Source: Candidatus Babeliales bacterium (GTDB lineage: Bacteria > Babelota > Babeliae > Babelales > JBFXEV01). From it: a DNA stretch of 64,000 nucleotides. Positions 1-64,000 of the stretch are shown in pieces (the first letter of the stretch is position 1; the number at the start of each line of letters is the position of its first letter). The translations under genes and the position numbers were made by a program. The stretch spans positions 777,994 through 841,993 of the forward strand of contig JBFXEV010000001.1 in the NCBI GenBank assembly GCA_050179755.1, read 5' to 3'. Below the pieces are notes generated by a model. The model had not been told where the DNA came from, did not search any database, and was given only the letters and a program-made list of their open reading frames with translations.

Positions 1-399
1 GCCGGTGGTGGCACTATCTTTGTGCGTGCTCAAAAAGTAGTCAACTTAGATGCATTCTCTGGTGATGAAAAACTTGGTGCGCAAATTGTAGTACGTGCTC
101 TTGAAGAACCACTCCGTATTATTTCTGATAATGCTGGCTTTGAAGCTTCTGTGGTAGTAAATAAAGTTCGCACAGAAAAAGATAACATTGGTTTTAATGC
201 AAAATCAGGTGAATATGTGGATATGGTAGTAGAGGGTATTATTGACCCTGCTAAAGTATCTCGCACTGCGCTTCAGAACGCAGCATCAATTTCTGGTTTA
301 CTTTTGACTACTGAGGCTATCATTTCTGATATTCCGGAAGAGAAAAAAGAAACTGCTCCTATGAACCCAGGCATGGGTGGCATGGGAGGAATGTATTAA
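1..399 (+). CDS. groEL: Chaperonin GroEL, C-terminal part (gene begins upstream of window)
   Basis: [28 protein letters not shown] and C-terminal MGGMGGMY tail; frame open from base 1. Confidence 0.98.
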
Positions 400-433
400 T
401 TTATCGCGATCTCGCAATAAATTTTATATATTT

Positions 434-468
434 AAAGGGCTTTGCTTGCTAGCAAGGCCCTTTTTTTT
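434..468 (+). terminator. Rho-independent terminator after groEL
   Basis: aagggctttgct-tgct-agcaaggccctt stem-loop followed by T run. Confidence 0.85.
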
Positions 469-513
469 GATATACTCAGTATATGTTAACTGTTCTATGC
501 TGTGGAAAATACC

Positions 514-774
514 GTGATTAAAAAAATTATTCTTGTATGTGTGAGTTTCAGTATCTATTCAACTCATGCAATATGAAGATACACCACTACTGCTTGCGTT
601 ATTTGCATTACCAGTTGGAATTCCTGGTGCTATGCAGGAACACAAGACTTAATGAATGTCTTTGATTATGATACATATCTCGAGAATCAAAAGAGAGCCT
701 GCCAAGCAATGCAAAGAATATTATTTGCACGGAAAAGGAGCGTTTTTGAACAACTGACTATTAAAAAGAAATAA
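514..774 (+). pseudogene. Internally deleted remnant paralogous to the 866..1513 gene
   Basis: GTG start, VIKKIILVCVSFSIYSTHA resembles the neighbour's signal peptide; TGA at 574-576; later CYAGTQDLMNVFDYDTYLE resembles CFYYGIHDMFAAQDYEAYLA. Confidence 0.55.
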
Positions 775-865
775 ACTAAAATAATATAGCTCTAAGCTTG
801 ATTAAATTGTTAATTTAAAGCGGTGCTGTATAAGTAATACGATAATAAAATTATAAAGGAAAGTT

Positions 866-1513
866 ATGGTAGTTAAATATATCTTTTTATTGTTAAGTTT
901 AAGCATCTGTTCTTTGCATGCTATGGAACCGAAATCTGAAGGTCAAGGCATATTGAAGGTGTTAACTCAAGCTGGAATTGCAACAGCAATTGAGTGTAAC
1001 TCGCCCAAGGCTCTTGAAATTGCACTGAGTGCTCGCATCAGCGCTATTCAAGCTGTTTGCCAATCAAAACGTGATGAAGCTGTGCAAGAGCTTTTAGCAT
1101 CACAAGAACGGAATCGTAGCTATGTGTATAGAACTAAAATAGGGTCAATAGACAAGCAATTTGAAGCTGCTTGCAAAGAATTTAAAAATGAAGAAATACC
1201 TCAATATCTAAAATTGGCTCAGCACTTTGCAAAGCAACCGCCAAGCACACGTTCAGAACTGTTTGCAAGAGGAGGTACCATGCTTATTGCAGCTTTAGCA
1301 GGTACCGTAAAAGTGATTTGTGTAGATTTTTCTATTCTTGATGTTGCACTAGTTCCAGCAACTTTGGGATGTTTTTATTATGGTATTCACGATATGTTTG
1401 CTGCGCAGGATTATGAAGCATATTTGGCAAGCGAGAAAGACAAGAAAAAAAAGATAAAAAGTGGATTAAGGGCCGCCAAGGTGCCTCGTTTGAACGAGCA
1501 AACTAATAATTAA
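866..1513 (+). CDS. Secreted hypothetical protein with hydrophobic hairpin (signal peptide then MEPK)
   Basis: RBS aaagga; signal peptide ending SLHA; two-lobed hydrophobic segment near C-terminus; basic tail. Confidence 0.8.
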   Translation: MVVKYIFLLLSLSICSLHAMEPKSEGQGILKVLTQAGIATAIECNSPKALEIALSARISAIQAVCQSKRDEAVQELLASQERNRSYVYRTKIGSIDKQFEAACKEFKNEEIPQYLKLAQHFAKQPPSTRSELFARGGTMLIAALAGTVKVICVDFSILDVALVPATLGCFYYGIHDMFAAQDYEAYLASEKDKKKKIKSGLRAAKVPRLNEQTNN

Positions 1514-1537
1514 AAAATTTTATTAATCAATAATTGG

Positions 1538-2446
1538 ATGCATATGTTAAAAAAATTAGTCAGTTTAGGATTTATATTTTATGTATGCACCATAGTGCTT
1601 ACTGCATGTACGCAAGAAACAGTAGCAACGCGATTAAATAAGAGTTTATTCCAAGTAAATAGAGAAGGCACTAAGTTATTTGGCTATAATCTTGATCTAG
1701 AACTGGCACCAACTCAATCGCCCAATGATACAGAAATTACTATTTCCGCTCATGGCTATGGTTCAAATAAAAAGCGCGGTATTAATCTTGCAAAAAATGC
1801 GCCGATGAGCGGACAGATATTGACGTTTAATCTTCCTGATTATGATTGCCTTGATAGAAAATTAAAGGCGTTGAGCCATGGCACTATCAATGAAATTTTG
1901 CCATTTCTTTATGCTCTTAAAACAGTGCTTAATGCAGGAGCAAAACGCGTTAACTTATATGGTTTTTCTGCTGGGGGCGGCGTGATAGTGAATGCGTTAG
2001 GCATTTTAAATGGTACGCGTTTTGATGCAGAGCTTACAAAAATTGGTATTACAGGATCAGATAAAGCTGCAATGCTCAAAGCAGTTGAGAACGGTATAGT
2101 GATTCTTGAAGTGCCACTTAAATCTATGGAAGGCATTATTAAAGGTCGTGGCCCATCGCAAGAACTTGAGTATATTGCACGCCAATATAAAGAAAATAAT
2201 TTGCGGCCCATTGATACGCTTGCAGCACTTAAAGGGTTAAAATTACATATCATTGTGTATTTTGAAAACCCTGATGAGATTATTTATAATGATGATGATG
2301 CTGAATACATAGAGAAATTAGAAGAAGCGAATGCGTTGGGAACCACAAAAGTTATTTTTGGAAATAATGGTGGGCATAATAGTTATCATAAAGAACTATG
2401 GGATATGTATGCCGAATGTTTGTCCGCCGTAGTTTGCCGAGCCTGA
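1538..2446 (+). CDS. Lipoprotein alpha/beta hydrolase
   Basis: Lipobox LTAC; HGYG oxyanion motif; GFSAG nucleophile elbow; D and GGH catalytic candidates. Confidence 0.8.
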   Translation: MHMLKKLVSLGFIFYVCTIVLTACTQETVATRLNKSLFQVNREGTKLFGYNLDLELAPTQSPNDTEITISAHGYGSNKKRGINLAKNAPMSGQILTFNLPDYDCLDRKLKALSHGTINEILPFLYALKTVLNAGAKRVNLYGFSAGGGVIVNALGILNGTRFDAELTKIGITGSDKAAMLKAVENGIVILEVPLKSMEGIIKGRGPSQELEYIARQYKENNLRPIDTLAALKGLKLHIIVYFENPDEIIYNDDDAEYIEKLEEANALGTTKVIFGNNGGHNSYHKELWDMYAECLSAVVCRA

Positions 2447-2524
2447 AGGCCCGGATAAACGTAGGAGGATGGTCCGCCTTCGCTAATTTTCATTAAGTTT
2501 AGTGAGAATTAAAAGTTACGGCGT
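2420..2524. repeat. REP-like GC-rich palindromes (tccgccgtag...cgtaggagga family)
   Basis: Similar to motifs at ~6755, 54660, 58857, 59095, 59263 and 59519; supplies the last codons of the hydrolase. Confidence 0.65.
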
Positions 2525-2552
2525 TATATAGTGTGGTGTAAGGAGCACATAC

Positions 2553-3086
2553 TTATTGTTGACCTACAGTAACAGCTCTTTTTTTTGCTGGTAAATCAGT
2601 TTCAAGATCTCGTTTACGTTTTAGAGAGTCTGGAGCAGTGCTTGATTGAATGCTTGCGCCACCTATATCACGTTTATAGTCCCAGGTAGTAAAACATTCC
2701 GGGCTGCCATTTGTTATCATGCCATAATCATAACCACGTTTATGGCATTCAACCATTAACCCATCTTTATCAGCAGGTTGTTCAATCTGATTGCAGCGGT
2801 ATTGGCGACGTGTTTTAATATCATAGTCAAAAGTAATGCGATCATCATTACTTGCAAGCCAACCGCTATCCCAATCTTCACCAGCAGGGATTTCTTCACC
2901 GTTACCTATATCGATCACTACTTTTTCACCGGTAACGTTACCGTTTTCATCTACAATAGGTTTTCTTTTAAATTCAGGTTTATAATGCGTGCAGATGCCA
3001 GAAGCAAGGCGTTCAACGGCTTTTAAAGAGTTTGAAGTGGCAAAGAGGAAAGAGATTAGCATTAATATGGGTAAGAGGTGCTTCAT
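2553..3086 (-). CDS. Secreted hypothetical protein with C-terminal NLS-like motif
   Basis: Signal peptide; KRKRDLETDLPAKKRA near C-terminus. Confidence 0.75.
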   Translation of the reverse strand: MKHLLPILMLISFLFATSNSLKAVERLASGICTHYKPEFKRKPIVDENGNVTGEKVVIDIGNGEEIPAGEDWDSGWLASNDDRITFDYDIKTRRQYRCNQIEQPADKDGLMVECHKRGYDYGMITNGSPECFTTWDYKRDIGGASIQSSTAPDSLKRKRDLETDLPAKKRAVTVGQQ

Positions 3087-3232
3087 GGAAATGCCCTTTT
3101 TTAGGTTTTTTTAATAATTTTTTATGCAGGAGTGGTTATCCTGCCACCTTTATAATACCAAAAAATAGTTTCTATTTGCAATAGTGCTGGGTTGGTAGAA
3201 ATAGTTTTAAAAGATTATGAGTAGAGAGTTAT

Positions 3233-3809
3233 TGTAGAAGTTCCACTGAATATGCAAGAACATTATCTCTGGTGCCGCTACGCGCGGCGGCGCATGCCTT
3301 TTTTTGTGCAAAAAAAGGACGCAAAAAAGCACCAGCATTCTGCTGGACCATTCCGCTTGATCGCTGAGCGCTATACCTCACGTCGTTTCACGACGAGGTA
3401 TGCACGCAGCGCGCATAGGATCTACTAATAAAATTACATTGGGGGCCAATTGCTTTCCATCCACAGTAATAACTATAAAAATTAAAAAAGAAAATCCTAC
3501 ACGAAACGGTGGAGTCTAGTGAGAATTTCATGTAGGGAAATTCGAGATAGGCGTCTTCACCGGGAGATGGGGTGGTTAGGGGGCGAAGGCGCCCCTAACT
3601 GGTTTTTCTCCACAATCTTTTTGCCACCAAAAAGATTTGTGCGCTGCCACGCGTAGTGGCCCAGTGATAAGAAATCTGCAGAAATAAAGACTTCTTCTAC
3701 ACAAATATCAAAAATAAATGTTTGTATTTTGTCACCAAAAAGGCATGCGCCGGCCGCGGCGGGAGCGGCCCAGTGATAATGTTTTTAAATATTCAAAGGA
3801 ACTTCTACA
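3233..3809. repeat. Structured non-coding element cluster 1 (copy A + 3233-3435; copy B - ~3570-3701; partial copy C - 3737-3809), MITE/REPIN-like
   Basis: ~70 bp imperfect terminal inverted repeats tgtagaagttcc...ggaacttctaca; multiple GC hairpins; no ORF. Confidence 0.85.
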
Positions 3810-3876
3810 TCTAATAAAAAAGCGCCCTCATTCTTTGTAGAACGACGACGCTTTAAGATTTGTTTTAGTATATTTA

Positions 3877-4413
3877 TTAATCTTGGCGTTGAGACGCTTC
3901 ATCAAAAACAGTTTGCTCGTCACTTGATTTAGCCTTCTGCATGTGAGCCTTCTCTTGTTGAGCATCTTTGCGCTTACGAGATGTCACAGCTTCTGCAATT
4001 TGATGATAAGCAGAACCAACCGAATACTTTATAGTCCGAGCAATACCTTCTCGTTCTTTCCAAGCAGTCTGAGCATTTTTTGCTGTTTCTTGTGCCATAG
4101 TTTGAGCATTTTCAACGGTCATTGCATCTTTATGTTCCCAAGCAATAAACCCAACAAGCGCAAGAGCAACAAGGCGAGCAGACATTGGCCAACCGGGTTT
4201 TGCAGATTGTTTTTTTATTGCAGCATGTAGATGTTCTCTTGCAGTGTGAATTTGTTTATTGGCGGCATTAATTTGTTCGCTTAATGCGTGATATTTGCTA
4301 TTCAGTTCCCGAATGCCGGCTTCAATTTTTGCAGTAGATTGTTCTGTTCCTGTTCCAAATGCCAGTGTTGAAGCGCAACACATGAGTAATGTTAAATGTT
4401 TAAGAGTAAGCAT
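3877..4413 (-). CDS. Secreted/membrane coiled-coil hypothetical protein
   Basis: Signal peptide, heptad-rich helix, one internal hydrophobic segment; RBS aggag. Confidence 0.75.
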   Translation of the reverse strand: MLTLKHLTLLMCCASTLAFGTGTEQSTAKIEAGIRELNSKYHALSEQINAANKQIHTAREHLHAAIKKQSAKPGWPMSARLVALALVGFIAWEHKDAMTVENAQTMAQETAKNAQTAWKEREGIARTIKYSVGSAYHQIAEAVTSRKRKDAQQEKAHMQKAKSSDEQTVFDEASQRQD

Positions 4414-4483
4414 GATGCTCCTAGATGTTGTTATAAAATTGAAATTATAGCTTAGATTAACGATTTTGAGCTATTTTTCAACT

Positions 4484-6001
4484 TTAGAACGTGCCACCAA
4501 ATTTACCCCAAACTCCCCATTGAGTAAATGCTGTATTGAGTGTAGGGAATTCGCCAAATGCACCAAGCCCTGCAAAGAATGAGAAATATTTGCCTTCTGC
4601 CTTAAAGCCCACAGCAACGTGTGCACGATTAACCACTGCAGCACGAGCGCCACCAGAATAAAAATCTAAGTCTTGCCATCTGATAGGCACAAAGACCAAA
4701 TTACCATCTTCATCAACGTCATTATCTGCGAGGCAACTTATAGTGCTTTCACTTGCGGTAGGGCACACGGGCACGCAATTAACTTCAAGACCATCGGTGC
4801 CGGGCCCACCAACGCCTGCAAAACCAAATTCCTCAAGCCAAGGTTCTTTAAGGCGTGGCCACTCCGTGCTTTGCGCGTAACAACTATAGCCAAGTTGCAA
4901 TGCTACAAATTCATTATAAAATCGAAAACCGCTTGAGCCTTCAAAAAGGCTAAATGGTTCAGTGCGCACTCTGCGCGTGAGCACGTTTGCCGCTGGAATG
5001 CCACACTCACCATATATGCTATTAACCAGCATGTAGCGAGACCATGGCTTAAAGCGCACGTCAAAAGTGCGGTGTTGCGTTGCTCTAAATAAATACGTAT
5101 GTTCAAGATCTACGTAAAATGAAAATATGCGGCAATCGGTAGTGCAATTGAGCGGCATTTGAAAATTAAAACCAGAACCCATACCCCAGTGGTTATTATG
5201 CCCTAAAAAAGGATCAAATAAAAATTCTGCTTTTGCGGATTTTGCGGTGGGAATTAAGAGCATTGAATAGACGCCAAGCTCAAAACCATCATCTTTTAAA
5301 AAGTAGCTGCCGAGCCTGAAAATTATTTCAGGAACAGACGTAACACTTTCAGACTGTGTAGGGATTTTAGAAAAAAGAAGTTCAGGTCGATTGAAGGCTT
5401 GTAATAATGGCAGTGGTGCTCTGAAATTCATATCGTTTTTAACATGTTGCACTGGCAATTGAAATGAAAAATAAAAAGAAGATAACAACCAATTATCAGT
5501 AAATGGTTTAAAATCCTGTTGATATTCAAGATACGCTGCCCATTGCATTTGCTCTGGTTCAAGTGAAAGTACGCCTTCAAAATTTGGCCCTAATCCTAAC
5601 CATTCGGCACGTACGTCACGATTGATTGGTCTAACATCATCGCCTTTTACGGTGATGATGTTTTTAGGTTTTACATTAAAGTCTGAATCAAGTACATCAG
5701 TTCGTTCAGGCAAACCAAAATATCTGCCAACATGTTCTGAGCGATGTGCTTTTTGATACATACCCACCACTTGAAAAAAGCCGCCGTAGCAGTTTTTATT
5801 TGCCATAAATTCATGTGCTAAAAATTGGCGGGCTTCTATTAAGGTATATGCAGGGCGTGTAAAGAGGAATGTTTGGCTAAATTTTTCGTGTTTGCCGCTG
5901 ACTTTATATTTAAACAAGTATTGAGATGTTGGCAAAAGTTGATCTGCTATGATATTAAATGAAAACATGCAGAGTAAGGCACAGAGGCTGAACTTTTTCA
6001 T
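4484..6001 (-). CDS. Probable outer-membrane beta-barrel protein, Cys-rich (start likely MKKFSL at 6001)
   Basis: Signal peptide; aromatic amphipathic strands; C-terminal WGVWGKFGGTF beta-signal ending in Phe. Confidence 0.7.
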   Translation of the reverse strand: MKKFSLCALLCMFSFNIIADQLLPTSQYLFKYKVSGKHEKFSQTFLFTRPAYTLIEARQFLAHEFMANKNCYGGFFQVVGMYQKAHRSEHVGRYFGLPERTDVLDSDFNVKPKNIITVKGDDVRPINRDVRAEWLGLGPNFEGVLSLEPEQMQWAAYLEYQQDFKPFTDNWLLSSFYFSFQLPVQHVKNDMNFRAPLPLLQAFNRPELLFSKIPTQSESVTSVPEIIFRLGSYFLKDDGFELGVYSMLLIPTAKSAKAEFLFDPFLGHNNHWGMGSGFNFQMPLNCTTDCRIFSFYVDLEHTYLFRATQHRTFDVRFKPWSRYMLVNSIYGECGIPAANVLTRRVRTEPFSLFEGSSGFRFYNEFVALQLGYSCYAQSTEWPRLKEPWLEEFGFAGVGGPGTDGLEVNCVPVCPTASESTISCLADNDVDEDGNLVFVPIRWQDLDFYSGGARAAVVNRAHVAVGFKAEGKYFSFFAGLGAFGEFPTLNTAFTQWGVWGKFGGTF

Positions 6002-6134
6002 ATGATCCTTTTTTTTCTTCATAAGGTGAGTACGTGATATTAGCTTAGTGTCATTTTAGGTGATTGCCAAGTGCACGTTGTTTTACTAGAAGTTTGATTT
6101 TTCGATTTATTTTTTGATTTACGAAATAATTTTA

Positions 6135-7023
6135 TGTAGAAATTTATTCTTTCATTTTATGTAGCTAGCGCTGAGCGCCTGCCCGGCGAGGGCAAACTGT
6201 TTTGCTTGCCCAAAACAGTATTGACCAAAAGGGCACCAGCTCGCGCTGGGGCACCGGTGACGCCTAACTTTCCACGTATACAGCCTGCTAAAGCAGTCTG
6301 TAACGAGTAAAATAGGCTACCTAAAGTACTTTTACATTTAGGATTTTTAACAGACTTTTTTACAATCAGTTTTTCGCCTCAAACGGCCGGCTGGGCCGAC
6401 TTCATAAACTACCCTCCTTACTTTTCTCTTTACAGTGACATAGATGATTCATATTCAAAAGATTATTATGGCTTAAGATATGCACGGTTCATATGTGGTA
6501 ACATTGGTGGACTGCAATAGCGTGATGCTAAGTGAGCTATTCAGCTGCGTATCCCATTTTTAGGATAAAAAATATAAATTAACTAAAACAGGTGGATGTG
6601 TTTTTGTTTATTCTTGGACTAACATATTTTTGTAGCGCACCAGCGTAAGCGTTGTATAACATTCTATTGATAAGAAGCATCCCTTGAGGAGACCCTTAGA
6701 ACTTTTTTAAAGGTTCGCTGGGGGAGTTTATCAGCGCGGAGATACATAAGAACATCCAGCCTACGCCAATCCAGGCGTTCAGTTTGGTTGGTTACGGCGG
6801 ATAGGCTTGTTCTAAATGAAAAATTTTATTAGTGGTTCCTATGCGCGCTGTGTGCATACCTCGTCGTGAAACGACGTGAGGTATAGCGCTCAGCGATTGA
6901 GCGGAATAGTCCAGCAGAATGCTGGTGCTTTTTTGCGTCCTTTTTTTGCACAAAAAAAGGCATGCGCCGCCGCGCGTAGCGGCACCTGTGATTATGCTTT
7001 TAAATATTCAGTGGAACTTCTAC
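6135..7023. repeat. Structured non-coding element cluster 2 (copy D + 6135-~6265; copy E - 6822-7023)
   Basis: 6822-7023 is a close reverse complement of 3233-3435; block begins tgtagaa and ends gaacttctac. Confidence 0.85.
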
Positions 7024-7063
7024 GTTATGTGAGTCATACCTTTATATTTAAAAACCTTTTTTA

Positions 7064-8335
7064 TCAATCATCATCCCAGTCACTTGTCGTATCATCTGTA
7101 TCATATTCCTGCACCGCATAAGGAGCTGTAAATGCTGGATTATCCTCTATAAGTAATTGATCAGGAGCTTCCTGTGCTGCTCCTGAAATTTCTTTTTCTT
7201 GTTCGTCAAACGATGGCCAATTACAATCTTCTGTAGAACTATCTTGATTTTGGTTAGTGACCAGTTGTTCTTTAATAACAGTAATTTCTGGGTCTTCTTT
7301 ACATAATCTCATGCGATAATAGTGAGTGATAATTCGCTTATCATGTATTTCAGTTTCAGCGTGTTCGATTTTGGGTTCAAAATAATAGCCCAAAAGTTCA
7401 TCAAGATCATGGTAAGAAATTGTTCGGGATTCAATTTTTGGAGATGGTGCTGAAAGCTCTGTTGAAAGTAATGGAGGCGGAGATTCAGATTGCCGTGAGG
7501 GCGGGGGTGTAAGATAATAAGGGTGTTTTGGCATCTGGCTTGGTAGTGTGCCTTCATGATTTTCTAGGACCCAATTAATATTCGGAACTGTGTCTAATAA
7601 TTCTAAAAGATCATCACGTTTATGCATGTATGCATAATGAGCTGCACTGCTTCCCTCTTCATCTTGTGCATTTACATCGGCACCTTCACGCACAAGCCAT
7701 TCTATAATGTCAAAATTTAAAGGAGTTATTTCGAGCGCTTGATGAATCACCGTTTGGCCCCAAATGTTGCGCGTTTCTAAAGAAGCACCCTGTGCACGCA
7801 ATATCTCTGCTATAGTAAGATGCCCAAAGCGTACTGCATAATGAAGTGGGCTAGCTTGATGACCATCATATGTTGCTACTGATGCGCCATTATCAAGCAA
7901 TGTTTCCACTATGGTGCGGCGCCCAAGCCCTGCTGCAACACATAAAAGTGGATCATCGCGATCATACTGTTGGCCTGGCGTATTGAGCTCGGTAAAATTA
8001 AAGAGTCCCATAACAAGTGCTTCATCATCATCAGCATGGATTGCATTAATTAAGATCGTACGTGGGCTTTGTGCTTGTGGTGAGCGTGATTGCCGCCTTT
8101 GCGGGTTTTCATCATCAGATGAACCGCTGGAAACATAGTGAGTCTGTTCCATAATTGTGTTAATTGCTTCGTTGTAAGGCATTCGTTCTGGTGCCGGATG
8201 TGCAACAAGAAGAGGTTGCTGCTGGGTAGCGTCATCGGTAGCTATATTTTCAGATGAATTGGGGCGAACTAAGTCCATAGAATGCAATGAAAAGATAAAC
8301 GTGAGTATTATACAGGTGAATATGCGGTTCTTCAT
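7064..8335 (-). CDS. Secreted ankyrin-repeat protein with Pro-rich linker and acidic tail
   Basis: ASPLHYAVRFGH, GQTVIHQAL, GADVNAQDEEG ankyrin motifs; signal peptide then MDLV; ends SDWDDD. Confidence 0.9.
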   Translation of the reverse strand: MKNRIFTCIILTFIFSLHSMDLVRPNSSENIATDDATQQQPLLVAHPAPERMPYNEAINTIMEQTHYVSSGSSDDENPQRRQSRSPQAQSPRTILINAIHADDDEALVMGLFNFTELNTPGQQYDRDDPLLCVAAGLGRRTIVETLLDNGASVATYDGHQASPLHYAVRFGHLTIAEILRAQGASLETRNIWGQTVIHQALEITPLNFDIIEWLVREGADVNAQDEEGSSAAHYAYMHKRDDLLELLDTVPNINWVLENHEGTLPSQMPKHPYYLTPPPSRQSESPPPLLSTELSAPSPKIESRTISYHDLDELLGYYFEPKIEHAETEIHDKRIITHYYRMRLCKEDPEITVIKEQLVTNQNQDSSTEDCNWPSFDEQEKEISGAAQEAPDQLLIEDNPAFTAPYAVQEYDTDDTTSDWDDD

Positions 8336-8350
8336 AGCATCTCCTATGCT

Positions 8351-9244
8351 TCATTTTTCATATACAATCTCTGCAATAGCTTTACACGCATTTACTGCAT
8401 CAGTATACGATCGTTGAAATATATTGCGACCGGTAGCGCAACCAGACGCGTGCCCTTTTTTAATTTGATCGTTAAGTTGTTGCAAAAATAATTTAATGTT
8501 CATTACGCTACCACCAGCGCAGATTACTTTGGTGTTTCCAGCAGCTTGCGCAGCAACAGCAAGCCATTCTGTACTCGTTTTTTCTACATCACCAAGCGGT
8601 GGTTTAACTTTTACCACGTCTGCACCCAAACTGTTTGCAAAACCACACGCACCAGCGGTGATCATGCCATCTTGATCGTTTTGTATCGCTTTGCCGCGCA
8701 CATAAATCCAAAGAATAGTTACCAGCCCATGTTGATGTGCATTATATATAATTTGAGCTGCTTCTTGCAGCATATTATTTTCAAACTCACTGCCAAGGTA
8801 GAGGGTATAACCAATACCGCGCACAGGAATGTTGGCGCATTGTGCCCAATGCACAACTTGATCAACGCTCCACAAAGCTTTGCTTAAAGGGTCTTGCTGC
8901 TCAAGGGGCACGAGCGGGCTTTTGCCATTTAATTTGGCAACGTAATTGATGCCAGTATATTCTTGTGCATAACGTGCAATAAGGCCTGGATGCGTTGCAA
9001 GGCAACCAACCTCAGTGTTTTGAGCAATTTTAAAAATATGAGTAGGGTGCAGTGCATCGGGGTGCACGTTGCTGCCAAAAAAATCTTGATTAAGATGCTC
9101 CATTTTTTGGTCGCAAGCAAATACAAAAAAGCGCCCTGTGTTTTTGGTGAGTGCTTGGTAATTTTTAATAAATGTAGCATGCATTGCTTTTGGTACGTCG
9201 GCTGGTATTACAATATCTGCATCGGTGATAACGTTGCGTGGCAT
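8351..9244 (-). CDS. Class I fructose-bisphosphate aldolase, DhnA/FbaB-like
   Basis: DQKMEH, KLNGKS, WIYVRG, LGADVVKV (Schiff-base Lys), AGG, ATGRNIFQ. Confidence 0.9.
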   Translation of the reverse strand: MPRNVITDADIVIPADVPKAMHATFIKNYQALTKNTGRFFVFACDQKMEHLNQDFFGSNVHPDALHPTHIFKIAQNTEVGCLATHPGLIARYAQEYTGINYVAKLNGKSPLVPLEQQDPLSKALWSVDQVVHWAQCANIPVRGIGYTLYLGSEFENNMLQEAAQIIYNAHQHGLVTILWIYVRGKAIQNDQDGMITAGACGFANSLGADVVKVKPPLGDVEKTSTEWLAVAAQAAGNTKVICAGGSVMNIKLFLQQLNDQIKKGHASGCATGRNIFQRSYTDAVNACKAIAEIVYEK

Positions 9245-9387
9245 GATTTACCTTTTGTTAAAGTCTTTTTAGTTTCCTTTGTAATGATATATCTTATGTG
9301 CCGTAAAAATCCAGAGTTTGCGCCAATCATTGTTTTGGCTTTGCAGATTTTCGTATACTAAAGGTAGTTATCTTTGATGGAGCAATT

Positions 9388-11664
9388 ATGAAACGATTAT
9401 TCTTGGCTCTGCTTGTTTGCAGTGCATCACTTAATGTTTTCTGTGCGGGCACTCGCAATTTGATAATGCCAATTGATTGGGGTAAAGAAACTATTGAGAA
9501 TGAATTTAGAAATCAAAAATATACTTTCCCTCATGCTGAATTTGGGCCGCCAACGATGGCACTTATTATGGCCTTAATTGAGCAAGCAGCTCCCATTATT
9601 GTCAGTTCATCAACGTGGAAAAATGCCGTTGCTCGCGCGCAAATTTTTAAAGATGCGGTAAAGGGTGCCAATCTTTCTTACCTCAAGAAGTATCCTCTGT
9701 TTTCTAACCCTGAAAATATAAAAGCTTTTGCACAAGACCTGAGTAATGGTTATGATCCATCTGCTGATTTAATGCTACGAGGTATTGACTTGAAAATAGT
9801 GGATTATTATTACGCATATCAAGTTTTCTTTGCAAATAATCCGGCATTTAAGCCACAAGAATGGATTGTTAAAAAACTTTCGGATTATTTGTATCTATTA
9901 ATACCACTTTCGTATATGCAAGAAGTCCAGGCGCGCCACGATACGCCTGAAACTGTTGAATATGAAAAAGGTAAGCCACAAAGCCCACAATTTAACACGC
10001 CTTTATCAAAACGAGAGCAGCTTATTGGTATGAAATTTGAAAAATTTCCTGATATACCAGCCAAGACATTACTAGATATAAATGCGCATGTGCTGCAGAT
10101 AAACCATGATAATTATAAGATGTTAGTTCCTAAACGTGCATATAATATGGTACAACGTGCTATAGGCTTTAAATGGTTTGATTTGTTAAAAGGATTTTTA
10201 TTCGGTCAGCACGTAATTCATACAGTTTCGCAACTTTTTGTAACGCACACAGATCTTAAGTTTCCGGGTGGCAATAGAGAAAAAACAGATGTAAACGAAA
10301 CTCATTTTTTGCACGAGTGGCTTGTCTATCTTGATGGGCATGGTTCTGTTTCTCAACCAGGCGCTTTGCAGCCCTTTATTGCAGAGCATAAAGGGGGATT
10401 TTCGGCCCAAGTAGGTTATACAGCAGGCCTTGAACAGGGAGCGTTTCGTGAACTGCTTGGTTTTTTTAATAATCGTGTAAATACCGGGTCTTTTTTTTAT
10501 AGTTCATGTTATTCCGGTGGTCCACACTTATTTAAATTTTTTGAACATCATTGGGATTATCCACTCACACAAAAAGTTGGTAAAAAAGTGCAAGTGCAAA
10601 GATATAATATTGCAGTGCCTGATGTTTTTAATTATTTAATCATTGCTGCCAATCAATTTTATACGGTGACGTTTACAGGACTTTTTCACTATTGGTCTGA
10701 TAATAACACACATTATAACAAGCTTCCTTTAAGGGGACACATAAAAATTATTCCATTAGAGCGAATTATACCTCAGGATCGTGAAAGATATAAAGAATAT
10801 TTAAAACAAATGGATAAAATTAGTGGACTTATGTTTAGAGAATACTTTAAAAGCATGGCCCAATTATTGCATCCAGACGTAAGAATGTTTGCCGCACAAA
10901 GGGCCTCAAAGAAACAAAAAGTAGTAAAAATGCCGTCATTAAAAGAAGAGCTTATTAAAACTATTTCTTATGTACATCAATTTGATCTTTCAAAAAATTA
11001 CATGGTTCCTGCTATTCGATTACCATACACTGAATGGTTTGTATCTCTTGGCGATTTAGGAGCACAAATACAATTAGGTTCGCAAGAAACAGAAAAAATA
11101 AGAAAAGAGCGCGAAGAGCGAGAAGCTGCAGCACGTTCTTTACTTCCTAAAATTATACAAAAAGGACTTCCTGCCAAAGTAAAAGAAAGCCTTAAAAAAT
11201 TGCCGCTTGAACAGCAAGGCCACTATATTAAAGACCTTACTGGCAAAGAAAGATTCATGTGGAAAAAACAAGATATAGCTGCGCAAGATGCTGCTGCAAA
11301 AGAAAAAGAACGCAAAGAAAAAGAACGCAAAGAAAAAGAACTTCTTGAGCGCATGCAAAAAATGCGCCAAGAACAAGAAGAGCGTGAAAAGAAAAAACAA
11401 AAGCCACCAATTGTGCCGCAAGTAAAACCGCAAGATAAAGTGCCATTGCAACCATTGCCTACGCAACCCACTATTCAATTGCCAGCGGCACCAACGGGAG
11501 GAAAAACGCCTACTACATTACCAGCCAAGTTGCCTCCACCGCCATTTATGCAAGGGCCAGCGCAGCAGCCGGTTCCCTCAAATTTGCAGCAGGCACTAAA
11601 GCGACTTGAAAGGTCATTGTATTATATGGTTGATGCATTGTTAGTAGATGAAAATGGTAAGTAA
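9388..11664 (+). CDS. Secreted protein with putative caspase-hemoglobinase-fold (clan CD) catalytic dyad, paralog 1
   Basis: Signal peptide; VYLDGHG and YSSCYSGG 56 aa apart; coiled coil and Pro/Gln-rich tail. Confidence 0.65.
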   Translation: MKRLFLALLVCSASLNVFCAGTRNLIMPIDWGKETIENEFRNQKYTFPHAEFGPPTMALIMALIEQAAPIIVSSSTWKNAVARAQIFKDAVKGANLSYLKKYPLFSNPENIKAFAQDLSNGYDPSADLMLRGIDLKIVDYYYAYQVFFANNPAFKPQEWIVKKLSDYLYLLIPLSYMQEVQARHDTPETVEYEKGKPQSPQFNTPLSKREQLIGMKFEKFPDIPAKTLLDINAHVLQINHDNYKMLVPKRAYNMVQRAIGFKWFDLLKGFLFGQHVIHTVSQLFVTHTDLKFPGGNREKTDVNETHFLHEWLVYLDGHGSVSQPGALQPFIAEHKGGFSAQVGYTAGLEQGAFRELLGFFNNRVNTGSFFYSSCYSGGPHLFKFFEHHWDYPLTQKVGKKVQVQRYNIAVPDVFNYLIIAANQFYTVTFTGLFHYWSDNNTHYNKLPLRGHIKIIPLERIIPQDRERYKEYLKQMDKISGLMFREYFKSMAQLLHPDVRMFAAQRASKKQKVVKMPSLKEELIKTISYVHQFDLSKNYMVPAIRLPYTEWFVSLGDLGAQIQLGSQETEKIRKEREEREAAARSLLPKIIQKGLPAKVKESLKKLPLEQQGHYIKDLTGKERFMWKKQDIAAQDAAAKEKERKEKERKEKELLERMQKMRQEQEEREKKKQKPPIVPQVKPQDKVPLQPLPTQPTIQLPAAPTGGKTPTTLPAKLPPPPFMQGPAQQPVPSNLQQALKRLERSLYYMVDALLVDENGK

Positions 11665-11682
11665 AAAAATTATGGAGTAAGT

Positions 11683-13770
11683 ATGAAGAAGTTTATATAT
11701 CTGGGTGTGCTGTGCCTTTTTGCATCACAAGTATATGGTACCGGTTCACGTCACTTAATGCTTATGATGAACTGGATGGATGAAACGCTTAATGATGGTC
11801 AACAATTTGGTGCATTATCACAAGTAACCATATCTGCGCTGGAGCAACAAGCAGGCCCGGTGATTATTACATCGCAAACATGGCGCTCAATTATGGGGCG
11901 GGGAACTGATCGGAAGTACCCTGATTCAGATGTTTCTTATGGTGTATTTTATGGTTCTAATCCTTCATTTAGATTTAATGACTGGATTATAAAAAAACTT
12001 TCAGATTATTTGTATCTTTTTGTGCCCAAAAGTTATCTTAATGCTGTAAAAGCTAAAAAAGATAGTTTCAATCAAGATTTAAACACTGTTACTGCACTCA
12101 CGCAAGTTGATCGTGAACTTGGCATGAAGGTGAGTAAATTTCCTGACATGTCACAAAAGGATTTGTTTAATGTTGGTTATCATAAGGCGTATATTGAGGT
12201 AAAAAATTATAATAATATGATGCGTAAAAATGCTCATACAACCATGCAGCAATTGATTAGCAGTGGTAATGAACATATTGCAGAAATTTATTTTTTCAGC
12301 CAACACGTGCTGTATATGCTTGGCAAATTATTAATTACACGCGCGGATCTTATTTCTAAAATTGATCCACGCAAAAATATTGCGCAATTTAAGGAAGATA
12401 CAGAAAAAAATGAAGCATTACTGCTCCATGAATGGCTTGTGTATCTTGATGGTCATGGCAGCCCTTCCGATACGGGTCAAATACAACCAATTATTATTAA
12501 TAGGCCAGGTTATTATCCAGGCCCAAGTAATATTGGTATAACTGCCGGGCTTGAACATAATAGTTTTCAGCAACTTCTTAAATTTTTTAATGGCAGCGTG
12601 GTAACGGGCGGCATGCTCTATGCAAGCTGCTTTGCTGGTGGGCAACATCTTGCAAAATTGTATGAAAAAGAGTGGGATGCTTTTTTGAGAAATCCTCAAA
12701 AGCAAGTAAAAAAAGATAGCTATAATTATTTGATTTTAACAACAAATATTTGGTATACAGAAACAGCATCAGCGGTGCTTGATTTTGTGAAGTTTCCTGC
12801 TTTTTTTAGTAGCTTACATGGATTTATACATCAATCACTTAAACCCGCAGCAAAAAAATATGTAAAAGGCAAAGCAAAACAACCGGTTAAAAAAGGATCC
12901 ACGTTTGAAGTTACTGCACAACTTGCAGCGATTATTAGAAATGTGAGCGAGTTTGATTTAAAAAAACGTTGGCAAGTGCCGGGCGTGCGCTTTCCTTATA
13001 CAGAATGGTTTGTGGCAATAGATGACCCTACGTTGCCTATTATTTTTGAAAAAAGTAGTAATAGAGTGGTGCAAAGCAAAAAGAAATTTGTGCAAGAAAA
13101 AAAGACTACTGCCTTGCATGAAGCTATTCGCAAAAAGTATGCTGGGCAGCAAATTGCGCAAGAGCTGGCTGATTTGGCAGAACAACGCCGAAAAGAACTT
13201 GAAGCAATTCGCGTAAAAGAAGCCAAAGCAAAAGAAAAAGAATTATATGCGGGCATCATGAAGTTGCAGCAAGTACAAACTGATAAAACATCACAACCTC
13301 CAACTGCTGCGCCAACGCCGCAAAAACCACCAGTTCAAAAACCACCAGTTCAAAAACCACAGGCGCAAAAGCCACAGCAACAAGAATCAGAAGCATTTAT
13401 TCCGGAATCATATAAGCCACAAGCGCAAAAACCACAACCAACTGCAGTATCTGGCAAACTTAAAAATGCTTTATCAGAATTACAAAATGCACTCGGCCAA
13501 CTTGAAAATAAACTCTATTATCAACCAAAACCAACGTATCAGCAACCAACGTATCAGCAACCGGCATATCAACCTCAGTATCAGCCTCAACAAGAACCTG
13601 AATATGAGCAAGAATATGAAGAGGAAGAGCCTCAAGAAGGTGAATATTATGAAGGTGATTATTATTATGAAGATGACTATGAACAAGATGGCGATAACTA
13701 CGGCCAAGGCGATTACTATTATTATGATGATGATGGTTCAGATTCAGAATATGAATACTATTATTACTAA
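11683..13770 (+). CDS. Secreted protein with putative clan CD catalytic dyad, paralog 2
   Basis: Shares WIxKKLSDYLYL, HEWLVYLDGHGS, TAGLE, SCxxGG and RxPYTEWFV with 9388..11664; Tyr/Asp/Glu-rich tail. Confidence 0.65.
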   Translation: MKKFIYLGVLCLFASQVYGTGSRHLMLMMNWMDETLNDGQQFGALSQVTISALEQQAGPVIITSQTWRSIMGRGTDRKYPDSDVSYGVFYGSNPSFRFNDWIIKKLSDYLYLFVPKSYLNAVKAKKDSFNQDLNTVTALTQVDRELGMKVSKFPDMSQKDLFNVGYHKAYIEVKNYNNMMRKNAHTTMQQLISSGNEHIAEIYFFSQHVLYMLGKLLITRADLISKIDPRKNIAQFKEDTEKNEALLLHEWLVYLDGHGSPSDTGQIQPIIINRPGYYPGPSNIGITAGLEHNSFQQLLKFFNGSVVTGGMLYASCFAGGQHLAKLYEKEWDAFLRNPQKQVKKDSYNYLILTTNIWYTETASAVLDFVKFPAFFSSLHGFIHQSLKPAAKKYVKGKAKQPVKKGSTFEVTAQLAAIIRNVSEFDLKKRWQVPGVRFPYTEWFVAIDDPTLPIIFEKSSNRVVQSKKKFVQEKKTTALHEAIRKKYAGQQIAQELADLAEQRRKELEAIRVKEAKAKEKELYAGIMKLQQVQTDKTSQPPTAAPTPQKPPVQKPPVQKPQAQKPQQQESEAFIPESYKPQAQKPQPTAVSGKLKNALSELQNALGQLENKLYYQPKPTYQQPTYQQPAYQPQYQPQQEPEYEQEYEEEEPQEGEYYEGDYYYEDDYEQDGDNYGQGDYYYYDDDGSDSEYEYYYY

Positions 13771-13795
13771 GGTTGGTTTTTTTAAATAAGTAACG

Positions 13796-13828
13796 TAAGG
13801 GGCCTGCAAAAAAGGCCCCTTATCTTTT
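13796..13828 (+). terminator. Rho-independent terminator
   Basis: taaggggcct...aggcccctta stem followed by tcttttt. Confidence 0.8.
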
Positions 13829-13836
13829 TATTCGGC

Positions 13837-13895
13837 CGTGCCTCGATACTTTTTACTCGCCTTAAAAGGCATCGTAAAACACTCGGCATGAGCGG
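13837..13895. repeat. REP-like palindrome (gtgcctcgatac...actcggcatgagcgg)
   Basis: Nested imperfect hairpin in the intergenic region; single copy in window. Confidence 0.45.
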
Positions 13896-14109
13896 TAGTT
13901 AATATTTTTCTTAAATTTTGTAGCAAATATATAAGGCAACGTATAGCTAGGGAGAGCGAAATGAATACTCTTTTAAAAAAGGACGTATTGTATAAATTAT
14001 ATAATTTCCCTGCATTGCAGAATAAACCCTTGCTTTTTCCTCTATAAAAATGCTATTTTGAAATTAAAGGGCTATGATGCCCTTGGTAAAAGCTTTTATG
14101 GGGAACGTT

Positions 14110-15963
14110 ATGAATTACAAATCACTCGTATTTTCATGTCTTGTTTTACTATGCTTAGGCCTTGCAGTGCGCAAGATCCGTAGCATGGAAGAAGTAATAA
14201 TGCCACAAGAAGCAGTAGAGCAAGCAGCAAGCTCAGCAGTACCGCCGCTCGCGCAACTTGCCATTCAGTCTGCAGTTGACCATATTTTTTCTACTGCAAA
14301 AACAATACAAGATATCCATGCTTTGGTGTTGCAATTACCTTATGCAGTGCAAGTGCCATTAGCTCTTGCCCTTGTGCAAGATGATCGTTATACAGGAACT
14401 GCTTTTAATAAACTGCAACTTGCGTATCACGTAAGTAAAGAAGATCAATATATACAGCGTGATCAGCTTGATGCGCTTTTTAATGAAGTGGTTAAAGGCA
14501 TTAACCCTTGCGATTTTGTATATAAAAAATTTGAAGAATTATTACCGGGCTATGACCCAAGCGTAGTTACCTTACGTGATGAACGTTTAATTAAAGCAAT
14601 TTTGCGCAAACCAGACTTACGTCTTGCCGATGTGCATCTTAAGCAACCAATGCTAACTATTCAGCCCATGCCCCAAGGTGCGTATAATGAAGAAATAAGC
14701 CCCGATGGTTCAATGTTTGCCTTTAGTATGGAAAATAATACGTTGGTTGTATGGAACATACAGGAGAATAAACCAGTATCTGTGATTAAACTGCCAGATA
14801 GTTTTGCGTTTGATGCGCCAAAGGCATGGTCGCCAGATTCAAGCATATTAGCTCTTGCTGATAATAGAGGTAACGTTTATTTTTGGCATCTTGGTGCGCA
14901 TGCGCAGCCGACAGTGCGTTTGAAAGTAACGGGTATGCATCCTCAATTTCATAATGATAATGAGCCTGATGAAGATGATCCCTATATTGCCAATTTTTTA
15001 AAATTATCTCCAGAAGATAGAACACTTATAAATGAGCTTGAGCCTATTAATTGGGTAGATGCTGAGCGTAACGTTGCATTAGTCTATACGCGGCAACCTG
15101 AACAAAAAAGAGGAATAACCTGGTTTATTAAAAGAGATTTGAATATTCGGCCACAACACTTTAAAGCTGATGACCAGCACGCGTTATACAGTATGTCATT
15201 TAGCCCAGATGGTTACTTTTTGGCAACAGTTTCTGATCTTGGCCGCGTGCGTGTATGGGATGTAAGAAATCTTCTCTATGGAGAGCAAGAAGTGTTAGAG
15301 CCTATGCCACCTTTATTTGATCATGAGTTTGGAGGGCGAACGCCAGTGGCGGTAGTATTAAGCCAAAATGCCAAAAGGCTTGCGATAGCACCGATCCAAA
15401 ATGAAATACACGTATATGATGTGCAAGAAGGCAAACTTATTGCGCGTGCTATGACAGATTCATTTGATACAGGGTATGTGGGCCTTGGTGCGCATGCACT
15501 AGCATTAAGTGCCGATGGCAAATATGTTGCTTTTACTGGCGAGGGTTACTACCATTTGTTTGATATTGATGAACAAGCATCTGTTTTATATTTTGACCGA
15601 GGGCATATAAGCCCTACGCAAGTATTTAGCCCCGGCCAGTCATTTAAGGGGGATGGTGGTTTTGTAGCGTGTGGATTAGAGAAAGAGCATCCATTAGTCG
15701 TTTACGGTATGCGATCGCGTGGTAATTTAAACGTGAAATTTCCATTTAAAAATGAGTTTGATGCACCTTCAGTGTTTAGCGGTGATGGCACGTACTTTGT
15801 GTCGCGAGGCCTTGAAAATTATAACATATGGCAATTGCCAGTGAACTATTTAAAAGGAAATCTAACATGGCAACAATTGCGGGACGTGCTTGCGCGCGCT
15901 TGCTTACAAGTTATGCCGGCAATGCCGGCACATGGTGCGCATGTTGAGCAAGGGAGGAACTAA
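14110..15963 (+). CDS. Secreted WD40/beta-propeller protein (start likely MNYKSL at 14110)
   Basis: ISPDGS..VVWNI, WSPDSSILALAD..YFW, FSPDGYFLAT..RVWDV, LSADGKYVA repeats. Confidence 0.88.
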   Translation: MNYKSLVFSCLVLLCLGLAVRKIRSMEEVIMPQEAVEQAASSAVPPLAQLAIQSAVDHIFSTAKTIQDIHALVLQLPYAVQVPLALALVQDDRYTGTAFNKLQLAYHVSKEDQYIQRDQLDALFNEVVKGINPCDFVYKKFEELLPGYDPSVVTLRDERLIKAILRKPDLRLADVHLKQPMLTIQPMPQGAYNEEISPDGSMFAFSMENNTLVVWNIQENKPVSVIKLPDSFAFDAPKAWSPDSSILALADNRGNVYFWHLGAHAQPTVRLKVTGMHPQFHNDNEPDEDDPYIANFLKLSPEDRTLINELEPINWVDAERNVALVYTRQPEQKRGITWFIKRDLNIRPQHFKADDQHALYSMSFSPDGYFLATVSDLGRVRVWDVRNLLYGEQEVLEPMPPLFDHEFGGRTPVAVVLSQNAKRLAIAPIQNEIHVYDVQEGKLIARAMTDSFDTGYVGLGAHALALSADGKYVAFTGEGYYHLFDIDEQASVLYFDRGHISPTQVFSPGQSFKGDGGFVACGLEKEHPLVVYGMRSRGNLNVKFPFKNEFDAPSVFSGDGTYFVSRGLENYNIWQLPVNYLKGNLTWQQLRDVLARACLQVMPAMPAHGAHVEQGRN

Positions 15964-16334
15964 TGAAAAAGAGTTTATACATGGTGCTTGCAGCTTTGAT
16001 CGTGGTGAAAACTGCATATGCAGCGCAGCCTACACGCATTCAAGTGCATACGCAAGAAGAAATTGATAAGTACGTGCAAGCAAATCCAGTGGTGTTTTTA
16101 TTAGTTTCTGCAAAATGGTGCCCACATTGCAGAGCGTTGCAACCAGTGGTTGATAAACTATCACAAGAATTAAAAAATATATTGTTTCTGGATATTGATT
16201 CAGAAAATAAGTCACTTGCACGTAAATATGCACCACAGGTATTTCCAACGATGCAGATTTATAAAAATGGGGAAGTGACCGAGACTATTGAAGGAACGCG
16301 ATCTCACGATCAATTAAGAGATTTAATGAAGTAA
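15963..16334 (+). CDS. Exported thioredoxin-family protein (WCPHC)
   Basis: Signal peptide AYA; WCPHC; FPT cis-Pro. Confidence 0.9.
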   Translation: MKKSLYMVLAALIVVKTAYAAQPTRIQVHTQEEIDKYVQANPVVFLLVSAKWCPHCRALQPVVDKLSQELKNILFLDIDSENKSLARKYAPQVFPTMQIYKNGEVTETIEGTRSHDQLRDLMK

Positions 16335-16362
16335 AAGTTGTAAAACATAAAAAGGAGATAGT

Positions 16363-16725
16363 ATGAAAAAGTTTATTTTGGCAGTAATAGTAGTTTTAGG
16401 TGCGCAGTCAAACATGCAAGCTGCATATAGTGAAGTTTCTTCAGCAGCAGATTTGAATTCTGCATTGCGCGGTGATAAATCTATTGTAATGTTTGGTTCT
16501 AACTCATGCCCACATTGCAGGCAAATGAAACCTCTCTTTACGCAAGCTGCACAGGGCAGCACTGCAACATTTATTTTTGTAGATACCAATAGATTATCAT
16601 CTGTTGCTGATCAATACGGTATTCGTGGCATACCCACTTTTAAATTATTTAAAAATGGCAGTGCTGTGGGTTCTCGCACAGGCAGCATGAGCAAAGCTGA
16701 ATTGACAAGTTTTGTAAATCAGTAA
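16363..16725 (+). CDS. Exported thioredoxin-family protein (SCPHC)
   Basis: Signal peptide; CPHC; YGIRGIPTF. Confidence 0.9.
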   Translation: MKKFILAVIVVLGAQSNMQAAYSEVSSAADLNSALRGDKSIVMFGSNSCPHCRQMKPLFTQAAQGSTATFIFVDTNRLSSVADQYGIRGIPTFKLFKNGSAVGSRTGSMSKAELTSFVNQ

Positions 16726-16735
16726 ACGGAATAGC

Positions 16736-17110
16736 ATGAAAAAATTTGTAATAATTGCACTCATTACCGTAGCAATATTTGGCCAACCAGCGCAAGCTGC
16801 AGGGGTTATGGAACCTAAAACAATGCAAGAATTTAGATCGCAAGTGGGTTTTGGCAAGGTAGCAATATTTTTGGGTACCATGGGCTGCCGACATTGCCGT
16901 GCTTTCTTGCCAAAATTTAGAGAGGCAGCTGCAGCAAATAATAATACAAAGTTTATTTTTGTAGAACTTGCAAGCCCACAGCTATCTGATTTATCTCATG
17001 AATATCGCACGCAAAGTCCAACGCTTGTAGTGCTTAAAAATGGCACTGAAGTAAGGAGAGTGCCAGCGACTGATTTAAATAAACAATCTTTACAAGCAGC
17101 GATTCAGTAA
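16736..17110 (+). CDS. Exported thioredoxin-family protein (GCRHC)
   Basis: Signal peptide AQA; CRHC; SPTLVVLKNG. Confidence 0.85.
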   Translation: MKKFVIIALITVAIFGQPAQAAGVMEPKTMQEFRSQVGFGKVAIFLGTMGCRHCRAFLPKFREAAAANNNTKFIFVELASPQLSDLSHEYRTQSPTLVVLKNGTEVRRVPATDLNKQSLQAAIQ

Positions 17111-17131
17111 TAAATTATAAAGGAATATACT

Positions 17132-17794
17132 ATGAAAAAATTATTATTAATGGCAGCAACATTATTGTTTGTACAAACAGTGGATCTTGTTGCAATGGAA
17201 AAAATAAAGCAATTAGTGGCAGTTAAAGGCAATCGTGCTGACATTAAATCGGTAAAGGAATTTGAAAATATTCTTCGTACTAATGATTCTGTGGTATTGC
17301 TTGTTTCAACGACCTGGTGTGGGCCTTGTAAAAAGGTAAAGCCGATTATTGAAGAGCTTACACGTGACTTGCCAAATGTTATGTTTGTGCATATTGATGG
17401 TGATAATCAAGATCTTTCATCATTAGTTGAAAAATACGCATCGCAAGGTTTTCCAACAATTAAATTTTTCAAAAAAGCACAAGAAGTTCAAGAAGTTATA
17501 GGGGCAGAAACAAAAGAGAAGTTGCGAAGCATAATTCAGCAAAAATTAGCTGGCGGCACGCAAGCTGTTGTAACAAAAAAACCAATCACTGCCGCGCAAC
17601 CAAAACAACAGGTGATAGCAAAACCGCATCCCGTTATAGTCAAGCCTGCGGCAGTTGCTGTTAAACCAAAAGCTCCAACACTGCCTGCAAGTTATGGAAA
17701 AGCGCCAATGTATACATATTCAGAAGATGAATCTTCATCTGGTTATTCATCTGAAGGTGAAAGTTCATCAGGATATTCTTCGAGCGAAGAATAA
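17132..17794 (+). CDS. Exported thioredoxin (WCGPC) with Pro/Lys linker and Ser/acidic tail
   Basis: Signal peptide then MEK; WCGPC; GFPT; tail with two ESSSGYSS units. Confidence 0.9.
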   Translation: MKKLLLMAATLLFVQTVDLVAMEKIKQLVAVKGNRADIKSVKEFENILRTNDSVVLLVSTTWCGPCKKVKPIIEELTRDLPNVMFVHIDGDNQDLSSLVEKYASQGFPTIKFFKKAQEVQEVIGAETKEKLRSIIQQKLAGGTQAVVTKKPITAAQPKQQVIAKPHPVIVKPAAVAVKPKAPTLPASYGKAPMYTYSEDESSSGYSSEGESSSGYSSSEE

Positions 17795-17819
17795 TATATT
17801 TTTTAATAAAAATAGATGA

Positions 17820-17843
17820 GAAGGGCCGCACATGCGGCCCTTT
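17820..17843. terminator. Terminator hairpin between convergent trx cluster and GMC-1
   Basis: aagggccgca-ca-tgcggccctt; near-identical hairpin at 24994-25018. Confidence 0.8.
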
Positions 17844-17856
17844 GTTATAATGTGAT

Positions 17857-19635
17857 TTATTCACCGGCAAGTATAAAGTCAGAAATAGCCCAACCAACAA
17901 GCACCGCTGGAGTTCCTGTGTTACCATCAGGTACGTATGGCAAGATTGAATTATCAGCTACACGTAGACCTTTAGTACCAAACACACGACCATGCGGATC
18001 AACCGCAGCTACATCAGGAGTCAGACCAGCTGGGGTTGAAGACGTATAGTGATGGGATTGGAAGGTAGTAGCCAGAAGGTAATTTTCAAGTGCGGCTGTA
18101 TCATTAATGACATCTAGTGATGGTTGCAAAAGTGTCCATGTTTGCCCATTAGGCGCAGGATTATTTGAAAAATATTCAGTTAGATCTGCGACGAAGTTTT
18201 GGAATGCTTGAACGCATGTAGCCAAATCTGCCGATGTTCCACCAGGCCCCTCTGTATCACCGAAATAGTTTCCACTAACAAGTGGTATTTTAAATGGATC
18301 ATCATTCTGAATTGCGATAGTTCCTACGCTTACAGGATTTAAATGAGCAGGTCCTAAAAGCATTAAATCAGGAGCCAGTTGGACAGTAACCCATTGCATT
18401 TCACGCGGTGCAGATTGAGGATCCCCTACAATAGGTGTAATCGATGGTAAAAAGGCAGTTGCTGAATAGAGAGCCCACGGTTCAGTTGGAGGGACGAGTA
18501 CTGCACCTGGAATGGAGAACAGTGCAAATGGAATCGTATGATTGTAAAAGAATCCCACATTATCATTCTCAACACGTACCGGTACACCGGCAGCATTAAG
18601 TATGTCTTTTGGCCCGATACCATTACGTTGCAAGAACTGTGCACTTTGGAATCCAGCAGAAACAATTACTTCTTTGCGAGCAAAAATCTCATGGCATTCG
18701 CCATCTTGTGTATAGCGAACACCAATTACTTTATTTTTTTTGTTCCAAAGAAGATCAATTGCAGTTGCACGTAAATGCACTCGCAGTTTTCTGCCATTAA
18801 CTCCAAAACCATTAGGAGTCATTACATCAGAATTTAAGAAGGCAAATGCAGTGCTTTCTCTCAAGAAAATATCACCCACTGGCCGCACTTGATTATCACT
18901 TCTGAGACTTGTACCAATAGGTGTTGTTGGGTCATTGTAATCATCAATTATAGGCGAATTGCTGGCTGCTGCCATTGCGTTAGCCAGATAGTGATTATCT
19001 TCAGTGGGAGTAAATGCCAGTGCTACATTAGTCCATGGGCCATTTGTGCCACGTGCAGGGCTAGCAACAAAAGGTGCTATAAACGTTTCAAGCTTTTTGT
19101 AACGTGCAAGCGTTTTGTCAAGCGACCAATCGGGTCCAAGTAAATCGGCCATGTTTGACCAGTAGGTATTACTTCCACGTACCACGATCATGCCATTAAT
19201 AGAGGAACTACCGCCCAGTAGCCTTCCTGCTGTCCACTGAAAGCTTCTATTATCCATTTGCGGTTGAATGACTTGTTCACCTTGCCAGAAGTAATAGGGG
19301 TAATAATTGGGCAACAAATTCAGGTAACCACTTGCAGGAACTTCAATCACTTCATCATTATTGTTATTATCCCCAGCTTCAAGACCGATAACTGAGGTTT
19401 TCTTATCATTTGTTAAGCGATTGGCAATCACAGCTCCAGCGGTACCCATGCCAATGATAATATAATCGGCATCGTAATGCTTTTTTTTCTTATGTTTTGG
19501 TTTGCAAGGCTTAATGGGTTTTGTGCAGCAAATTTTTGTTTGATCGGCAAATAATGCTACTGGTGAGAATGCTTGCAAGAGCAAACTCCAGGCAAGAATT
19601 CTTGCTATTTTTTTTTGAATGTTTAGTTTCATCAT
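17857..19635 (-). CDS. Secreted GMC (glucose-methanol-choline) family FAD oxidoreductase 1
   Basis: DYIIIGMGTAG, LEAG, GRLLGGSSSING, EVIVSAG, HHY, GLRVADNS, GNT (His/Asn pair); N-terminal signal peptide. Confidence 0.95.
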   Translation of the reverse strand: MMKLNIQKKIARILAWSLLLQAFSPVALFADQTKICCTKPIKPCKPKHKKKKHYDADYIIIGMGTAGAVIANRLTNDKKTSVIGLEAGDNNNNDEVIEVPASGYLNLLPNYYPYYFWQGEQVIQPQMDNRSFQWTAGRLLGGSSSINGMIVVRGSNTYWSNMADLLGPDWSLDKTLARYKKLETFIAPFVASPARGTNGPWTNVALAFTPTEDNHYLANAMAAASNSPIIDDYNDPTTPIGTSLRSDNQVRPVGDIFLRESTAFAFLNSDVMTPNGFGVNGRKLRVHLRATAIDLLWNKKNKVIGVRYTQDGECHEIFARKEVIVSAGFQSAQFLQRNGIGPKDILNAAGVPVRVENDNVGFFYNHTIPFALFSIPGAVLVPPTEPWALYSATAFLPSITPIVGDPQSAPREMQWVTVQLAPDLMLLGPAHLNPVSVGTIAIQNDDPFKIPLVSGNYFGDTEGPGGTSADLATCVQAFQNFVADLTEYFSNNPAPNGQTWTLLQPSLDVINDTAALENYLLATTFQSHHYTSSTPAGLTPDVAAVDPHGRVFGTKGLRVADNSILPYVPDGNTGTPAVLVGWAISDFILAGE

Positions 19636-19685
19636 ATTCGTTTCGAATAATAATTAATACGATACATGGTTAACAGGTTCAACGT

Positions 19686-19737
19686 ACCAGTATGCATGAA
19701 GTGAATAATAAGATTGGTAAGACTGGTGGCTTCTTTT
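19686..19737 (-). promoter_or_regulatory. Conserved 5' leader motif/hairpin of GMC-1
   Basis: 19-nt aagactggtggcttctttt and paired accagt shared with 26822-26871. Confidence 0.5.
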
Positions 19738-20032
19738 CAAGATTGGGGCCCTCCTCTGCTTTTTTGTTAAGCTTTTTAATTACCTTTTTTATTATGATAC
19801 ACAAATAAAGTACATGTCAAGCACTTAATGAGAAATGTTAACAATTGTTTTTTTTAAGAATAAAAAACAGTTTTTTTTAGATTTCATATGGCAACAATTT
19901 GGTGTGTCAGAATTTGTTTTTCAAGTTATTTTACTTTTCTTGGGAGAGCAGCGCGCTTTTGAATAAAACATGGTACTCTACAAGCATGAGGGTTTGTCAT
20001 TATAAAAAGTATTTTTTAAGTAAGAGGTATTC

Positions 20033-21739
20033 ATGTTCACTGGAATTATACAACATAAAGGCACCATTGCTTCAATAAAAAAAGAAGCAAGTTCCCCATT
20101 GCAAGTTACTGTGTGTGTACAAGATACACAATTTATTGCCGCACAAAAGGTTGGTGATTCAATTGCAATTGATGGTATTTGTTTGAGCATAGTGCGCAAA
20201 GACCTTGAGCTTCAACAACTTATGTTTCAGGCAATAGAGCAAACATGCATAGTCACTACTATTGGTGCTCGGGTGATTGGTGATGTGGTAAATGTTGAGC
20301 CTGCTCTCTCAGCACAGGATAAGTTAGATGGGCATGTGGTCACTGGTCATATTGATTACAAAGTAAAAGTACTTGATGTAGTGCACCATGAAGATGGCTC
20401 ATGGCAGGTGTTTATTGAAAACAAAAAACCGGAACTGATTGTATTGCGTGGTTCGGTAGCACTCAATGGCGTGAGTTTGACCGTCTCACATGTATGCCCT
20501 TATTATTTTTGTGTGAGTCTGATTCCGATTACGCTTGAAAAAACAAATTTATCTTTCTTAAAAAAAGGTCACTTAGTTAACGTTGAGTATGATACGTTTC
20601 TGAAAGCACAAAAAGGTTGCTCAATCGATTTGGCCAGCGCGCTTGGCACGCGGGTATTCTCTGATGAGCAAGCAATGAATTGTGCGTTGCAATTAGCTCA
20701 GCTAGGGGTTGTGACTGCGCCACCAAATCCTTGGGTGGGTTCAGTAATAGTAAAAGATAATGTAATCATTGGTGCAGGATATCACACCAAGGCGGGAGAG
20801 CCACATGCAGAAGTTGAAGCACTACGCAGCATGCGCGATCAGCTTGATGCGCAAGGCGCTCGTATGTATGTTACTTTAGAACCATGTTGTCATATTGGAA
20901 AAACCGGTCCGTGCACGCAAGCTATTATTGAAGCGGGAATTACACACGTGACTATTGGCATGCTTGACCCAGATATGCGCGTGCAAGGTAAGGGTGTTAA
21001 GGCCTTAGAGGCGGCTGGTATTCAGGTAACTGTCGGCGTGCTCTCTTGCAAAGTTGCTCAGTCACTTAAACCGTATATTCATCATCGTACCACTGGTATG
21101 CCCTTTGTAATTGCAAAAGTGGGTGTAAGTATTGATGGTAAAATAGCGGCAGCTGATGGTAGTGCTCGCTGGATTACCGATGCTGCTGCACGTCAAGAAG
21201 TGCATGAGCTACGTGCGCGGTGTCAGGCAGTGTTGGTTGGTCAAGCAACCGTAATCAAAGATAATCCACAACTCACCGTGAGATTAGAAAATTACACGGG
21301 TCCACAACCAGTCCGCGTAGTGCTTGATACGTATGGCGTGGTCACTAATCCTGATTTGCATATCTTTAACCAAGAACAAGCAAAAACGCTTATGATTACA
21401 TCTAATCAATGCAACCAAGAAACTAAAGAGCTGTGGCAGAAACTTGGTATTGAATATTGTGTAGTACATTGCACCGACGGTCGGCTTGATCTTGTGCAGG
21501 TGTATAAAGAATTGGGTAGGCGACAGGTTATATCAGTGCTTGTTGAAGGTGGTTCACGGTTGCAGACTGAGCTTCTGAAAACGGGTGCGTACCAAGAATT
21601 ACATGTCTATCTTGGTCCGGTAATAATTGGGAGCAATGGTATCAGTTTATTTGATACCGTGCTTGGATCATCTATGGATGATGCTCTTGCTTTAAAGAAG
21701 ATTGGTCAAACGCCCCATTGCATAATTTTTGAGCGTTAA
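20033..21739 (+). CDS. ribE-ribD: Fusion of riboflavin synthase alpha chain (RibE/RibC) and RibD deaminase/reductase
   Basis: MFTGII start, GHVVTGHID, GSVALNGVSLT; then PNPWVG, HAE, LEPCCH..PC, SIDGKIA, VLVEGG. Confidence 0.93.
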   Translation: MFTGIIQHKGTIASIKKEASSPLQVTVCVQDTQFIAAQKVGDSIAIDGICLSIVRKDLELQQLMFQAIEQTCIVTTIGARVIGDVVNVEPALSAQDKLDGHVVTGHIDYKVKVLDVVHHEDGSWQVFIENKKPELIVLRGSVALNGVSLTVSHVCPYYFCVSLIPITLEKTNLSFLKKGHLVNVEYDTFLKAQKGCSIDLASALGTRVFSDEQAMNCALQLAQLGVVTAPPNPWVGSVIVKDNVIIGAGYHTKAGEPHAEVEALRSMRDQLDAQGARMYVTLEPCCHIGKTGPCTQAIIEAGITHVTIGMLDPDMRVQGKGVKALEAAGIQVTVGVLSCKVAQSLKPYIHHRTTGMPFVIAKVGVSIDGKIAAADGSARWITDAAARQEVHELRARCQAVLVGQATVIKDNPQLTVRLENYTGPQPVRVVLDTYGVVTNPDLHIFNQEQAKTLMITSNQCNQETKELWQKLGIEYCVVHCTDGRLDLVQVYKELGRRQVISVLVEGGSRLQTELLKTGAYQELHVYLGPVIIGSNGISLFDTVLGSSMDDALALKKIGQTPHCIIFER

Positions 21740-22376
21740 GTTCTAAAAAGTTTTTTACCACAATATCAGCAGCTTGTGTAAACTCTGCAATCCCAGTGCT
21801 GTTGATACCAATACAATACATGCCAGCAGCTTTTGCTGCAGTAACGCCATGGCGCGAATCTTCAATCACAATGCATTCGCTAGGCTTAGATTTTAATTGT
21901 TGTGCTGCATATAAAAAAATATCAGGAGCGGGTTTGGTCACACCTTGCACGCATGCACTGCCATAGATATGTTTACCAAAAAAGCTCTCTAGATTCAGGA
22001 TGCTATTTGTCTTTTTTAGAGCGTCGTTTGTTGCATTGGTGGCAATAGCACATTTAATATTGAGCGCCTTTACGTGCGCGTGAAAAGTTTCAAACCCTTC
22101 CATAAATTTTAAATGCGTATCATAGAGGTTGTATGCCAATTCTTCTTCTTCTTGAGCAAGAGACGCTCTATCATCAATGAGATTAAACATTGATTTTAAT
22201 TCATCGCAAATTGCTTTTACGTGTAATCCGCGCACGCGTAAATTTATTTCATTTTGCATCTGCGCAGTTACTGCAATACCCCGTTTGAGCAATAATAAGC
22301 GAGTTGCTTCTACCCATAGTGATTCGGTGTCTATAATAGTGCCATCCATATCAAATAATATTGTTGTGTAGTTCAT
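21672..22376 (-). CDS. HAD-family phosphatase (beta-PGM/CbbY-like), possible flavin-pathway phosphatase
   Basis: FDMDGT, ATN, KPAPDIF, IEDS..G..AAKAAGM. Confidence 0.9.
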   Translation of the reverse strand: MNYTTILFDMDGTIIDTESLWVEATRLLLLKRGIAVTAQMQNEINLRVRGLHVKAICDELKSMFNLIDDRASLAQEEEELAYNLYDTHLKFMEGFETFHAHVKALNIKCAIATNATNDALKKTNSILNLESFFGKHIYGSACVQGVTKPAPDIFLYAAQQLKSKPSECIVIEDSRHGVTAAKAAGMYCIGINSTGIAEFTQAADIVVKNFLELNAQKLCNGAFDQSSLKQEHHP

Positions 22377-22391
22377 GGGGTTCCTGAGAGG

Positions 22392-23027
22392 TTACAAAGT
22401 GAAATGATATAGTGCATGTGATTTAATATACTGTGCGACAGTTGCGGGCACAAACTGCTGCCAACAGGGAGTGAGATTTTTGATGCGTGAGCGTACGATG
22501 CTACTCGAGATTGTGTAGCAATCTGCGGCAATGCGAAGTTGTGTGGCGCTTGCAGGAATCAAGTGTTGTACTTTGCCTTCGCGCGGTATAATAAATACTT
22601 TATCAAAAGAATCCTCGTTATTGGGGTTCCAGTGTGCCAAATTCTCTTGGCCAGAAAACAAATGCCAGCGTACTTTTGGTGAATTGCCAAAACAATTTTT
22701 TAGTTGTTCTATTCCCCAAGTTTGTGTGGCATCTTGCGTGAGCAAGGTAATAGGTAATTCAGGCGATATCAGAAGCTTGACCATGGCGATGCGATCTTGT
22801 AGAGAAGCAGTGTACTGCTTATGACCATGATTATTTATTACCACAAATAATTGTTGAATTCCAGTGGAGAATGAGCGTATCATGATCTGTTGATGTGCAC
22901 GGGTAGGTGGATCAAAGGTGCCCCAATACACTCCATAGCAAGTGACCTCATCTACTGTGGCGTCTACGTGATAATATGTTGTCAGCATGATACATACAAA
23001 GAACAATAGTGGTTGTTTGAGTTGCAT
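22392..23027 (-). CDS. NadD-like (HIGH-family) nucleotidyltransferase with N-terminal signal-like sequence
   Basis: YWGTFDPPTRAH, ASLQDRIAMV, ISSSIVR, VPATVAQYI..HALY. Confidence 0.85.
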   Translation of the reverse strand: MQLKQPLLFFVCIMLTTYYHVDATVDEVTCYGVYWGTFDPPTRAHQQIMIRSFSTGIQQLFVVINNHGHKQYTASLQDRIAMVKLLISPELPITLLTQDATQTWGIEQLKNCFGNSPKVRWHLFSGQENLAHWNPNNEDSFDKVFIIPREGKVQHLIPASATQLRIAADCYTISSSIVRSRIKNLTPCWQQFVPATVAQYIKSHALYHFTL

Positions 23028-23100
23028 GGTATGGCGTCTCTAATTCTTGAATAAGATAAGTAGGCCAGGTAACTTGCTTTGCAACTTACCCAGCATAAAC

Positions 23101-23610
23101 TTATAATTGAGGTTGGTGCATTGTTTCAAGCGAAGGCACTTGCATATTTTCCTGATGTGTCATCATAAGCGCTGAATCTGCCCATCCCTTTGCAATGCCA
23201 TCATAGACTCGCTCCACAGCTTGTTCATGATTGCAGGTGAGCACACCAAAAATTACAGGCACGCCACATGAGATAGAAAGCATTTGGAGTGCATGCGTTA
23301 CGCTATTTGCAAGAACTTCAAAATGGTATGTTGCGCCTTGAAGGAGCGCGCCCAGGCAAATAATGACTTCGCATTTTTGTTGTGCAAGTAATTGTTGTGT
23401 ACCATGTGCCAGCTCAAATGCGCCCGGCACCACACGTACTGATATGTTTTTTGCAAGTACGCCTTGGGTCACAAGTTGCTTTACGCAGTCTTGGTACAAA
23501 GCTTCTACAATTTCTGTATTCCATGCAGTTTTTACAATGCCAATGCGTAAGTTTGCGGCTTGAACTGCATTAGGAAGTCTGCTTTCTAGGATATTTAGTT
23601 TTTTGTACAT
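23101..23610 (-). CDS. ribH: 6,7-dimethyl-8-ribityllumazine synthase
   Basis: WNTEIV, VPGAFEL, ICLG..QGATYHFE, VPVIFGVLT. Confidence 0.95.
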   Translation of the reverse strand: MYKKLNILESRLPNAVQAANLRIGIVKTAWNTEIVEALYQDCVKQLVTQGVLAKNISVRVVPGAFELAHGTQQLLAQQKCEVIICLGALLQGATYHFEVLANSVTHALQMLSISCGVPVIFGVLTCNHEQAVERVYDGIAKGWADSALMMTHQENMQVPSLETMHQPQL

Positions 23611-24856
23611 AGGTTCCTTCTTCTGGCGTAATAATGAGACGATGATTCATTCTTAATTTTTTTGTGGCGAGGTATGCGCCATTAAAGTGTGTTGCACTGC
23701 TTGCAATTTGAATAATGCTGTGCACTTTATCTTTAAAAAAATCTATTTTATCAGGGTTGTTGGTGATAAGGTCTATGTGTTCGAGGGCAAGATAATCAAC
23801 AATTGCGCGAGCGACAGTATAATCGCGCATATCAATAGGCAAATTAAGCTGCACGTGTGCCTCAATAGTGTCATGCCCTTGTTGCATCAAATCGTACGCT
23901 TTAATTTTATTGGTTAATCCAATGCCACGCCCTTCATGGTCACTCATATATATTAATACACCATAGCCGATTTCTTTAATTTTTTGTAATGCGTTTAAAT
24001 ATTGCTGCTCACAATCACAATGCATGCTGTGGAGCGTGTTTCCCGTAAAGCATGCAGAATGAATGCGTACCGGAACAATGGTATGTTCTTGCCAATTGCC
24101 ATACAAGAGCACGGGGTGTTCATTACCAAATTGGTCAACAAAGATGCGGCACTCGCACTGCATAGGTTGTTTGCCATTATGCACAGTCAATTGGGCACTG
24201 CTTGCCAGTTGCACATACTGGTCCGGTGCATTATTTTGTGGTTTTGCAATGTCCAGGTTCATGTAAGCAAGCAAATTTTTAATGGTTATAATAGGTATGT
24301 TGTGCTGTTGGCTAAAAATCTGGCATTGAGGATAGCGCATCATAGTACCGTCAGGGTTCATTAATTCTGCAATTACCCCAACGGTATTTAAGCCACTCAG
24401 TGCACATAAGGTTACTGCCGCTTCTGTGTGCCCTTGGCGTGCTTGTAATCCACCATGGTGTGCAATAAGTGGGAATACGTGGCCAGGTTTTCTAAAAGAT
24501 GTTGCATCAACTGAACTATCAGCTAATGCTTGTATGGTGTTATGCCGATCAAGAGCAGAAACGCCAGTAGTGGTAGTAATGTGATCGCATGAAACAGTAA
24601 ATTTTGTGCCGTGATGATCGGTATTATGGATTGTCATTAAGTGTAAGCCAAGTTTTTGGGCGCGTGCGCTGGTCAGCGGCGTGCAGATAATACCGGTGGT
24701 GTGTTGGAGTAAAAAGGTGATTTTTTCTGGGGTGCTGTGCTCGGCTGCAAAAATAAGATCCCCTTCATTCTCTCGGTTTTCATCATCCATTACAATGAGC
24801 ATGCTGCCGTGCGCAAAAGCAGAAATATATTGTTTGATGTGGTCGAGTGATGCCAT
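23570..24856 (-). CDS. ribBA: Bifunctional DHBP synthase / GTP cyclohydrolase II
   Basis: DDENRENEGDL, PGHVFPL, GHTEAA, VRIHSAC.TG, CDC, EGRGIGL.NK. Confidence 0.97.
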   Translation of the reverse strand: MASLDHIKQYISAFAHGSMLIVMDDENRENEGDLIFAAEHSTPEKITFLLQHTTGIICTPLTSARAQKLGLHLMTIHNTDHHGTKFTVSCDHITTTTGVSALDRHNTIQALADSSVDATSFRKPGHVFPLIAHHGGLQARQGHTEAAVTLCALSGLNTVGVIAELMNPDGTMMRYPQCQIFSQQHNIPIITIKNLLAYMNLDIAKPQNNAPDQYVQLASSAQLTVHNGKQPMQCECRIFVDQFGNEHPVLLYGNWQEHTIVPVRIHSACFTGNTLHSMHCDCEQQYLNALQKIKEIGYGVLIYMSDHEGRGIGLTNKIKAYDLMQQGHDTIEAHVQLNLPIDMRDYTVARAIVDYLALEHIDLITNNPDKIDFFKDKVHSIIQIASSATHFNGAYLATKKLRMNHRLIITPEEGTYVQKTKYPRKQTS

Positions 24857-24993
24857 GTGCTTGCTCCTTTTTTAAATGCTTTATTCCTGTTGTTAGTTTT
24901 ATAAGTTCGCACGGGTTTGTCAATTTTTTATTTAAGGTCTGAAGCAAAATCGTAAGCAGACTGAAGTGGCAGAAGTTGGTTGTGCAGAAACTA

Positions 24994-25018
24994 AAAGGGC
25001 CGCATTATGCGGCCCTTT
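24994..25018 (-). terminator. Terminator of GMC-2
   Basis: aaagggccgca-tta-tgcggcccttt hairpin, paralogous to 17820-17843. Confidence 0.75.
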
Positions 25019-25031
25019 GTTACATGGTGAT

Positions 25032-26789
25032 TTATTTTCCTGCACGGATAAAATCGGCAATTGTCCAGCCAATTAATACTGCAGGCGTTGCGGTGTTGCC
25101 GTCTGGTATTACAGGCAAGATAGAAACATCTGCAACGCGTAGACCTTTTACGCCAAACACGTGGCCATAAGGATCAACAACGCCATTTTCTGGTGACAGA
25201 GCAGCTTTTGTTGTTGAGCAATAATGGTGCGCTTGAGAAGCATTTGCTTTAATGAAGGCAATAAGAGCGTCTCGATCCATCATTACATCTTTGGTAGGAG
25301 CTATGAATGTCCATGTACCTTTAGGAGATGGATTTGCTTCAAAATAGTTTTCTAAGTCTAAAGCAAAGTTTTGATACGCGTCCGCCAACTTATCTATATC
25401 TTCAGGATTACTCAACAAGTTTGCGTCAGCAAGAGGAATTTTGAGTGGATCATCATTTTGGATTGCAACTGAGCCAACACTTTTTACACGCATTAATCCT
25501 GCACCAAAGAACAAAAGTTCGTCACTCAGTGGTGTAGAAATCCATTGAATATCACGCAACGTATTATTTGGATCTGCAGGTGGTGTTACGGCAGGTAACA
25601 TAGCACCAGGTCCCCATACTGCCCATGGTTCCGCTGGTGGAATTATTTCTGTGCCTGGAGGTATTTGAATTAAACTACCGATGTAGGTATGATTTACTAG
25701 TTCGCCCACATGAGGATTATCTACACGCACTGGCACGCCAGCTGCATTAAGAATGTCTTTTGGTCCAATGCCATTACGTTGTAAGAATTGTGCACTTTGG
25801 AAACCAGCACACACAATAACTTCTTTACGTGCAAATAGAGTGTGGCATTTACCATCTTGCGTATAACGAACGCCAATTACTTTATTATTCTTCCAAATGA
25901 GATCAATGGCGGTAGATCTTAAATGCACTCTTAATTTTCTACCATTTACACCAACACCATTTGGAGTCATAACAGTTTCATCTAAGAAAGCATAAGAAGT
26001 TGCTTCGCGTAGAAATGAGCCATTTTCTATACGTTCTTGAGTATCCCATTGCAAGAAAGCGCCGTTAGGTGTTTCTGGATTATTAAAATCAAGAACCGGT
26101 GGCATACCACTCACCACAGTCATTGCATTAAATAAATATTGATCATCTTCCGTTGGATTAAATGGTAATGCTATATTAGTCCACGGCCCGTTAGTGCCTC
26201 GAGCAGGGCTTGTAGGAAAGGGAGCAATGTAGGTCTCTAATTTTTTGTATCGTTTGCGCGTTTTTTCAAGTGACCAATCTGATCCAAGAAGCGCTTCTAT
26301 TTCCGACCAATATGCGTCAGATCCAAGCACGACTTGCAGGCCATTAATAGAGGTTCCGCCACCAAGAAGCCTTCCTGATGACCACGCGTATGATTGGCCA
26401 TCAAGTTGGAATTGTGGAACACCCTCGCCTTGCCAGAAATATTGTGGATAAAAGAATGGGAACAAGAAGAAATATCCTTGTTCTGGAATTATAATTACCG
26501 GGTCTTGGCTGTTATTATCACCTGCTTCAAGACCAATCACTGAAGTTTTTCTATCTTTAGTCAAGCGATTGGCAATCACCGCTCCAGCTCCGCCCATGCC
26601 AATGATAATGTAGTCTGCATCATAATACTTTTTGTTCTTGTGTTTTGGTTTGCAAGGTTTAATTGGTTCCGTGCAGCAAATTCTAATTTGCTCGGCGAGT
26701 AATGTAATAGGAGAGAGTGCTTGCAAGAGAATACTTGCAAGCATTGTTATTGCTAATTTTTTTTTGAAGCATTTATGCATTGTTATCAC
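25032..26789 (-). CDS. Secreted GMC family FAD oxidoreductase 2 (paralog of 17857..19635)
   Basis: Same motif set (GMGGAG, GRLLGGGTSING, HHY, GNT); shared ICCTxPIKPCKPKHK segment. Confidence 0.95.
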   Translation of the reverse strand: MITMHKCFKKKLAITMLASILLQALSPITLLAEQIRICCTEPIKPCKPKHKNKKYYDADYIIIGMGGAGAVIANRLTKDRKTSVIGLEAGDNNSQDPVIIIPEQGYFFLFPFFYPQYFWQGEGVPQFQLDGQSYAWSSGRLLGGGTSINGLQVVLGSDAYWSEIEALLGSDWSLEKTRKRYKKLETYIAPFPTSPARGTNGPWTNIALPFNPTEDDQYLFNAMTVVSGMPPVLDFNNPETPNGAFLQWDTQERIENGSFLREATSYAFLDETVMTPNGVGVNGRKLRVHLRSTAIDLIWKNNKVIGVRYTQDGKCHTLFARKEVIVCAGFQSAQFLQRNGIGPKDILNAAGVPVRVDNPHVGELVNHTYIGSLIQIPPGTEIIPPAEPWAVWGPGAMLPAVTPPADPNNTLRDIQWISTPLSDELLFFGAGLMRVKSVGSVAIQNDDPLKIPLADANLLSNPEDIDKLADAYQNFALDLENYFEANPSPKGTWTFIAPTKDVMMDRDALIAFIKANASQAHHYCSTTKAALSPENGVVDPYGHVFGVKGLRVADVSILPVIPDGNTATPAVLIGWTIADFIRAGK

Positions 26790-26821
26790 TTTTAGTTATT
26801 GATTATTAAATTCCTTTGATA

Positions 26822-26871
26822 ACCAGTACCGTGATGTGAAATTAATATTGAAAAGACTGGTGGCTTCTTTT
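26822..26871 (-). promoter_or_regulatory. Conserved 5' leader motif/hairpin of GMC-2
   Basis: Matches 19686-19737. Confidence 0.5.
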
Positions 26872-26969
26872 TTTTTGAATCCTCATCCTATTTATACATT
26901 GAGTTATTATTAAATTATATGTCTTAAGATAAACTGATATTAATTTTATTGTCAAGAGACCTATTTTTT

Positions 26970-28676
26970 TTATGTTTTCTTATCATGTATTAATAATTGC
27001 TGTGCAATTTGTACAAACACTGGTGCTGCAATAACACTTGCAAGCACGCCCGGATTTTGTATTTCTTTAATAAAGGTGATAATTACTCGTTTGTAATCAC
27101 CTTTTTCCAAAATACCTGCAAACGTATAAATATTTTTATTCTCTACATATTTGCCATTACTAATTAAGCGTGCCGTGCCCGTTTTGCCCATAACTTTAAG
27201 TCCTGGAATAGTGCTTAATGATTTGGTGGTGGATGCTGCAGTTTGTTCTAGAATGTTGCGCATTTGGGCGATACTTTCTGGGGAATATAGCAAATCCGTC
27301 TCCTGCAACTCGGCCTTACGACCTCGTTCAGGAAGACCGGAATTTTTGGAATTCTTTCTATTTTCCGTTGCCATGTCTAAAACAGCACGATTCAAACTAG
27401 TTTTTGAGATTACTAACGTCGGTGGTACCATATGCCCATTATTTGCAATAATACCAATGGCCTGTGCAAGTTGCACAAGTGTTGTAGAAATTTCATACCC
27501 AAATGAAAGTGAAATAAGTGATCTATTTGACCAGCGGTGCGGCGGATTTACAAAGCCTGCTTGTTCACCGGGGAAATTAAGGCCAGTTTTTGTCCCAAAT
27601 CCTAACGTGCGGTAATGATTATATAATTTATCTTGTAATCTGAATGCAACTTTGGCAACGCCAATATTATTAGATTTTTTGATCACGTCACTAAATGGTA
27701 TGCACCCATTTGCAAATGTGGTATTCACTTTCATGCCGTTTACAAATCCGGAAAGCACACCTTCACAATCAATTTCTTCGTCAGGAGTTACCACGCCTTC
27801 TTCTAGGGCTGCAAGTGCTAAGAAAGTTTTTATAACAGAGCCTAGTTCATAGCTTTCGGTTGCTACATGTAATTTGGTTTGTTTCTGATCGATTGTTTTT
27901 ATATTATCGGTATCAAAAGTTGGATATTGCACTGCTGCAAGGATTTCACCGGTGGTAGGATCCATCACCAATGCTGCTGCACTTTGAGCGCCATGTTCTT
28001 GCGCTGCCTCTTTTATTTTTTCATATGCTAAAAATTGAATATCACGATCAATCGTGAGTTTTATTGGCTCACCTTCGTGGCCTTCAGTTTTTACTTTTTT
28101 ATCAAAATAAAAATGGCCAGAGCGTGCATCTTTTGCAAGGCCATAGGTAATAGGCGTTCCTGCAAGTTGTTTGTTATACATAAGTTCAATACCAAATAAT
28201 CCATTATTATCAATATCAGTAAGGCCAATGATTGGCCCTGCAGAACGTAACGGGTAATAACGGCTTGGTTCTTTGAGGATATGAATATCCTCGTGTGCAA
28301 ACGTTTCATTTTCAGCCAAATGGCGTTTAACAAATAAAAAGTGTGCATCGGGTCTTTTTACCAGACGTTCATATGCTTTAGGATAATTTTTTTTCAAGAA
28401 TTTTTTGAGCGAATCAGGATGCTTAAGCATTTTGGGCATAATAAATGCAGAAAGTGCATCTTTATTAAGAGCAAGAGGTTTGCCCGTGCGATCAACTATT
28501 AATGCGCGTGGCGGTAGTTGTGTGACAGTAACGTTATATTGTTTGTTTGCAAGTTGCGCAAAAAAATCTTTCTGAGTAATTTGCAGATAATAGAGATTGG
28601 CAATCATAATAGCGTATAATACGCAAAATAATAAAAATACTATTGATGAACGAGTTCTATAATTGATTGCTATCAT
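26970..28676 (-). CDS. ftsI: Class B penicillin-binding protein (FtsI/PBP3-like); start likely MIAINY at 28676
   Basis: N-terminal TM; SVIK, SNN, KTG motifs; directly downstream of ftsL-like gene. Confidence 0.88.
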   Translation of the reverse strand: MIAINYRTRSSIVFLLFCVLYAIMIANLYYLQITQKDFFAQLANKQYNVTVTQLPPRALIVDRTGKPLALNKDALSAFIMPKMLKHPDSLKKFLKKNYPKAYERLVKRPDAHFLFVKRHLAENETFAHEDIHILKEPSRYYPLRSAGPIIGLTDIDNNGLFGIELMYNKQLAGTPITYGLAKDARSGHFYFDKKVKTEGHEGEPIKLTIDRDIQFLAYEKIKEAAQEHGAQSAAALVMDPTTGEILAAVQYPTFDTDNIKTIDQKQTKLHVATESYELGSVIKTFLALAALEEGVVTPDEEIDCEGVLSGFVNGMKVNTTFANGCIPFSDVIKKSNNIGVAKVAFRLQDKLYNHYRTLGFGTKTGLNFPGEQAGFVNPPHRWSNRSLISLSFGYEISTTLVQLAQAIGIIANNGHMVPPTLVISKTSLNRAVLDMATENRKNSKNSGLPERGRKAELQETDLLYSPESIAQMRNILEQTAASTTKSLSTIPGLKVMGKTGTARLISNGKYVENKNIYTFAGILEKGDYKRVIITFIKEIQNPGVLASVIAAPVFVQIAQQLLIHDKKT

Positions 28677-28938
28677 GTGCGTGCCGTATTTGGTTAAGGG
28701 CAATGTGCTTCATATGTAAGGTTTGTAGCGCGTATTTTTTTATTGCTTCAGGATCTTGTAGTTTATTCAAGCGCTCGTTAAGTGTATTGTGCTCGGCAAT
28801 AAGTTCACGTTGCTCTTTTTCAAGCCGTTGCTTTTCAAATGAGAGTTTAATAAATGAACTTTGTTTGTGTATTTGCAAGATAATTAAAAGTATCTGCATT
28901 CCCACAAAAAAACTCAAAAAATAGATTTTTTTGTTCAT
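28657..28938 (-). CDS. ftsL: Cell division protein FtsL-like
   Basis: Small TM + coiled coil, L.DP..I...A...L.M motif, upstream of ftsI. Confidence 0.7.
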   Translation of the reverse strand: MNKKIYFLSFFVGMQILLIILQIHKQSSFIKLSFEKQRLEKEQRELIAEHNTLNERLNKLQDPEAIKKYALQTLHMKHIALNQIRHAHDSNQL

Positions 28939-29073
28939 ACTAGTTTCCTTAAAGAATAATTATTATTCTTGTTCTGTTACTAGCATAAAGGGAAGTGACG
29001 AGATTTAGAAAGAGTTTATGCAAAAACAATAAGGCACATACTTGTTTGCATGATAAGAAAGAAAGATTATTTT

Positions 29074-30996
29074 TTAATCCTTGGAATTAATGGCTGCTTT
29101 ATAAGAAGATTCTTTTACTAACATTAGTTCGCGTGGAAACAATCGATTGAAAGCACGATTATTTTGAACATGACGCTCCAAGCGTCTTTCATATTCCTCA
29201 AGAACTTCATGATATTCTTCATGATTACGATGCAAAGCTTGTATATTTGTTTCAGCTTGTTCGTATTCTTTTTCTAAAAATGTGGCAAGTTTTTCTTCGC
29301 TTCTTAGATATTCTTGCAATTCAGCATATTGATCTCTTTGTTCTTTAGTTAATTTATTAAAATCAGGTTCTAGTAGTTGTTGTAATTTGTCATAAGCTTC
29401 ATTTATTTTTCTTTGTTGTTCTTTAGCATTAAGATCAGTGTTTTTGTCTGGGTGATATTTTAGACTAAGTTTGCGATATTCTTTAGTTAACCGTGATTTA
29501 TGAATTGCTGAAAAGTCGCTTGGATCAATATCAGTAATTTCAAGAGTAGCAAGAGCTTCTTTAATGTCAGTGGGCATGTTAAGAAGATCGGCCTTTTTCT
29601 TCTCTAATTCTTTTCTTATATCATTAGTTGTTTTATTAAGCCGAGCATATTCAGATTTTAAATACGCTTCATGAGCTATATTATTTCTAGTATTTAGTTC
29701 TCGATAGTAGCCATAAGCTTCAAGATCTTCATGTCCCCGAATTACTGCATGCCAATCTGCAAGTTGAGTTCTCATTTCATGTTCTTGTGCTAATATATGA
29801 TCTTCCGGTTGTGCGTTAGTTTCCAGTGCATTAATGCATGCATCAATCCATGCAACTAATTGTTTGCACCAAATTGTAGTGTTGTACTTATCTGCAGCTT
29901 GTTGCACCGCGTTGCCCACATTTTGCATCTGAGCAACAGCGTTAGTATAACCATTGACTGCTCGCTCATCATCTTGCAATAACTGCATATAGAGCATGAT
30001 TTCCGGGTGTTCTTGCGTTATTTGTTGGATGCGCGCTTGCATTTCTTCTGTAAGCGTAATCAGTTGCGCTGCAAGTTCAACATATTCTTTTGAAGCAGGA
30101 TACCCACTTATAAATTGCCTATATTCTGCCAAAATATTCTCTGCAAGGGCCTCTTTTTGGGTTTTGGTTAAATTTGGGTTTTTTGCCATAACCAGAAGTT
30201 TTTTTTGGACCTCTTTTTCTTTAGCTTTGATTAAAGGTAGTACCTTATGCAGTTCGGCATCTTGAGTTTTTTTCTCAAGAAGTACTTGTAGTTCTTGTAT
30301 TTTTTCTTGGTGTGTAGCGATAATGGTGTCATTCTCAAGAGCTTGAAGCGCAGCTACCATTTTGGGATTTTTTTCCTGCTCGTTAAATTTCTTTCGCGTA
30401 GCAATTAAAAAACGTTCCCATTGTTTTAATTTAGGAAAAATCTTGCGAGCCATATTTTCTTCATGATTTACGCGTTGAGCGTGAGAAACTAGCTGCTGTG
30501 GAGGTGGCGCATGCATAAGCACTGCGCATAGCGATTGTTTGCCTTGAGCGCTTTCTAAAAAGGGTTTGTCTACTTCTTGAGCAAATTGTGCAGTATAGAG
30601 TGTTACACCTTGATATTGTTTTTGCAACTTGCCGGGTTGCTCAGGCATAACAATTGTTTTTACTATTTTTATATCTTCAGGATGAATTTGGGTATTTTCA
30701 ACTAATGCTTTAAAAGATTGAAGATTTTTAATGAGCATCGCACGTTCATCACGTGTTAATGTTGCCCCAATTGCACCGTTTACTTGCGCAGCTTTATATA
30801 CCAAACGTTGCTTGGGGATTTCGGTGCGTAGCTTAGTGCGTGTAGTTTTAAATTGATCAAGTAATTGGCTGCCCCATGCAAGAGAACGAGCGAGAAACCC
30901 TTCAGTTTCTCGCCCATAAAGATCATTAGTAAGTATAAAGAGCGATAAGCTCAGAACAATAATTGCGTGTAAGTGCTTTGTAATCGTGTTATTCAT
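29074..30996 (-). CDS. Secreted coiled-coil protein with internal DnaJ J-domain
   Basis: Signal-like N-terminus; YRKLSLKYHPDKN...INEAYDKL. Confidence 0.88.
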   Translation of the reverse strand: MNNTITKHLHAIIVLSLSLFILTNDLYGRETEGFLARSLAWGSQLLDQFKTTRTKLRTEIPKQRLVYKAAQVNGAIGATLTRDERAMLIKNLQSFKALVENTQIHPEDIKIVKTIVMPEQPGKLQKQYQGVTLYTAQFAQEVDKPFLESAQGKQSLCAVLMHAPPPQQLVSHAQRVNHEENMARKIFPKLKQWERFLIATRKKFNEQEKNPKMVAALQALENDTIIATHQEKIQELQVLLEKKTQDAELHKVLPLIKAKEKEVQKKLLVMAKNPNLTKTQKEALAENILAEYRQFISGYPASKEYVELAAQLITLTEEMQARIQQITQEHPEIMLYMQLLQDDERAVNGYTNAVAQMQNVGNAVQQAADKYNTTIWCKQLVAWIDACINALETNAQPEDHILAQEHEMRTQLADWHAVIRGHEDLEAYGYYRELNTRNNIAHEAYLKSEYARLNKTTNDIRKELEKKKADLLNMPTDIKEALATLEITDIDPSDFSAIHKSRLTKEYRKLSLKYHPDKNTDLNAKEQQRKINEAYDKLQQLLEPDFNKLTKEQRDQYAELQEYLRSEEKLATFLEKEYEQAETNIQALHRNHEEYHEVLEEYERRLERHVQNNRAFNRLFPRELMLVKESSYKAAINSKD

Positions 30997-31074
30997 ACTT
31001 TTACTTTAGCCCCTTTGCATAAAAAAGTCTAGAATAATGCGCTCTGTTAACGTTAATAATTTACTTGTGCACTC

Positions 31075-32592
31075 TTAATTTCTAAGAAATTCAGCTTCTG
31101 CATCATTGTTATTGTTAGCATTATTATTATTGGCTGTCGCTTGCGCTTGTTCACCTTGAGCTTGTGTTGCTTGTTCAGCTGGCGCAGCAGATTGTGCAGC
31201 AGGATTTTCATCTGCCACAAAATCAGGAGCTTCAGTTGTGACGCCTTGCGTGTACTGTTCTTGCAACGCTTGTTCCACTTGTGCAGCATCTGGTTGCGCG
31301 GCTGGCGTAGCAGCTTGTCGTTCAACATTTTTTGCAGGTTCGGTAGGAACTTCTGGGTGCGCCGCTTGTTGCTCAACTTGAGCAGAAGCTACTTGTTCTG
31401 GAGCTGCTGCATCAGCAGGAGCTGCGTCATGTGCTGCTGGGAACAATTGGTCAAGCAGTTCATGCGTTAATAATGCGCCGCCTGATGTTGCTTGAGCTTG
31501 GGCAGTTGGTGTTTGATCAGCTTCTGTTAATGCTGCTTGCAATTCTTCACTTGGCGTTACACCTTGTGCAGCAGCATCTATTGCTGCATCTAAAGCCTGC
31601 GTTGCGGCTTCAATTGTTGGTGCGGCAATGAGTGATTTTTGAGGAGCTCTAGTTGTACCATCTTCTTCTATGAATTCCATTTCAAGATCGTCAGTAGTAA
31701 CTTGTGAACGAGTTATTGGCGCACCATCGGCAGTGTCATTACCAACATTATTGTTATTGTCAGCGCTCATAGGAACTGTACGTGTTGGAGCTGCTGTAGC
31801 GTCTGTTGAATGTGCTGGTGTCGTTGTATCATCAGCAGCAACAGTTGCTTGAGCTTCTTCTAAAGTAAGAACAGCAATCAGTTGTTTTTGTTTGTTAATT
31901 AATTCAAGATATTCTGGCTTTATGCTACCATCAGCATTAATACCATTTTGTTGTAATATGCTTAATACAAGTTTGGCATCGTGTAATTTTTCAACTGCTT
32001 TTGCTTGGCGAGTATCACGGCAACCTTTTATAATTTCTTTTATGGCTCTATGCAAAGTGGCAGCTCCTGCTCCCGCAGCTCCTGCGAGCGTTAAACTCAA
32101 TTGTACGGTATCAAGAGTTGTATTAGTTCCAGCATTTTGGGCATAGCGTGCGGCAGTAAGTGCAAAGGCAACTGCTGCACCTAGTGTTGCAAAACTAGGT
32201 GCAACGGCAAATTTAAAGCGGGGGAATATTTGTTCTAATTGGCTATGTATTAATTTACTTTGTTCGGAGTTTAAATTAGTGTTGACTAATTCAAGTGCGC
32301 TTACTAAGGTAGCGGCATTTGTTGGCTGAGGTGCAGCGGCATCGGCTCTTGTGGCATCATTAACTCTTGGTTGTGCAATAAGTGCACAAATTCTGCTTGC
32401 TCCGCCATAACGAATTGCGCTTACTAAATCTATGTCTAATGCAGGGTTGCTTTGTAAGCCAGCTTCAAGATCTAAAATTGCGTGTGGTTGTTTTGCGGCA
32501 ACTGGTGCTGGTGCTTGATTTTGCGGGACTAGTTCCATGCTCAATGCAAAAGTGGGTAGTAAAACACCAAGCCCTAGTAATTTTATTTTCAT
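31075..32592 (-). CDS. Secreted protein with hydrophobic hairpin and long Ala/Gln/Pro/Thr-rich disordered tail
   Basis: Signal peptide then MELV; two hydrophobic Ala/Gly-rich helices; RBS aaggag. Confidence 0.8.
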   Translation of the reverse strand: MKIKLLGLGVLLPTFALSMELVPQNQAPAPVAAKQPHAILDLEAGLQSNPALDIDLVSAIRYGGASRICALIAQPRVNDATRADAAAPQPTNAATLVSALELVNTNLNSEQSKLIHSQLEQIFPRFKFAVAPSFATLGAAVAFALTAARYAQNAGTNTTLDTVQLSLTLAGAAGAGAATLHRAIKEIIKGCRDTRQAKAVEKLHDAKLVLSILQQNGINADGSIKPEYLELINKQKQLIAVLTLEEAQATVAADDTTTPAHSTDATAAPTRTVPMSADNNNNVGNDTADGAPITRSQVTTDDLEMEFIEEDGTTRAPQKSLIAAPTIEAATQALDAAIDAAAQGVTPSEELQAALTEADQTPTAQAQATSGGALLTHELLDQLFPAAHDAAPADAAAPEQVASAQVEQQAAHPEVPTEPAKNVERQAATPAAQPDAAQVEQALQEQYTQGVTTEAPDFVADENPAAQSAAPAEQATQAQGEQAQATANNNNANNNNDAEAEFLRN

Positions 32593-32628
32593 TGTGAACT
32601 CCTTATATTTTTTAAAAATTAATAATTC

Positions 32629-33222
32629 TTATTCATTATGAGTATCAGATAGTATTGCTGATTGATTGATGGTTCCTTTCTCTTGTAATTGCTTCATGCC
32701 TTGCAATAATTGTAGCAAGACATCAAATTCTTCAATTTTGTCTTTGTATTCTTTCATGGTCCAGTGCCTGTAAGCGTTTTTTGCAGCGCTCTCTAATGAT
32801 AATACAAAATAGATGCTTGAAAGTGCAATAATTACTTTTTGACCAGAAATAATGCCGTCAGAAAGACCAATGCATAATGTGGCGAGCGGCAAACCTAAAT
32901 CAATCGTAACCGCGCGCAATTTGTTCCATATTTTTTTACTTCCGCAGGGAGCATATAAAGATGCAAGTTGATTATCTCTATGTTCTTTTACTTCTTCCAT
33001 GATCCTGTCATTCAAGGGGTACGTAGTGCGCGCCGTTGGTGGATTTTCAAAAAGTTCTTGCAAATGTTCGTGGTTACGAGTTTCTATACAATTGATCACT
33101 GAACGTGTCCACAATTTTACTCCCATGTGTTGCGGCACTGGGAGCGGCCGGACGAGATTTGTAGGCTCCATGCAACGTAATTGCATGCTTATGAACAAGC
33201 TGCATAGTAGTAAGCACTTCAT
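32629..33222 (-). CDS. Secreted protein with hydrophobic hairpin
   Basis: Signal peptide then MEPT; two hydrophobic helices; ATGA overlap with upstream gene. Confidence 0.78.
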   Translation of the reverse strand: MKCLLLCSLFISMQLRCMEPTNLVRPLPVPQHMGVKLWTRSVINCIETRNHEHLQELFENPPTARTTYPLNDRIMEEVKEHRDNQLASLYAPCGSKKIWNKLRAVTIDLGLPLATLCIGLSDGIISGQKVIIALSSIYFVLSLESAAKNAYRHWTMKEYKDKIEEFDVLLQLLQGMKQLQEKGTINQSAILSDTHNE

Positions 33223-34073
33223 TTTTTTACCTTAAGTGGAATGCCTTCACCAAATTGTTCATCTATGGTTTGATCACTACTATCCTGTGAAGGAACTCGA
33301 GAAATCGTACGTTCTTGTTGGTCATGGTGTTCACTTGCTGCAAGTAATCTTTTCAGGAGTTGCTGATTTTCAAGAACGGTTCTTTCAACGCTTTCTTGCA
33401 TGGTAACAGAATGCTCGGCCAATAGATAATATTCATATTTTGCTTGCTGTGTTTTTAAGATGCGTCGCCGCCAAGCATTAATGAGAGAAAAAGGCAGTTC
33501 TCCCGCAGAAGCAAGGAGTGAGCCGATTGCGGGAGCGGCATTTGCAGCAGCTTCTATATAGTTACCAGGGGTTTGATCAAGTATAATTTTTGCCGCTCTA
33601 ATAATGCCCCAGGTTGCAAATGCACCTTGAGCTACTTTTAACCCTACAATAAGAGTGGGTGCCGTATAACGGTTCCATACATACACCATATTGCAACATT
33701 TACAGCATTTTGCCTCAGGCTCTGATTCATTAGTGAGAATACGCACTTCACGCGCTTTATGTGCTTGAATTTGTTCTAACGCATTTTCATAGAGTTGAAA
33801 ATGAAAGCCACGTTGAGGTTGAGGCTGTTGAGATAACAGAGTAACAAGTCGTTGTGTTTTGCATTCTGCAAGAGCGGTGGAAAGTTCATTTTTCCACGCA
33901 TTGGGTGTAAGTCGTTCGTCTACTATAGATAATGCAAGCGCATCAGAATGCTCGCTACCTGATATATTACGCAAATGAAGCGTACTTGCGGCGTTGTTTG
34001 ATGTAGAGACAGGTTCCATTGCACATAGATTTGAGCAACATATACTTACTAGCATTATTAGTAGAATGTTCAT
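33219..34073 (-). CDS. Secreted protein with hydrophobic hairpin and CCKCC motif
   Basis: Signal peptide then MEPV; Cys cluster preceding hydrophobic helices. Confidence 0.78.
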   Translation of the reverse strand: MNILLIMLVSICCSNLCAMEPVSTSNNAASTLHLRNISGSEHSDALALSIVDERLTPNAWKNELSTALAECKTQRLVTLLSQQPQPQRGFHFQLYENALEQIQAHKAREVRILTNESEPEAKCCKCCNMVYVWNRYTAPTLIVGLKVAQGAFATWGIIRAAKIILDQTPGNYIEAAANAAPAIGSLLASAGELPFSLINAWRRRILKTQQAKYEYYLLAEHSVTMQESVERTVLENQQLLKRLLAASEHHDQQERTISRVPSQDSSDQTIDEQFGEGIPLKVKK

Positions 34074-34154
34074 GGCGTGCCTTTTTTTTAGATTACACTA
34101 CCATGAGAATACCACACTAAAAAATATTTGCGAACATCGTATTATGCTCAAATT

Positions 34155-36785
34155 TTAGAAGTTATGATACATCGTTAAGTGAGCTTCTGAAGCAGGCTCA
34201 TTCTTTTTGCGATCTAACTTAAAGCCCCAGTCAAGCTTTACTGGTGTTGGGCGTAATAAACGTAAACCAAATCCTATTGCATGACGGTACCCAAAATTAT
34301 TATTGCGTAGATTATTCTTTGAAATAAATCGTGCATCTGGCGTATCCCAACCAGCACCACCGTCATAAAAGAATGCACCTTTCATAGAAAGATCGCCTGA
34401 TACTGGGAAAATAAGTTCAGCATTGAGCCAGAGTGCTTTGGTACCACCAATTGATTCGGTGTTAAGCCATGTTGGTCCAATTTGCCCGAACAAGAAACCA
34501 CGAACTGACGCAGGGCCACCAATATGATACAGTTCACGGAATGGAATTTGCGTATCTTTAAAGGTACTTACAATACCTGCGTGCGCATGCAAACAAAATA
34601 CTAAATCATGTTCGCCAATAAGTGGTGTGTACCAGCTTGCATCAGCATCAATTTTCCAATATCCAAGGCGCTGTGGGTCAAACGGGCGTGGTATAATAAC
34701 GCCAGTAGAAGTATCGTTTTCTGTAAGAAAGGTGCGCGTATTTGCAGGAATACCAATTTTAAAGTAGGCATTCCATTGATACCCTCTGCTTGGGTGCATT
34801 GGGTGATTACGCAAATCAATAGAAGCGTGTGCGCCAAACCAAGGGAAAAATCCTGGTAAAAATCGTCTATCAAGTATTTGTTGATATTCAGTGACTAATA
34901 CTTCACCCAAGCCTTCTTTTGGTGCTGGTCTGTTAGTATAATGAATGTCATTCACCCCAAGCTCAAATGCAAACAAGGTATTATTAAGTTTTTTTGAATA
35001 AAAACCAGTATTTAGTGAGCCGCCTGCAAATCGTTCTTTAATTTCACTTCTTGTTTGATCTAAATCCTCATAGTTTGAGAACTTATAAAATGCATCAAAA
35101 GAACCATAGATTGGTTTATCAAATAACCATGGTTCCGTTACGTTTAAGTTAAATGAATATCGATCTTTTGAAAGTTCAACGCCAAAGTCACCTTGTATAC
35201 CTAACCCTAACAAGTTAGTATCACTAATATTACCACCAATGCTAAAAGCAGAGTTAGGGTTAGTGATATCGGTTGGTGAACCACCAAAACCAATTTTAAA
35301 GTTAACCTGGCCAGTTTTTACTTCTTTTAAAATAAGATCTAAGTCAGCAAGATTTTTGCCAATACGATTAATTTTCCAGTTTACGCCATCACGCTGATCA
35401 AAGTAACCAAGATTTTCAACGCGGAGTTTAGACGCATCCAAGTTATTGGTGGTTAATAATTCGCCTTCTTTGAGTAATAGGTTTCTGCGGATAATGCGGT
35501 CACGCGTTTTTGCATTACCAATGATCGTGATACGATTTAAATGAACTTCAGAGCCTAGCTCAGAATAAAAAGTAATGTCTACCGTTTTAGAATCTTCGTC
35601 TGGCTGAATTGATGGTGCAATGTCAGCATAAATATAGCCATATTCACCCCAGAGTAAGCGCAAGTTTTCCATATTCTCGCGAATTTTATCTTTAGAAAAT
35701 AATTGCCCAGGTTTAATGCTAATTTTTTGGAGTATTGTTTCTTCATCAAGAATTTCATTACCAGGAGCGCGAACGGTATTTATGCAATATTGCTCACCTT
35801 CATCTACATAAAAGGTTATGTAAATATCTGGGCAGTCAGGATTAATATCAATTTTTGCATCATAGACGCTTGCGTGTAGAAAACCATTACTTTGGTAAAA
35901 GTTTTCAATAACATATTTATCAGCTTCTATTGCTTCTGGTTGATATGAGCCTGCGCGGTTTAAAAAGCCAAGCACCCAATCTTCTCGCGTGAAGATTAGG
36001 CTACGTAATTTTTTACTGCTAAACGCGTTATTTCCTTTAAAATATACACGCTTAATGAATGATTTTTTTTCTTCATTAATGGTAAATATGATATTTACCG
36101 CACCATTGATGCGTTCAAGATGTGCTTCTACGCCTACCGAGTGATAGTTTTTTTCACTATATAATTGTTTAATGACACTTATATATTTGCCTAAATCTTC
36201 TTGATCCACTACGGCAAGATCATCAAGAGGAATTTTCTTTTCTATGTCCGCTTGAGATAAGTGTTTGTTTCCTCTGAAAATAACATCATTGACCGTATCT
36301 TTTTCATCAACAATGATAATAAGGTTTATGCCATCGGTGCCTACATGCTCTGCTGCAATTTTAATATTTCTAAAGTAGCCAATGCCAAATGGAAGATTCC
36401 CGAGCGAATAAACACTTTGAATGAGTTCTCGTGTGCGGCCTGCTTCAAATAGTTCTCCCACTTGATATGGTACGCGATTGGCAATAGCTTCGGTAGGGAC
36501 TGTTCTGTTACCTTTTATACTAATTTTTTTTATATAGCGCGGTGAACTTATTTGAACTGGTTGAGGTGCAGGCTCTTGTTGCTGATCTTGTTCATCAAAT
36601 TCAGCATCGTCTTCTTCATCAAAGTCCGTATCTTGGTATTGTTCATCTTGTTCTGATAGTGTTTCTTGTGCATCAGTATTCGCTGTTGCTATCTCTTGCG
36701 CAGTGCTTACAACCGGTGTAAAAACAAGCAAAAAGACAAAGATAGCATATATAAAAGAATAGGTAATACCCGGGGTGCGTGGCAT
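34155..36785 (-). CDS. bamA: Outer membrane protein assembly factor BamA
   Basis: POTRA repeats (I.I.GN, F.GN), VRGF motif, C-terminal barrel ending in Phe. Confidence 0.95.
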   Translation of the reverse strand: MPRTPGITYSFIYAIFVFLLVFTPVVSTAQEIATANTDAQETLSEQDEQYQDTDFDEEDDAEFDEQDQQQEPAPQPVQISSPRYIKKISIKGNRTVPTEAIANRVPYQVGELFEAGRTRELIQSVYSLGNLPFGIGYFRNIKIAAEHVGTDGINLIIIVDEKDTVNDVIFRGNKHLSQADIEKKIPLDDLAVVDQEDLGKYISVIKQLYSEKNYHSVGVEAHLERINGAVNIIFTINEEKKSFIKRVYFKGNNAFSSKKLRSLIFTREDWVLGFLNRAGSYQPEAIEADKYVIENFYQSNGFLHASVYDAKIDINPDCPDIYITFYVDEGEQYCINTVRAPGNEILDEETILQKISIKPGQLFSKDKIRENMENLRLLWGEYGYIYADIAPSIQPDEDSKTVDITFYSELGSEVHLNRITIIGNAKTRDRIIRRNLLLKEGELLTTNNLDASKLRVENLGYFDQRDGVNWKINRIGKNLADLDLILKEVKTGQVNFKIGFGGSPTDITNPNSAFSIGGNISDTNLLGLGIQGDFGVELSKDRYSFNLNVTEPWLFDKPIYGSFDAFYKFSNYEDLDQTRSEIKERFAGGSLNTGFYSKKLNNTLFAFELGVNDIHYTNRPAPKEGLGEVLVTEYQQILDRRFLPGFFPWFGAHASIDLRNHPMHPSRGYQWNAYFKIGIPANTRTFLTENDTSTGVIIPRPFDPQRLGYWKIDADASWYTPLIGEHDLVFCLHAHAGIVSTFKDTQIPFRELYHIGGPASVRGFLFGQIGPTWLNTESIGGTKALWLNAELIFPVSGDLSMKGAFFYDGGAGWDTPDARFISKNNLRNNNFGYRHAIGFGLRLLRPTPVKLDWGFKLDRKKNEPASEAHLTMYHNF

Positions 36786-36975
36786 AGGTGCTCCTGCAAT
36801 ACGGCAAGTCTTATGTTCTACAAATTAAAAATTAAGGTACTCGCTTTTGTTACTTTTAAGTAACTCGAGTGTACATAATAGATGATACTTGGCCAGGAAA
36901 TGGCTCATTTTTTTTCACTACTAGTGTATAGTATTAATGGTTAATTTCAATGAAAAAGCAAGAATAGGGCGTTCT

Positions 36976-38322
36976 ATGATGATAGTTTTTAATACATTAA
37001 CAGGTAAAAAAGAGCCGTTTGTGCCTCAGCATGAAAAGTCAGTAACGTTATACGTATGCGGTGTAACGCCATATGATCATGCGCATATTGGCCATGGGCG
37101 CTGTTATGTAACATTTGATCTTTTATATCGATTGCTTGAATCGCTCGGTTACGATGTTGTGTATTGCAGAAACTTTACTGATATTGATGATAAGTTGCTT
37201 AACAAAGCGCAGAAATTATTTGGTGATAAAATGCGCTATCTTGAACTTGCAAACGAATATATTGCTTCATATAATCATGATATGGCAGCGCTGAATACAG
37301 TGTTTCCAGCCTTTGAACCACGGGTAACAGAAAATATTCCAGCCATTATTAATTTTATAGAAGAATTGGTAGAAGCGGGCAAAGCGTATGTGGTAGAAGG
37401 TGGTGATGTTTATTTTAATATTCAAACGTTTGGTGAGTATGGTAAACTTTCAAAACAAAAAATTGATCAATTGCGTGCAGGAGAACGTGTGGAGGTTAAT
37501 AAGCTTAAGAAAGATCCTTTAGATTTTGCGTTATGGAAGTCGGAGCCGAAGGGTGAATTTTGGCAAAGTCCGTGGGGGTGGGGCAGACCCGGTTGGCATA
37601 TTGAATGTTCTGTTCTTGCAAAAGAATATCTTGGCACCACGCTTGATATTCATGCTGGCGGTCTTGATCTTGCATTCCCTCATCATGAAAATGAGATTGC
37701 ACAATCTGAAGGTTTACACGGCGTACCATTTGCACGCTATTGGATGCATAATGCGTTTGTGCGGATTGATAAAGAGAAGATGTCTAAATCTTTGGGCAAC
37801 TTTATACAGCTGAGAGCTCTGCTCAAAGACTATGACCCTATGGTAGTGCGCTATTATTATATTCAGCATCACTATCGCGCGCCGCTTGATTTTTCGTATG
37901 AAGAATTAGAGAACGCGCGCAAAGTGTATACCAAGTTGGTTAAAGCGTTTGAGAATGTGCCTATGCTAGGACCAAGTGAAACTACAAAAAAATTGGTTCG
38001 TAGCGAACCAATTATAGAACGCATGTCCGCATTTTTACGAGAAGACCTTAATACGTCTGGCATGTTTGGTGTGCTGCATGAGGAATTAAAAACTATTTTG
38101 GAACAACCAAAAGTAGCAAGTCATGTTAAACATTTTATGCAACACGTGCTTGGTTTGACTATGGAACCAGTAAAAGAGAAAACCGTTGAAATTACACCAG
38201 AAATACAAAAGCTTATTGATGCGCGAGCACAAGCGCGTGCTGATAAAGATTGGGCAACATCAGATAAGTTGCGTGATCAGTTGGCAGCTCTTGGCGTGGA
38301 TGTGCAAGATAAGAAACTGTAA
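36976..38322 (+). CDS. cysS: Cysteine--tRNA ligase (start likely MMIVFN at 36976)
   Basis: YVCGVTPY, HIGH, GRPGWHIECS, FPHHENE, KMSKS. Confidence 0.98.
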   Translation: MMIVFNTLTGKKEPFVPQHEKSVTLYVCGVTPYDHAHIGHGRCYVTFDLLYRLLESLGYDVVYCRNFTDIDDKLLNKAQKLFGDKMRYLELANEYIASYNHDMAALNTVFPAFEPRVTENIPAIINFIEELVEAGKAYVVEGGDVYFNIQTFGEYGKLSKQKIDQLRAGERVEVNKLKKDPLDFALWKSEPKGEFWQSPWGWGRPGWHIECSVLAKEYLGTTLDIHAGGLDLAFPHHENEIAQSEGLHGVPFARYWMHNAFVRIDKEKMSKSLGNFIQLRALLKDYDPMVVRYYYIQHHYRAPLDFSYEELENARKVYTKLVKAFENVPMLGPSETTKKLVRSEPIIERMSAFLREDLNTSGMFGVLHEELKTILEQPKVASHVKHFMQHVLGLTMEPVKEKTVEITPEIQKLIDARAQARADKDWATSDKLRDQLAALGVDVQDKKL

Positions 38323-38329
38323 AAATAGT

Positions 38330-38354
38330 AAAGGGGAGGAGAATCCTCCCCTTT
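38330..38354. terminator. Bidirectional terminator between cysS and trxA
   Basis: aaaggggagga-gaa-tcctccccttt. Confidence 0.85.
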
Positions 38355-38359
38355 AAATT

Positions 38360-38680
38360 TTAGCTTAAATGCTCAGTCACTTTAGCTTTTAAATCTTCTT
38401 TACTTAAATAACCTGTTTCTTTGCCTTTTACTTTGCCATCTTTCATAAAGACAAATGTGGGTATAGACGTAACGCCAAATTGCACGGCAAGATCGCGTGA
38501 TTCGTCTACATTTATTTTTACAAATTTGTGCGTTGCTGATAGTTCTTTTTCAAGTTCAGCAATAACTGGCTCCATCATTTGGCAGGGCCCGCACCACGTG
38601 GCATACACGTCTACAATCACGGGTTTGCTTGATTTAGTAACTTCTTGATCAAAATTATCTTTAGTAATGGCGAGTGGCAT
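38360..38680 (-). CDS. trxA: Cytoplasmic thioredoxin
   Basis: VDVYATWCGPC, SIPT; no signal peptide. Confidence 0.93.
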   Translation of the reverse strand: MPLAITKDNFDQEVTKSSKPVIVDVYATWCGPCQMMEPVIAELEKELSATHKFVKINVDESRDLAVQFGVTSIPTFVFMKDGKVKGKETGYLSKEDLKAKVTEHLS

Positions 38681-38692
38681 ACTTATTTTCCT

Positions 38693-39340
38693 TTAAATTA
38701 TGTTAGTTCCATAGATCATTGCGTAGACTAAATTTAATAGCGCTAAAATGCCAAAAAGGCAGACCAGTAAGCCGCAAATGGTATTTATGCGCTCTAGCGT
38801 ACGCGCGCTTATTTGTTTATGGATAAAAGACATTATAACGCTTGAAATTGTCCACCATAACATGGCACCCAAAAACACGCTGAATGCAACCAGAAATGCA
38901 GTTTGCGCATGAGCTTCTTCTGGCGATATGCCTATCGCCGTAAAAATACCCGCAAAGGTAAGAATGCTTGCTGGGTTAGAGAGCGTGAGTGCACAAGCAG
39001 ATAAATAAGCTTGTGAGTAATTTTCGCCTTTTTTTAAATCAGATTTAATGTGAGAGGGCGGTGTTGCTAAAATATAAATGCCAATAATAATGAGTACAAT
39101 GCCAGAAATTAATTGAATTAAAAGCGGGTGCGCATCAAGCTGTGAAGTAATAAAAGAAACGCCAAAGGCTGCAATGATGCTAAAAATAAAATCAGCCGTT
39201 GCCGATCCCAAGCCAGAAATAAAGCCAATAAGTGGCCCGCGAGAAAACATGCGCTTGAGGCATAAAATACCAATGGGGGTAATGGGGAGCGAGATAAAAA
39301 AGCCAATTGCAAGGGCTTTGAGCAATAACAAGAGTTCCAT
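38693..39340 (-). CDS. LysE-family transporter
   Basis: P..PIGILC, GLGSATAD, LTLSNP; about six TM helices. Confidence 0.88.
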   Translation of the reverse strand: MELLLLLKALAIGFFISLPITPIGILCLKRMFSRGPLIGFISGLGSATADFIFSIIAAFGVSFITSQLDAHPLLIQLISGIVLIIIGIYILATPPSHIKSDLKKGENYSQAYLSACALTLSNPASILTFAGIFTAIGISPEEAHAQTAFLVAFSVFLGAMLWWTISSVIMSFIHKQISARTLERINTICGLLVCLFGILALLNLVYAMIYGTNII

Positions 39341-39419
39341 AATACTTTCAATAAATTGTATGTATATAAGGTTACTGCCAATTGCGTGGCTTGTAAAATG
39401 GCAAAGGAATAGTTTTGCC

Positions 39420-40526
39420 TTATGTATGGTCTGTTGCAGCGGGTGATGCTTTTGAGTTAGTCGCTGCAGCTATGTATGGTGATTTTTGGATAACTCGATT
39501 AATGCTTTGTATAATCTCTTGCCTCAATTGTGCTTCGTTGTATTGTGGTAAATATTTTTTTGCTAAAGCTAATTTTTCTTTTACAATCTCAGGAATTAAT
39601 TCAACAGCAATCCTATGGCCTATTTCGGCAGGTAGCGGCAATAAACCTTGTTCTCCCCGTGATTTGCTTGTTAAAGTTATTATTGCAGGGATTACGTGTT
39701 GAACTTCCTGGGGGGTGGCGGATGTAAGGAGTGCTTTTAAACTCATGAGAATGCTGTGCTTAAAGTGTGATTGCACACGCTGTGTATTATATTCATTTAA
39801 AGCTCTATTGAGTGGTGTGCTGCCTGATTTATCAGGGGTATTCATATCTGCACCAGCTTCAATAAGTGTTGCAACTGTTGCGGCACTGTCCTGTAGATAT
39901 AATGCTGCTTTATGTAAAGGCGTTTTTCCGGCATCATTTTTAGCATTTATAGGTAAACCTTTGCCAAGAAGCACTGTAATTGCATTTGGTCGCACATGGT
40001 GAGCTGCAAGATGTAACAATGTATTGCAGTCACGGGTTTTTACATGTACATTTGCACCAGCATCAAGCAGCATATCTAAGATAGTCTCATCACTGGCAAA
40101 TGTATTTAATTCTTTAATTAATGGCGTATGATCAAATCTATCTGTGGCTTCAAGGTCAGCATGTTCATCAATAAGCATTCTGACGGCCAGAGCTTTATCA
40201 GTGATGATTGCACTATGCAGTGCAGTTTTACCGGTACTGCATCTAGCATTTTTATTTGCACCAGCATCAAGCAGTACACGCATTGCCTTAGTAGAGCCAC
40301 GTAAAGCAGCTGCCATGAGCGGAGTTCCGTCCAAAAAACTATAGGCCTCTTTATTAGCTCCTGCATTAAGAAGGCGCTCAACTTCTTGTGCGTCATCTTG
40401 CTTTGCAGCTTTAAATAATTGTTTATCTAGTGGCGTTAGCGCTTGGTGCATGGCATTCGCTGTATTTATAACTTGCAACAAAAAAGCGATTACAAATAGT
40501 GAGAATATATTTTTTAGGGTATACAT
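39420..40526 (-). CDS. Secreted ankyrin-repeat protein with C-terminal F-box-like motif (start likely MYTLKN at 40526)
   Basis: GTPLMAAA, GKTALHSA, GKTPLHKA repeats; LPLPAEIGHRIA. Confidence 0.9.
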   Translation of the reverse strand: MYTLKNIFSLFVIAFLLQVINTANAMHQALTPLDKQLFKAAKQDDAQEVERLLNAGANKEAYSFLDGTPLMAAALRGSTKAMRVLLDAGANKNARCSTGKTALHSAIITDKALAVRMLIDEHADLEATDRFDHTPLIKELNTFASDETILDMLLDAGANVHVKTRDCNTLLHLAAHHVRPNAITVLLGKGLPINAKNDAGKTPLHKAALYLQDSAATVATLIEAGADMNTPDKSGSTPLNRALNEYNTQRVQSHFKHSILMSLKALLTSATPQEVQHVIPAIITLTSKSRGEQGLLPLPAEIGHRIAVELIPEIVKEKLALAKKYLPQYNEAQLRQEIIQSINRVIQKSPYIAAATNSKASPAATDHT

Positions 40527-40654
40527 AAGGACTTTCATGAGGTTGCCAAGCTATTATAGGCTGATTTATTTCATTTAGTATACCTTAAAATGGGCCTTCA
40601 ATGCTATAGTACAAGTTTCTGATGAGGGTGCTAGAAAGGCGTGATATTATTCAA

Positions 40655-41395
40655 TTATATCTTTGTAGCAGTTTGCAGCATGCTTGCATGAAGCCATGTT
40701 TTTTTAAGCTCCCAAGATGGGATAAGATAGGCTAAAGGATGCCCTGACATAAAATATGAGCAAAAACCTACAACCTCGCCCAATGAATTAACCGCTGGGC
40801 CACCAAGATGTGTGAAGTTGTCTTCAACTTGAATCCAGCCATCTGGTTCTTTACCTGATACCGTTACTTGGTTAGCAGATATAGTATGTTCCTGCCGAGA
40901 CTTGCTACCGATAATTAATAGTGTATTACCTCTCTGAACTGCTTCGGAATTGCCAAGCGGCAAGGTAGGTAACTTTTTACAACTTTGTATAATTGACTGC
41001 ACATCTACATTTCTTAATTGTAATACTGCTAAGTCGTTGTCAGGAGTTACAAAAGATTGATACGCTTCAAACAATTGCCCACCGCATGCTTTTAAGGTTA
41101 TTTGTATATTTCTTGCTTGATTAACTAAATGAAAATTGGTAAGAATAGCGCCATCTTCGCTTACAATAAAGCCGACTCCATAACGCATATATTCTTTAGG
41201 TTCTTTTTGAGGTTGCAGTATATCTATTTCATGTATTGTAGCGGCAATATGCACGATGGCATTTTCTGAATCATTGCGGATTGCGCTCCAATCAAATTCT
41301 TGTGTAGCAGCTAAAGAATGTGCAAGGGTTAATGAAAAAACTGATAAAATGAATGGTTTAGGCATTATATTTGTTTCTATTTGAAATTTTAACAA
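40655..41395 (-). CDS. Trypsin-like (HtrA/S1C) protease-domain protein lacking the catalytic Ser
   Basis: GVGFIV, ILTNFHLV, DLAVL, LPLGNS; THLGGP in place of GNSGGP. Confidence 0.8.
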   Translation of the reverse strand: MLKFQIETNIMPKPFILSVFSLTLAHSLAATQEFDWSAIRNDSENAIVHIAATIHEIDILQPQKEPKEYMRYGVGFIVSEDGAILTNFHLVNQARNIQITLKACGGQLFEAYQSFVTPDNDLAVLQLRNVDVQSIIQSCKKLPTLPLGNSEAVQRGNTLLIIGSKSRQEHTISANQVTVSGKEPDGWIQVEDNFTHLGGPAVNSLGEVVGFCSYFMSGHPLAYLIPSWELKKTWLHASMLQTATKI

Positions 41396-41507
41396 TAATT
41401 AAATATGTTTTTATTATAATTTATTAGATAAAGAAAGCAATTTTGTATTGTTTCCTATACAGGATTATTGCGTTTTTTAAGATAAATGAGTACCTATTAT
41501 TTTACTA

Positions 41508-41536
41508 TTGACCGACGGTCGGTCTAGTGCTATACT
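41508..41536 (+). promoter_or_regulatory. Sigma70 promoter overlapped by palindromic operator, probably for the TetR
   Basis: TTGACC-N17-TATACT with TG extension; gaccgac-g-gtcggtc palindrome at 41510-41524. Confidence 0.75.
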
Positions 41537-41582
41537 AGTACTATAATCATGAGTAAACCTTTTATAAGACAGATTGGACCCT

Positions 41583-42389
41583 ATGGAAAGTGTGTATCAT
41601 TACAAACCTATTCAATTTTTTCTAGCCGTGCTATCAATTAGCCTTAGTGCGGGATTTGCAGCAGCTTACGCAAGTTATCAGCAAGGCATGGCGTGGCTGC
41701 AATTGCTTGGTATGCTTATAATGTTGTGTACGCCATGTGGTGTGGCAATATACATGATTTATAGATCAAAAAATGCACATGTACGGCAGGATTTTTGGCG
41801 GCGATTACACATGCCAAAAATAACGGGCATGTCTTTGTTGATACTAGTTGCGCTCATGCCTGTTACGCTGTTTTTGGCAACGTCAATTTCTTTATTGTTT
41901 GGTTATTCAGCTAATCAATTTAATCTTTCACCGGAATTTGCAGGTGGGCCAGGGCAGATTGCAATAAGCTTACTGTTTGTTCTGGTTGTAGCATTGCTTG
42001 AAGAACTTGGTTGGCGCGGATATGGTGTGAATAGCCTCAGGTCACGGTATAATTTATTTACCTCGAGTATGTTATTTGCAGCTTTCTGGGGGTTATGGCA
42101 TGTGCCGCTCTTTTTTATCAAAGATTATTATCAATATAATCTATGGCAAGCGAGTAGTATCTATACGCTGAATTTCTTTGCCAGTTTGGTGCCGGCAACC
42201 ATCTTGATGAATTGGCTCTATTATAAAAATAATCGCAACATCATTATTTGTGTACTTTTTCATGCCATGCTTAATCTTAGTGCGATGCTTTTTCAAACTG
42301 AGCAGTTTACTAAATGCATTATGACTTTTCTCTTAATGCTAGTTTCGGTTGCCCTTGTTAACCGAGATAAAAAATTATTTTTTACTTAA
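41583..42389 (+). CDS. CPBP/Abi (CAAX-type) intramembrane protease 1 (start likely ATG 41583)
   Basis: EELGWRGY, WGLWHVP, FH..LN motifs. Confidence 0.93.
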   Translation: MESVYHYKPIQFFLAVLSISLSAGFAAAYASYQQGMAWLQLLGMLIMLCTPCGVAIYMIYRSKNAHVRQDFWRRLHMPKITGMSLLILVALMPVTLFLATSISLLFGYSANQFNLSPEFAGGPGQIAISLLFVLVVALLEELGWRGYGVNSLRSRYNLFTSSMLFAAFWGLWHVPLFFIKDYYQYNLWQASSIYTLNFFASLVPATILMNWLYYKNNRNIIICVLFHAMLNLSAMLFQTEQFTKCIMTFLLMLVSVALVNRDKKLFFT

Positions 42390-42411
42390 TTATTAATATT
42401 GGAGATCGATT

Positions 42412-43038
42412 ATGGTGAGAACCGTAAAAAAGCCTGAAGATCGCAAAGTAGAAATTATAAGTGCGGCTCGGCATTTATTTGAGCTTAAGGGGTATGATAA
42501 AGTTACCATGCAAGATGTCATGGGCTTTTTGGGCGTAGCCAAGGGTACTATTTATCATTACTTCAAATCAAAAGAAGAGCTTTTTGAGGCGGTAATAGAA
42601 GACATTGTGGATACTAGTATTGAGCGCATGCAAATTCTTTTGCAAGAAGCAACTGGAACTGCATTAGAAAAAATGCAAATGCTGATAGCAGCTGGCAATA
42701 TAAGTGTGGAACATGAGAAGCTATTGGGCGCCCTCCATGCGCGTAATGATGTTATGCATGCACGACTTCTTGCTCGTGCAGTAACAAAACAAGCTGTTGT
42801 GTATGCGCAAGTAATTGAGCAAGGTTGTAAAGAAGGCGTTTTCCAAACAGAGTCGCCGCAAGAAGTAGCAGAGTTTATGCTATCAGGTGTTCAGTTTCTC
42901 ATTGATAAGGGCATTTACCCTTGGACGCATGAAGATCTTGTGCGTAGAGCAAATGCCTTTCCAGGGATACTTGAAAATCTTTTGAAGGCGCCAAAAGGAT
43001 CATTTGATTTTTTACCTAATTTGTTAAACAGTAACTAA
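42412..43038 (+). CDS. TetR/AcrR-family transcriptional regulator
   Basis: LFELKGY..VTMQDV...GVAKGTIYHYFKSKEELF. Confidence 0.96.
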   Translation: MVRTVKKPEDRKVEIISAARHLFELKGYDKVTMQDVMGFLGVAKGTIYHYFKSKEELFEAVIEDIVDTSIERMQILLQEATGTALEKMQMLIAAGNISVEHEKLLGALHARNDVMHARLLARAVTKQAVVYAQVIEQGCKEGVFQTESPQEVAEFMLSGVQFLIDKGIYPWTHEDLVRRANAFPGILENLLKAPKGSFDFLPNLLNSN

Positions 43039-43047
43039 GGATATTAC

Positions 43048-43866
43048 ATGTTAAAGACGTATACATATAAACCATTATCATTCTTTTTAACCGCGTTTAC
43101 TATAAGTTGGGCGCTGTGGGCTTGTGCAATTTATGTAAGTTGGCAGCCAACAATGCAATCTCTTTTAATGCCATTAGTTCTTGGCGGTATTGCAGGCCCT
43201 GCACTAGCTTCATTATTCATCTTAATCAAATCACAGAATAAAGAATTGTGGCATGATTTTATTGAGCGGTTACGGCCGGGTAGGATTACAAAGAAGTTTA
43301 TTCCTGTTGTATTGTTCTTATTTCCGTGCCAAATAATACTTGCAATAGCAATATCTTTATTGTTTGGTCAATCGGCAGATCAATTTGGCCTGAGCACACA
43401 GTCTTCTGACCAAGTGTTGCAAGGAATCAATGCTTTGATGATTATAGTGGTGGTATTTCTTGTGGGTCCGCTTGAAGAGTTAGGTTGGCGCGGGTATGGT
43501 ATTGATAGCTTAAAAACAAAATTCAGTCTCTTTAAAGCGTCTTTACTTTTAGGCGTTATTTGGGGCGCTTGGCACGTGCCGCTCTTCTTGATAAAGAATG
43601 GTGCCTATCAAGAGATATGGAGTTTAGGTTTAGTGCATACGTCACTGTATTTTGTTGATTTAGTGCTGCTTACCATAATCAACAATTGGTTATATTATAA
43701 AAATAATCGAAGTATCTTAGTTGCAATTATGTTTCATAGTATTTTAGATATTTGCATGAGCATTTTTCATATAACGCCAGTTACCTGGATTATTCTTACG
43801 TTCATTTTACTCTTTACATCAATTATTATCATTAGGAAAGATAAAGAGCTATTTTTTAATAAATGA
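43048..43866 (+). CDS. CPBP/Abi intramembrane protease 2
   Basis: EELGWRGY, WGAWHVP, MFHS; paralog of the upstream CPBP. Confidence 0.93.
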   Translation: MLKTYTYKPLSFFLTAFTISWALWACAIYVSWQPTMQSLLMPLVLGGIAGPALASLFILIKSQNKELWHDFIERLRPGRITKKFIPVVLFLFPCQIILAIAISLLFGQSADQFGLSTQSSDQVLQGINALMIIVVVFLVGPLEELGWRGYGIDSLKTKFSLFKASLLLGVIWGAWHVPLFLIKNGAYQEIWSLGLVHTSLYFVDLVLLTIINNWLYYKNNRSILVAIMFHSILDICMSIFHITPVTWIILTFILLFTSIIIIRKDKELFFNK

Positions 43867-44016
43867 TTTTTAAGCAAAAACGTTTGGTTTAGAAAAGCTG
43901 TTATTTTGGTTTAAAAAAATAACTCAGTAATATGGCATATTTCTGTGCGTTTTGCGCTGGTAATCACTGTGGAGTAGCTTCTATAGCATTACAAAGTGTG
44001 AATATGAGTCTAAAGT

Positions 44017-44793
44017 TCAAAGCGTAGCCTTTTTTGTAGCTTTTACGATATACGTAGGATTTCCAAAGGTATACCGTGGGCCAAGCCGTTCCACATTATT
44101 AAAATTATGTGTCTTAAAAAATGCTTCATATTCCTGCCAAGTATCAATATCCATAAGAGCTACCGCACCGCCCGGCTTGAGTACCCGCATGATCTCCAAA
44201 AGTGCCTTCTTTCGTTCATGCTCTCCAGAAATATTATGAAGAGCCCAACTTGATATGATAATATCAAAGCTATCCGTATTAAATGGCATCTTGCGTGCAT
44301 CAGCGGTAATAACTTCAATGCGATTCGATACGCCTTCTAACTGGGCATTCTCAAGTGTAGCTGCCGCATTGTTTTGGGTTTGGTCATCGATGCACCAAAT
44401 ATCAATGCCTGTGGCTTTGCCCGTTTTTAATTTTTTGGCAGCACTTAGGAGTAATAATCCTCGACCACACCCTACATCAAGAATTTGTTCATCACCCTGA
44501 ATAGTTATTAAGCTTAATAACCAATCACGTTCTCTGAATTTCAGTTTACGGCTTCCATACATAATGGTCATTACTGGGTAGAGCATGCTCAACGCGCTCA
44601 ATAACAATGCACCGATAATAAGCCAACTGATTATGGGATACGTTGTATGTAAAGCATAATGTGCTATAACAGAGCATAGTATTAGTACAACACTCATTAT
44701 GCTACACATGCGTATAACTTTGGGGGCGTCATAGCCATAATCTGGTTTATTTAGCTTTGCCATATATTCCTTATTGTGTTGAATAATATTCAT
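44017..44793 (-). CDS. Class I SAM-dependent methyltransferase with N-terminal TM helices
   Basis: ILDVGCGRG, GIDIW, MPF..SFD, RVLKPGG. Confidence 0.93.
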   Translation of the reverse strand: MNIIQHNKEYMAKLNKPDYGYDAPKVIRMCSIMSVVLILCSVIAHYALHTTYPIISWLIIGALLLSALSMLYPVMTIMYGSRKLKFRERDWLLSLITIQGDEQILDVGCGRGLLLLSAAKKLKTGKATGIDIWCIDDQTQNNAAATLENAQLEGVSNRIEVITADARKMPFNTDSFDIIISSWALHNISGEHERKKALLEIMRVLKPGGAVALMDIDTWQEYEAFFKTHNFNNVERLGPRYTFGNPTYIVKATKKATL

Positions 44794-45065
44794 AATATAG
44801 CATTTTATGACTTTTTACTACTGTTTTTTTAGTGCAATTAGAAAGAACGTTTTGGGTGAACAAGATCAGCCATTGGAGCAATAATAATAATAATTTCATG
44901 ATGCTTTTTCCAAAATTGCTTGATCTTGATAGTATATTAATACTACAGTGAATAGTGGGGCTTTCTATTGATATTGGGAAATGTTGGGTAAGCATGATCT
45001 TAAATAACCTTTATCCGAATCTGTACAGAGACGGATCCATTTGAATAGACGTATAGGGATATATT

Positions 45066-46868
45066 TTGCGCATCGCAACCATTATTGTTTTAATTATTAC
45101 ACTGTTGAGTGGCCTCTATTTTTTTAGGAAATTGCATATGCAATCACATGATAATTCTTTAAGCACTGGAGTAATCCAGGTAGATCAGTTTCAGCTGGGG
45201 TACCAAGTTATTGGTCAAGGAAAGCCAGCACTTGTTATTGGCAGCGCGATTTTTTATCCTCGAACATTTTCTAAAGATTTGGCAGAGCACTTACGCATGT
45301 ATTTTATTGATCATGCAGGGTTTGCACCAGTTCCCGCAGAATCTATTGATAATTCCCGCTTTGATCTTGATCATTTAATCAATGATATTGAAACAATGCG
45401 TAAAGCGCTTGATCTTGATAAGTTTATTATCATTGGGCATTCAGGGCATGGGTATTTAGCGCTTGAGTATGCAAAGCGTTATCCGCAGCATGTAACCGAA
45501 GTTATTATGATAGCCACTGCGCCTAATTTAAGCCCGGCAATACATCAGGCTGCCGATGACTATTTTAATCAAACGGCGACTGCTGAACGTAAGCAATTTC
45601 TTGAGCACAATCTAGCGAAGCTTCCACAAGAACTCGCAGCGCATCGAGAAAGAAGATTTGCGATTGTCTTGCAACTCCTGGGCGCACGCAGTTGGTTTGA
45701 TTACCGCTATGATGCAGCGCCTCTTTGGCAAGATGTATTTATGAACATGCATGCCATTGATTATATGTGGGGCGTTGTATTTCGTGATATTGATATTACA
45801 AAAGGTTTAGAAAAATTTGAAATACCGGTGTTATTAGTGCTTGGCAACTATGATTTTTTAATACCAGAATCAAGAGTGTGGGATTCTTATAAACCTAAAT
45901 TTAAGGATTTAACCGTGCATGTGCTTGAGCAAAGTGGGCATACGCCGCAACTTGAGCAACCGGAGTTATTTGATAAGATCGTGCTTGAATGGTTGCAAGA
46001 AAAAGAACAATTGAATGGACAACTTACGCGGGAGCGTCTTGTTAACAACAATGGTGTAACACTTTGGGCTCAAAGTTTTGGTAACCCTAAAAATCCTGCC
46101 ATCTTGTTAATTTCTGGCGCTGGAGCGCCTGCTGCCTTTTGGACCCCAGAATTTATTAAGCATTTTGTTGATAATAATTATTTTGTGATTCGTTTTGATA
46201 ATCGCGATACTGGTTTATCTTCTGCAATTGATTATGAGAAAGCGCCTTACACTGCATTAGATTTGGCGAGTGATGCAATTGCTATTTTGGATGCCTATCA
46301 TATAAAAAAAGCACATGTGGTGGGTCATTCAATGGGGGGACTTATTGCGCAACTACTCGCTATTTATTACCCGGAACACATTTTGAGCATTCATTCACTA
46401 TCAATGGGCACTGTTGGCGGCATTGGTGCGCCACCGCAAGAAGTGATGCAAGTGCTTATGGCAAATAAACCCACACAAAATTTTCAAGAAAGTTTGCCAG
46501 GTTTTATGAAGTCGTGGCAAATTTTAAATGGTGATTTGCCTTTTGATAATGCATTAGCTACTGAATATACGCGCGATATGTACGTTCGCTCACATCATCC
46601 GGTAGGCGTTGCATGGAATCACATTAAAGCACAAGAAGGATTTGCTGATTTAAAGAAAGAATTGGCGTCCATTAAAGTGCCGGCATTTTTTATTCACGGA
46701 GAAAAAGATCCACTTATCCCCGTGCAAGCTGGTATTGCTACAGCTCAGGCAATTCCAAATAGCAAAATGGTTGTTGTTCATAGTATGGGGCATATGATGT
46801 TTAATAGAGATTTAGAACATGATATTGCCAACATTATACTAGATAATTTACAATCCGTTAAAGATTGA
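45066..46868 (+). CDS. Tandem double alpha/beta hydrolase with N-terminal anchor
   Basis: Two domains: GHSGH...D...SGH and DNRDTG...GHSMGG...HGEKDPL...MGH. Confidence 0.9.
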   Translation: MRIATIIVLIITLLSGLYFFRKLHMQSHDNSLSTGVIQVDQFQLGYQVIGQGKPALVIGSAIFYPRTFSKDLAEHLRMYFIDHAGFAPVPAESIDNSRFDLDHLINDIETMRKALDLDKFIIIGHSGHGYLALEYAKRYPQHVTEVIMIATAPNLSPAIHQAADDYFNQTATAERKQFLEHNLAKLPQELAAHRERRFAIVLQLLGARSWFDYRYDAAPLWQDVFMNMHAIDYMWGVVFRDIDITKGLEKFEIPVLLVLGNYDFLIPESRVWDSYKPKFKDLTVHVLEQSGHTPQLEQPELFDKIVLEWLQEKEQLNGQLTRERLVNNNGVTLWAQSFGNPKNPAILLISGAGAPAAFWTPEFIKHFVDNNYFVIRFDNRDTGLSSAIDYEKAPYTALDLASDAIAILDAYHIKKAHVVGHSMGGLIAQLLAIYYPEHILSIHSLSMGTVGGIGAPPQEVMQVLMANKPTQNFQESLPGFMKSWQILNGDLPFDNALATEYTRDMYVRSHHPVGVAWNHIKAQEGFADLKKELASIKVPAFFIHGEKDPLIPVQAGIATAQAIPNSKMVVVHSMGHMMFNRDLEHDIANIILDNLQSVKD

Positions 46869-46881
46869 TTTTTTGTGTCTT

Positions 46882-46927
46882 AAACCTTAAGAAGCTCTAC
46901 ACGTAAATATAGAGCTTCTTAAGGTTT
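46882..46927. terminator. Long bidirectional terminator hairpin
   Basis: aaaccttaagaagctcta...tagagcttcttaaggttt; copy at ~50439-50474. Confidence 0.8.
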
Positions 46928-47302
46928 TTACTGCTTTGAGCCAAAAAGTTTATTATACCAGCTTGTATCTGCGGCTTGTTGTTCTTCATATCGTTTTTTT
47001 AGATATGAGAATGATTGTTCTGCATTAGCATCTTCAACACGCATTGGATAAACAAAACGAGTTCCTGGCGTTTGTTGCATCTTAGTTTGTGCACCCCAAA
47101 ATTTGCCTGTTTTTTTATTGTGACATGCAATATCTGGGCCTTCTGGGCTCGCAGGTAGGCTATAACATTCTTCAAATTCGCTGAATTGTGTGCGTTCAAC
47201 TTTAGTTTTTGCTGGTTTTTTTTCCATAGCATTTGCTGTGTTCATAGCCTGCATTACTAAAGCAATCGCAAATAGTGCAAATATATTTTTTACTGTAGAC
47301 AT
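46928..47302 (-). CDS. Small secreted protein (two Cys), family member 1
   Basis: Signal peptide ...NTANA then MEKK; ECY..IAC motif shared with 47342. Confidence 0.8.
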   Translation of the reverse strand: MSTVKNIFALFAIALVMQAMNTANAMEKKPAKTKVERTQFSEFEECYSLPASPEGPDIACHNKKTGKFWGAQTKMQQTPGTRFVYPMRVEDANAEQSFSYLKKRYEEQQAADTSWYNKLFGSKQ

Positions 47303-47341
47303 AACATCTTCTCTATGTGGTTTATAAGCGATTTATCTTGC

Positions 47342-47698
47342 TTATTTGTTTAGTTTTTCTTGTTGTTGTGCATACTGATTTTTTAAATCCATAAACGTGG
47401 CGTAGTTTGCATCTTGATCGAACTTACCATCATGAGTTTGCTTAGTTACACCAGTTTTAGGATCTTGTGTTGTTCGCGTTACATCGAAGAAACCTTGACT
47501 TCCCTTAGGTTGGGTTTTAAAAAAACAAGCAGCTATTTCACCATTGCCACGTTGCTTTTCTCCAAGGTAATAACATTCATGCAATGCAGACATCTTGCGT
47601 CGAATTGCAGCTTGGTCATCCATAGCATTTGCTGTCTTCATAACCTGCATTACTAAAGCAATCGCAAAAACTGCGAATATATTTTTTACTGTATACAT
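47342..47698 (-). CDS. Small secreted protein, family member 2 (start likely MYTVKN at 47698)
   Basis: Near-identical signal peptide to 46928; ECY...IAAC...F..LK..Y.QQQ. Confidence 0.8.
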   Translation of the reverse strand: MYTVKNIFAVFAIALVMQVMKTANAMDDQAAIRRKMSALHECYYLGEKQRGNGEIAACFFKTQPKGSQGFFDVTRTTQDPKTGVTKQTHDGKFDQDANYATFMDLKNQYAQQQEKLNK

Positions 47699-47973
47699 AA
47701 CATCTCCTTTATGTGGTTTAGAAGCCATTTTTAGCCTATTTTCTTTAATTTTAGTATACCTTAAAATAGCCTGCCAATGCTAGAGTACAGGTTTGGTTCT
47801 CGGGAGGTTTTATGAATCTGGCTTTTATTGCGGCTATTAATAATTTACAGGTTTGTACACCTGCAGAAGGTGGTTTTAAAGTTATCTGGGCAGCAAATGT
47901 TGACATTTCTATGAAAATATATACAATTAGAAATAAATATTATGAATTGTCCTATTATCCAGGAGGTTAGTCC

Positions 47974-49116
47974 ATGAGCGTTTCTAAGCAAATTACCCTC
48001 GTTCTATCTCTGTTCTGTGTAACATTGCCTATTTGTGCTATGCATTCTGATATAGTAAATAAACAACAATTAGATAGGGAATTGCTTGCTGCAGTTAGGT
48101 CAGATTTTGCTGAAGAAGTAAGGGCGTTATTAGAGCGTGGTGCTGATATAGAATGTCGAGATGTACTGAGTGATTGTACCCCTTTGCACATTGCTGCTGA
48201 AAATGGGCATACAAAAACAGTTAAGGAACTTTTATCTAAAGGAGCTTATCTTGAAGCACTAGATGCGCAAGAGAGTGCGACGCCATTGCATAAAGCTGTG
48301 GCAAAAGGTCATATAGAAACAATTAGTGAGCTTTTAGCGGCAGGAGCAAGAACGGAAGCACGCGATATTCTTTTTAGGACGCCTTTGCAGCTAGCTGTTC
48401 TTGGCGATGATGCAGAATCAGTTACATTGCTTTTGTCGCATGGTGCGGATAAAGAAGCAAGGCAAGCGGGTGGTATAACTTCGTTGCATAGTGCTGTCCG
48501 TCGTAATCACAAAGGTGTGCTTAAAGCATTATTAGATGCAGGTGCAGATCGCGGCGCTAAAGATCAATTTCATAGGATACCGTTATGCTTTGCTCTTGAT
48601 TTTGAAGCATCAGGTGACGTAGAAACAATCAGAATGCTTTTGCATCATCCACAATGTTCTATAAAAGGTAGTAAGCAAGCTTCAAGAAAGAGAATATTTG
48701 CTGCGCTTTGCTGCTTTGCCAGAAATCTGGTTCCTCATGATGTTCAATTAAAGTTGTTGTCTTACATGCCTGAAGATACCCTCAATCAAGAACACGCACG
48801 GTTACTATTAAATTGTGAGACAAATATTGAAGAATTGGCAGCATATTGTCCATTGGAATGGTTTGTAGCAATGTATCAAGATAAAAAATATAAGGAAGAA
48901 TTTTTGGAGAAAATAGTTGCTGCTGTTGTTACGCATAGACTGAGCATTGTGAGACATATGGTTGCTGATGCGCAAGTTCAGCGGTTAGTTCAATCGCATA
49001 ATCCAATAGTGCGTGCGTTGCTTGATCCTCACAACGTTGAGCAGCATCGAGAAGCTATTGCAGCTAATGTGCGAACAGCATTTGTGCGTAAAGAAATGAA
49101 TGTGCATGGAAAATAA
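47974..49116 (+). CDS. Secreted ankyrin-repeat protein with F-box-like motif after the repeats
   Basis: TPLHIAAENGH, TPLHKAVAKGH etc.; LVPHDVQLKLLSYMP; upstream TTGACA-N16-TACAAT and RBS aggagg. Confidence 0.92.
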   Translation: MSVSKQITLVLSLFCVTLPICAMHSDIVNKQQLDRELLAAVRSDFAEEVRALLERGADIECRDVLSDCTPLHIAAENGHTKTVKELLSKGAYLEALDAQESATPLHKAVAKGHIETISELLAAGARTEARDILFRTPLQLAVLGDDAESVTLLLSHGADKEARQAGGITSLHSAVRRNHKGVLKALLDAGADRGAKDQFHRIPLCFALDFEASGDVETIRMLLHHPQCSIKGSKQASRKRIFAALCCFARNLVPHDVQLKLLSYMPEDTLNQEHARLLLNCETNIEELAAYCPLEWFVAMYQDKKYKEEFLEKIVAAVVTHRLSIVRHMVADAQVQRLVQSHNPIVRALLDPHNVEQHREAIAANVRTAFVRKEMNVHGK

Positions 49117-50437
49117 AAAAAATAATTGGAAATTAATGACTAAGCTGAAAAAAATTGCCCTTGGTTTGTATACGGCATGTGCCGTTTCGTCTTTACAGTG
49201 TATGGATCTGAAAGAAGCATCAGGTTTTCAAGATGTGCCTACTCTGAATGAGCAACTAATAAAATATATTCTTAAGCATGCAAATCGCTATTCTGGTGCA
49301 GAGATTGCACGTCTGCCAAAAGAAGTAAGTACTTCTCTTTTGCATACATTTGCAACAAATATTTGGGGGGCAATAATGATCAAGCAATTTATTGTCTCTC
49401 AAAACCCACGAGATACTGTTGAGGCGCTTTGGCTAACCTCTTGCATGAAAGATATAAAACATAATAATAAAATTATCGTAGCCCATCGAAACCATACTCT
49501 TTCTATTTGGGATATGGAAGGAAATCAGCTTGGAGCTTGTGTTGGCCACAGAGAGACTGTTAGTTCAGTGTGTGTGACTCAAGATGGTATTATTATTTCA
49601 GGCGCTTGGGATGGAACAATTTGCTTATGGGATATGGAAGGTACTTGTATTGGCGAGTGTACTGGGCATACTGGCCCGGTAATGTCAGTGTGCGTATCTT
49701 GCGATAATAATATTATTTCGGGCTCTCTAGATAAAACTGTGCGTATCTGGAATATGAATGGGAATCTCCTTAAAACGTTGCGAGGACATAAAGCTGGCGT
49801 ACTGTCTGTTTCTTTATCGCAAGATAATAAAATTGTCTCAGGCTCAGAAGATAAAACGGTACGTATATGGAGTAACGACGGTGCTATGATTGCAAAATGT
49901 AAAGGCCATCTCTCGCGAGTCTTGGCTGTGTGCATGACCAATGATAATAAAATTGTTTCGAGTTCAGAAGATGGCCAAGTCCTATTATGGAATATAGAAG
50001 GTAATAGAATTGGTATATGTAAAGGTTTTTTGCATCGCAGGGGCTTTGGGCAGGCACCAGAATGGGTAAGTCATTGTGGCAAAGTTTTTGCGATTGCTGT
50101 AACAAAAGGTAATAAAATTATTACTGGTTCTCAAGACGATGGCATAAAGATATGGGATCCAGATGGAAATCATGTGGCAGCTATTCAAAGGGGCCATACA
50201 GATATCGTGAAAGCAGTTGCTGCTTTGCAAGATACAAAATTTGTTTCAGGATCTTTTGATGGTACGATCTGTATATGGGATATGGATCTTAATTGTTTGG
50301 ATAATATAGATCAGCTACAAGTGTGTGTCGCATGGCATTTTTTGAAAGATTTAACATATAAGTTAACATATAAAAAGATGGATTTAGAAGCTTGCTGGAA
50401 CCAGTTTAAAGCTATTGTTAATCCTATGATGTTTTAA
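49100..50437 (+). CDS. Secreted WD40-repeat protein
   Basis: Regular GH...V.SV...IISGS.D.TVRIW repeats; signal-like segment then MDLK. Confidence 0.93.
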   Translation: MCMENKKNNWKLMTKLKKIALGLYTACAVSSLQCMDLKEASGFQDVPTLNEQLIKYILKHANRYSGAEIARLPKEVSTSLLHTFATNIWGAIMIKQFIVSQNPRDTVEALWLTSCMKDIKHNNKIIVAHRNHTLSIWDMEGNQLGACVGHRETVSSVCVTQDGIIISGAWDGTICLWDMEGTCIGECTGHTGPVMSVCVSCDNNIISGSLDKTVRIWNMNGNLLKTLRGHKAGVLSVSLSQDNKIVSGSEDKTVRIWSNDGAMIAKCKGHLSRVLAVCMTNDNKIVSSSEDGQVLLWNIEGNRIGICKGFLHRRGFGQAPEWVSHCGKVFAIAVTKGNKIITGSQDDGIKIWDPDGNHVAAIQRGHTDIVKAVAALQDTKFVSGSFDGTICIWDMDLNCLDNIDQLQVCVAWHFLKDLTYKLTYKKMDLEACWNQFKAIVNPMMF

Positions 50438-50441
50438 TTAA

Positions 50442-50945
50442 AGAAGCTCTATACATGAATATAGAGCTTCTTTAACATTTTTTACTGCTTTGAACTAAAA
50501 AGCTTAATACTTATTTGTTTAGTTTTTCTTGCTGCTGTGCATACTAATTTTTAAAATCCATAAAAGTGGCGAAATTTGCATCTTGATCAAACTTACCATC
50601 ATGAGTTTGCTTAGTTCAGTTTTAGGATCTTGTACGGTTCACGTTATATCGAAGCAACCTTGCCTGTCCTTAGGTTGAGTTTTAAAAACAAGCAGCTATT
50701 TCATCATTGCCACGCTGCTTATGTCCAAGATAATAACATTCATGCAAAAGCAGACATTTTTCGTCGAATTGCAGCTTGGTCATCCATAGCATTTGCTGAT
50801 AATTTGCATTACGAAAGCAATTGCAAACACTGAAAATACATTTTTTATTGTAGACATAACATCTTCTTTATCTAGTTTACAAGCCATTTTTAATCTATTT
50901 TTTCATTATACCTTAATAGACTGCCAAAGCTAAAGTAAAGACTTG
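50442..50945 (-). pseudogene. Degraded duplicate of the 46890-47795 region (terminator, last codons of 46928 gene, whole 47342 gene at 50511-50857, promoter)
   Basis: High DNA similarity with indels and a CAG>TAG stop. Confidence 0.85.
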
Positions 50946-51044
50946 CCCGGACATATTTATATGTAATATTGCTATTTGTAATGCTCATTTTCTATACTTA
51001 TATAGAGGAGAAAGTCCTTAAGTAACTTATAAAAAGGATCAAAG

Positions 51045-52457
51045 ATGCATTCAATGCGTATACTTGGCATTTCTTTACTCATTTTAATTTTGGGCGGTGT
51101 AGTAGTAAATAAGGCAATGCGCCGGCAAGATTTAGGGGTAAGGCCTGGCCTACGACCTGAATTTACTGGAAAGCCAGGAATTAGGCCCAGTGTAACGCCG
51201 CAAGTGCAAGTTGCCCCAGCTGCCGATGATATAGTTTTGGTTGGGCTGAATGGAGCAAGTTTTAGATTGCCTCTGAGCGCAATGAGACATTCGGGAACAT
51301 TGCAAAGTGAATTTGCGGCTAGTGGCCAATCCTATTATAAGTTCTCAGAAATTAAGGGCGAAACTTTAGAAATTATCATTCATTTACTTATTCAGCTTGA
51401 TCAGTTAATGCAAAAAAAAGAGCATGAGACTGCAGGCATGGATGTTGCATACATACCACGTATATTTCAACGACGTGTTAATCCAATTCTAGAAAAAACA
51501 AGCAATCAAAGTCTTGCAGCGCTTTATAATGCAGCTGATTTTTTTGACATACCTTATATTTCAAATGCTGTTGCTTCGGTAATTGCCGATAGAATATACA
51601 AAGAAATACCTGAACCCAGACTTAGCTCAGAAACTCGCATATGGGATAAAAAAGCAGAAGAGCATAAGCAGATACAACAATTTATCATGCAAAAATTAAA
51701 AGAACATGGTTTTTTATTAATCAATTTAGATTACGTGATGAAGCATATCACCTTTAGAAGGTGCGGTATTATGGTAGAACAGAGCGTGGCAGATTATGTT
51801 TCTACATTTAACATGCCATTGGAACGCGGCATAGGCCCGATAAGCAAGATTGATTTAAGCAAAAAGAAAATTACAAGCTTGTTTGGCTTATCTTCTTTAA
51901 AGCGCAAAAACCAAGTTGAGGAATTAACTTTGGATGGGAATTGTTTCTATGATTTTTCTCTTGACGTTCAAGGAGAAAAGTATCCGTTTAAGGGCTATGA
52001 TGCATTGTTGAGACTTTCAATTTCTGATTGCCATTTGCGCAGTTTGCAGTCTGATATTTTTGAAGGGGCATCAAACATGCGTTATTTATTTTTAGATAGT
52101 AATCAATTTAAAGAACTTCCTCTTGAATTATTTAGACCGCTACCTAAGCTTCGTTATCTTAATCTTCAAGAGAATGAACTTGACTTATTGCACGTTGGTC
52201 AATTTAAGGGGCTAGATGTTTTGAATGATCTTCTTCTTAGATGGAATCGGATTGAATCGCTACCTATTGGCTTATTACATGGTTTAAAGCTGCAACGTCT
52301 TGATCTTTATGGTAATCCTTTAACTCGATTGGAAATTGATGCATTAACGGGAATGCCTGAATTAAAAGTTCTTTATTTGGACATTACTGGTCTTAGTCAT
52401 GACCAACGTGATCAGATAGCCAAACTATTGCCTGGTGTGCAGGTGATAAATTATTAG
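51045..52457 (+). CDS. Secreted Skp1/BTB-like domain + leucine-rich-repeat protein
   Basis: IVLVGLNGASF...SGTLQ...IKGETLEIII...LAALYNAADFFDIP resembles Skp1; C-terminal L..L.L..N.L..LP...F LRRs. Confidence 0.85.
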   Translation: MHSMRILGISLLILILGGVVVNKAMRRQDLGVRPGLRPEFTGKPGIRPSVTPQVQVAPAADDIVLVGLNGASFRLPLSAMRHSGTLQSEFAASGQSYYKFSEIKGETLEIIIHLLIQLDQLMQKKEHETAGMDVAYIPRIFQRRVNPILEKTSNQSLAALYNAADFFDIPYISNAVASVIADRIYKEIPEPRLSSETRIWDKKAEEHKQIQQFIMQKLKEHGFLLINLDYVMKHITFRRCGIMVEQSVADYVSTFNMPLERGIGPISKIDLSKKKITSLFGLSSLKRKNQVEELTLDGNCFYDFSLDVQGEKYPFKGYDALLRLSISDCHLRSLQSDIFEGASNMRYLFLDSNQFKELPLELFRPLPKLRYLNLQENELDLLHVGQFKGLDVLNDLLLRWNRIESLPIGLLHGLKLQRLDLYGNPLTRLEIDALTGMPELKVLYLDITGLSHDQRDQIAKLLPGVQVINY

Positions 52458-52628
52458 TTTGATCATTAAGAATTGGCAACATGACTCACACGGCTAAGCA
52501 AATCGCGGTTTACAATTATACAGAGTACATGTTTGGTAATCTTTACTCATTACCTTCTGATTCTGAATTTGAATTTAAAAACTGCATTAAGGTGCGTTGT
52601 GGCCTAATCACTTTTGCATGCTTCTGCG

Positions 52629-53420
52629 CTATTTGGCATAAATATCTAAATCGTATGTAGTTTTGAATCCAAGCTTTTGGTACATGCTGATTGCTGCAGG
52701 ATTTGCATTGAGCACAACTTTTTCTAGCTTAAGTTCATAGGCGCGATGCATAAGAAATTGAGATATAGCCGATCCCAGTCCTTTTCTTTGATATTCTGGA
52801 AGCACTGCAATGTTCAGTATGAGCCCTGTATTGCCAGAAACAAATAATGTGCCAGCGCCCACAGCTTTTTCATCAACATAAATTATGTAATGCTCTGCAC
52901 TTGAACGGCCAAGCAATATGCCATAGTCATGTGCTGTTTTATCATCTAAACCAAATACGCTCCCAAGAATTCGCGTAAATAAGTCAAATGTCTTTGGCGT
53001 GGTTCGTTTAATTTCAGTCGTTGGCTTTTCAAGTGCTGCAACGTTCCACACCATAAAAGGAATGGTAACAGCCTTTTTAAAATTACGTGTTTCAAGTTCT
53101 TCTTTTAAGACAGTGGCATCTTGGAATTCGTCTATCCAAAAAGATAATGGTTTGCCTTCAGGAGCTATCTTTAAAATGCTCTCTAGATGTGCAGGAATAT
53201 TTTCTTTGTAATGAAAATGCGTGACTGCATTTGATACGGGCATATTGAGGCCAGTAAACCATACAAAAGCTTCTGGCGTGTTAATTTGTGGTGCCGCCAT
53301 TGAGCTGTAATAATATTCAATAAAACGTACAAGATTGTGATCATTATTTTTAGTCTGCATAAGATAATAGATTCCAAGAATTATTAGTATACTAAATATA
53401 CCGAAAGATAGGGTTTTCAT
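52629..53420 (-). CDS. GNAT-family N-acetyltransferase with N-terminal anchor
   Basis: IAVLPEYQRKGLGS, N..A..MYQKLGF. Confidence 0.92.
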   Translation of the reverse strand: MKTLSFGIFSILIILGIYYLMQTKNNDHNLVRFIEYYYSSMAAPQINTPEAFVWFTGLNMPVSNAVTHFHYKENIPAHLESILKIAPEGKPLSFWIDEFQDATVLKEELETRNFKKAVTIPFMVWNVAALEKPTTEIKRTTPKTFDLFTRILGSVFGLDDKTAHDYGILLGRSSAEHYIIYVDEKAVGAGTLFVSGNTGLILNIAVLPEYQRKGLGSAISQFLMHRAYELKLEKVVLNANPAAISMYQKLGFKTTYDLDIYAK

Positions 53421-53493
53421 AAGTTGATGCTCTGCTAGCTTTCATGATAGTGAACTACGTAGGCTCTACAAATAATTAATAGAATAACATAAT

Positions 53494-54138
53494 ATGCATA
53501 CAAAAAAACCAACAATTATAATTTTAAGTGGTATTTCTAGTTCAGGAAAAACAACCACTGCAAAAGCACTTCAAAGCGCGCTTGCCAAACAAAATAATCC
53601 ATATGTGCATCTACCCATTGATGGATTTGTGGGTTTGTTGCCGCCGGAGTGGTGTAATTTTAACGCGAGTGAAGAAATCAAACAAAATCCTGATGGCATA
53701 GTGCTCAATCGAATAGATGATGCTGAAGGGCCTAAAGTTGCTATTGAACTTGGCAAAGTTGGTATGAACTTAGTCATGGCGTATATGCCAGTGATTGCTA
53801 CTATTGCTTCATATGGCACCAATGTGATTATTGATGGTGTTTTTGGAACGCCTTATCTTGGTGAAGCTGCAAAACATTTTAAAGATTTTAAAGTATATTG
53901 CATTGCAGTTCGCTGTCCGCTCGAAATAGTAGAAGAGCGTGAACGCAGCAGAGGGGCAATTGGTGGCTTTATTGGGCTTGCGCGATGGTACACAGAAACC
54001 AGCGATGTGCATACACATGCGCATTATGATTTTTTGGTTGATACAAGCGTATTAACGCCAGAAAAGGCGGCTCAACAAATTGTTGATTTTATAAAGCAAG
54101 AGCATGAGCCACAAGCGCTTAAGAATCTTGCTAGATAA
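53494..54138 (+). CDS. Chloramphenicol phosphotransferase-like P-loop kinase
   Basis: ILSGISSSGKTT, GTNVIID, CPLEIVEERERSRG, GLAR, YDFLVDTS. Confidence 0.85.
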   Translation: MHTKKPTIIILSGISSSGKTTTAKALQSALAKQNNPYVHLPIDGFVGLLPPEWCNFNASEEIKQNPDGIVLNRIDDAEGPKVAIELGKVGMNLVMAYMPVIATIASYGTNVIIDGVFGTPYLGEAAKHFKDFKVYCIAVRCPLEIVEERERSRGAIGGFIGLARWYTETSDVHTHAHYDFLVDTSVLTPEKAAQQIVDFIKQEHEPQALKNLAR

Positions 54139-54155
54139 ACTATGTATCAAAAATT

Positions 54156-54182
54156 GAAGCGGACATTATTGATCCGCTTCAA
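54156..54182. terminator. Terminator hairpin between convergent genes
   Basis: tgaagcgga...tccgcttca. Confidence 0.7.
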
Positions 54183-54193
54183 GATAAAAAGAG

Positions 54194-54586
54194 TTAGTAT
54201 TGAGCTGGTTGCACCATGTAAATGATGTTGCCATATAAATCTACAAAGGTTGCGCTAGTTCCCCATTGCTCTTCTTTTGCATCTTGCAAGAACGTTACAC
54301 CGCTCGCTTTAAATGTTTCTACTGCTGCTTTACAGTCATTTGTTGAAACGCAAAAAAGTGGCTTTTGGATCGCTTGCTTGCCAACGAGCGCTTTTTCTTC
54401 TGGCGTTTCGGCTAGCATTAAGCTAATTTCATAATTTTTGTTTTCTATTGGGTGGATGGTGAGCCATCGCATTGGGCCAAATTGCGCATCAGTATGCACT
54501 TTGAAGCCAAGTTTATTGGTGTAAAAATCAAGAGCTTGGTCTTGGTTTTCCACAAAAACAGTAAGGTGAGTTACGTTTGTGATCAT
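54194..54586 (-). CDS. VOC (glyoxalase/bleomycin-resistance) family protein
   Basis: HLTVFV.NQDQALDFYT.KLGF...WG..ATFVD.YGN. Confidence 0.92.
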   Translation of the reverse strand: MITNVTHLTVFVENQDQALDFYTNKLGFKVHTDAQFGPMRWLTIHPIENKNYEISLMLAETPEEKALVGKQAIQKPLFCVSTNDCKAAVETFKASGVTFLQDAKEEQWGTSATFVDLYGNIIYMVQPAQY

Positions 54587-54657
54587 GCGTGATCCTTTGG
54601 TTTTGAGTTAAGAAGGAATGTTTTTTTGGGTTGGTTGTTGGGAGACTTCGCTTTTAG

Positions 54658-54707
54658 GATTGCTTGTCCGTCTTCGTGTCTTCGCTTACTACGCCGGACA
54701 GTCTTCG
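54658..54707. repeat. tRNA-trailer direct repeat, copy 1
   Basis: gattgcttgtccgtcttcgtgtct(t/a)cgcttactacgccggacagtcttcg, one mismatch versus 59091-59140. Confidence 0.85.
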
Positions 54708-54795
54708 TTCTTTCCATAGTAGCTTATTTTATTAATAAAATATTTTCCTTTGAAGAAAATGGCGAAGCCAGGCGTAGTTCCGTAGGAACGAAGAC

Positions 54796-54883
54796 TGGAG
54801 GAGAGAGTGGGATTCGAACCCACGAGCCCTCTCGGGCTAACGGTTTTCAAGACCGCCGCAATCGACCACTCTGCCATCTCTCC
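54796..54883 (-). tRNA. tRNA-Ser (TGA)
   Basis: GGAGAGATGGCAGAGTGG...CTTGAAA...long variable arm...GGTTCGAATCC...CCA. Confidence 0.96.
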
Positions 54884-54957
54884 GCTGAGTGAATCATATA
54901 AGAATATAACCTAAATTGAGGCTTTTTCAACTAGTTTTGGCCAAACAGGTATATTTT

Positions 54958-55165
54958 TACTCGGTGGCAAGAGACCGTAAAATCAAAGCAGTTTTTCATG
55001 CTTTTGCATAATACCCAATAAAAAGTCATTGGTGCCAGCATCGTTAAAGGTAAGAGACTAAGCTGCATCAGCCCTTACTTGGCGAATAATGGCTTCATGA
55101 TTGGGTTTTGGCCTGGAGTTTCAATGAGCGCCGCATGTTTTACAATTTCAGTGAGCGTGCCCAGT
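54958..55165 (-). pseudogene. Remnant of a second dps gene (C-terminal half)
   Basis: Minus-strand fragments LGTLTEIVKHAALIETPG, HEAIIRQVR, DAGTNDFLLGIMQKHEK, ILRSL, with stop and frameshifts. Confidence 0.7.
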
Positions 55166-55225
55166 GCTTCGTGGTCAAGATAGTATATTTATTACTTTAA
55201 ATATTCTTTTCAAATTTTCAGTAAT

Positions 55226-55789
55226 TTACTTGGCAAGTAAGGCTTTTAGCATCCACGCTGTCTTTTCATACTGGAATACTAAGTCGGTTAAAAAGTTATT
55301 AGTTGCAGAGTCACCTTGCTCTTGGGCAAAAAGTAAATCTGTTTTTAATTGCGCTATGAGTATTTGGTAATCATGCAATAGACTTGCAATCATTTCTTGC
55401 TCATTAGGATTATTGTTTGGATTTTCAGTAAGTGTAGCTTGTGATTTAAACTCCTGCAGTGTGCTTGCCACCTTCGCATCAAGTGCACGAATGCGCTCAG
55501 CAATTAAATCAATGTTTTTTTGTTGCGCAGCATATAATGTGCCAAAGAAAGCATGGAGATCGTTAAAATGTTTGCCTTCTACATTCCAATGATATTTTTG
55601 CGTTTTTGTGTAGAGCACATAATGGTTTGCAAGAATGCGTTGCAAACGATCAACCATAGTGGTCAGTTGTGCAGTCTCACTCTTTTCAATAGGCTCAGAA
55701 AGAGCATTTTGAGCTTCTTGGGCACTTAATGGGGCTGCAATAAAAAGAAACAGGGTTGTCAGGGCAAGTATTTTATGTGAATTATTCAT
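55226..55789 (-). CDS. dps: Dps ferritin-like protein with N-terminal signal peptide
   Basis: KTQKYHWNVEG.HF..LH, D.IAERIRAL, EK.AWML; hydrophobic leader ending PLSA. Confidence 0.93.
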   Translation of the reverse strand: MNNSHKILALTTLFLFIAAPLSAQEAQNALSEPIEKSETAQLTTMVDRLQRILANHYVLYTKTQKYHWNVEGKHFNDLHAFFGTLYAAQQKNIDLIAERIRALDAKVASTLQEFKSQATLTENPNNNPNEQEMIASLLHDYQILIAQLKTDLLFAQEQGDSATNNFLTDLVFQYEKTAWMLKALLAK

Positions 55790-55979
55790 AATTTTTCCTT
55801 TTTTTTGATTGGTGAACCGGAACTACCGGATTATTACCTTCTCTGTATTAGTATAACGTATGAGAATGTTGATCTGCAAGGGTTTTTGCTATTTTTAATA
55901 AAGATAGGTCTTTGGCCAGAGTAAAATAGGGGGCAGGGAAAGGAATAGAAGTAGGTCACATTCAAGATAGCATGTAATC

Positions 55980-56028
55980 AATATATACAAAACAGTACTT
56001 TACATTGTTATATCATTGTATATATTAT
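55980..56028 (+). promoter_or_regulatory. 11-bp inverted repeat overlapping a putative promoter of the AbrB-like gene
   Basis: aatatatacaa (55980-55990) / ttgtatatatt (56016-56026); TTTACA-N18-TATTAT. Confidence 0.5.
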
Positions 56029-56087
56029 GTTAAGTCGACAAAGTGGCAATAGTTCAAAAATTAGATAAAACAACTAGGATTCTCCTC

Positions 56088-56867
56088 ATGTTAAAAAAAC
56101 TAGTCAAATATGGTAATAGTAATGCTATAATCTTGGATAAAGCCATTTTAGAGCTTTTAGAAATAGAAGAAGGTGCTATCATTAAGATTAAGACCGATGG
56201 TAAGTCAATTATTATTACGCCTCAAGAAAAAGTTGCACCAAGTAAAGTGCACGAAGTATTCACGCATCATCAGGCAAGCTTAGAAGCTTCTATTCGTGAA
56301 GGTTTTAAGCGTTATGAGGGTCTTGAAAAAGATCAACGAGAAAAACTTGAAGGAGAATACCTTGTTATACTTAAAAAGTTTCAAGGATTAAGTGAAGAAC
56401 TTTCTAAGAACAAAGATTTTATAGATGCTGTTGATCAGTTGAGAAAGCAATGCGCCATTACATCACCTGAGTTTATGGCAAATTATAAAATGCTGCGGGA
56501 TAAACATGCGCCAGAACATGCAAAAGCAGAAGCAGAACTTGTGGCGTTTGAACAGCTACATAACCTTAAGGTCCATGCTAATACTGCAAAGCCTTCTGCT
56601 GAACAGATAAAGGAAATGGAACAAGATTTTTATCACGTTCATCAAAAGAATCAAGAAGTATATAAAAAATATGCTGAATTGATGAATAATCCTGAGTATC
56701 AACATGAAGCACAATTGATAGCAGAGAAGTATGGTGCTGATAAAAATTCTGCTGAATATATGCAAGCAATAGATGCGTTGAATGATGCATATCTTCCCGA
56801 ATTTAGAAAAGCCCAAGCAGAAGTAAAAGCAGTAGCTGCAAAATATGCAGACAAAGCTTCAAAGTAA
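56088..56867 (+). CDS. AbrB/MazE/SpoVT-type DNA-binding domain fused to a helical C-terminal region (start likely ATG 56088)
   Basis: KKLVKYGNSNAIILDKAILELLEI...IKTDGKSIIITP. Confidence 0.8.
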   Translation: MLKKLVKYGNSNAIILDKAILELLEIEEGAIIKIKTDGKSIIITPQEKVAPSKVHEVFTHHQASLEASIREGFKRYEGLEKDQREKLEGEYLVILKKFQGLSEELSKNKDFIDAVDQLRKQCAITSPEFMANYKMLRDKHAPEHAKAEAELVAFEQLHNLKVHANTAKPSAEQIKEMEQDFYHVHQKNQEVYKKYAELMNNPEYQHEAQLIAEKYGADKNSAEYMQAIDALNDAYLPEFRKAQAEVKAVAAKYADKASK

Positions 56868-56905
56868 CAATAACATAATTATTTTTAACAACAGGATGAC
56901 TTCTC

Positions 56906-57757
56906 ATGAATAAACGATGTATGTTAACAAAGTTCATGCTTACTTTTACGGTAACAGCACTCACTGCGTATCTGTATGTAACGCCAGCAGCTGTTCGTGC
57001 TGAGAATATGCGTAAGGTTACAAGGCAAGAGAAAACTAAAGCGTTATTTGACATAGTAATGCCAAAAGAGAAAACAGCAATGGTTTTTGAGGGTATCTTT
57101 GCAAATGCGCAGATTACTGATGAAAGCGTAAAAATGCGTGTCAATGAAGCATTTTATGCTGAAATGCAAAAGACTTTTTTGGCTTTGTTTGATAAAGAGT
57201 TCACAGAACAAGACATTGACGTGTTGTTTACTTTCTTTGTTTCTGAAACAGGCCGTAAATTTATGGCATCAGGTGACGCTCAAAATGCTGCAGTAATGGC
57301 TGCGATGCAAAGCGGCATGATGGTAATTCAAGAGCATATGATGGCGCAAGCAAAAGCTGCACAGGCAGCGGCTGCTGCACCTGCAGTTGTCATTGATTTT
57401 AATGAACTTGCAATTGGTAAAACTGATGCGCAAATGAAAGATGCCTTTAATGCTATCATTCAGCATGAGGGTGTTACGGTAGTTAAATATTCATCCTTAA
57501 TGTGTGAGCCGTGCAAAGTATATGCGCCTCTGTTTGATGAAGTGGCAGCAGAATTGCAAGAACTTACTGCTGGCAATAACAAAATTGCGGTGAAATATGT
57601 GGCGCTTGATATTAATGTTGCGCTTGTGATAGCACAAGAATATGGCATTAAGTCAGTACCAACTACTATGTTCTTTAAGAATGGCAAAAAAGTTGATTCC
57701 AAAATTGGTGGCATGCAAAAAGCAACTTTAAGATCTCGTATTCAAGAGCTTGCGTAA
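56906..57757 (+). CDS. Exported DUF2059-like + thioredoxin fusion (CEPC)
   Basis: Signal peptide; FTEQDIDVLFTFFVSETGRKF; MCEPCK, YGIKSVPT. Confidence 0.8.
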   Translation: MNKRCMLTKFMLTFTVTALTAYLYVTPAAVRAENMRKVTRQEKTKALFDIVMPKEKTAMVFEGIFANAQITDESVKMRVNEAFYAEMQKTFLALFDKEFTEQDIDVLFTFFVSETGRKFMASGDAQNAAVMAAMQSGMMVIQEHMMAQAKAAQAAAAAPAVVIDFNELAIGKTDAQMKDAFNAIIQHEGVTVVKYSSLMCEPCKVYAPLFDEVAAELQELTAGNNKIAVKYVALDINVALVIAQEYGIKSVPTTMFFKNGKKVDSKIGGMQKATLRSRIQELA

Positions 57758-57780
57758 GTAGTTGCCTAATAACTGTTTTT

Positions 57781-57816
57781 AAAAATGTGCGTATGCCAAG
57801 GTGTACGCACATTTTT
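57781..57816 (+). terminator. Rho-independent terminator
   Basis: aaaaatgtgcgtatgc-caag-gtgtacgcacattttt. Confidence 0.85.
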
Positions 57817-57888
57817 ATTGAAAAGTAACTATTTGTTCTTGTAGTATAGATTAGTGAGCTGTTTTGATGTTAATTAAAAGGAACGATA

Positions 57889-58563
57889 ATGAAAAAAAGA
57901 TTTATTTTTCTATTGCTTTTTTCTTGTACTGGTTATTTGTGTGCATTGGAAACACAACTTAAAAATCTTTCCACAGCATTATCGGAGCTTCAAAGAAAAT
58001 TATTCGTGCACGCTCCAGTGACATCTGATGACGCGCAAAAACTTACATTAACGGCATTAAAAACAAATTTAAAAAATATTTTGAAAGATATTATTGATCC
58101 GCATCGCAATTTTGCCAATGAACAAGAACGTATAGCTTTTTTTCATTTTATTATTGAGCAGTCTTTGAATGCTGCCAAAGTTATGCAAGTTATTGCTGAA
58201 AAACAATATACAGCAGCTGATTTAAATGAGTGGTATAAGAATGATACGCTCAGTCAAAAGACAAGCGGTGCTCTTACACAACTTGATTATAAACACTATG
58301 AAACGAGGCATGATTGGCGGCCATTGCCACCACCACCGGGTCAAACAAAAGTAAGCACCAATTTTGATGATGCTCGCGCGCTCAAAGAAAATTTATTAGA
58401 TGTTGCTCAAAACATTATTGATCTTAATGTTACATTTGATCGCACGCAAGTAAAACAAAGCTTTAAAGTTATTTTTGATGAAGCTCTTAATGCAGCAATG
58501 GCTGAATGGCCAACTGAAAAAAAAGAATCTTTTAGGCAGAAAATTACTGATGTTCGTTCTTAA
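57889..58563 (+). CDS. Secreted hypothetical protein, Leu-heptad/RPLPP family
   Basis: Signal peptide; LETQLKNLSTALSELQRKL; WRPLPPPP. Confidence 0.8.
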   Translation: MKKRFIFLLLFSCTGYLCALETQLKNLSTALSELQRKLFVHAPVTSDDAQKLTLTALKTNLKNILKDIIDPHRNFANEQERIAFFHFIIEQSLNAAKVMQVIAEKQYTAADLNEWYKNDTLSQKTSGALTQLDYKHYETRHDWRPLPPPPGQTKVSTNFDDARALKENLLDVAQNIIDLNVTFDRTQVKQSFKVIFDEALNAAMAEWPTEKKESFRQKITDVRS

Positions 58564-58950
58564 GAACGGTGTCAGTCATTTCTGTCCCTCGATTTACGAA
58601 CTTCTACATTAGCATGCAACTGACGGTAGTATATTGGCGGGTTTGCTTTGAGAAATGAGGTTTTTTAGGCTTATCTTTCCTCACGGAAATTCGGGCAGTC
58701 TTTGCTTTTTCCATAGAGATTAACTTTACTTATAATCTAAATTTCCGAGAAGAGACTGGCTTGCCAGTCATTTGCTCGACGTGATTAATGATTTCTGCGA
58801 TTAAAACTCGTACTAATAACAACTTTACTTGAGGGGTTCTGGTAAATGAGAGAGACTGCCCGCCGTCGCGCGAAGCGCTATGGCGTGGCACTACGCCTTC
58901 TCGCCACGCTAGCCTAGGCGTAGCGGGAGCTCCAGAGGAGCGGCGGCGAG

Positions 58951-59027
58951 TGGTGCGCCCGATAGGAATCGAACCTATAACCTTCAGATTCGTAGTCTGA
59001 CACTCTATCCAATTGAGCTACGGGCGC
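58951..59027 (-). tRNA. tRNA-Arg (ACG)
   Basis: GCGCCCGTAGCTCAATTGGATAGAG...CTACGAA...GGTTCGATTCC...CCA. Confidence 0.96.
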
Positions 59028-59090
59028 GCGATGCATTTAAATGTATTTCATTGTTGAAAATGAGTCAAGTGTTTTTGACTTGCCGTAAAA

Positions 59091-59140
59091 GATTGCTTGT
59101 CCGTCTTCGTGTCTACGCTTACTACGCCGGACAGTCTTCG
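59091..59140. repeat. tRNA-trailer direct repeat, copy 2
   Basis: Near-identical to 54658-54707. Confidence 0.85.
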
Positions 59141-59366
59141 CTTTTGTTGAGCGTATCCTTGAACAACTGGCGTAGCCAGGCATTTGCTCGGCGTGATTAA
59201 TGATTTCTACGATCATATGCCCGCACCAATAATAAACTTTTACTTGAAGGCTTTGGCAAAAGCCCGCCTACGTTAATCCAGGCTCACTACGTTCGCTTGG
59301 CTAACTCCGTCGCGCAACCTGCGCATTCACGTAAACTGGCCTGCCAACCGGAGCCTTGGCGCAGGT

Positions 59367-59457
59367 TGGTGGAGAGAGAGGGATTCGAACCCTCGTGCCC
59401 CATTTCTGAGGCTCTTGCTTAGCAGGCAAGCGCTTTAGGCCTCTCAGCCATCTCTCC
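59367..59457 (-). tRNA. tRNA-Ser (GCT)
   Basis: GGAGAGATGGCTGAGAGGCC...CTGCTAA...long variable arm...GGTTCGAATCC...CCA. Confidence 0.95.
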
Positions 59458-59667
59458 ATATAAAACTTAAATTTCAAATTTTCTTATTACATATTTCAGG
59501 AGCGCTTTTAGGCCGGACCTTGTCCGCCGTAGCCTTGAGCGTAGGCGGAAGCCATCTCTCCATATAATTTCTAGTAATTTCAATTTATATCTAATATCTT
59601 AGCTTTTTTAACCTAATAAGTATAGAGTGATTATGATATATTCTCAAGGTAAACAAGGTGCCTTACT

Positions 59668-59955
59668 ATGGCTTTAGTAATCGAAATCACTGTGGTCCCT
59701 GCATCGGGGCGGCAAGCTATGCTCTTTGATAAGCTGGGGCGCATAAAATGTTATCTAAAAAGTGCCCCTGAAAAGGGACAGGCAAATGCCGAGCTTATTA
59801 AGTTTATTGCAAAATTACTCCGGTGCCCTCAAGATGATGTGGAGATAATCTCAGGTGAAATTTCTCGTAAGAAACGCTTGAAAATTCATTTGCAATTAAC
59901 GTATGATCAGTTTAAAGAGTTAATGGGCCTTGCTGATCAGAAAAAAATATTTTGA
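59668..59955 (+). CDS. DUF167 / YggU-family protein
   Basis: V.P.S..., LKSAPEKGQANAELIKF, V.IISG..SR.K. Confidence 0.9.
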   Translation: MALVIEITVVPASGRQAMLFDKLGRIKCYLKSAPEKGQANAELIKFIAKLLRCPQDDVEIISGEISRKKRLKIHLQLTYDQFKELMGLADQKKIF

Positions 59956-59964
59956 GGTAAAAAT

Positions 59965-61164
59965 ATGGCGCAATTTGCATGGAAAGGTATTGGTCTTGAT
60001 GGTCTTGATAAATCAGGCGTACAAAAGGCGCGTTCGTGTAAACAACTTGATGCGCTGTTATTAAGTCAAAATATTGCATTGCTTGAGGCGTCTGTTATTG
60101 CACCATATAGCAGATTGCGCCCTGTTTCTTTGTCTTTACGCACTACTTTTTTTGATCAACTTGCAACGCTTTTGGAAGCGGGCGTATATTTAGATGCAGC
60201 GCTTGCAATTTTAGCAGAACAAACAGCGCATGCTGGTTTTGCGAGTGTAATTAATGATATTGCCTCAAGTGTGCAAGAAGGATCGCAATTTCATGAAGCG
60301 CTTGATGTGTACAAAGATCTCTTTGATACAGTCATCATAAGCGTGGTGCGTTCGGGGCAAGAAGTTGGTAATTTGCCGGTAGCATTGCGCTCGATTGCCA
60401 AATATCTTGCTTTTCGTGAACAATTTAAAGCAACTATTAAACGCGTGTGTATGCTCCCACTTATTACCTGTTTATTTTTTTTGGTTGTTGCAGTAATTAT
60501 TATTGGATTTATTGTGCCCTCATTTGCAAGCCTTTATCAATCTGCTGGCAAAGAGTTGCCTGCTACAACGCAAACGCTGCTCTGGCTATCAAGTTGGGTT
60601 TCACTTGCAGGCTTGGCATTACTTGTTCCTTTTTTTGTAGTTTTATATTTATGTGTACGTGTGCTTAAACGTTCTTACAAAGTAATGCGTATATATGAAG
60701 CCGTGCTTTTGAATGTGCCAATAATCGGGCGTATTATTGGTTATGGCAATCTTCTTTCTTATATGCAAGCGCTTGCTATTTTGAGTGCCGGCGGCGTGCA
60801 TGTAGCGCAAGCATTAAAACTTGCTCTTGGTGCAATTTCGGTAACATCTTTGCACGATACATTTATACAAGTTCATTATGACGTGCAGCACGGCAAGCAT
60901 GTTTCTGTGGCATTAAAACAGAGTAATGCGCTTTATGGTGGGCCGTCAGTACTTGCATTATTGCGCGTGGGTGAAGAATCAGGCAGGCTTGATAGAGCCT
61001 TTGAGCAGGTGGTTGTTGTGTATCAACAACAACTTGAAAAAACGAGTAATTTAGTTACAACACTTATACAACCATTGTTAATGATAGCTTTAGGGCTTAT
61101 GATTACTGGATTAATATTTGCAGTATACGTACCTATATTCAATTTGTCTGAAGTGATCTCTTGA
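59965..61164 (+). CDS. Type II secretion system F / PilC-family inner-membrane platform protein
   Basis: F..QLATLLEAGV, G.E.G.L, ELPATT, VGEESGRLD, LIQP...Y.PIF. Confidence 0.93.
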   Translation: MAQFAWKGIGLDGLDKSGVQKARSCKQLDALLLSQNIALLEASVIAPYSRLRPVSLSLRTTFFDQLATLLEAGVYLDAALAILAEQTAHAGFASVINDIASSVQEGSQFHEALDVYKDLFDTVIISVVRSGQEVGNLPVALRSIAKYLAFREQFKATIKRVCMLPLITCLFFLVVAVIIIGFIVPSFASLYQSAGKELPATTQTLLWLSSWVSLAGLALLVPFFVVLYLCVRVLKRSYKVMRIYEAVLLNVPIIGRIIGYGNLLSYMQALAILSAGGVHVAQALKLALGAISVTSLHDTFIQVHYDVQHGKHVSVALKQSNALYGGPSVLALLRVGEESGRLDRAFEQVVVVYQQQLEKTSNLVTTLIQPLLMIALGLMITGLIFAVYVPIFNLSEVIS

Positions 61165-61231
61165 AAATACTTTTTTGTGGCATAGAATAAGAGTGTAATG
61201 CTGTATTATAAAAAATTGTTAGGAGTATTTT

Positions 61232-61831
61232 GTGAAGAAATTGTCGATCATTATTTTAACCCTTTTATTTGTTCAGCCAGCATATGGCTTAGAGCATGAG
61301 CTTAAAAATCTTGCTGCGAGTTTAACAAAACTTGCACAAGATTTAGGTGGGGGCGCACCACCACCTCCGCCAACAGGTCAAATTCCTGCATACCCTCAAC
61401 TTACACCACAAGAAATTGCTGAGTTGGAGAAAGATCGGCCCAAACGGCCATTGCCGCCACCACCAGCAGCAAATGACAAAGTGCGCACTATTAAAGCAAA
61501 ATTAGACGCAATTTTTAATGAAACAGACGTTGCTGTTTTAACAGATGCAACTAATCGTCTGGATCGTTCTTATCTATTTAATTTAGAAAAAGTGGGTGCA
61601 CCGCAAGAAGATATTCTTAAATATAAAGAACTGATGGTCAAACATACGAAAAAAAGAATAGATACTCTCTATAATGAAGTTACTGCAGGACGCCTTAAAT
61701 TTAATATACAGTTTGCAAATAGTTTGTTACGTGTTTTACAAGATAATGGCGTATCTGGTGATGAATATGATGCTTATTTGCAGAAAGTTGGTGAAATGGC
61801 TGGTAGAAACTGGGGGTACGTGGGAAATTAA
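61232..61831 (+). CDS. Secreted Pro-rich protein, Leu-heptad/RPLPP family
   Basis: RBS aggag + GTG; signal peptide; LEHELKNLAASLTKLAQDL; KRPLPPPP. Confidence 0.8.
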   Translation: MKKLSIIILTLLFVQPAYGLEHELKNLAASLTKLAQDLGGGAPPPPPTGQIPAYPQLTPQEIAELEKDRPKRPLPPPPAANDKVRTIKAKLDAIFNETDVAVLTDATNRLDRSYLFNLEKVGAPQEDILKYKELMVKHTKKRIDTLYNEVTAGRLKFNIQFANSLLRVLQDNGVSGDEYDAYLQKVGEMAGRNWGYVGN

Positions 61832-61961
61832 AAAAGGCGCCAAGAGAAAAATTGAGATAAATAAAGAATATCCTTTGCCAAAATTTTAGGATCACTTGAA
61901 AATACATCTGTTGTAACTTAGAATAAGTGAGTAATGAATTTTTTAAAAAGCTTGGAGCAGT

Positions 61962-62477
61962 ATGAAGAAGCTACCTTTTCTTATTATCGCCATGTCGTGT
62001 ACATATCAGTCATCTCTACAGGCTGATCAGGTGCTACAGCAAAATCTTGTAGATCTTACGCGTGCATTGCAAACATTACAGCAAAGGTTACCGCGTAATG
62101 GCACAAAAAGGCCGTTACCAAAGGGGCCTGCTCAATTAGTGAGTGAAGAAGAAAAAAATCAACTCATTGCCATTCTAAAAGATCTTAATTTAGAAAAGCA
62201 AGCAACTGTTGACGATACACAAGAAGTTACGCAAGCTGATTTTCTTAAAGATCTCAAGTTGACTCTTGATGAAATTTTAAAAGGTTTTAATGCAAAAACG
62301 CATGCATATGTTGGGTATCCAAATTATAAAAATGAATTTCTAAAACGCCATTTAGGCGATTTTGATGTTGCTCTTAAATTATTAAAAGCAGCGACACCCC
62401 AAGATGCTAGAATTCCCTATTATGAATCTTGGCGTCCCCATTTAGAAAAAGCGGTAGGCACATTGCCAGTAAAATAA
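61962..62477 (+). CDS. Secreted protein, Leu-heptad/RPLP family
   Basis: Signal peptide; LQQNLVDLTRALQTLQQRL; KRPLPKGP. Confidence 0.78.
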   Translation: MKKLPFLIIAMSCTYQSSLQADQVLQQNLVDLTRALQTLQQRLPRNGTKRPLPKGPAQLVSEEEKNQLIAILKDLNLEKQATVDDTQEVTQADFLKDLKLTLDEILKGFNAKTHAYVGYPNYKNEFLKRHLGDFDVALKLLKAATPQDARIPYYESWRPHLEKAVGTLPVK

Positions 62478-62529
62478 AATGGCTTAAAAGCGTAATTAAA
62501 AGAACGAAAATATTTGAGGGAGTTTGGTT

Positions 62530-64000
62530 ATGAAGAAATTATTTCTGTTGAGTTTATCATGTTTCTTTATTGGAAATGTTTGTGCTCAACAACAACAACT
62601 CAAGAATCTTGCTGGCGCATTACGAGCATTGGCAGCAGAATTTGGCACGTCGCCAGCAGTGCCACCTTTGCCATCTGACCAAATTCCTGCATATCCTGAA
62701 CTTACGCCTGAAGAAATTGCTAAGCTGGAGAAAGATCGGCCATTGCCGCCAGTGCGTGGTGATGATGATACGAGAATGTTGGATTTAGCTAGCGGAATGC
62801 CGTTGCCTTTGTCACCTCGTGATGATAGAGGAATGCTTGATGCAGCGCGTGGCACGCCCTTGCCAGCGTCTCCTCGTGATGGTGATATTGAATTGCCGCC
62901 GGTGATACCTCATACAGGGCACGTAGTTGAACCGCCACCTGCGTATGTATTACCTCCAACCATTCAAACAACTGGCGCTGTGCTTCCAACACCACCTTCT
63001 GATGTGTTGCCGCCTGATGTACAACCTCAGCCTGATACAAGCATGCACATGGCAAAAACTAAAGAAGAACCTAAGCAACTGCTTATCCGGAAAAAAGAAA
63101 TCACTAAAGAGCCGCAATTCCAGGGTGCAAGACAGATTGCAATTAATGTGCCTAATGGTGAAGTTATTAATGCCGTAATTGGGATATTGGCAGAAAATGG
63201 CAATTTAGTTATTTGGGGGCCAAAGCTTAAAGAATTACCGCAACAAAATACTTTCTTTTCAACGGGGCAGTTCATATATCCATCTTTTGACGCAATTGAA
63301 CATACAAAAAGAAATGGTTCGATTGAAATTGAATATGATATGTATCCCGTGCTTATTAATGTGGTGGCACTGAAAGCTCAGAAATTACAATTTATGAGCC
63401 AATTGAAGGATAAGATTGATGGCCAAATTGCAGCAATTAAACAAGCAGTAAAAAATAGTAATATACGAGAATTGCTTTCAAGCGTGCAAGTTAATATACC
63501 TCAAAGTATTGGTATCATGGTAGATCAACTTGAGAAAGGGCCTCTTGCAATTGAATCAATCTATCCTAAAGCTATTGCAGGTGAAGCCGTTTTAGCAATT
63601 AAAGATGTTGAAAAACTTCTTGATGATGTAGAAGAGGCAACTAAAACCGCTATTGAGAAATTAGTTGAAGCGCTCGGTGCATTACTTTCCAAAAAGAAAG
63701 AAGTATTTGAACAATATATTGCAGCACAAAGTTTAAAGCCAGGTGAGCAACCTAATTTTAATTTGCTTGCAAAAAGATGGGAGAAAGATTCCGGTTATAG
63801 ATCTACGCGAGAAAGCTTACAATTATTTGCTGACTTTAGTAGTTCTTTAAAAGCGCGTTTAGATCAAATTAATAATTGGGCACAACTTTCTAAAGCAGAA
63901 CAAAAAGAATTGAAAGATATTCTGCAAAAAGATTTAGAAGAAAAAGCTGGTTTAGTTAAACTTACTCAGCCAAGTGGCAACTCTGTGAAAGATCGTTTGG
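62530..64000 (+). CDS. Large secreted Pro-rich protein, truncated by window end (missing from the ORF track)
   Basis: ATG 62530 after gaggg; MKKLFLLSLSCFFIGNVCA-QQQQLKNLAGALRALAAEF...; frame open to 64000; shares QIPAYPxLTPxEIAxLEKDRP with 61232. Confidence 0.88.
   Translation, partial: MKKLFLLSLSCFFIGNVCAQQQQLKNLAGALRALAAEFGTSPAVPPLPSDQIPAYPELTPEEIAKLEKDRPLPPVRGDDDTRMLDLASGMPLPLSPRDDRGMLDAARGTPLPASPRDGDIELPPVIPHTGHVVEPPPAYVLPPTIQTTGAVLPTPPSDVLPPDVQPQPDTSMHMAKTKEEPKQLLIRKKEITKEPQFQGARQIAINVPNGEVINAVIGILAENGNLVIWGPKLKELPQQNTFFSTGQFIYPSFDAIEHTKRNGSIEIEYDMYPVLINVVALKAQKLQFMSQLKDKIDGQIAAIKQAVKNSNIRELLSSVQVNIPQSIGIMVDQLEKGPLAIESIYPKAIAGEAVLAIKDVEKLLDDVEEATKTAIEKLVEALGALLSKKKEVFEQYIAAQSLKPGEQPNFNLLAKRWEKDSGYRSTRESLQLFADFSSSLKARLDQINNWAQLSKAEQKELKDILQKDLEEKAGLVKLTQPSGNSVKDRL

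Follow-up and report, generated by a model that had tools for sequence, protein, structure and literature searches.

Paired intergenic repeats with a predicted triple-helix pseudoknot in a Candidatus Babeliales genome

The window, a 64,000-nucleotide stretch of the genome of a Candidatus Babeliales bacterium, carries two composite elements built from related arms. The arms are multi-copy and paired, and covariation of their stems, pseudoknot and third strand, strand asymmetry, shuffling of arms and empty orthologous slots were all observed. They are best explained as non-coding repeat pairs that likely fold as single-stranded DNA on the strand opposite to that first read, and that likely form a mobile unit which is non-autonomous and relies for copying on an enzyme encoded outside it, an explanation that we hold with about even confidence. 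The elements are a variant of a barely described kind, the closest described one being the extended TwoAYGGAY doublets of Pseudomonas.

Arms in the window and beyond

A sequence-only reading of the window had noted five related units, A to E, all of which are real and lie where it put them. The extent given for A held; B and D reach further, to about 3482 and 6421, and the terminus of E lies at 7024 (Table 1). Contigs from three DNA runs, which may derive from the source sample, span the junctions of the units, so these are not an assembly artefact. Pairwise comparison showed 94% complementarity between A and E (202 nt) and 85% between A and C (40 nt). Composite element 1 has a counterpart, an alpha plus gamma composite, at genome positions 1262956-1263573 (92% over 370 nt), and stacked extra heads like C also occur at 775444, 1021311 and 1263573. 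The centre of element 2 holds a 34-nt epsilon-like piece near 6693-6727 and, at about 6748-6805, one copy of a small hairpin repeat of another kind. Arms end in a small dyad with the consensus GTAGAA-N-TTCYAC, located 40-43 nt outside P1 in the 31 arms measured; its letters vary between lineages and only the dyad shape is kept.

Table 1. Positions in the window of the two composite elements, their arms and the predicted parts of the arms.
Feature	Positions	Strand	Remarks
Composite element 1: A facing B, truncated extra head C outside B	3233..3809		577 bp
Arm A, alpha type	3233..3435	+	predicted working strand -
Outer segment of A	3233..3273		terminal dyad 3234-3246, then fixed-length, fast-diverging spacer
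Hairpin P1 of A	3274..3288		loop is a C-GNA-G cap when read on the - strand
Predicted triple-helix pseudoknot of A	3297..3332	-	short helix GTGC:GCAC, T-rich third strand, T/A-rich stem
Alpha body of A	3332..3412	-	hairpin P3 3332-3346 and long hairpin 3368-3412
Arm B, gamma type	3482..3701	-	predicted working strand +
Predicted triple-helix pseudoknot of B	3600..3637	+	third strand mirrors AAAAAGA, G position included
Truncated head C	3727..3809	-	terminal dyad, spacer, P1, broken P2; stacked outside B
Composite element 2: D facing E	6135..7024		890 bp
Arm D, delta type	6135..6421	+	predicted working strand -
Predicted triple-helix pseudoknot of D	6196..6235	-	6-nt loop type, the form also seen in Proteobacteria
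Element 2 central stretch	6422..6822		mostly single-copy DNA
Arm E, alpha type	6823..7024	-	predicted working strand +; pseudoknot module 6925-6960, terminal dyad 7011-7023

The genome contains at least 43 arms, 40 found by nhmmer and three by covariance model, and 11 of them are of the alpha type. They occupy 23 intergenic sites, 16 with heads at both ends, as facing pairs. Nine sites lie between divergent, 11 between co-directional and three between convergent genes (background 201, 430 and 112), and a role as terminators in this genome was rejected on site orientation, no terminator-side bias being present. A model of the end module built from nine arms matched 21 of 150 order-level relatives, and a broader model matched 18 of 150 Pseudomonadota; strict filters were used in scoring, and genomes counted as negative may hide arms. 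Pattern matches, as a measure of copy number, vary between 1 and 134 per genome. Phage records gave no match to the element and plasmid records five, none of them annotated. Among viral contigs a model match (E up to 0.1) was obtained in 7 of 60 pattern loci, and in none of the 19 loci of a second scan; two candidate loci came from a third.

Fold and working strand

An arm would run from its body hairpins through a pyrimidine triple-helix pseudoknot, hairpin P1 and a spacer to the small terminal dyad. The pseudoknot is predicted from sequence to be of the telomerase-like H-type with a parallel pyrimidine triple helix, and covariation of stems and pseudoknot supports the earlier proposal that a single-stranded fold of this H-type is under selection. 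The letters first given for P1, P2 and the loop:downstream pair were recovered, except that the pseudoknot of B, although present, pairs as TGG:CCA and not TGGT:ACCA in the register anchored on the A-run. The A-run noted before was also found, its role now corrected to that of the mirror image of a third strand.

In the stem alignment (149 distinct rows) 96.3% of cells are paired, two-sided changes occur at 14 of 16 pairs and the covariation score is 0.622, compared with at most 0.125 for slid partners; this alignment had been fitted to the model, and two of five measures fell within shuffles (85 and 154 of 500). The loop and its downstream partner could be parsed in 35 of 40 arms and gave 23 distinct classes, 17 with at least three pairs. 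Their summed score was 67 versus 31.5 ± 5.2 for cross-paired classes, with 0 of 100000 shuffles as high, a figure that overstates significance because the classes are related. Four pseudoknot pairs are kept in one register by 149 of 194 distinct heads with a 6-nt loop. At position 3 of the third strand, the stem/linker state is A/A in 104, T/C in 28, G/G in 13 and other in 4 of 149 heads, and mirror matches total 347 versus 295 ± 4.7 (76 classes; 0 of 20000 shuffles as high), these and all other counts being run over related sequences.

On the strand read by the sequence-only reading, interior mismatches of P2 in 176 distinct stems are A.C in 49 cases, G.T in 7 and other in 10, an asymmetry that has the same direction in all three sequence groups. 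Among 204 arms, C-GNA-G triloop caps number 84 on the opposite strand versus 8 on the strand first read, GCGNAGC 123 versus 12 and cUUCGg 0 versus 1. Wobble pairs (49 versus 7) and the DNA-type C-GNA-G caps thus point to a fold on the strand opposite to the one originally assigned. Wobble pairs in P1 conflict between counts, 7 versus 0 in favour of the strand first read in one and 2 versus 7 in the other. The T/C state of the third strand reads as a G.T-A triad, the triad favoured at T-A inversions in parallel DNA triplexes, a preference left unstated in the two triplex papers checked for it. GCGNAGC is described, in the available part of PMC13037366, as a very stable DNA mini-hairpin.

These features suggest that the working form is likely single-stranded DNA rather than RNA. 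Counted against DNA are an enrichment of GNRA tetraloops on the same working strand (18 versus 0), the detection of a related Rfam family by RT-PCR, described below, and the RNA nature of such folds, the triple-helix pseudoknot being otherwise an RNA fold. In telomerase RNA and the SAM-II/V riboswitches the major groove of an A/U-rich stem accommodates a pyrimidine loop. Those pseudoknots are likewise of the H-type and, as far as the accessible text of PMC11848209 goes, belong to single-copy RNAs with a known partner or ligand, whereas the module here caps a dispersed repeat.

The arms might instead encode structured RNAs, each transcribed outwards from the middle of its pair, with a pseudoknot that shields the 3′ end or serves as a protein-binding site and with spreading as a secondary matter, a possible though doubtful alternative. 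G.U wobbles and GNRA loops on one strand would suit such genes, and pyrimidine triple helices form in RNA where purine ones do not (PMC4666352, accessible part); however, C-GNA-G caps outnumber GNRA loops 84 to 18, cUUCGg is absent from the working strand, promoter-like sites were not in excess in element 1 or 2 in a promoter scan, and the wide range of copy number also argues against RNA genes.

Relation to described elements

The family had been put forward as a candidate undescribed one, which holds in part: in other bacteria homologous ends lie 3′ of TwoAYGGAY matches and under RF02421. At gathering score Rfam returned three tRNAs only from the window, and a search of 20 loci by E-value gave nothing above gathering score. 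The literature searched for this fold gave no description besides a preprint on extended TwoAYGGAY doublets with a 3′ pseudoknot in Pseudomonas and Pseudomonadota (Li et al., bioRxiv 10.64898/2026.09.22.753630). As presented in the accessible part of that source, these resemble the arms in being intergenic and multi-copy with very variable copy number, and in forming divergent doublets a few hundred bases apart with the 3′ pseudoknot on the outward-pointing strand, so that paired layout and 3′ pseudoknot are already on record there. They were read as RNAs, possibly Csr/Rsm sponges, and the preprint's main text, to the extent accessible, names no triple helix, DNA fold or cargo. The elements described here differ in having bodies of several unrelated types and a host outside Pseudomonadota. 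In one genome (G283) model heads lie directly 3′ of RF01731 (TwoAYGGAY) matches on the same strand, as RNA genes would have it. RF01731, which models a pair of AYGGAY-loop hairpins, has 15 matches in that genome, but none in the present one (G000) or in G001, G058 and G176, and AYGGAY is absent from arms A, B and D, both of which count against RNA genes. In extended TwoAYGGAY elements an array of GMTBT repeats, each 5-6 nt long, lies upstream; here such 5-mers occur 1 to 8 times per strand in six elements with no array seen, counts for which no null was computed. TwoAYGGAY doublets, so far confined to Pseudomonadota and read as RNAs, are thereby widened to a larger family whose members have the end module in common rather than the AYGGAY loops.

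On the working strand, RF02421 (Bp1_Cand684_SIPHT) spans P1 plus the outer segment in homologous arms; its model begins beyond the pseudoknot and takes this piece for a small RNA. It scores 65.6 and 59.5 bits in genome G275, above gathering score, and only 20.8 bits on one head of the present genome (gathering 44), with no match at gathering in the window. Its position on the working strand in G275 and its detection by RT-PCR in another species (accessible part of Khoo et al. 2012, PMC3521395) both favour RNA genes. On the bolder reading set out further below, which we consider unlikely, TwoAYGGAY and RF02421 would both turn out to be fragments of single-stranded DNA mobile elements wrongly filed under RNA families.

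For 25 years natural triple helices have been proposed in bacterial DNA, to our knowledge with no function assigned to them, and PIT/BoxC triplex repeats were reportedly described by Hoyne et al. in 2000. For the triple helix predicted here, three-way covariation is seen across phyla and on a single defined strand, at the end of a come-and-go element able to bracket cargo, so that the question could be put to the test using short oligonucleotides and carriers in culture (Polaromonas, Pseudomonas fluorescens). PIT/BoxC/TMECO repeats share with the arms a mirror-repeat hairpin plus third strand, an intergenic location, occasional inverted pairs and variable flanks, as given in the accessible part of Holder et al. 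(2015, PMC4666352), where a pseudoknot is not mentioned. TMECO is there a 34-36 nt G/C motif with short loops, in contrast to the A/T-rich triplex locked by loop pairing within arms of 200-290 nt, and its G/C-rich consensus with loops of 3-6 and 3 nt is not matched by the arms, which do have the hairpin and mirror-repeat third strand.

REPINs, according to the accessible part of Bertels and Rainey (2011, PMC3116915), are non-autonomous, intergenic inverted doublets of long persistence, as the arms are, but the arms are much longer and more complex, have no cognate repeats at the Y1_Tnp genes tested and, in this genome, show no bias towards the terminator side. Terminal inverted repeats as in DDE-type MITEs are present, with imperfect ends. 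The Pseudomonas putida repeat Ppu-1 was rejected as a member of the family because it is a coding repeat; the P. fluorescens repeats R200 or R26 may resemble these arms.

Mobility, outer segment and cargo

The MITE- or REPIN-like layout first noted stands as regards the facing pairs; membership of REPINs does not, there being no RAYT link, and no target duplication was found at the pairs. That the arms are ordinary REPINs or MITEs moved by a Y1 (IS200-like) transposase, TnpB elements or a DDE transposase is largely refuted and very improbable, in spite of the inverted pairs with a GTAG-like terminus and of one Y1_Tnp and two TnpB genes in this genome. No head lay beside Y1_Tnp or TnpB at the 26 of 33 loci searched, 8 of 14 element-positive relatives lack Y1_Tnp, 5 of 20 genomes without matches have it, and neither a linked RAYT/IS200 gene nor cognate repeats around any Y1_Tnp gene tested were found. 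Conservation of the terminus between lineages in dyad shape only also speaks against these transposases, as does the result for target duplication (over 11 pairs the summed length was 22, versus 18.7 with the ends shuffled, and 543 of 2000 shuffles reached that value).

Other partners fared no better. No recurring mobile gene was seen beside 80 proteobacterial and 80 metagenomic loci, where an autonomous parent with the same ends was also not found (160 foreign loci, DDE families not taken singly), and neighbour clustering and Pfam scans returned host genes only. Reverse transcriptase, which the sequence-only reading had suggested looking for, does not occur in this genome (96% complete) and was rejected on its absence here and from most carriers (present in 3 of 40 genomes and in 3 of 20 element-positive ones). 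IS91-type Y2 transposase gave no match in a search whose control also matched nowhere. GIY-YIG was found in every one of the 40 genomes owing to a long match of UvrC size, and was rejected since short matches are seen whether or not the element is present and the long one is all that G163 and G176 have. That no partner enzyme or target duplication was found, and neither an empty allele nor a circle among the sequencing-run contigs examined, is counted against our preferred explanation.

Empty sites were found in one relative: both window slots are without heads in the same-genus genome G001, where that of element 2 holds a DnaJ-domain gene. Of 13 sites in G001, 7 have no element-flanking orthologue in the present genome and 6 are common to both, 4 of these with different arm types. 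Many copies are therefore long-standing residents, a picture that agrees with gene conversion and with transposition alike. Arm types are shuffled between pairs in this genome and, in Polaromonas, around a central palindrome; across Polaromonas species orthologous slots keep their elements with changing content. The empty slots, the unshared G001 sites, the shuffling and the enclosed genes described below favour mobility.

Differences between A and E number 8 of 41 in the outer segment versus 6 of 161 in the rest, and in general divergence is much faster over the outer 41 bases than over the remainder of the arm, the outermost TAGAA being the best conserved part of the outer segment. Outer-segment identity does not track body identity, in a comparison that includes one mis-anchored Polaromonas arm. 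A pre-existing host target as the source of the outer segment was rejected: free copies do not exceed chance expectation, and the roughly 27 bits carried by each end are more than two chance sites could supply. In G275 both ends carry nearly identical outer segments, which is counted against our explanation.

Old resident repeats of the PIT/BoxC/TMECO kind that are not actively transposed, and in which the triplex stalls replication or repair, gene conversion both evens out and swaps cores, edges drift and genes come and go at fragile sites, are an improbable alternative. The shared G001 sites with exchanged arm types, the Polaromonas slots, the independence of outer and body identity and the lack of an enzyme or target duplication all agree with it, as do TMECO loci with raised flank variation and inverted pairs (PMC4666352, accessible part). 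Conversion alone, however, does not create new sites, and conservation of TAGAA at the extreme end, the chance level of free outer segments and a fold kept across phyla with one strand preferred also count against resident repeats.

If the arms are mobile single-stranded DNA, the folded end may be the signal read by a mobilising or repair enzyme, recombination at the inner junction would shuffle arms and let genes enter between them, and the outer segment would be recopied with errors or left out of gene conversion. A bolder version, which we consider unlikely, is that these are cross-phylum single-stranded DNA mobile elements with DNA triple-helix pseudoknot ends, in which an unrecognised or host enzyme would read the end, copy the outer 40 bases anew and with many errors whenever the element moves, swap arms centrally and carry captured genes such as interbacterial effector cassettes. 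Between the arms of G275 lie PAAR, Tae4 and an unknown ORF, and between those of G102 two unknown ORFs.

Arm copies, extents and anatomy

All five units that the sequence-only reading had placed in the window were recovered, with the extents of B (~3570-3701) and D (6135-~6265) drawn too short, since B reaches ~3482 and D ~6421. A and E are 94% complementary across 202 nt, and the unit junctions are covered by contigs of three DNA runs from one study. The proposed search for further copies in the genome under study (G000; 1.53 Mb, 39% GC), whose contig C1 carries the window at 777994-841993, returned 40 arms (single units) in 22 intergenic clusters by iterated nhmmer (E < 0.05). A covariance model supplied three further heads (end modules), which brings the total to 43 or more arms over 23 sites. 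Heads occur at both ends in 16 of the 23 sites, giving elements of 360-890 bp.

On the strand of the first reading, each arm runs from a terminal dyad through a spacer, P1, P2, a linker with an A-run, the pseudoknot strand and P3 to a body, with 40-43 nt between terminus and P1 in 31 arms. Arm bodies are of several types, shuffled between pairs in G000: alpha with beta (four pairs), alpha with delta (three), alpha with gamma and gamma with delta (two each), and other combinations. Polaromonas aquatica has the same layout, with three body types swapped around a central palindrome. Three Polaromonas arms (L287, L292, L294; genome G176) carry a 51-nt hairpin insert within the third-strand linker. 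In genome G102, four tandem 110-nt degenerate-head copies precede a full head as a head-only array, and at L505 and L491/L509 (genomes G335, G277) heads lie tail-out, ~90-120 nt apart, opposite to the usual orientation. A second small hairpin repeat family has many copies in G000 and in G001, a genome of the same genus; those inside several heads disrupt P2.

Coordinates of repeat units and of other features observed
Feature	Location	Strand	Remark
Unit A	window 3233-3435	+	alpha body; faces B
Unit B	window ~3482-3701	-	gamma body
Unit C	window 3727-3809	-	truncated extra head outside B
Unit D	window 6135-~6421	+	delta body; faces E
Unit E	window 6823-7024	-	alpha body
Second hairpin repeat	window 2417-2473, ~6748-6805, 54644-54712, 59077-59145
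Second hairpin inside heads	genome 80093, 775444, 1263573, 1355245
Duplicated gene blocks	window 18554-19576 and 25705-26724		~7.15 kb apart
Paralogous gene starts	window 40449-50889		common upstream DNA
ATP-dependent DNA ligase gene	G000:C1:698481-699476		Pfam
Ligase-like ORF	G000:C1:1020353-1021288		by eye
Y1_Tnp-like gene	L001:1426-1857 (G000:C1 ~216900-217330)	-	143 aa
TnpB-like gene, two copies	L002, L003 (G000:C1 391924, 1420952)		~370 aa; no transposase within 3-kb locus
Head-only array	G102 L144:3098-3502
Tandem secreted-type proteins	G102 L142:5862-14107		three, 815-884 aa; cysteine-rich repeats

Predicted pseudoknot, third strand and working strand

For loop/downstream pairing, the 23 distinct G000 classes reached a score of 67, cross-pairing of the classes gave 31.5 +/- 5.2, and none of 100000 shuffles scored as high; parsing failed for five of the 40 arms, and six classes had fewer than three pairs in the tested register. 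With all loci taken together, four pseudoknot pairs form in one register in 149 of the 194 distinct heads that have a 6-nt loop. The H-type pseudoknot suggested as a candidate is thus supported, and at the level of sequence it is real. Stem pairing had also been said to persist despite sequence change, and this held: in an alignment that had been fitted to the model, 96.3% of cells were paired, with two-sided changes in 14 of 16 pairs and a covariation score of 0.622 (<=0.125 for slid partners), while two count measures were no better than shuffles. The repeat is real and, as a predicted structure, well supported.

The linker mirrors the purine strand of P2. Third-position states (stem/linker) in 149 heads were A/A 104, T/C 28, G/G 13 and other 4, and mirror matches in 76 classes numbered 347 (shuffles 295 +/- 4.7), with none of 20000 shuffles reaching the observed number. 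Read on the opposite strand, these states correspond to predicted parallel triads, namely T.A-T, G.T-A and C.G-C; in DNA, G.T-A would be the preferred triad where a T-A pair is inverted.

Interior P2 mismatches in 176 distinct stems, counted on the first strand, were A.C 49, G.T 7 and other 10, with identical direction in G000 relatives, Proteobacteria and metagenome loci; another count gave 29 versus 9 in the same direction. Hairpin caps in 204 arms comprised 84 C-GNA-G triloops on the opposite strand versus 8 on the first, 18 versus 0 GNRA tetraloops, and 0 versus 1 cUUCGg. P1 was ambiguous (7 G.T and 0 A.C in one count, 2 and 7 in another). Since P2 mismatches and caps agree, the working strand, as judged from sequence, is the opposite of the one the first reading implied, and each pair would therefore run from its centre towards both ends, in the order body, pseudoknot, P1, spacer and dyad. 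The cap counts, together with GCGNAGC, a very stable DNA mini-hairpin according to the available text of PMC13037366, favour single-stranded DNA over RNA as the working form. Telomerase RNA has the same kind of H-type pseudoknot with triple helix as that predicted for the arms. That the arms are RNA genes is possible, if doubtful. We give about even odds to arm pairs being a non-autonomous element that works as folded single-stranded DNA.

Occurrence in other bacteria and relation to described repeats

A model built from nine G000 arms matched 21 of 150 other genomes in a phylum sample, all of the same order and often as facing pairs; by DNA similarity, among 40 relatives, strong matches came from the same-genus genome only. 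The nine-arm model also scored heads in Betaproteobacteria, Methylococcales, a Bacteroidota record, Pasteurella and metagenome contigs, and a broader model matched 18 of 150 other Pseudomonadota genomes (E <= 1e-5). In 40 genomes selected for having a match, pattern counts reached 134 per genome versus 0-2 in the reversed control.

Comparison with Rfam gave no match to the repeat in the window, but in other bacteria two families adjoin or cover homologous heads: RF01731 (TwoAYGGAY), on the working strand, sits 5′ of model heads, and RF02421 (Bp1_Cand684_SIPHT; Khoo et al. 2012, PMC3521395) spans P1 and the outer segment. The available text of Li et al. (bioRxiv 10.64898/2026.09.22.753630) describes extended TwoAYGGAY elements, found mostly in Pseudomonadota, that have a pseudoknot on the 3′ side, occur as divergent doublets (68.4%) and reach 202 copies; Csr/Rsm binding and mobile-element-like spread are suggested for them; no triple helix appears in that part of its main text. 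The G000 repeat is alike in layout and end module but lies outside TwoAYGGAY membership, because G000 has no RF01731 match and A, B and D contain no AYGGAY. The family had been proposed as undescribed; doublets with a 3′ pseudoknot are already in that preprint, and the G000 repeat, which lacks the AYGGAY domain and has a host outside Pseudomonadota, is a newly found form of these recently and thinly described repeats. PIT/TMECO repeats, as far as PMC4666352 is accessible, share the triplex idea and differ in sequence and pseudoknot.

Site turnover, end divergence and candidate mobilising genes

Both window slots are headless in G001, and one carries a DnaJ-domain gene instead. Six of 13 G001 sites adjoin orthologues of element-flanking G000 genes, four with different arm types; many sites are therefore old. 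One Polaromonas slot holds, by species, a doublet, a doublet plus peptidase gene, a half element and another gene, or a gene alone without element; the element there begins right behind stop codons, and the small dyad at its end differs in sequence. In genome G275, genes for a PAAR protein and a Tae4-family protein, plus an unknown ORF, lie between two arms spaced 2.4 kb, and in G102 two arms surround two unknown ORFs. The DNA ligase gene flanks an element site common to G000 and G001 and the ligase-like ORF another, either of which could be chance.

Identity across 11 alpha arms is 68% in the outer 41 nt (60% in the spacer) versus 91% in the head and 90% in the body; most outer changes are transversions (63 of 98), most body changes transitions (42 of 51). 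Between A and E, 8 of 41 outer positions and 6 of 161 inner ones have changed (p = 0.002). Of 12 close arm pairs, 11 have 8-14 outer differences, and the remaining pair consists of two internal heads. The outer segments of P. aquatica have an identity of 0.52-0.55 regardless of body identity, nine pairs at >=97% included (flanks 0.45-0.47). The nearly identical ends in G275 are a counter-example, and no free outer segments were found above chance. Error-prone copying of ends and gene conversion of cores would each produce the outer divergence. Resident triplex repeats maintained by conversion seem unlikely, and the folded single-stranded DNA element is preferred.

The suggested link to RAYT/IS200-605 or reverse transcriptase genes was not borne out. 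The one Y1_Tnp gene in G000 stands alone, no heads lie near its two TnpB genes, Y1_Tnp is absent from 8 of 14 element-positive relatives, and reverse transcriptase is absent from 17 of 20 positive genomes, G000 included. REPIN membership, on the RAYT link in the consulted portion of PMC3116915, does not extend to the G000 repeat; target duplication was not found, and that the arms are an ordinary REPIN or MITE is highly improbable. No recurring mobile gene was found beside foreign copies, nor any bias of elements towards gene ends in G000. Short GIY-YIG genes were rejected as partner, their occurrence not following the element. The 143-aa Y1_Tnp-like protein has an acidic tail and may be a domesticated IS200 transposase; its gene precedes an MFS/nucleotide-transporter-like gene, and G001 holds a similar single match.

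Follow-up and report, generated by a model that had tools for sequence, protein, structure and literature searches.

The adjacent genes P0001 and P0002, which sequence comparison identifies as tandem paralogs, belong to a family spread through the phylum Babelota and are best read as exported clan CD endopeptidases, remotely related to legumain and clostripain, whose targets would be particular proteins of the protist host (probability about 0.55). Babelota are widespread obligate parasites living inside protists; to our knowledge, the ways in which they reshape their hosts and exit from them are not understood, and much of their large secretome is unannotated. Under this reading, named catalytic residues would underpin an enzymatic hypothesis covering a family of 1,795 or more distinct proteins, present in about 60% of the sampled genomes.

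Organization of the Locus and Conserved Residues

Within the window, i.e., the whole 64,000-nucleotide stretch of DNA analyzed, gene 1 (P0001, an ORF of 758 aa) occupies positions 9388..11664 and gene 2 (P0002, an ORF of 695 aa) positions 11683..13770, with a gap of 18 bases between them; these and all features given below lie on the plus strand, and both products are predicted clan CD cysteine proteases. The two proteins match each other with a BLASTP E of 3e-83, and 160 of the 410 aligned core residues are identical. A terminator-like hairpin of 11 pairs is located 3′ of gene 2 (13795..13823), and the genes likely form a two-gene operon closed by it. Promoter-like sites occur at chance level (17 observed vs 16.4 expected).

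The first-pass annotation, made from the DNA letters, had pointed to a His/Cys pair in each gene, conserved between the two paralogs, with codons at 10339 and 10507 in gene 1 and at 12454 and 12628 in gene 2. Both pairs are present as described. In P0001, the predicted catalytic His318 (10339..10341) and the predicted nucleophile Cys374 (10507..10509) are 56 residues apart, and in P0002 the distance from His258 (12454..12456) to Cys316 (12628..12630) is 58 residues. In an alignment of family relatives, the His is kept in 150/150, the next Gly in 148/150 and the Cys in 149/150. The dyad is also found in 35/35 catalytic stretches, a set chosen by motif pattern. Since the pattern hydrophobic-GHG...[ST]C[YFH]xxG matches only 4 of the 1310 ORFs of the genome, exactly the four family members, the motif is not a product of chance. 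Copies without the dyad are rare (P0084 and one ORF of L025).

Directly before the Cys, the unfiltered column of the 150 relatives holds Ser 111 times, Thr 38 times and Ala once; a set of 156 proteins, which are the matches of a pattern itself demanding Ser, Thr or Ala at this place, has one of the three in 156/156 and Ser or Thr in 155/156. In metacaspases (C14B), the second residue ahead of the catalytic Cys is an Asp, and the replacement of this Asp, by Ser in P0001 and Ala in P0002, had been taken in the first-pass annotation as a sign of different specificity. This position varies throughout the family (Ser 33, Asp 21, Thr 17, Asn 15, Leu 13 and others, in 156 of 158 proteins) and therefore predicts no specificity; the metacaspase-type Asp is present in only 21/156. 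Further conserved positions (P0002 numbering) are Trp101 (149/150), Pro115 (147/150) and Gly147 (149/150) within the insert described below. After the first strand, in the segment aligned with residues 30–34 of P0002 (11770..11784), 145 of the 150 relatives have an Asp, which is Asn in P0002, and 137 have the equivalent of Glu34; the Asp position and Glu34 are candidate active-site helpers.

Predicted Fold

The AlphaFold2 model of the P0002 catalytic domain (residues 21–448; 11743..13026) has a pLDDT of 90.8 and a pTM of 0.92, and a further model reaches a pLDDT of 91.3. The model runs from strand 250–257 directly into His258, then through helix 292–305 and strand 307–314 to Cys316, two residues past the latter strand. 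This predicted arrangement, with the His ending one strand, the Cys just past the next and one helix between them, is that of clan CD. A VIA-align search against 48,161 chains placed clan CD or CPD-like structures at all of ranks 1–11 (Z 6.2–8.0), comprising clostripain, legumain, GPI transamidase and toxin-type protease domains; the first unrelated row follows at Z 6.1, Z values up to 8 lie in a range that the structure-search tool rates as common, and identity to all matches is about 10%. All of the 36 Foldseek matches listed are clan CD (36/36), the best E in that list being 0.026, with none lower. Taken together, three separate structure searches place clan CD first, and the core is predicted to be a caspase-type α/β/α sandwich of this clan, in agreement with the fold originally proposed. 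Atlas look-ups, which relied on poor single-sequence models, gave caspase and clostripain leads below the bar for the core and nothing usable for the C-terminal domain; a homodimer prediction for the P0002 core (score 0.00) carries no weight either way.

The "long N-terminal region" of the first-pass annotation is no separate domain, because the first strands of the fold start at residue 22 and the structural alignments with legumain and clostripain already start at model residue 1. An N-terminal prodomain was rejected: what lies there is catalytic-domain sequence plus a conserved, family-specific insert, which in P0002 spans about residues 76–232 (11908..12378) and separates the second strand from the His strand. 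In P0001, the catalytic domain with its inserts covers residues 21–556 (9448..11055), with boundaries taken from the alignment to P0002.

Relation to Known Clan CD Families

The nearest kin of the family are C13 and C11, not the metacaspases, and the two are tied as closest fold (Z up to 7.9 and 8.0, respectively). Among the C13 structures (legumain and GPI transamidase; 4aw9, 5h0i, 6ysa and 7wld), the whole legumain catalytic domain aligns with the model: in 4aw9, model residues 1–421 fall onto 27–275, with 205/263 residues aligned (Z 7.0), while 6ysa and 5h0i give Z 7.9 and 7.4. Legumain also shares a signal peptide with the family. The family differs from C13 in the insert of about 160 residues within the domain, at about 10% identity, and the pair shows no sign of a helical C-terminal prodomain like that of legumain. 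At the sequence level, the sole PF01650 (C13) match in 101 genomes is a family member, and the match, at profile positions 92–165, spans both its His and its Cys, here 41 residues apart. A 133-residue piece of this relative scores 23 bits (E 6.7e-5), and the full-length protein, at 19.6 bits, falls below the cut-off of 22.8 bits. One of the 35 other catalytic stretches touched C13 (E 0.16); P0001 and P0002 gave no PF01650 match at E 1, and none of the 59 relatives scanned rose above the cut-off.

The C11 structures, clostripain and Bacteroides C11, reach Z 8.0 (6n9j; rmsd 4.3, 192 residues aligned), 7.8 (6mzo), 7.7 (6nag) and 7.3 (9cip). PMC12445089 presents C11 peptidases as secreted bacterial enzymes with a His-Gly and then a small residue followed by Cys, a likeness to the family, in which, however, Ser or Thr rather than Ala takes that place (155/156). 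PF03415 (C11) matched neither the pair nor the 59 relatives, and the PF03415 matches listed for this genome are genes other than the family. A comparison by hhalign of the family with 25 Babelota clostripains gave no signal (probability 0.1–0.2%). The possibility that the family corresponds to the C11 peptidases reported in papers on Babelota was considered and rejected, since those are separate genes.

Caspases, metacaspases and the MALT1 paracaspase (C14) show the same order of strands and helices as the family model; MALT1 tops the Foldseek list (E 0.026), and giant-virus metacaspases top the viral list (E 0.024). However, their Z values are lower (5–6.3), and C14 enzymes are cytoplasmic, whereas the family is predicted to be exported. 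No PF00656 (C14) match was obtained for the pair or the 59 relatives, and 0/41 genomes had one above the cut-off, the sole weak match in these genomes falling on a helicase-like ORF that has no relation to the family. With the sequence link leading only to C13 and the best folds being C11 and C13, the metacaspase frame of the first-pass annotation was abandoned, as was the idea of a metacaspase with an altered pocket.

C80-type toxin protease domains (3ho6, 3pa8, 3fzy) and the T6SS effector Tce1 (9qpe) give Z 5.7–7.2, with Tce1 at the upper end (Z 7.2, rmsd 3.5, 154/178 residues aligned). These clan CD-like domains are used against eukaryotic cells (PMC13323088), which offers a precedent for the proposed role. 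They occur as small domains within large toxins or as T3SS/T6SS cargo and carry no Sec signals, whereas the family consists of stand-alone genes with Sec-type N-termini, as scored by a heuristic; the Pfam C80 model matched neither the pair nor the 59 relatives. SAVED-CHAT structures reach Z 6.1–6.9, and an hhalign comparison with CHAT, which used one sequence only, is uninformative. Gingipain (C25) is not among the best 50 structure matches listed, which does not exclude C25. No clan CD chain was matched in sequence profile searches of the PDB, and six plasmid records contained none of the reference C14 and C13 proteins.

Family Size and Distribution

The family is present in 154/251 genomes of the phylum Babelota and was not found in 97/251; it comprises 1,795 clusters at 50% identity. 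Canonical clostripain, by contrast, occurs in 101/101 genomes. Copies are often tandem and number up to at least 14 per genome: this genome has four, P0001 and P0002 among them, and 14, 13 and 9 distinct genes were counted in G123, G132 and G061, respectively. One member, P0012 (1427 aa), contains two cores. Relatives were absent from the viral contigs, which were searched with close-clade patterns only, and from the plasmids and phages searched.

In Pfam and NCBIfam scans, no model names the family core, and sources that give a member any name call it "hypothetical protein". The family is apparently undescribed so far, as the first-pass annotation had suspected, and is far larger than the pair it had in view. 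It is a new family within a known clan and, because its chemistry is already known, does not amount to a new type of system. The clan would gain a family; clan CD enzymes are of value for their strict specificity at P1 and, for C13, also for ligase activity.

Predicted Export, Tails and C-Terminal Modules

Both proteins have signal-peptide-like N-termini (about residues 1–20; 9388..9447 in gene 1 and 11683..11742 in gene 2) that pass a simple heuristic, in keeping with the signal peptides first assigned to them. The same heuristic is passed by 119/157 family members and by 288/584 long ORFs of the genome, and PMC6561590 gives 44% of proteins with signal peptides in Chromulinavorax. Taking into account that about half of the long proteins have them, signal peptides show periplasmic export at most, not effector status, and nothing specific points to the host lysis or cell-death control suggested in the first-pass annotation.

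The low-complexity tails noted there are also found. That of gene 1 (11056..11583) is K/E-rich, likely a coiled coil, and then Pro-rich; that of gene 2 is K/E-rich and then Pro/Gln-rich (13027..13458), with an acidic, tyrosine-rich end (13528..13767; 22 Tyr, 15 Glu and 10 Asp per 80 residues). Acidic C-terminal ends occur in P0003 and P0004 as well. A leucine-rich helix motif, terminal in gene 1 (residues 733–747; 11584..11628) and located at residues 593–607 in gene 2 (13459..13503), is shared with unrelated exported proteins. In the clade of P0001 and P0002, the charged Pro-rich tail has taken the place of the C-terminal beta domain of the family, which in P0017 covers residues 430–635. Among 59 members scanned, a set enriched for long proteins, ankyrin repeats are present in three and LRRs in two, so that only 5/59 carry eukaryote-type repeats, and no enzymatic cargo domain was seen C-terminal of the core. 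One subgroup has a coiled-coil insert, to which, rather than to the core, FapA and SMC matches map.

Proposed Mechanism and Alternative Explanations

In the proposed host-directed role, the caspase-type α/β sandwich would begin right behind the signal peptide, with the roughly 160-residue conserved insert next to the dyad. By analogy with clan CD chemistry, the Cys would attack the peptide bond with the His as acid/base, and a single P1 residue, not readable from the sequence and probably different among paralogs, would set the cut site. The anatomy suggests Sec export to the periplasm and then passage through a type II secretin, two secretins being present in this genome; the terminal leucine helix perhaps guides this passage. 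The variable C-terminal parts (beta domain, ankyrin/LRR repeats or charged Pro-rich tail) may select the substrate or location.

The same fold and dyad might instead serve enzymes of the periplasm or surface that act on exported proteins of the bacterium itself, maturing, releasing or cross-linking them. GPI transamidase and the legumain-type ligases (C13) are precedents for such activities, as is the C25 sortase PorU for own-protein processing. In its favor, C13 is the closest family by sequence, and the top folds include GPI transamidase and peptide ligases. About half of all proteins are exported and could require processing, and a Sec signal by itself ends in the periplasm. However, a housekeeping maturase would be expected to be universal and low-copy, like clostripain here (101/101), whereas no copy of this family was found in 97/251 genomes and as many as 14 occur in others, and repeat fusions suit foreign targets better; this role is judged rather unlikely. 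Digestion of host protein to amino acids, with exported paralogs covering different P1 residues, is still harder to credit. Variable residues around the Cys and past the first strand do suggest varied pockets, and PMC6561590 portrays Chromulinavorax as apparently without a complete metabolic pathway while encoding many secreted hydrolases, but clan CD enzymes are P1-strict endopeptidases (PMC12445089 and PMC11121540), and bulk digestion needs neither a large conserved insert nor variable binding tails.

Cleavage mainly of the protein itself or of a neighboring paralog, releasing the C-terminal part as active cargo, would find its models in the TcdA/TcdB and RtxA protease domains and Tce1 (Z 5.7–7.2), and the modular C-terminal regions and the two cores of the 1427-aa P0012 are in line with it. 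It is very improbable given that the members scanned lack an enzymatic C-terminal cargo domain and the tail of the pair is of low complexity. The modest Z values, together with identities of about 10% throughout the matches, would also suit a mere common α/β sandwich whose His and Cys perform other chemistry, such as metal binding or non-peptide acyl transfer; with clan CD first in three separate searches, an aligned range covering the whole legumain catalytic domain, and a C13 match consistent with where the motifs lie, the chances of this are slight indeed.

For the preferred reading of exported endopeptidases acting on host proteins, effector-like behavior is suggested because the distribution is patchy (154/251), copies number up to 14, repeats are fused in some members and a few copies lack the dyad. 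A more far-reaching version, in which a phylum-wide, fast-duplicating, legumain-related arsenal, missed by the searched libraries, is delivered by type II secretion into the protist host with the terminal leucine helix as its tag, is put forward tentatively, with the odds against it. If true, it would represent a major Babelota protease effector family and a new clan CD family with its own cap domain.

Apparent Counterparts in Babela massiliensis

Babela massiliensis has a tandem pair, Babela_gene_280 and Babela_gene_281, of 741 and 776 aa (PMC4378268, supplementary file 9). Both are annotated there as "hypothetical protein" in cluster 21, with no COG, no best hit and no protease call (PMC4378268). 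Their N-terminal 400 residues, compared by eye over a range that ends before the Cys region, contain the family motifs up to GHG, and they are apparently family members. Since B. massiliensis in Acanthamoeba is a cultured model that apparently has such a tandem pair, the idea can be tested there.

Gene Pair and Genomic Context

The genes of P0001 (9388–11664, + strand, 758 aa) and P0002 (11683–13770, + strand, 695 aa) lie in a single-contig genome of 1.53 Mb with 39% G+C, from a phylum, Babelota, described as inhabiting protists in PMC4776705, PMC6561590 and PMC4378268. The open reading frames, the His (10339, 12454) and Cys (10507, 12628) codons of the predicted dyads, His318/Cys374 and His258/Cys316, and the His–Cys spacings of 56 and 58 were all confirmed in the window. 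The 18-base gap between the genes and the terminator-like hairpin of 11 pairs that follows them (13795–13823) indicate that they likely form one operon. Their cores are identical at 160 of 410 positions. Two further, distant family copies are located elsewhere in the genome, and the motif pattern matches 4 of its 1310 ORFs, precisely these four copies.

A Pfam scan places ankyrin, WD40 and thioredoxin genes around the pair, which is in keeping with a Babeliales origin. An ankyrin gene and an aldolase precede the pair, and a WD40 gene and the thioredoxins follow it, an arrangement that recurs in a second genome, G001. The four tandem thioredoxin-like genes after the WD40 gene (15963–17794) have signal-like N-termini and CxxC motifs; G001 carries four similar genes at the same place, one apparently lacking the intact CxxC spacing. 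Such proteins might keep exported cysteine enzymes reduced. Judged by reading the sequence, two paralogous GMC-oxidoreductase-like ORFs (17857–19635 and 25032–26789) flank a riboflavin synthesis cluster; each begins with a signal-like N-terminus and contains a short stretch rich in Cys and Lys.

Conserved Dyad and Predicted Fold

In an alignment of 150 rows comprising the pair and top matches (P0002 numbering), Gly257 and His258 are present in all rows, Gly259 in 148, Cys316 in 149 and Gly320 in 147, so the dyad is kept in homologues; Asp occurs at position 30 in 145 rows and Glu34 in 137. The median His–Cys spacing is 36, the longer spacing of the pair being due to a loop insert. In one subgroup (L032:2632–5439, L018:1723–4455), about 100 inserted residues of coiled coil extend the spacing up to 175, which indicates that the loop accepts very large inserts. 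Two copies lack the dyad: P0084, with Trp in place of Cys, and one ORF of L025, in which both residues are missing. The position two residues before Cys, where replacement of the metacaspase Asp had been taken to suggest a different specificity, is highly variable among family members, and that argument consequently falls.

The AlphaFold2 model of P0002 21–448, built from an alignment of 112 rows, is confident (pLDDT 90.8, pTM 0.92), as is that of full-length P0017, another family protein (pLDDT 91.3, pTM 0.90). The P0002 model comprises strand 22–29, a helix, strand 60–63, a helix and an insert at about 76–232, followed by strand 250–257 with His258, helix 292–305, strand 307–314 with Cys316, strand 350–353, two helices and strand 434–436, which is the order of elements in caspases. 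In a VIA-align search of 48,161 chains, ranks 1–11 (Z 8.0–6.2) are occupied by C11 proteases, legumains, clostripain, Tce1, GPI transamidase and the TcdA protease domain, the first unrelated row having Z 6.1; P0017 gives the same picture. All 36 matches listed by Foldseek belong to clan CD (best E 0.026), giant-virus metacaspases top the list from a viral structure library (E 0.024), and a second look at the structure matches left C11 and C13 tied. The caspase-type fold proposed in the first-pass annotation is thus backed by a confident model and clan CD matches; the individual scores are modest, and the case for the predicted fold lies in their agreement with the motif positions. The clan CD criteria follow PMC12445089 and PMC11121540, and the Tce1 comparison follows PMC13323088.

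Relation to Known Protease Families

Neither Pfam nor NCBIfam assigns the pair to a protease family. Among 101 genomes, PF01650 gave a single match (E 1.1e-4 when calculated for one genome and about 0.01 when calculated for the whole set), to a protein that is itself a family member (E 2e-52 against the family profile). The match covers its His222 and Cys263, 41 residues apart, with 73 residues apparently in register over 74 profile positions; it scores 23 bits for a 133-residue piece and 19.6 for the whole protein, against a cut-off of 22.8. Of 35 other stretches compared with C13, one was touched (E 0.16), which counts against a C13 link. Canonical clostripains (PF03415; for example G000:C1:178322–180668 and 522880–523614) are encoded by separate genes in 101/101 genomes; they look universal in Babelota despite strong genome reduction, often in at least two copies and with up to 12 matches. 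No true C14 protein was found in the 41 genomes searched. C13 and C11 are the nearest kin of a real, large and apparently unnamed clan CD family that is a member of neither by its profile.

No description of such a family was found in the open-access literature searched, which, with the missing Pfam/NCBIfam match, agrees with the earlier suggestion of an undescribed family; its clan is already known. The words "protease" and "peptidase" are absent from the main text of PMC4776705, and PMC6561590 includes C11 in its secreted peptidases, with signal peptides at 44%. The main text of PMC4378268 names two clostripains and lacks the word "caspase"; its supplements add no further clostripain and give zero for the caspase COG. 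Genes 280 and 281, a tandem pair in its file 9, are annotated as hypothetical; by eye, their visible first 400 residues carry the family motifs up to GHG.

Distribution and Architecture

P0002 as sole query recovered 11 proteins and had hits in 11 of the 41 genomes searched. When 22 trimmed cores were combined into a profile, 154/251 genomes of the phylum gave a match, a few of them marginal; these include 124/189 good-quality genomes and span 17 of the 21 families. The profile also matched 1,795 clusters at 50% identity, with 1,446 remaining at E 1e-10 and 739 at E 1e-30; the best 150 of the 1,795 were listed, without taxonomy. No relatives were found in viral contigs, searched with patterns of the close clade, or in plasmids or phages. 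Among six genomes chosen for their many candidates, G123, G132 and G061 hold 14, 13 and 9 distinct family genes, many in tandem. P0012 (1427 aa) contains two family cores in a single chain.

A beta-rich domain follows the core in 136/158 proteins and is absent from the pair. The domain (P0017 residues 430–635; also G000:C1:704628–707438 and 626008–628020) is modeled confidently, and fold look-ups with poor single-sequence models gave no usable match for it. A quick tree was built from 66 cores, with P0007, another family protein, excluded and other members subsampled one in three. In it, all 15 full-length members without this domain fall in one 17-row group (SH-aLRT 99), the remaining two rows being short and probably truncated, which places the pair in a derived clade. 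The tail of this clade is K/E-rich, then Pro-rich. Among 59 scanned members, a selection biased to long proteins, C-terminal ankyrin repeats occur in three and LRRs in two. The end of P0002 (13528–13767) is Tyr/Glu/Asp-rich and is reminiscent of sequences modified by tyrosine kinases or sulfotransferases of eukaryotes.

Proposed Function

The family proteins are predicted to be active clan CD peptidases, with a probability of about 0.9. They would hydrolyze peptides through the Cys–His dyad with P1 selectivity, Glu34 possibly acting as a third active-site residue; the family insert may serve as a cap or exosite, and the tails may be involved in targeting. A role in host conflict is favored by the patchy distribution of the family, its expansions, its fusions to repeats and its dead copies, in contrast to the universal clostripains. 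Overall, the balance tips slightly toward predicted action on host proteins, and a putative effector role is plausible. The signal peptides lend no support to it, since the heuristic passed by 119/157 family members is also passed by 288/584 long genome ORFs, and nothing specific points to the proposed host lysis or cell-death control.

Terminal Helix Motif

Both proteins of the pair carry a 15-residue leucine-rich helix motif (11584–11628 in P0001, 13459–13503 in P0002). A fixed pattern gave 13 matches in 1144 genome ORFs, three of them in the proteins from which it was derived; nine of the 13 lie directly behind the signal peptide or within the final 40 residues, zones that hold 16% of positions. 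With a matrix seeded from terminal matches outside the family, 19/1310 ORFs scored, 13 of them terminally; all 13 of these have signal-like N-termini, and nine are seeds. The terminal motif thus occurs in 13 exported proteins of the source genome. Within the family, 27/158 members score, 22 of them C-terminally. The motif is a possible export/secretion or membrane-targeting tag. The genome encodes two secretins, and type II secretion parts are reported for TM6 genomes in PMC4776705. Unrelated signal-peptide proteins that have no Pfam name form a cluster (57889–58563, 61232–61831, 61962–62477 and an ORF starting near 62524) and carry the end motif of P0001 directly behind the signal peptide.
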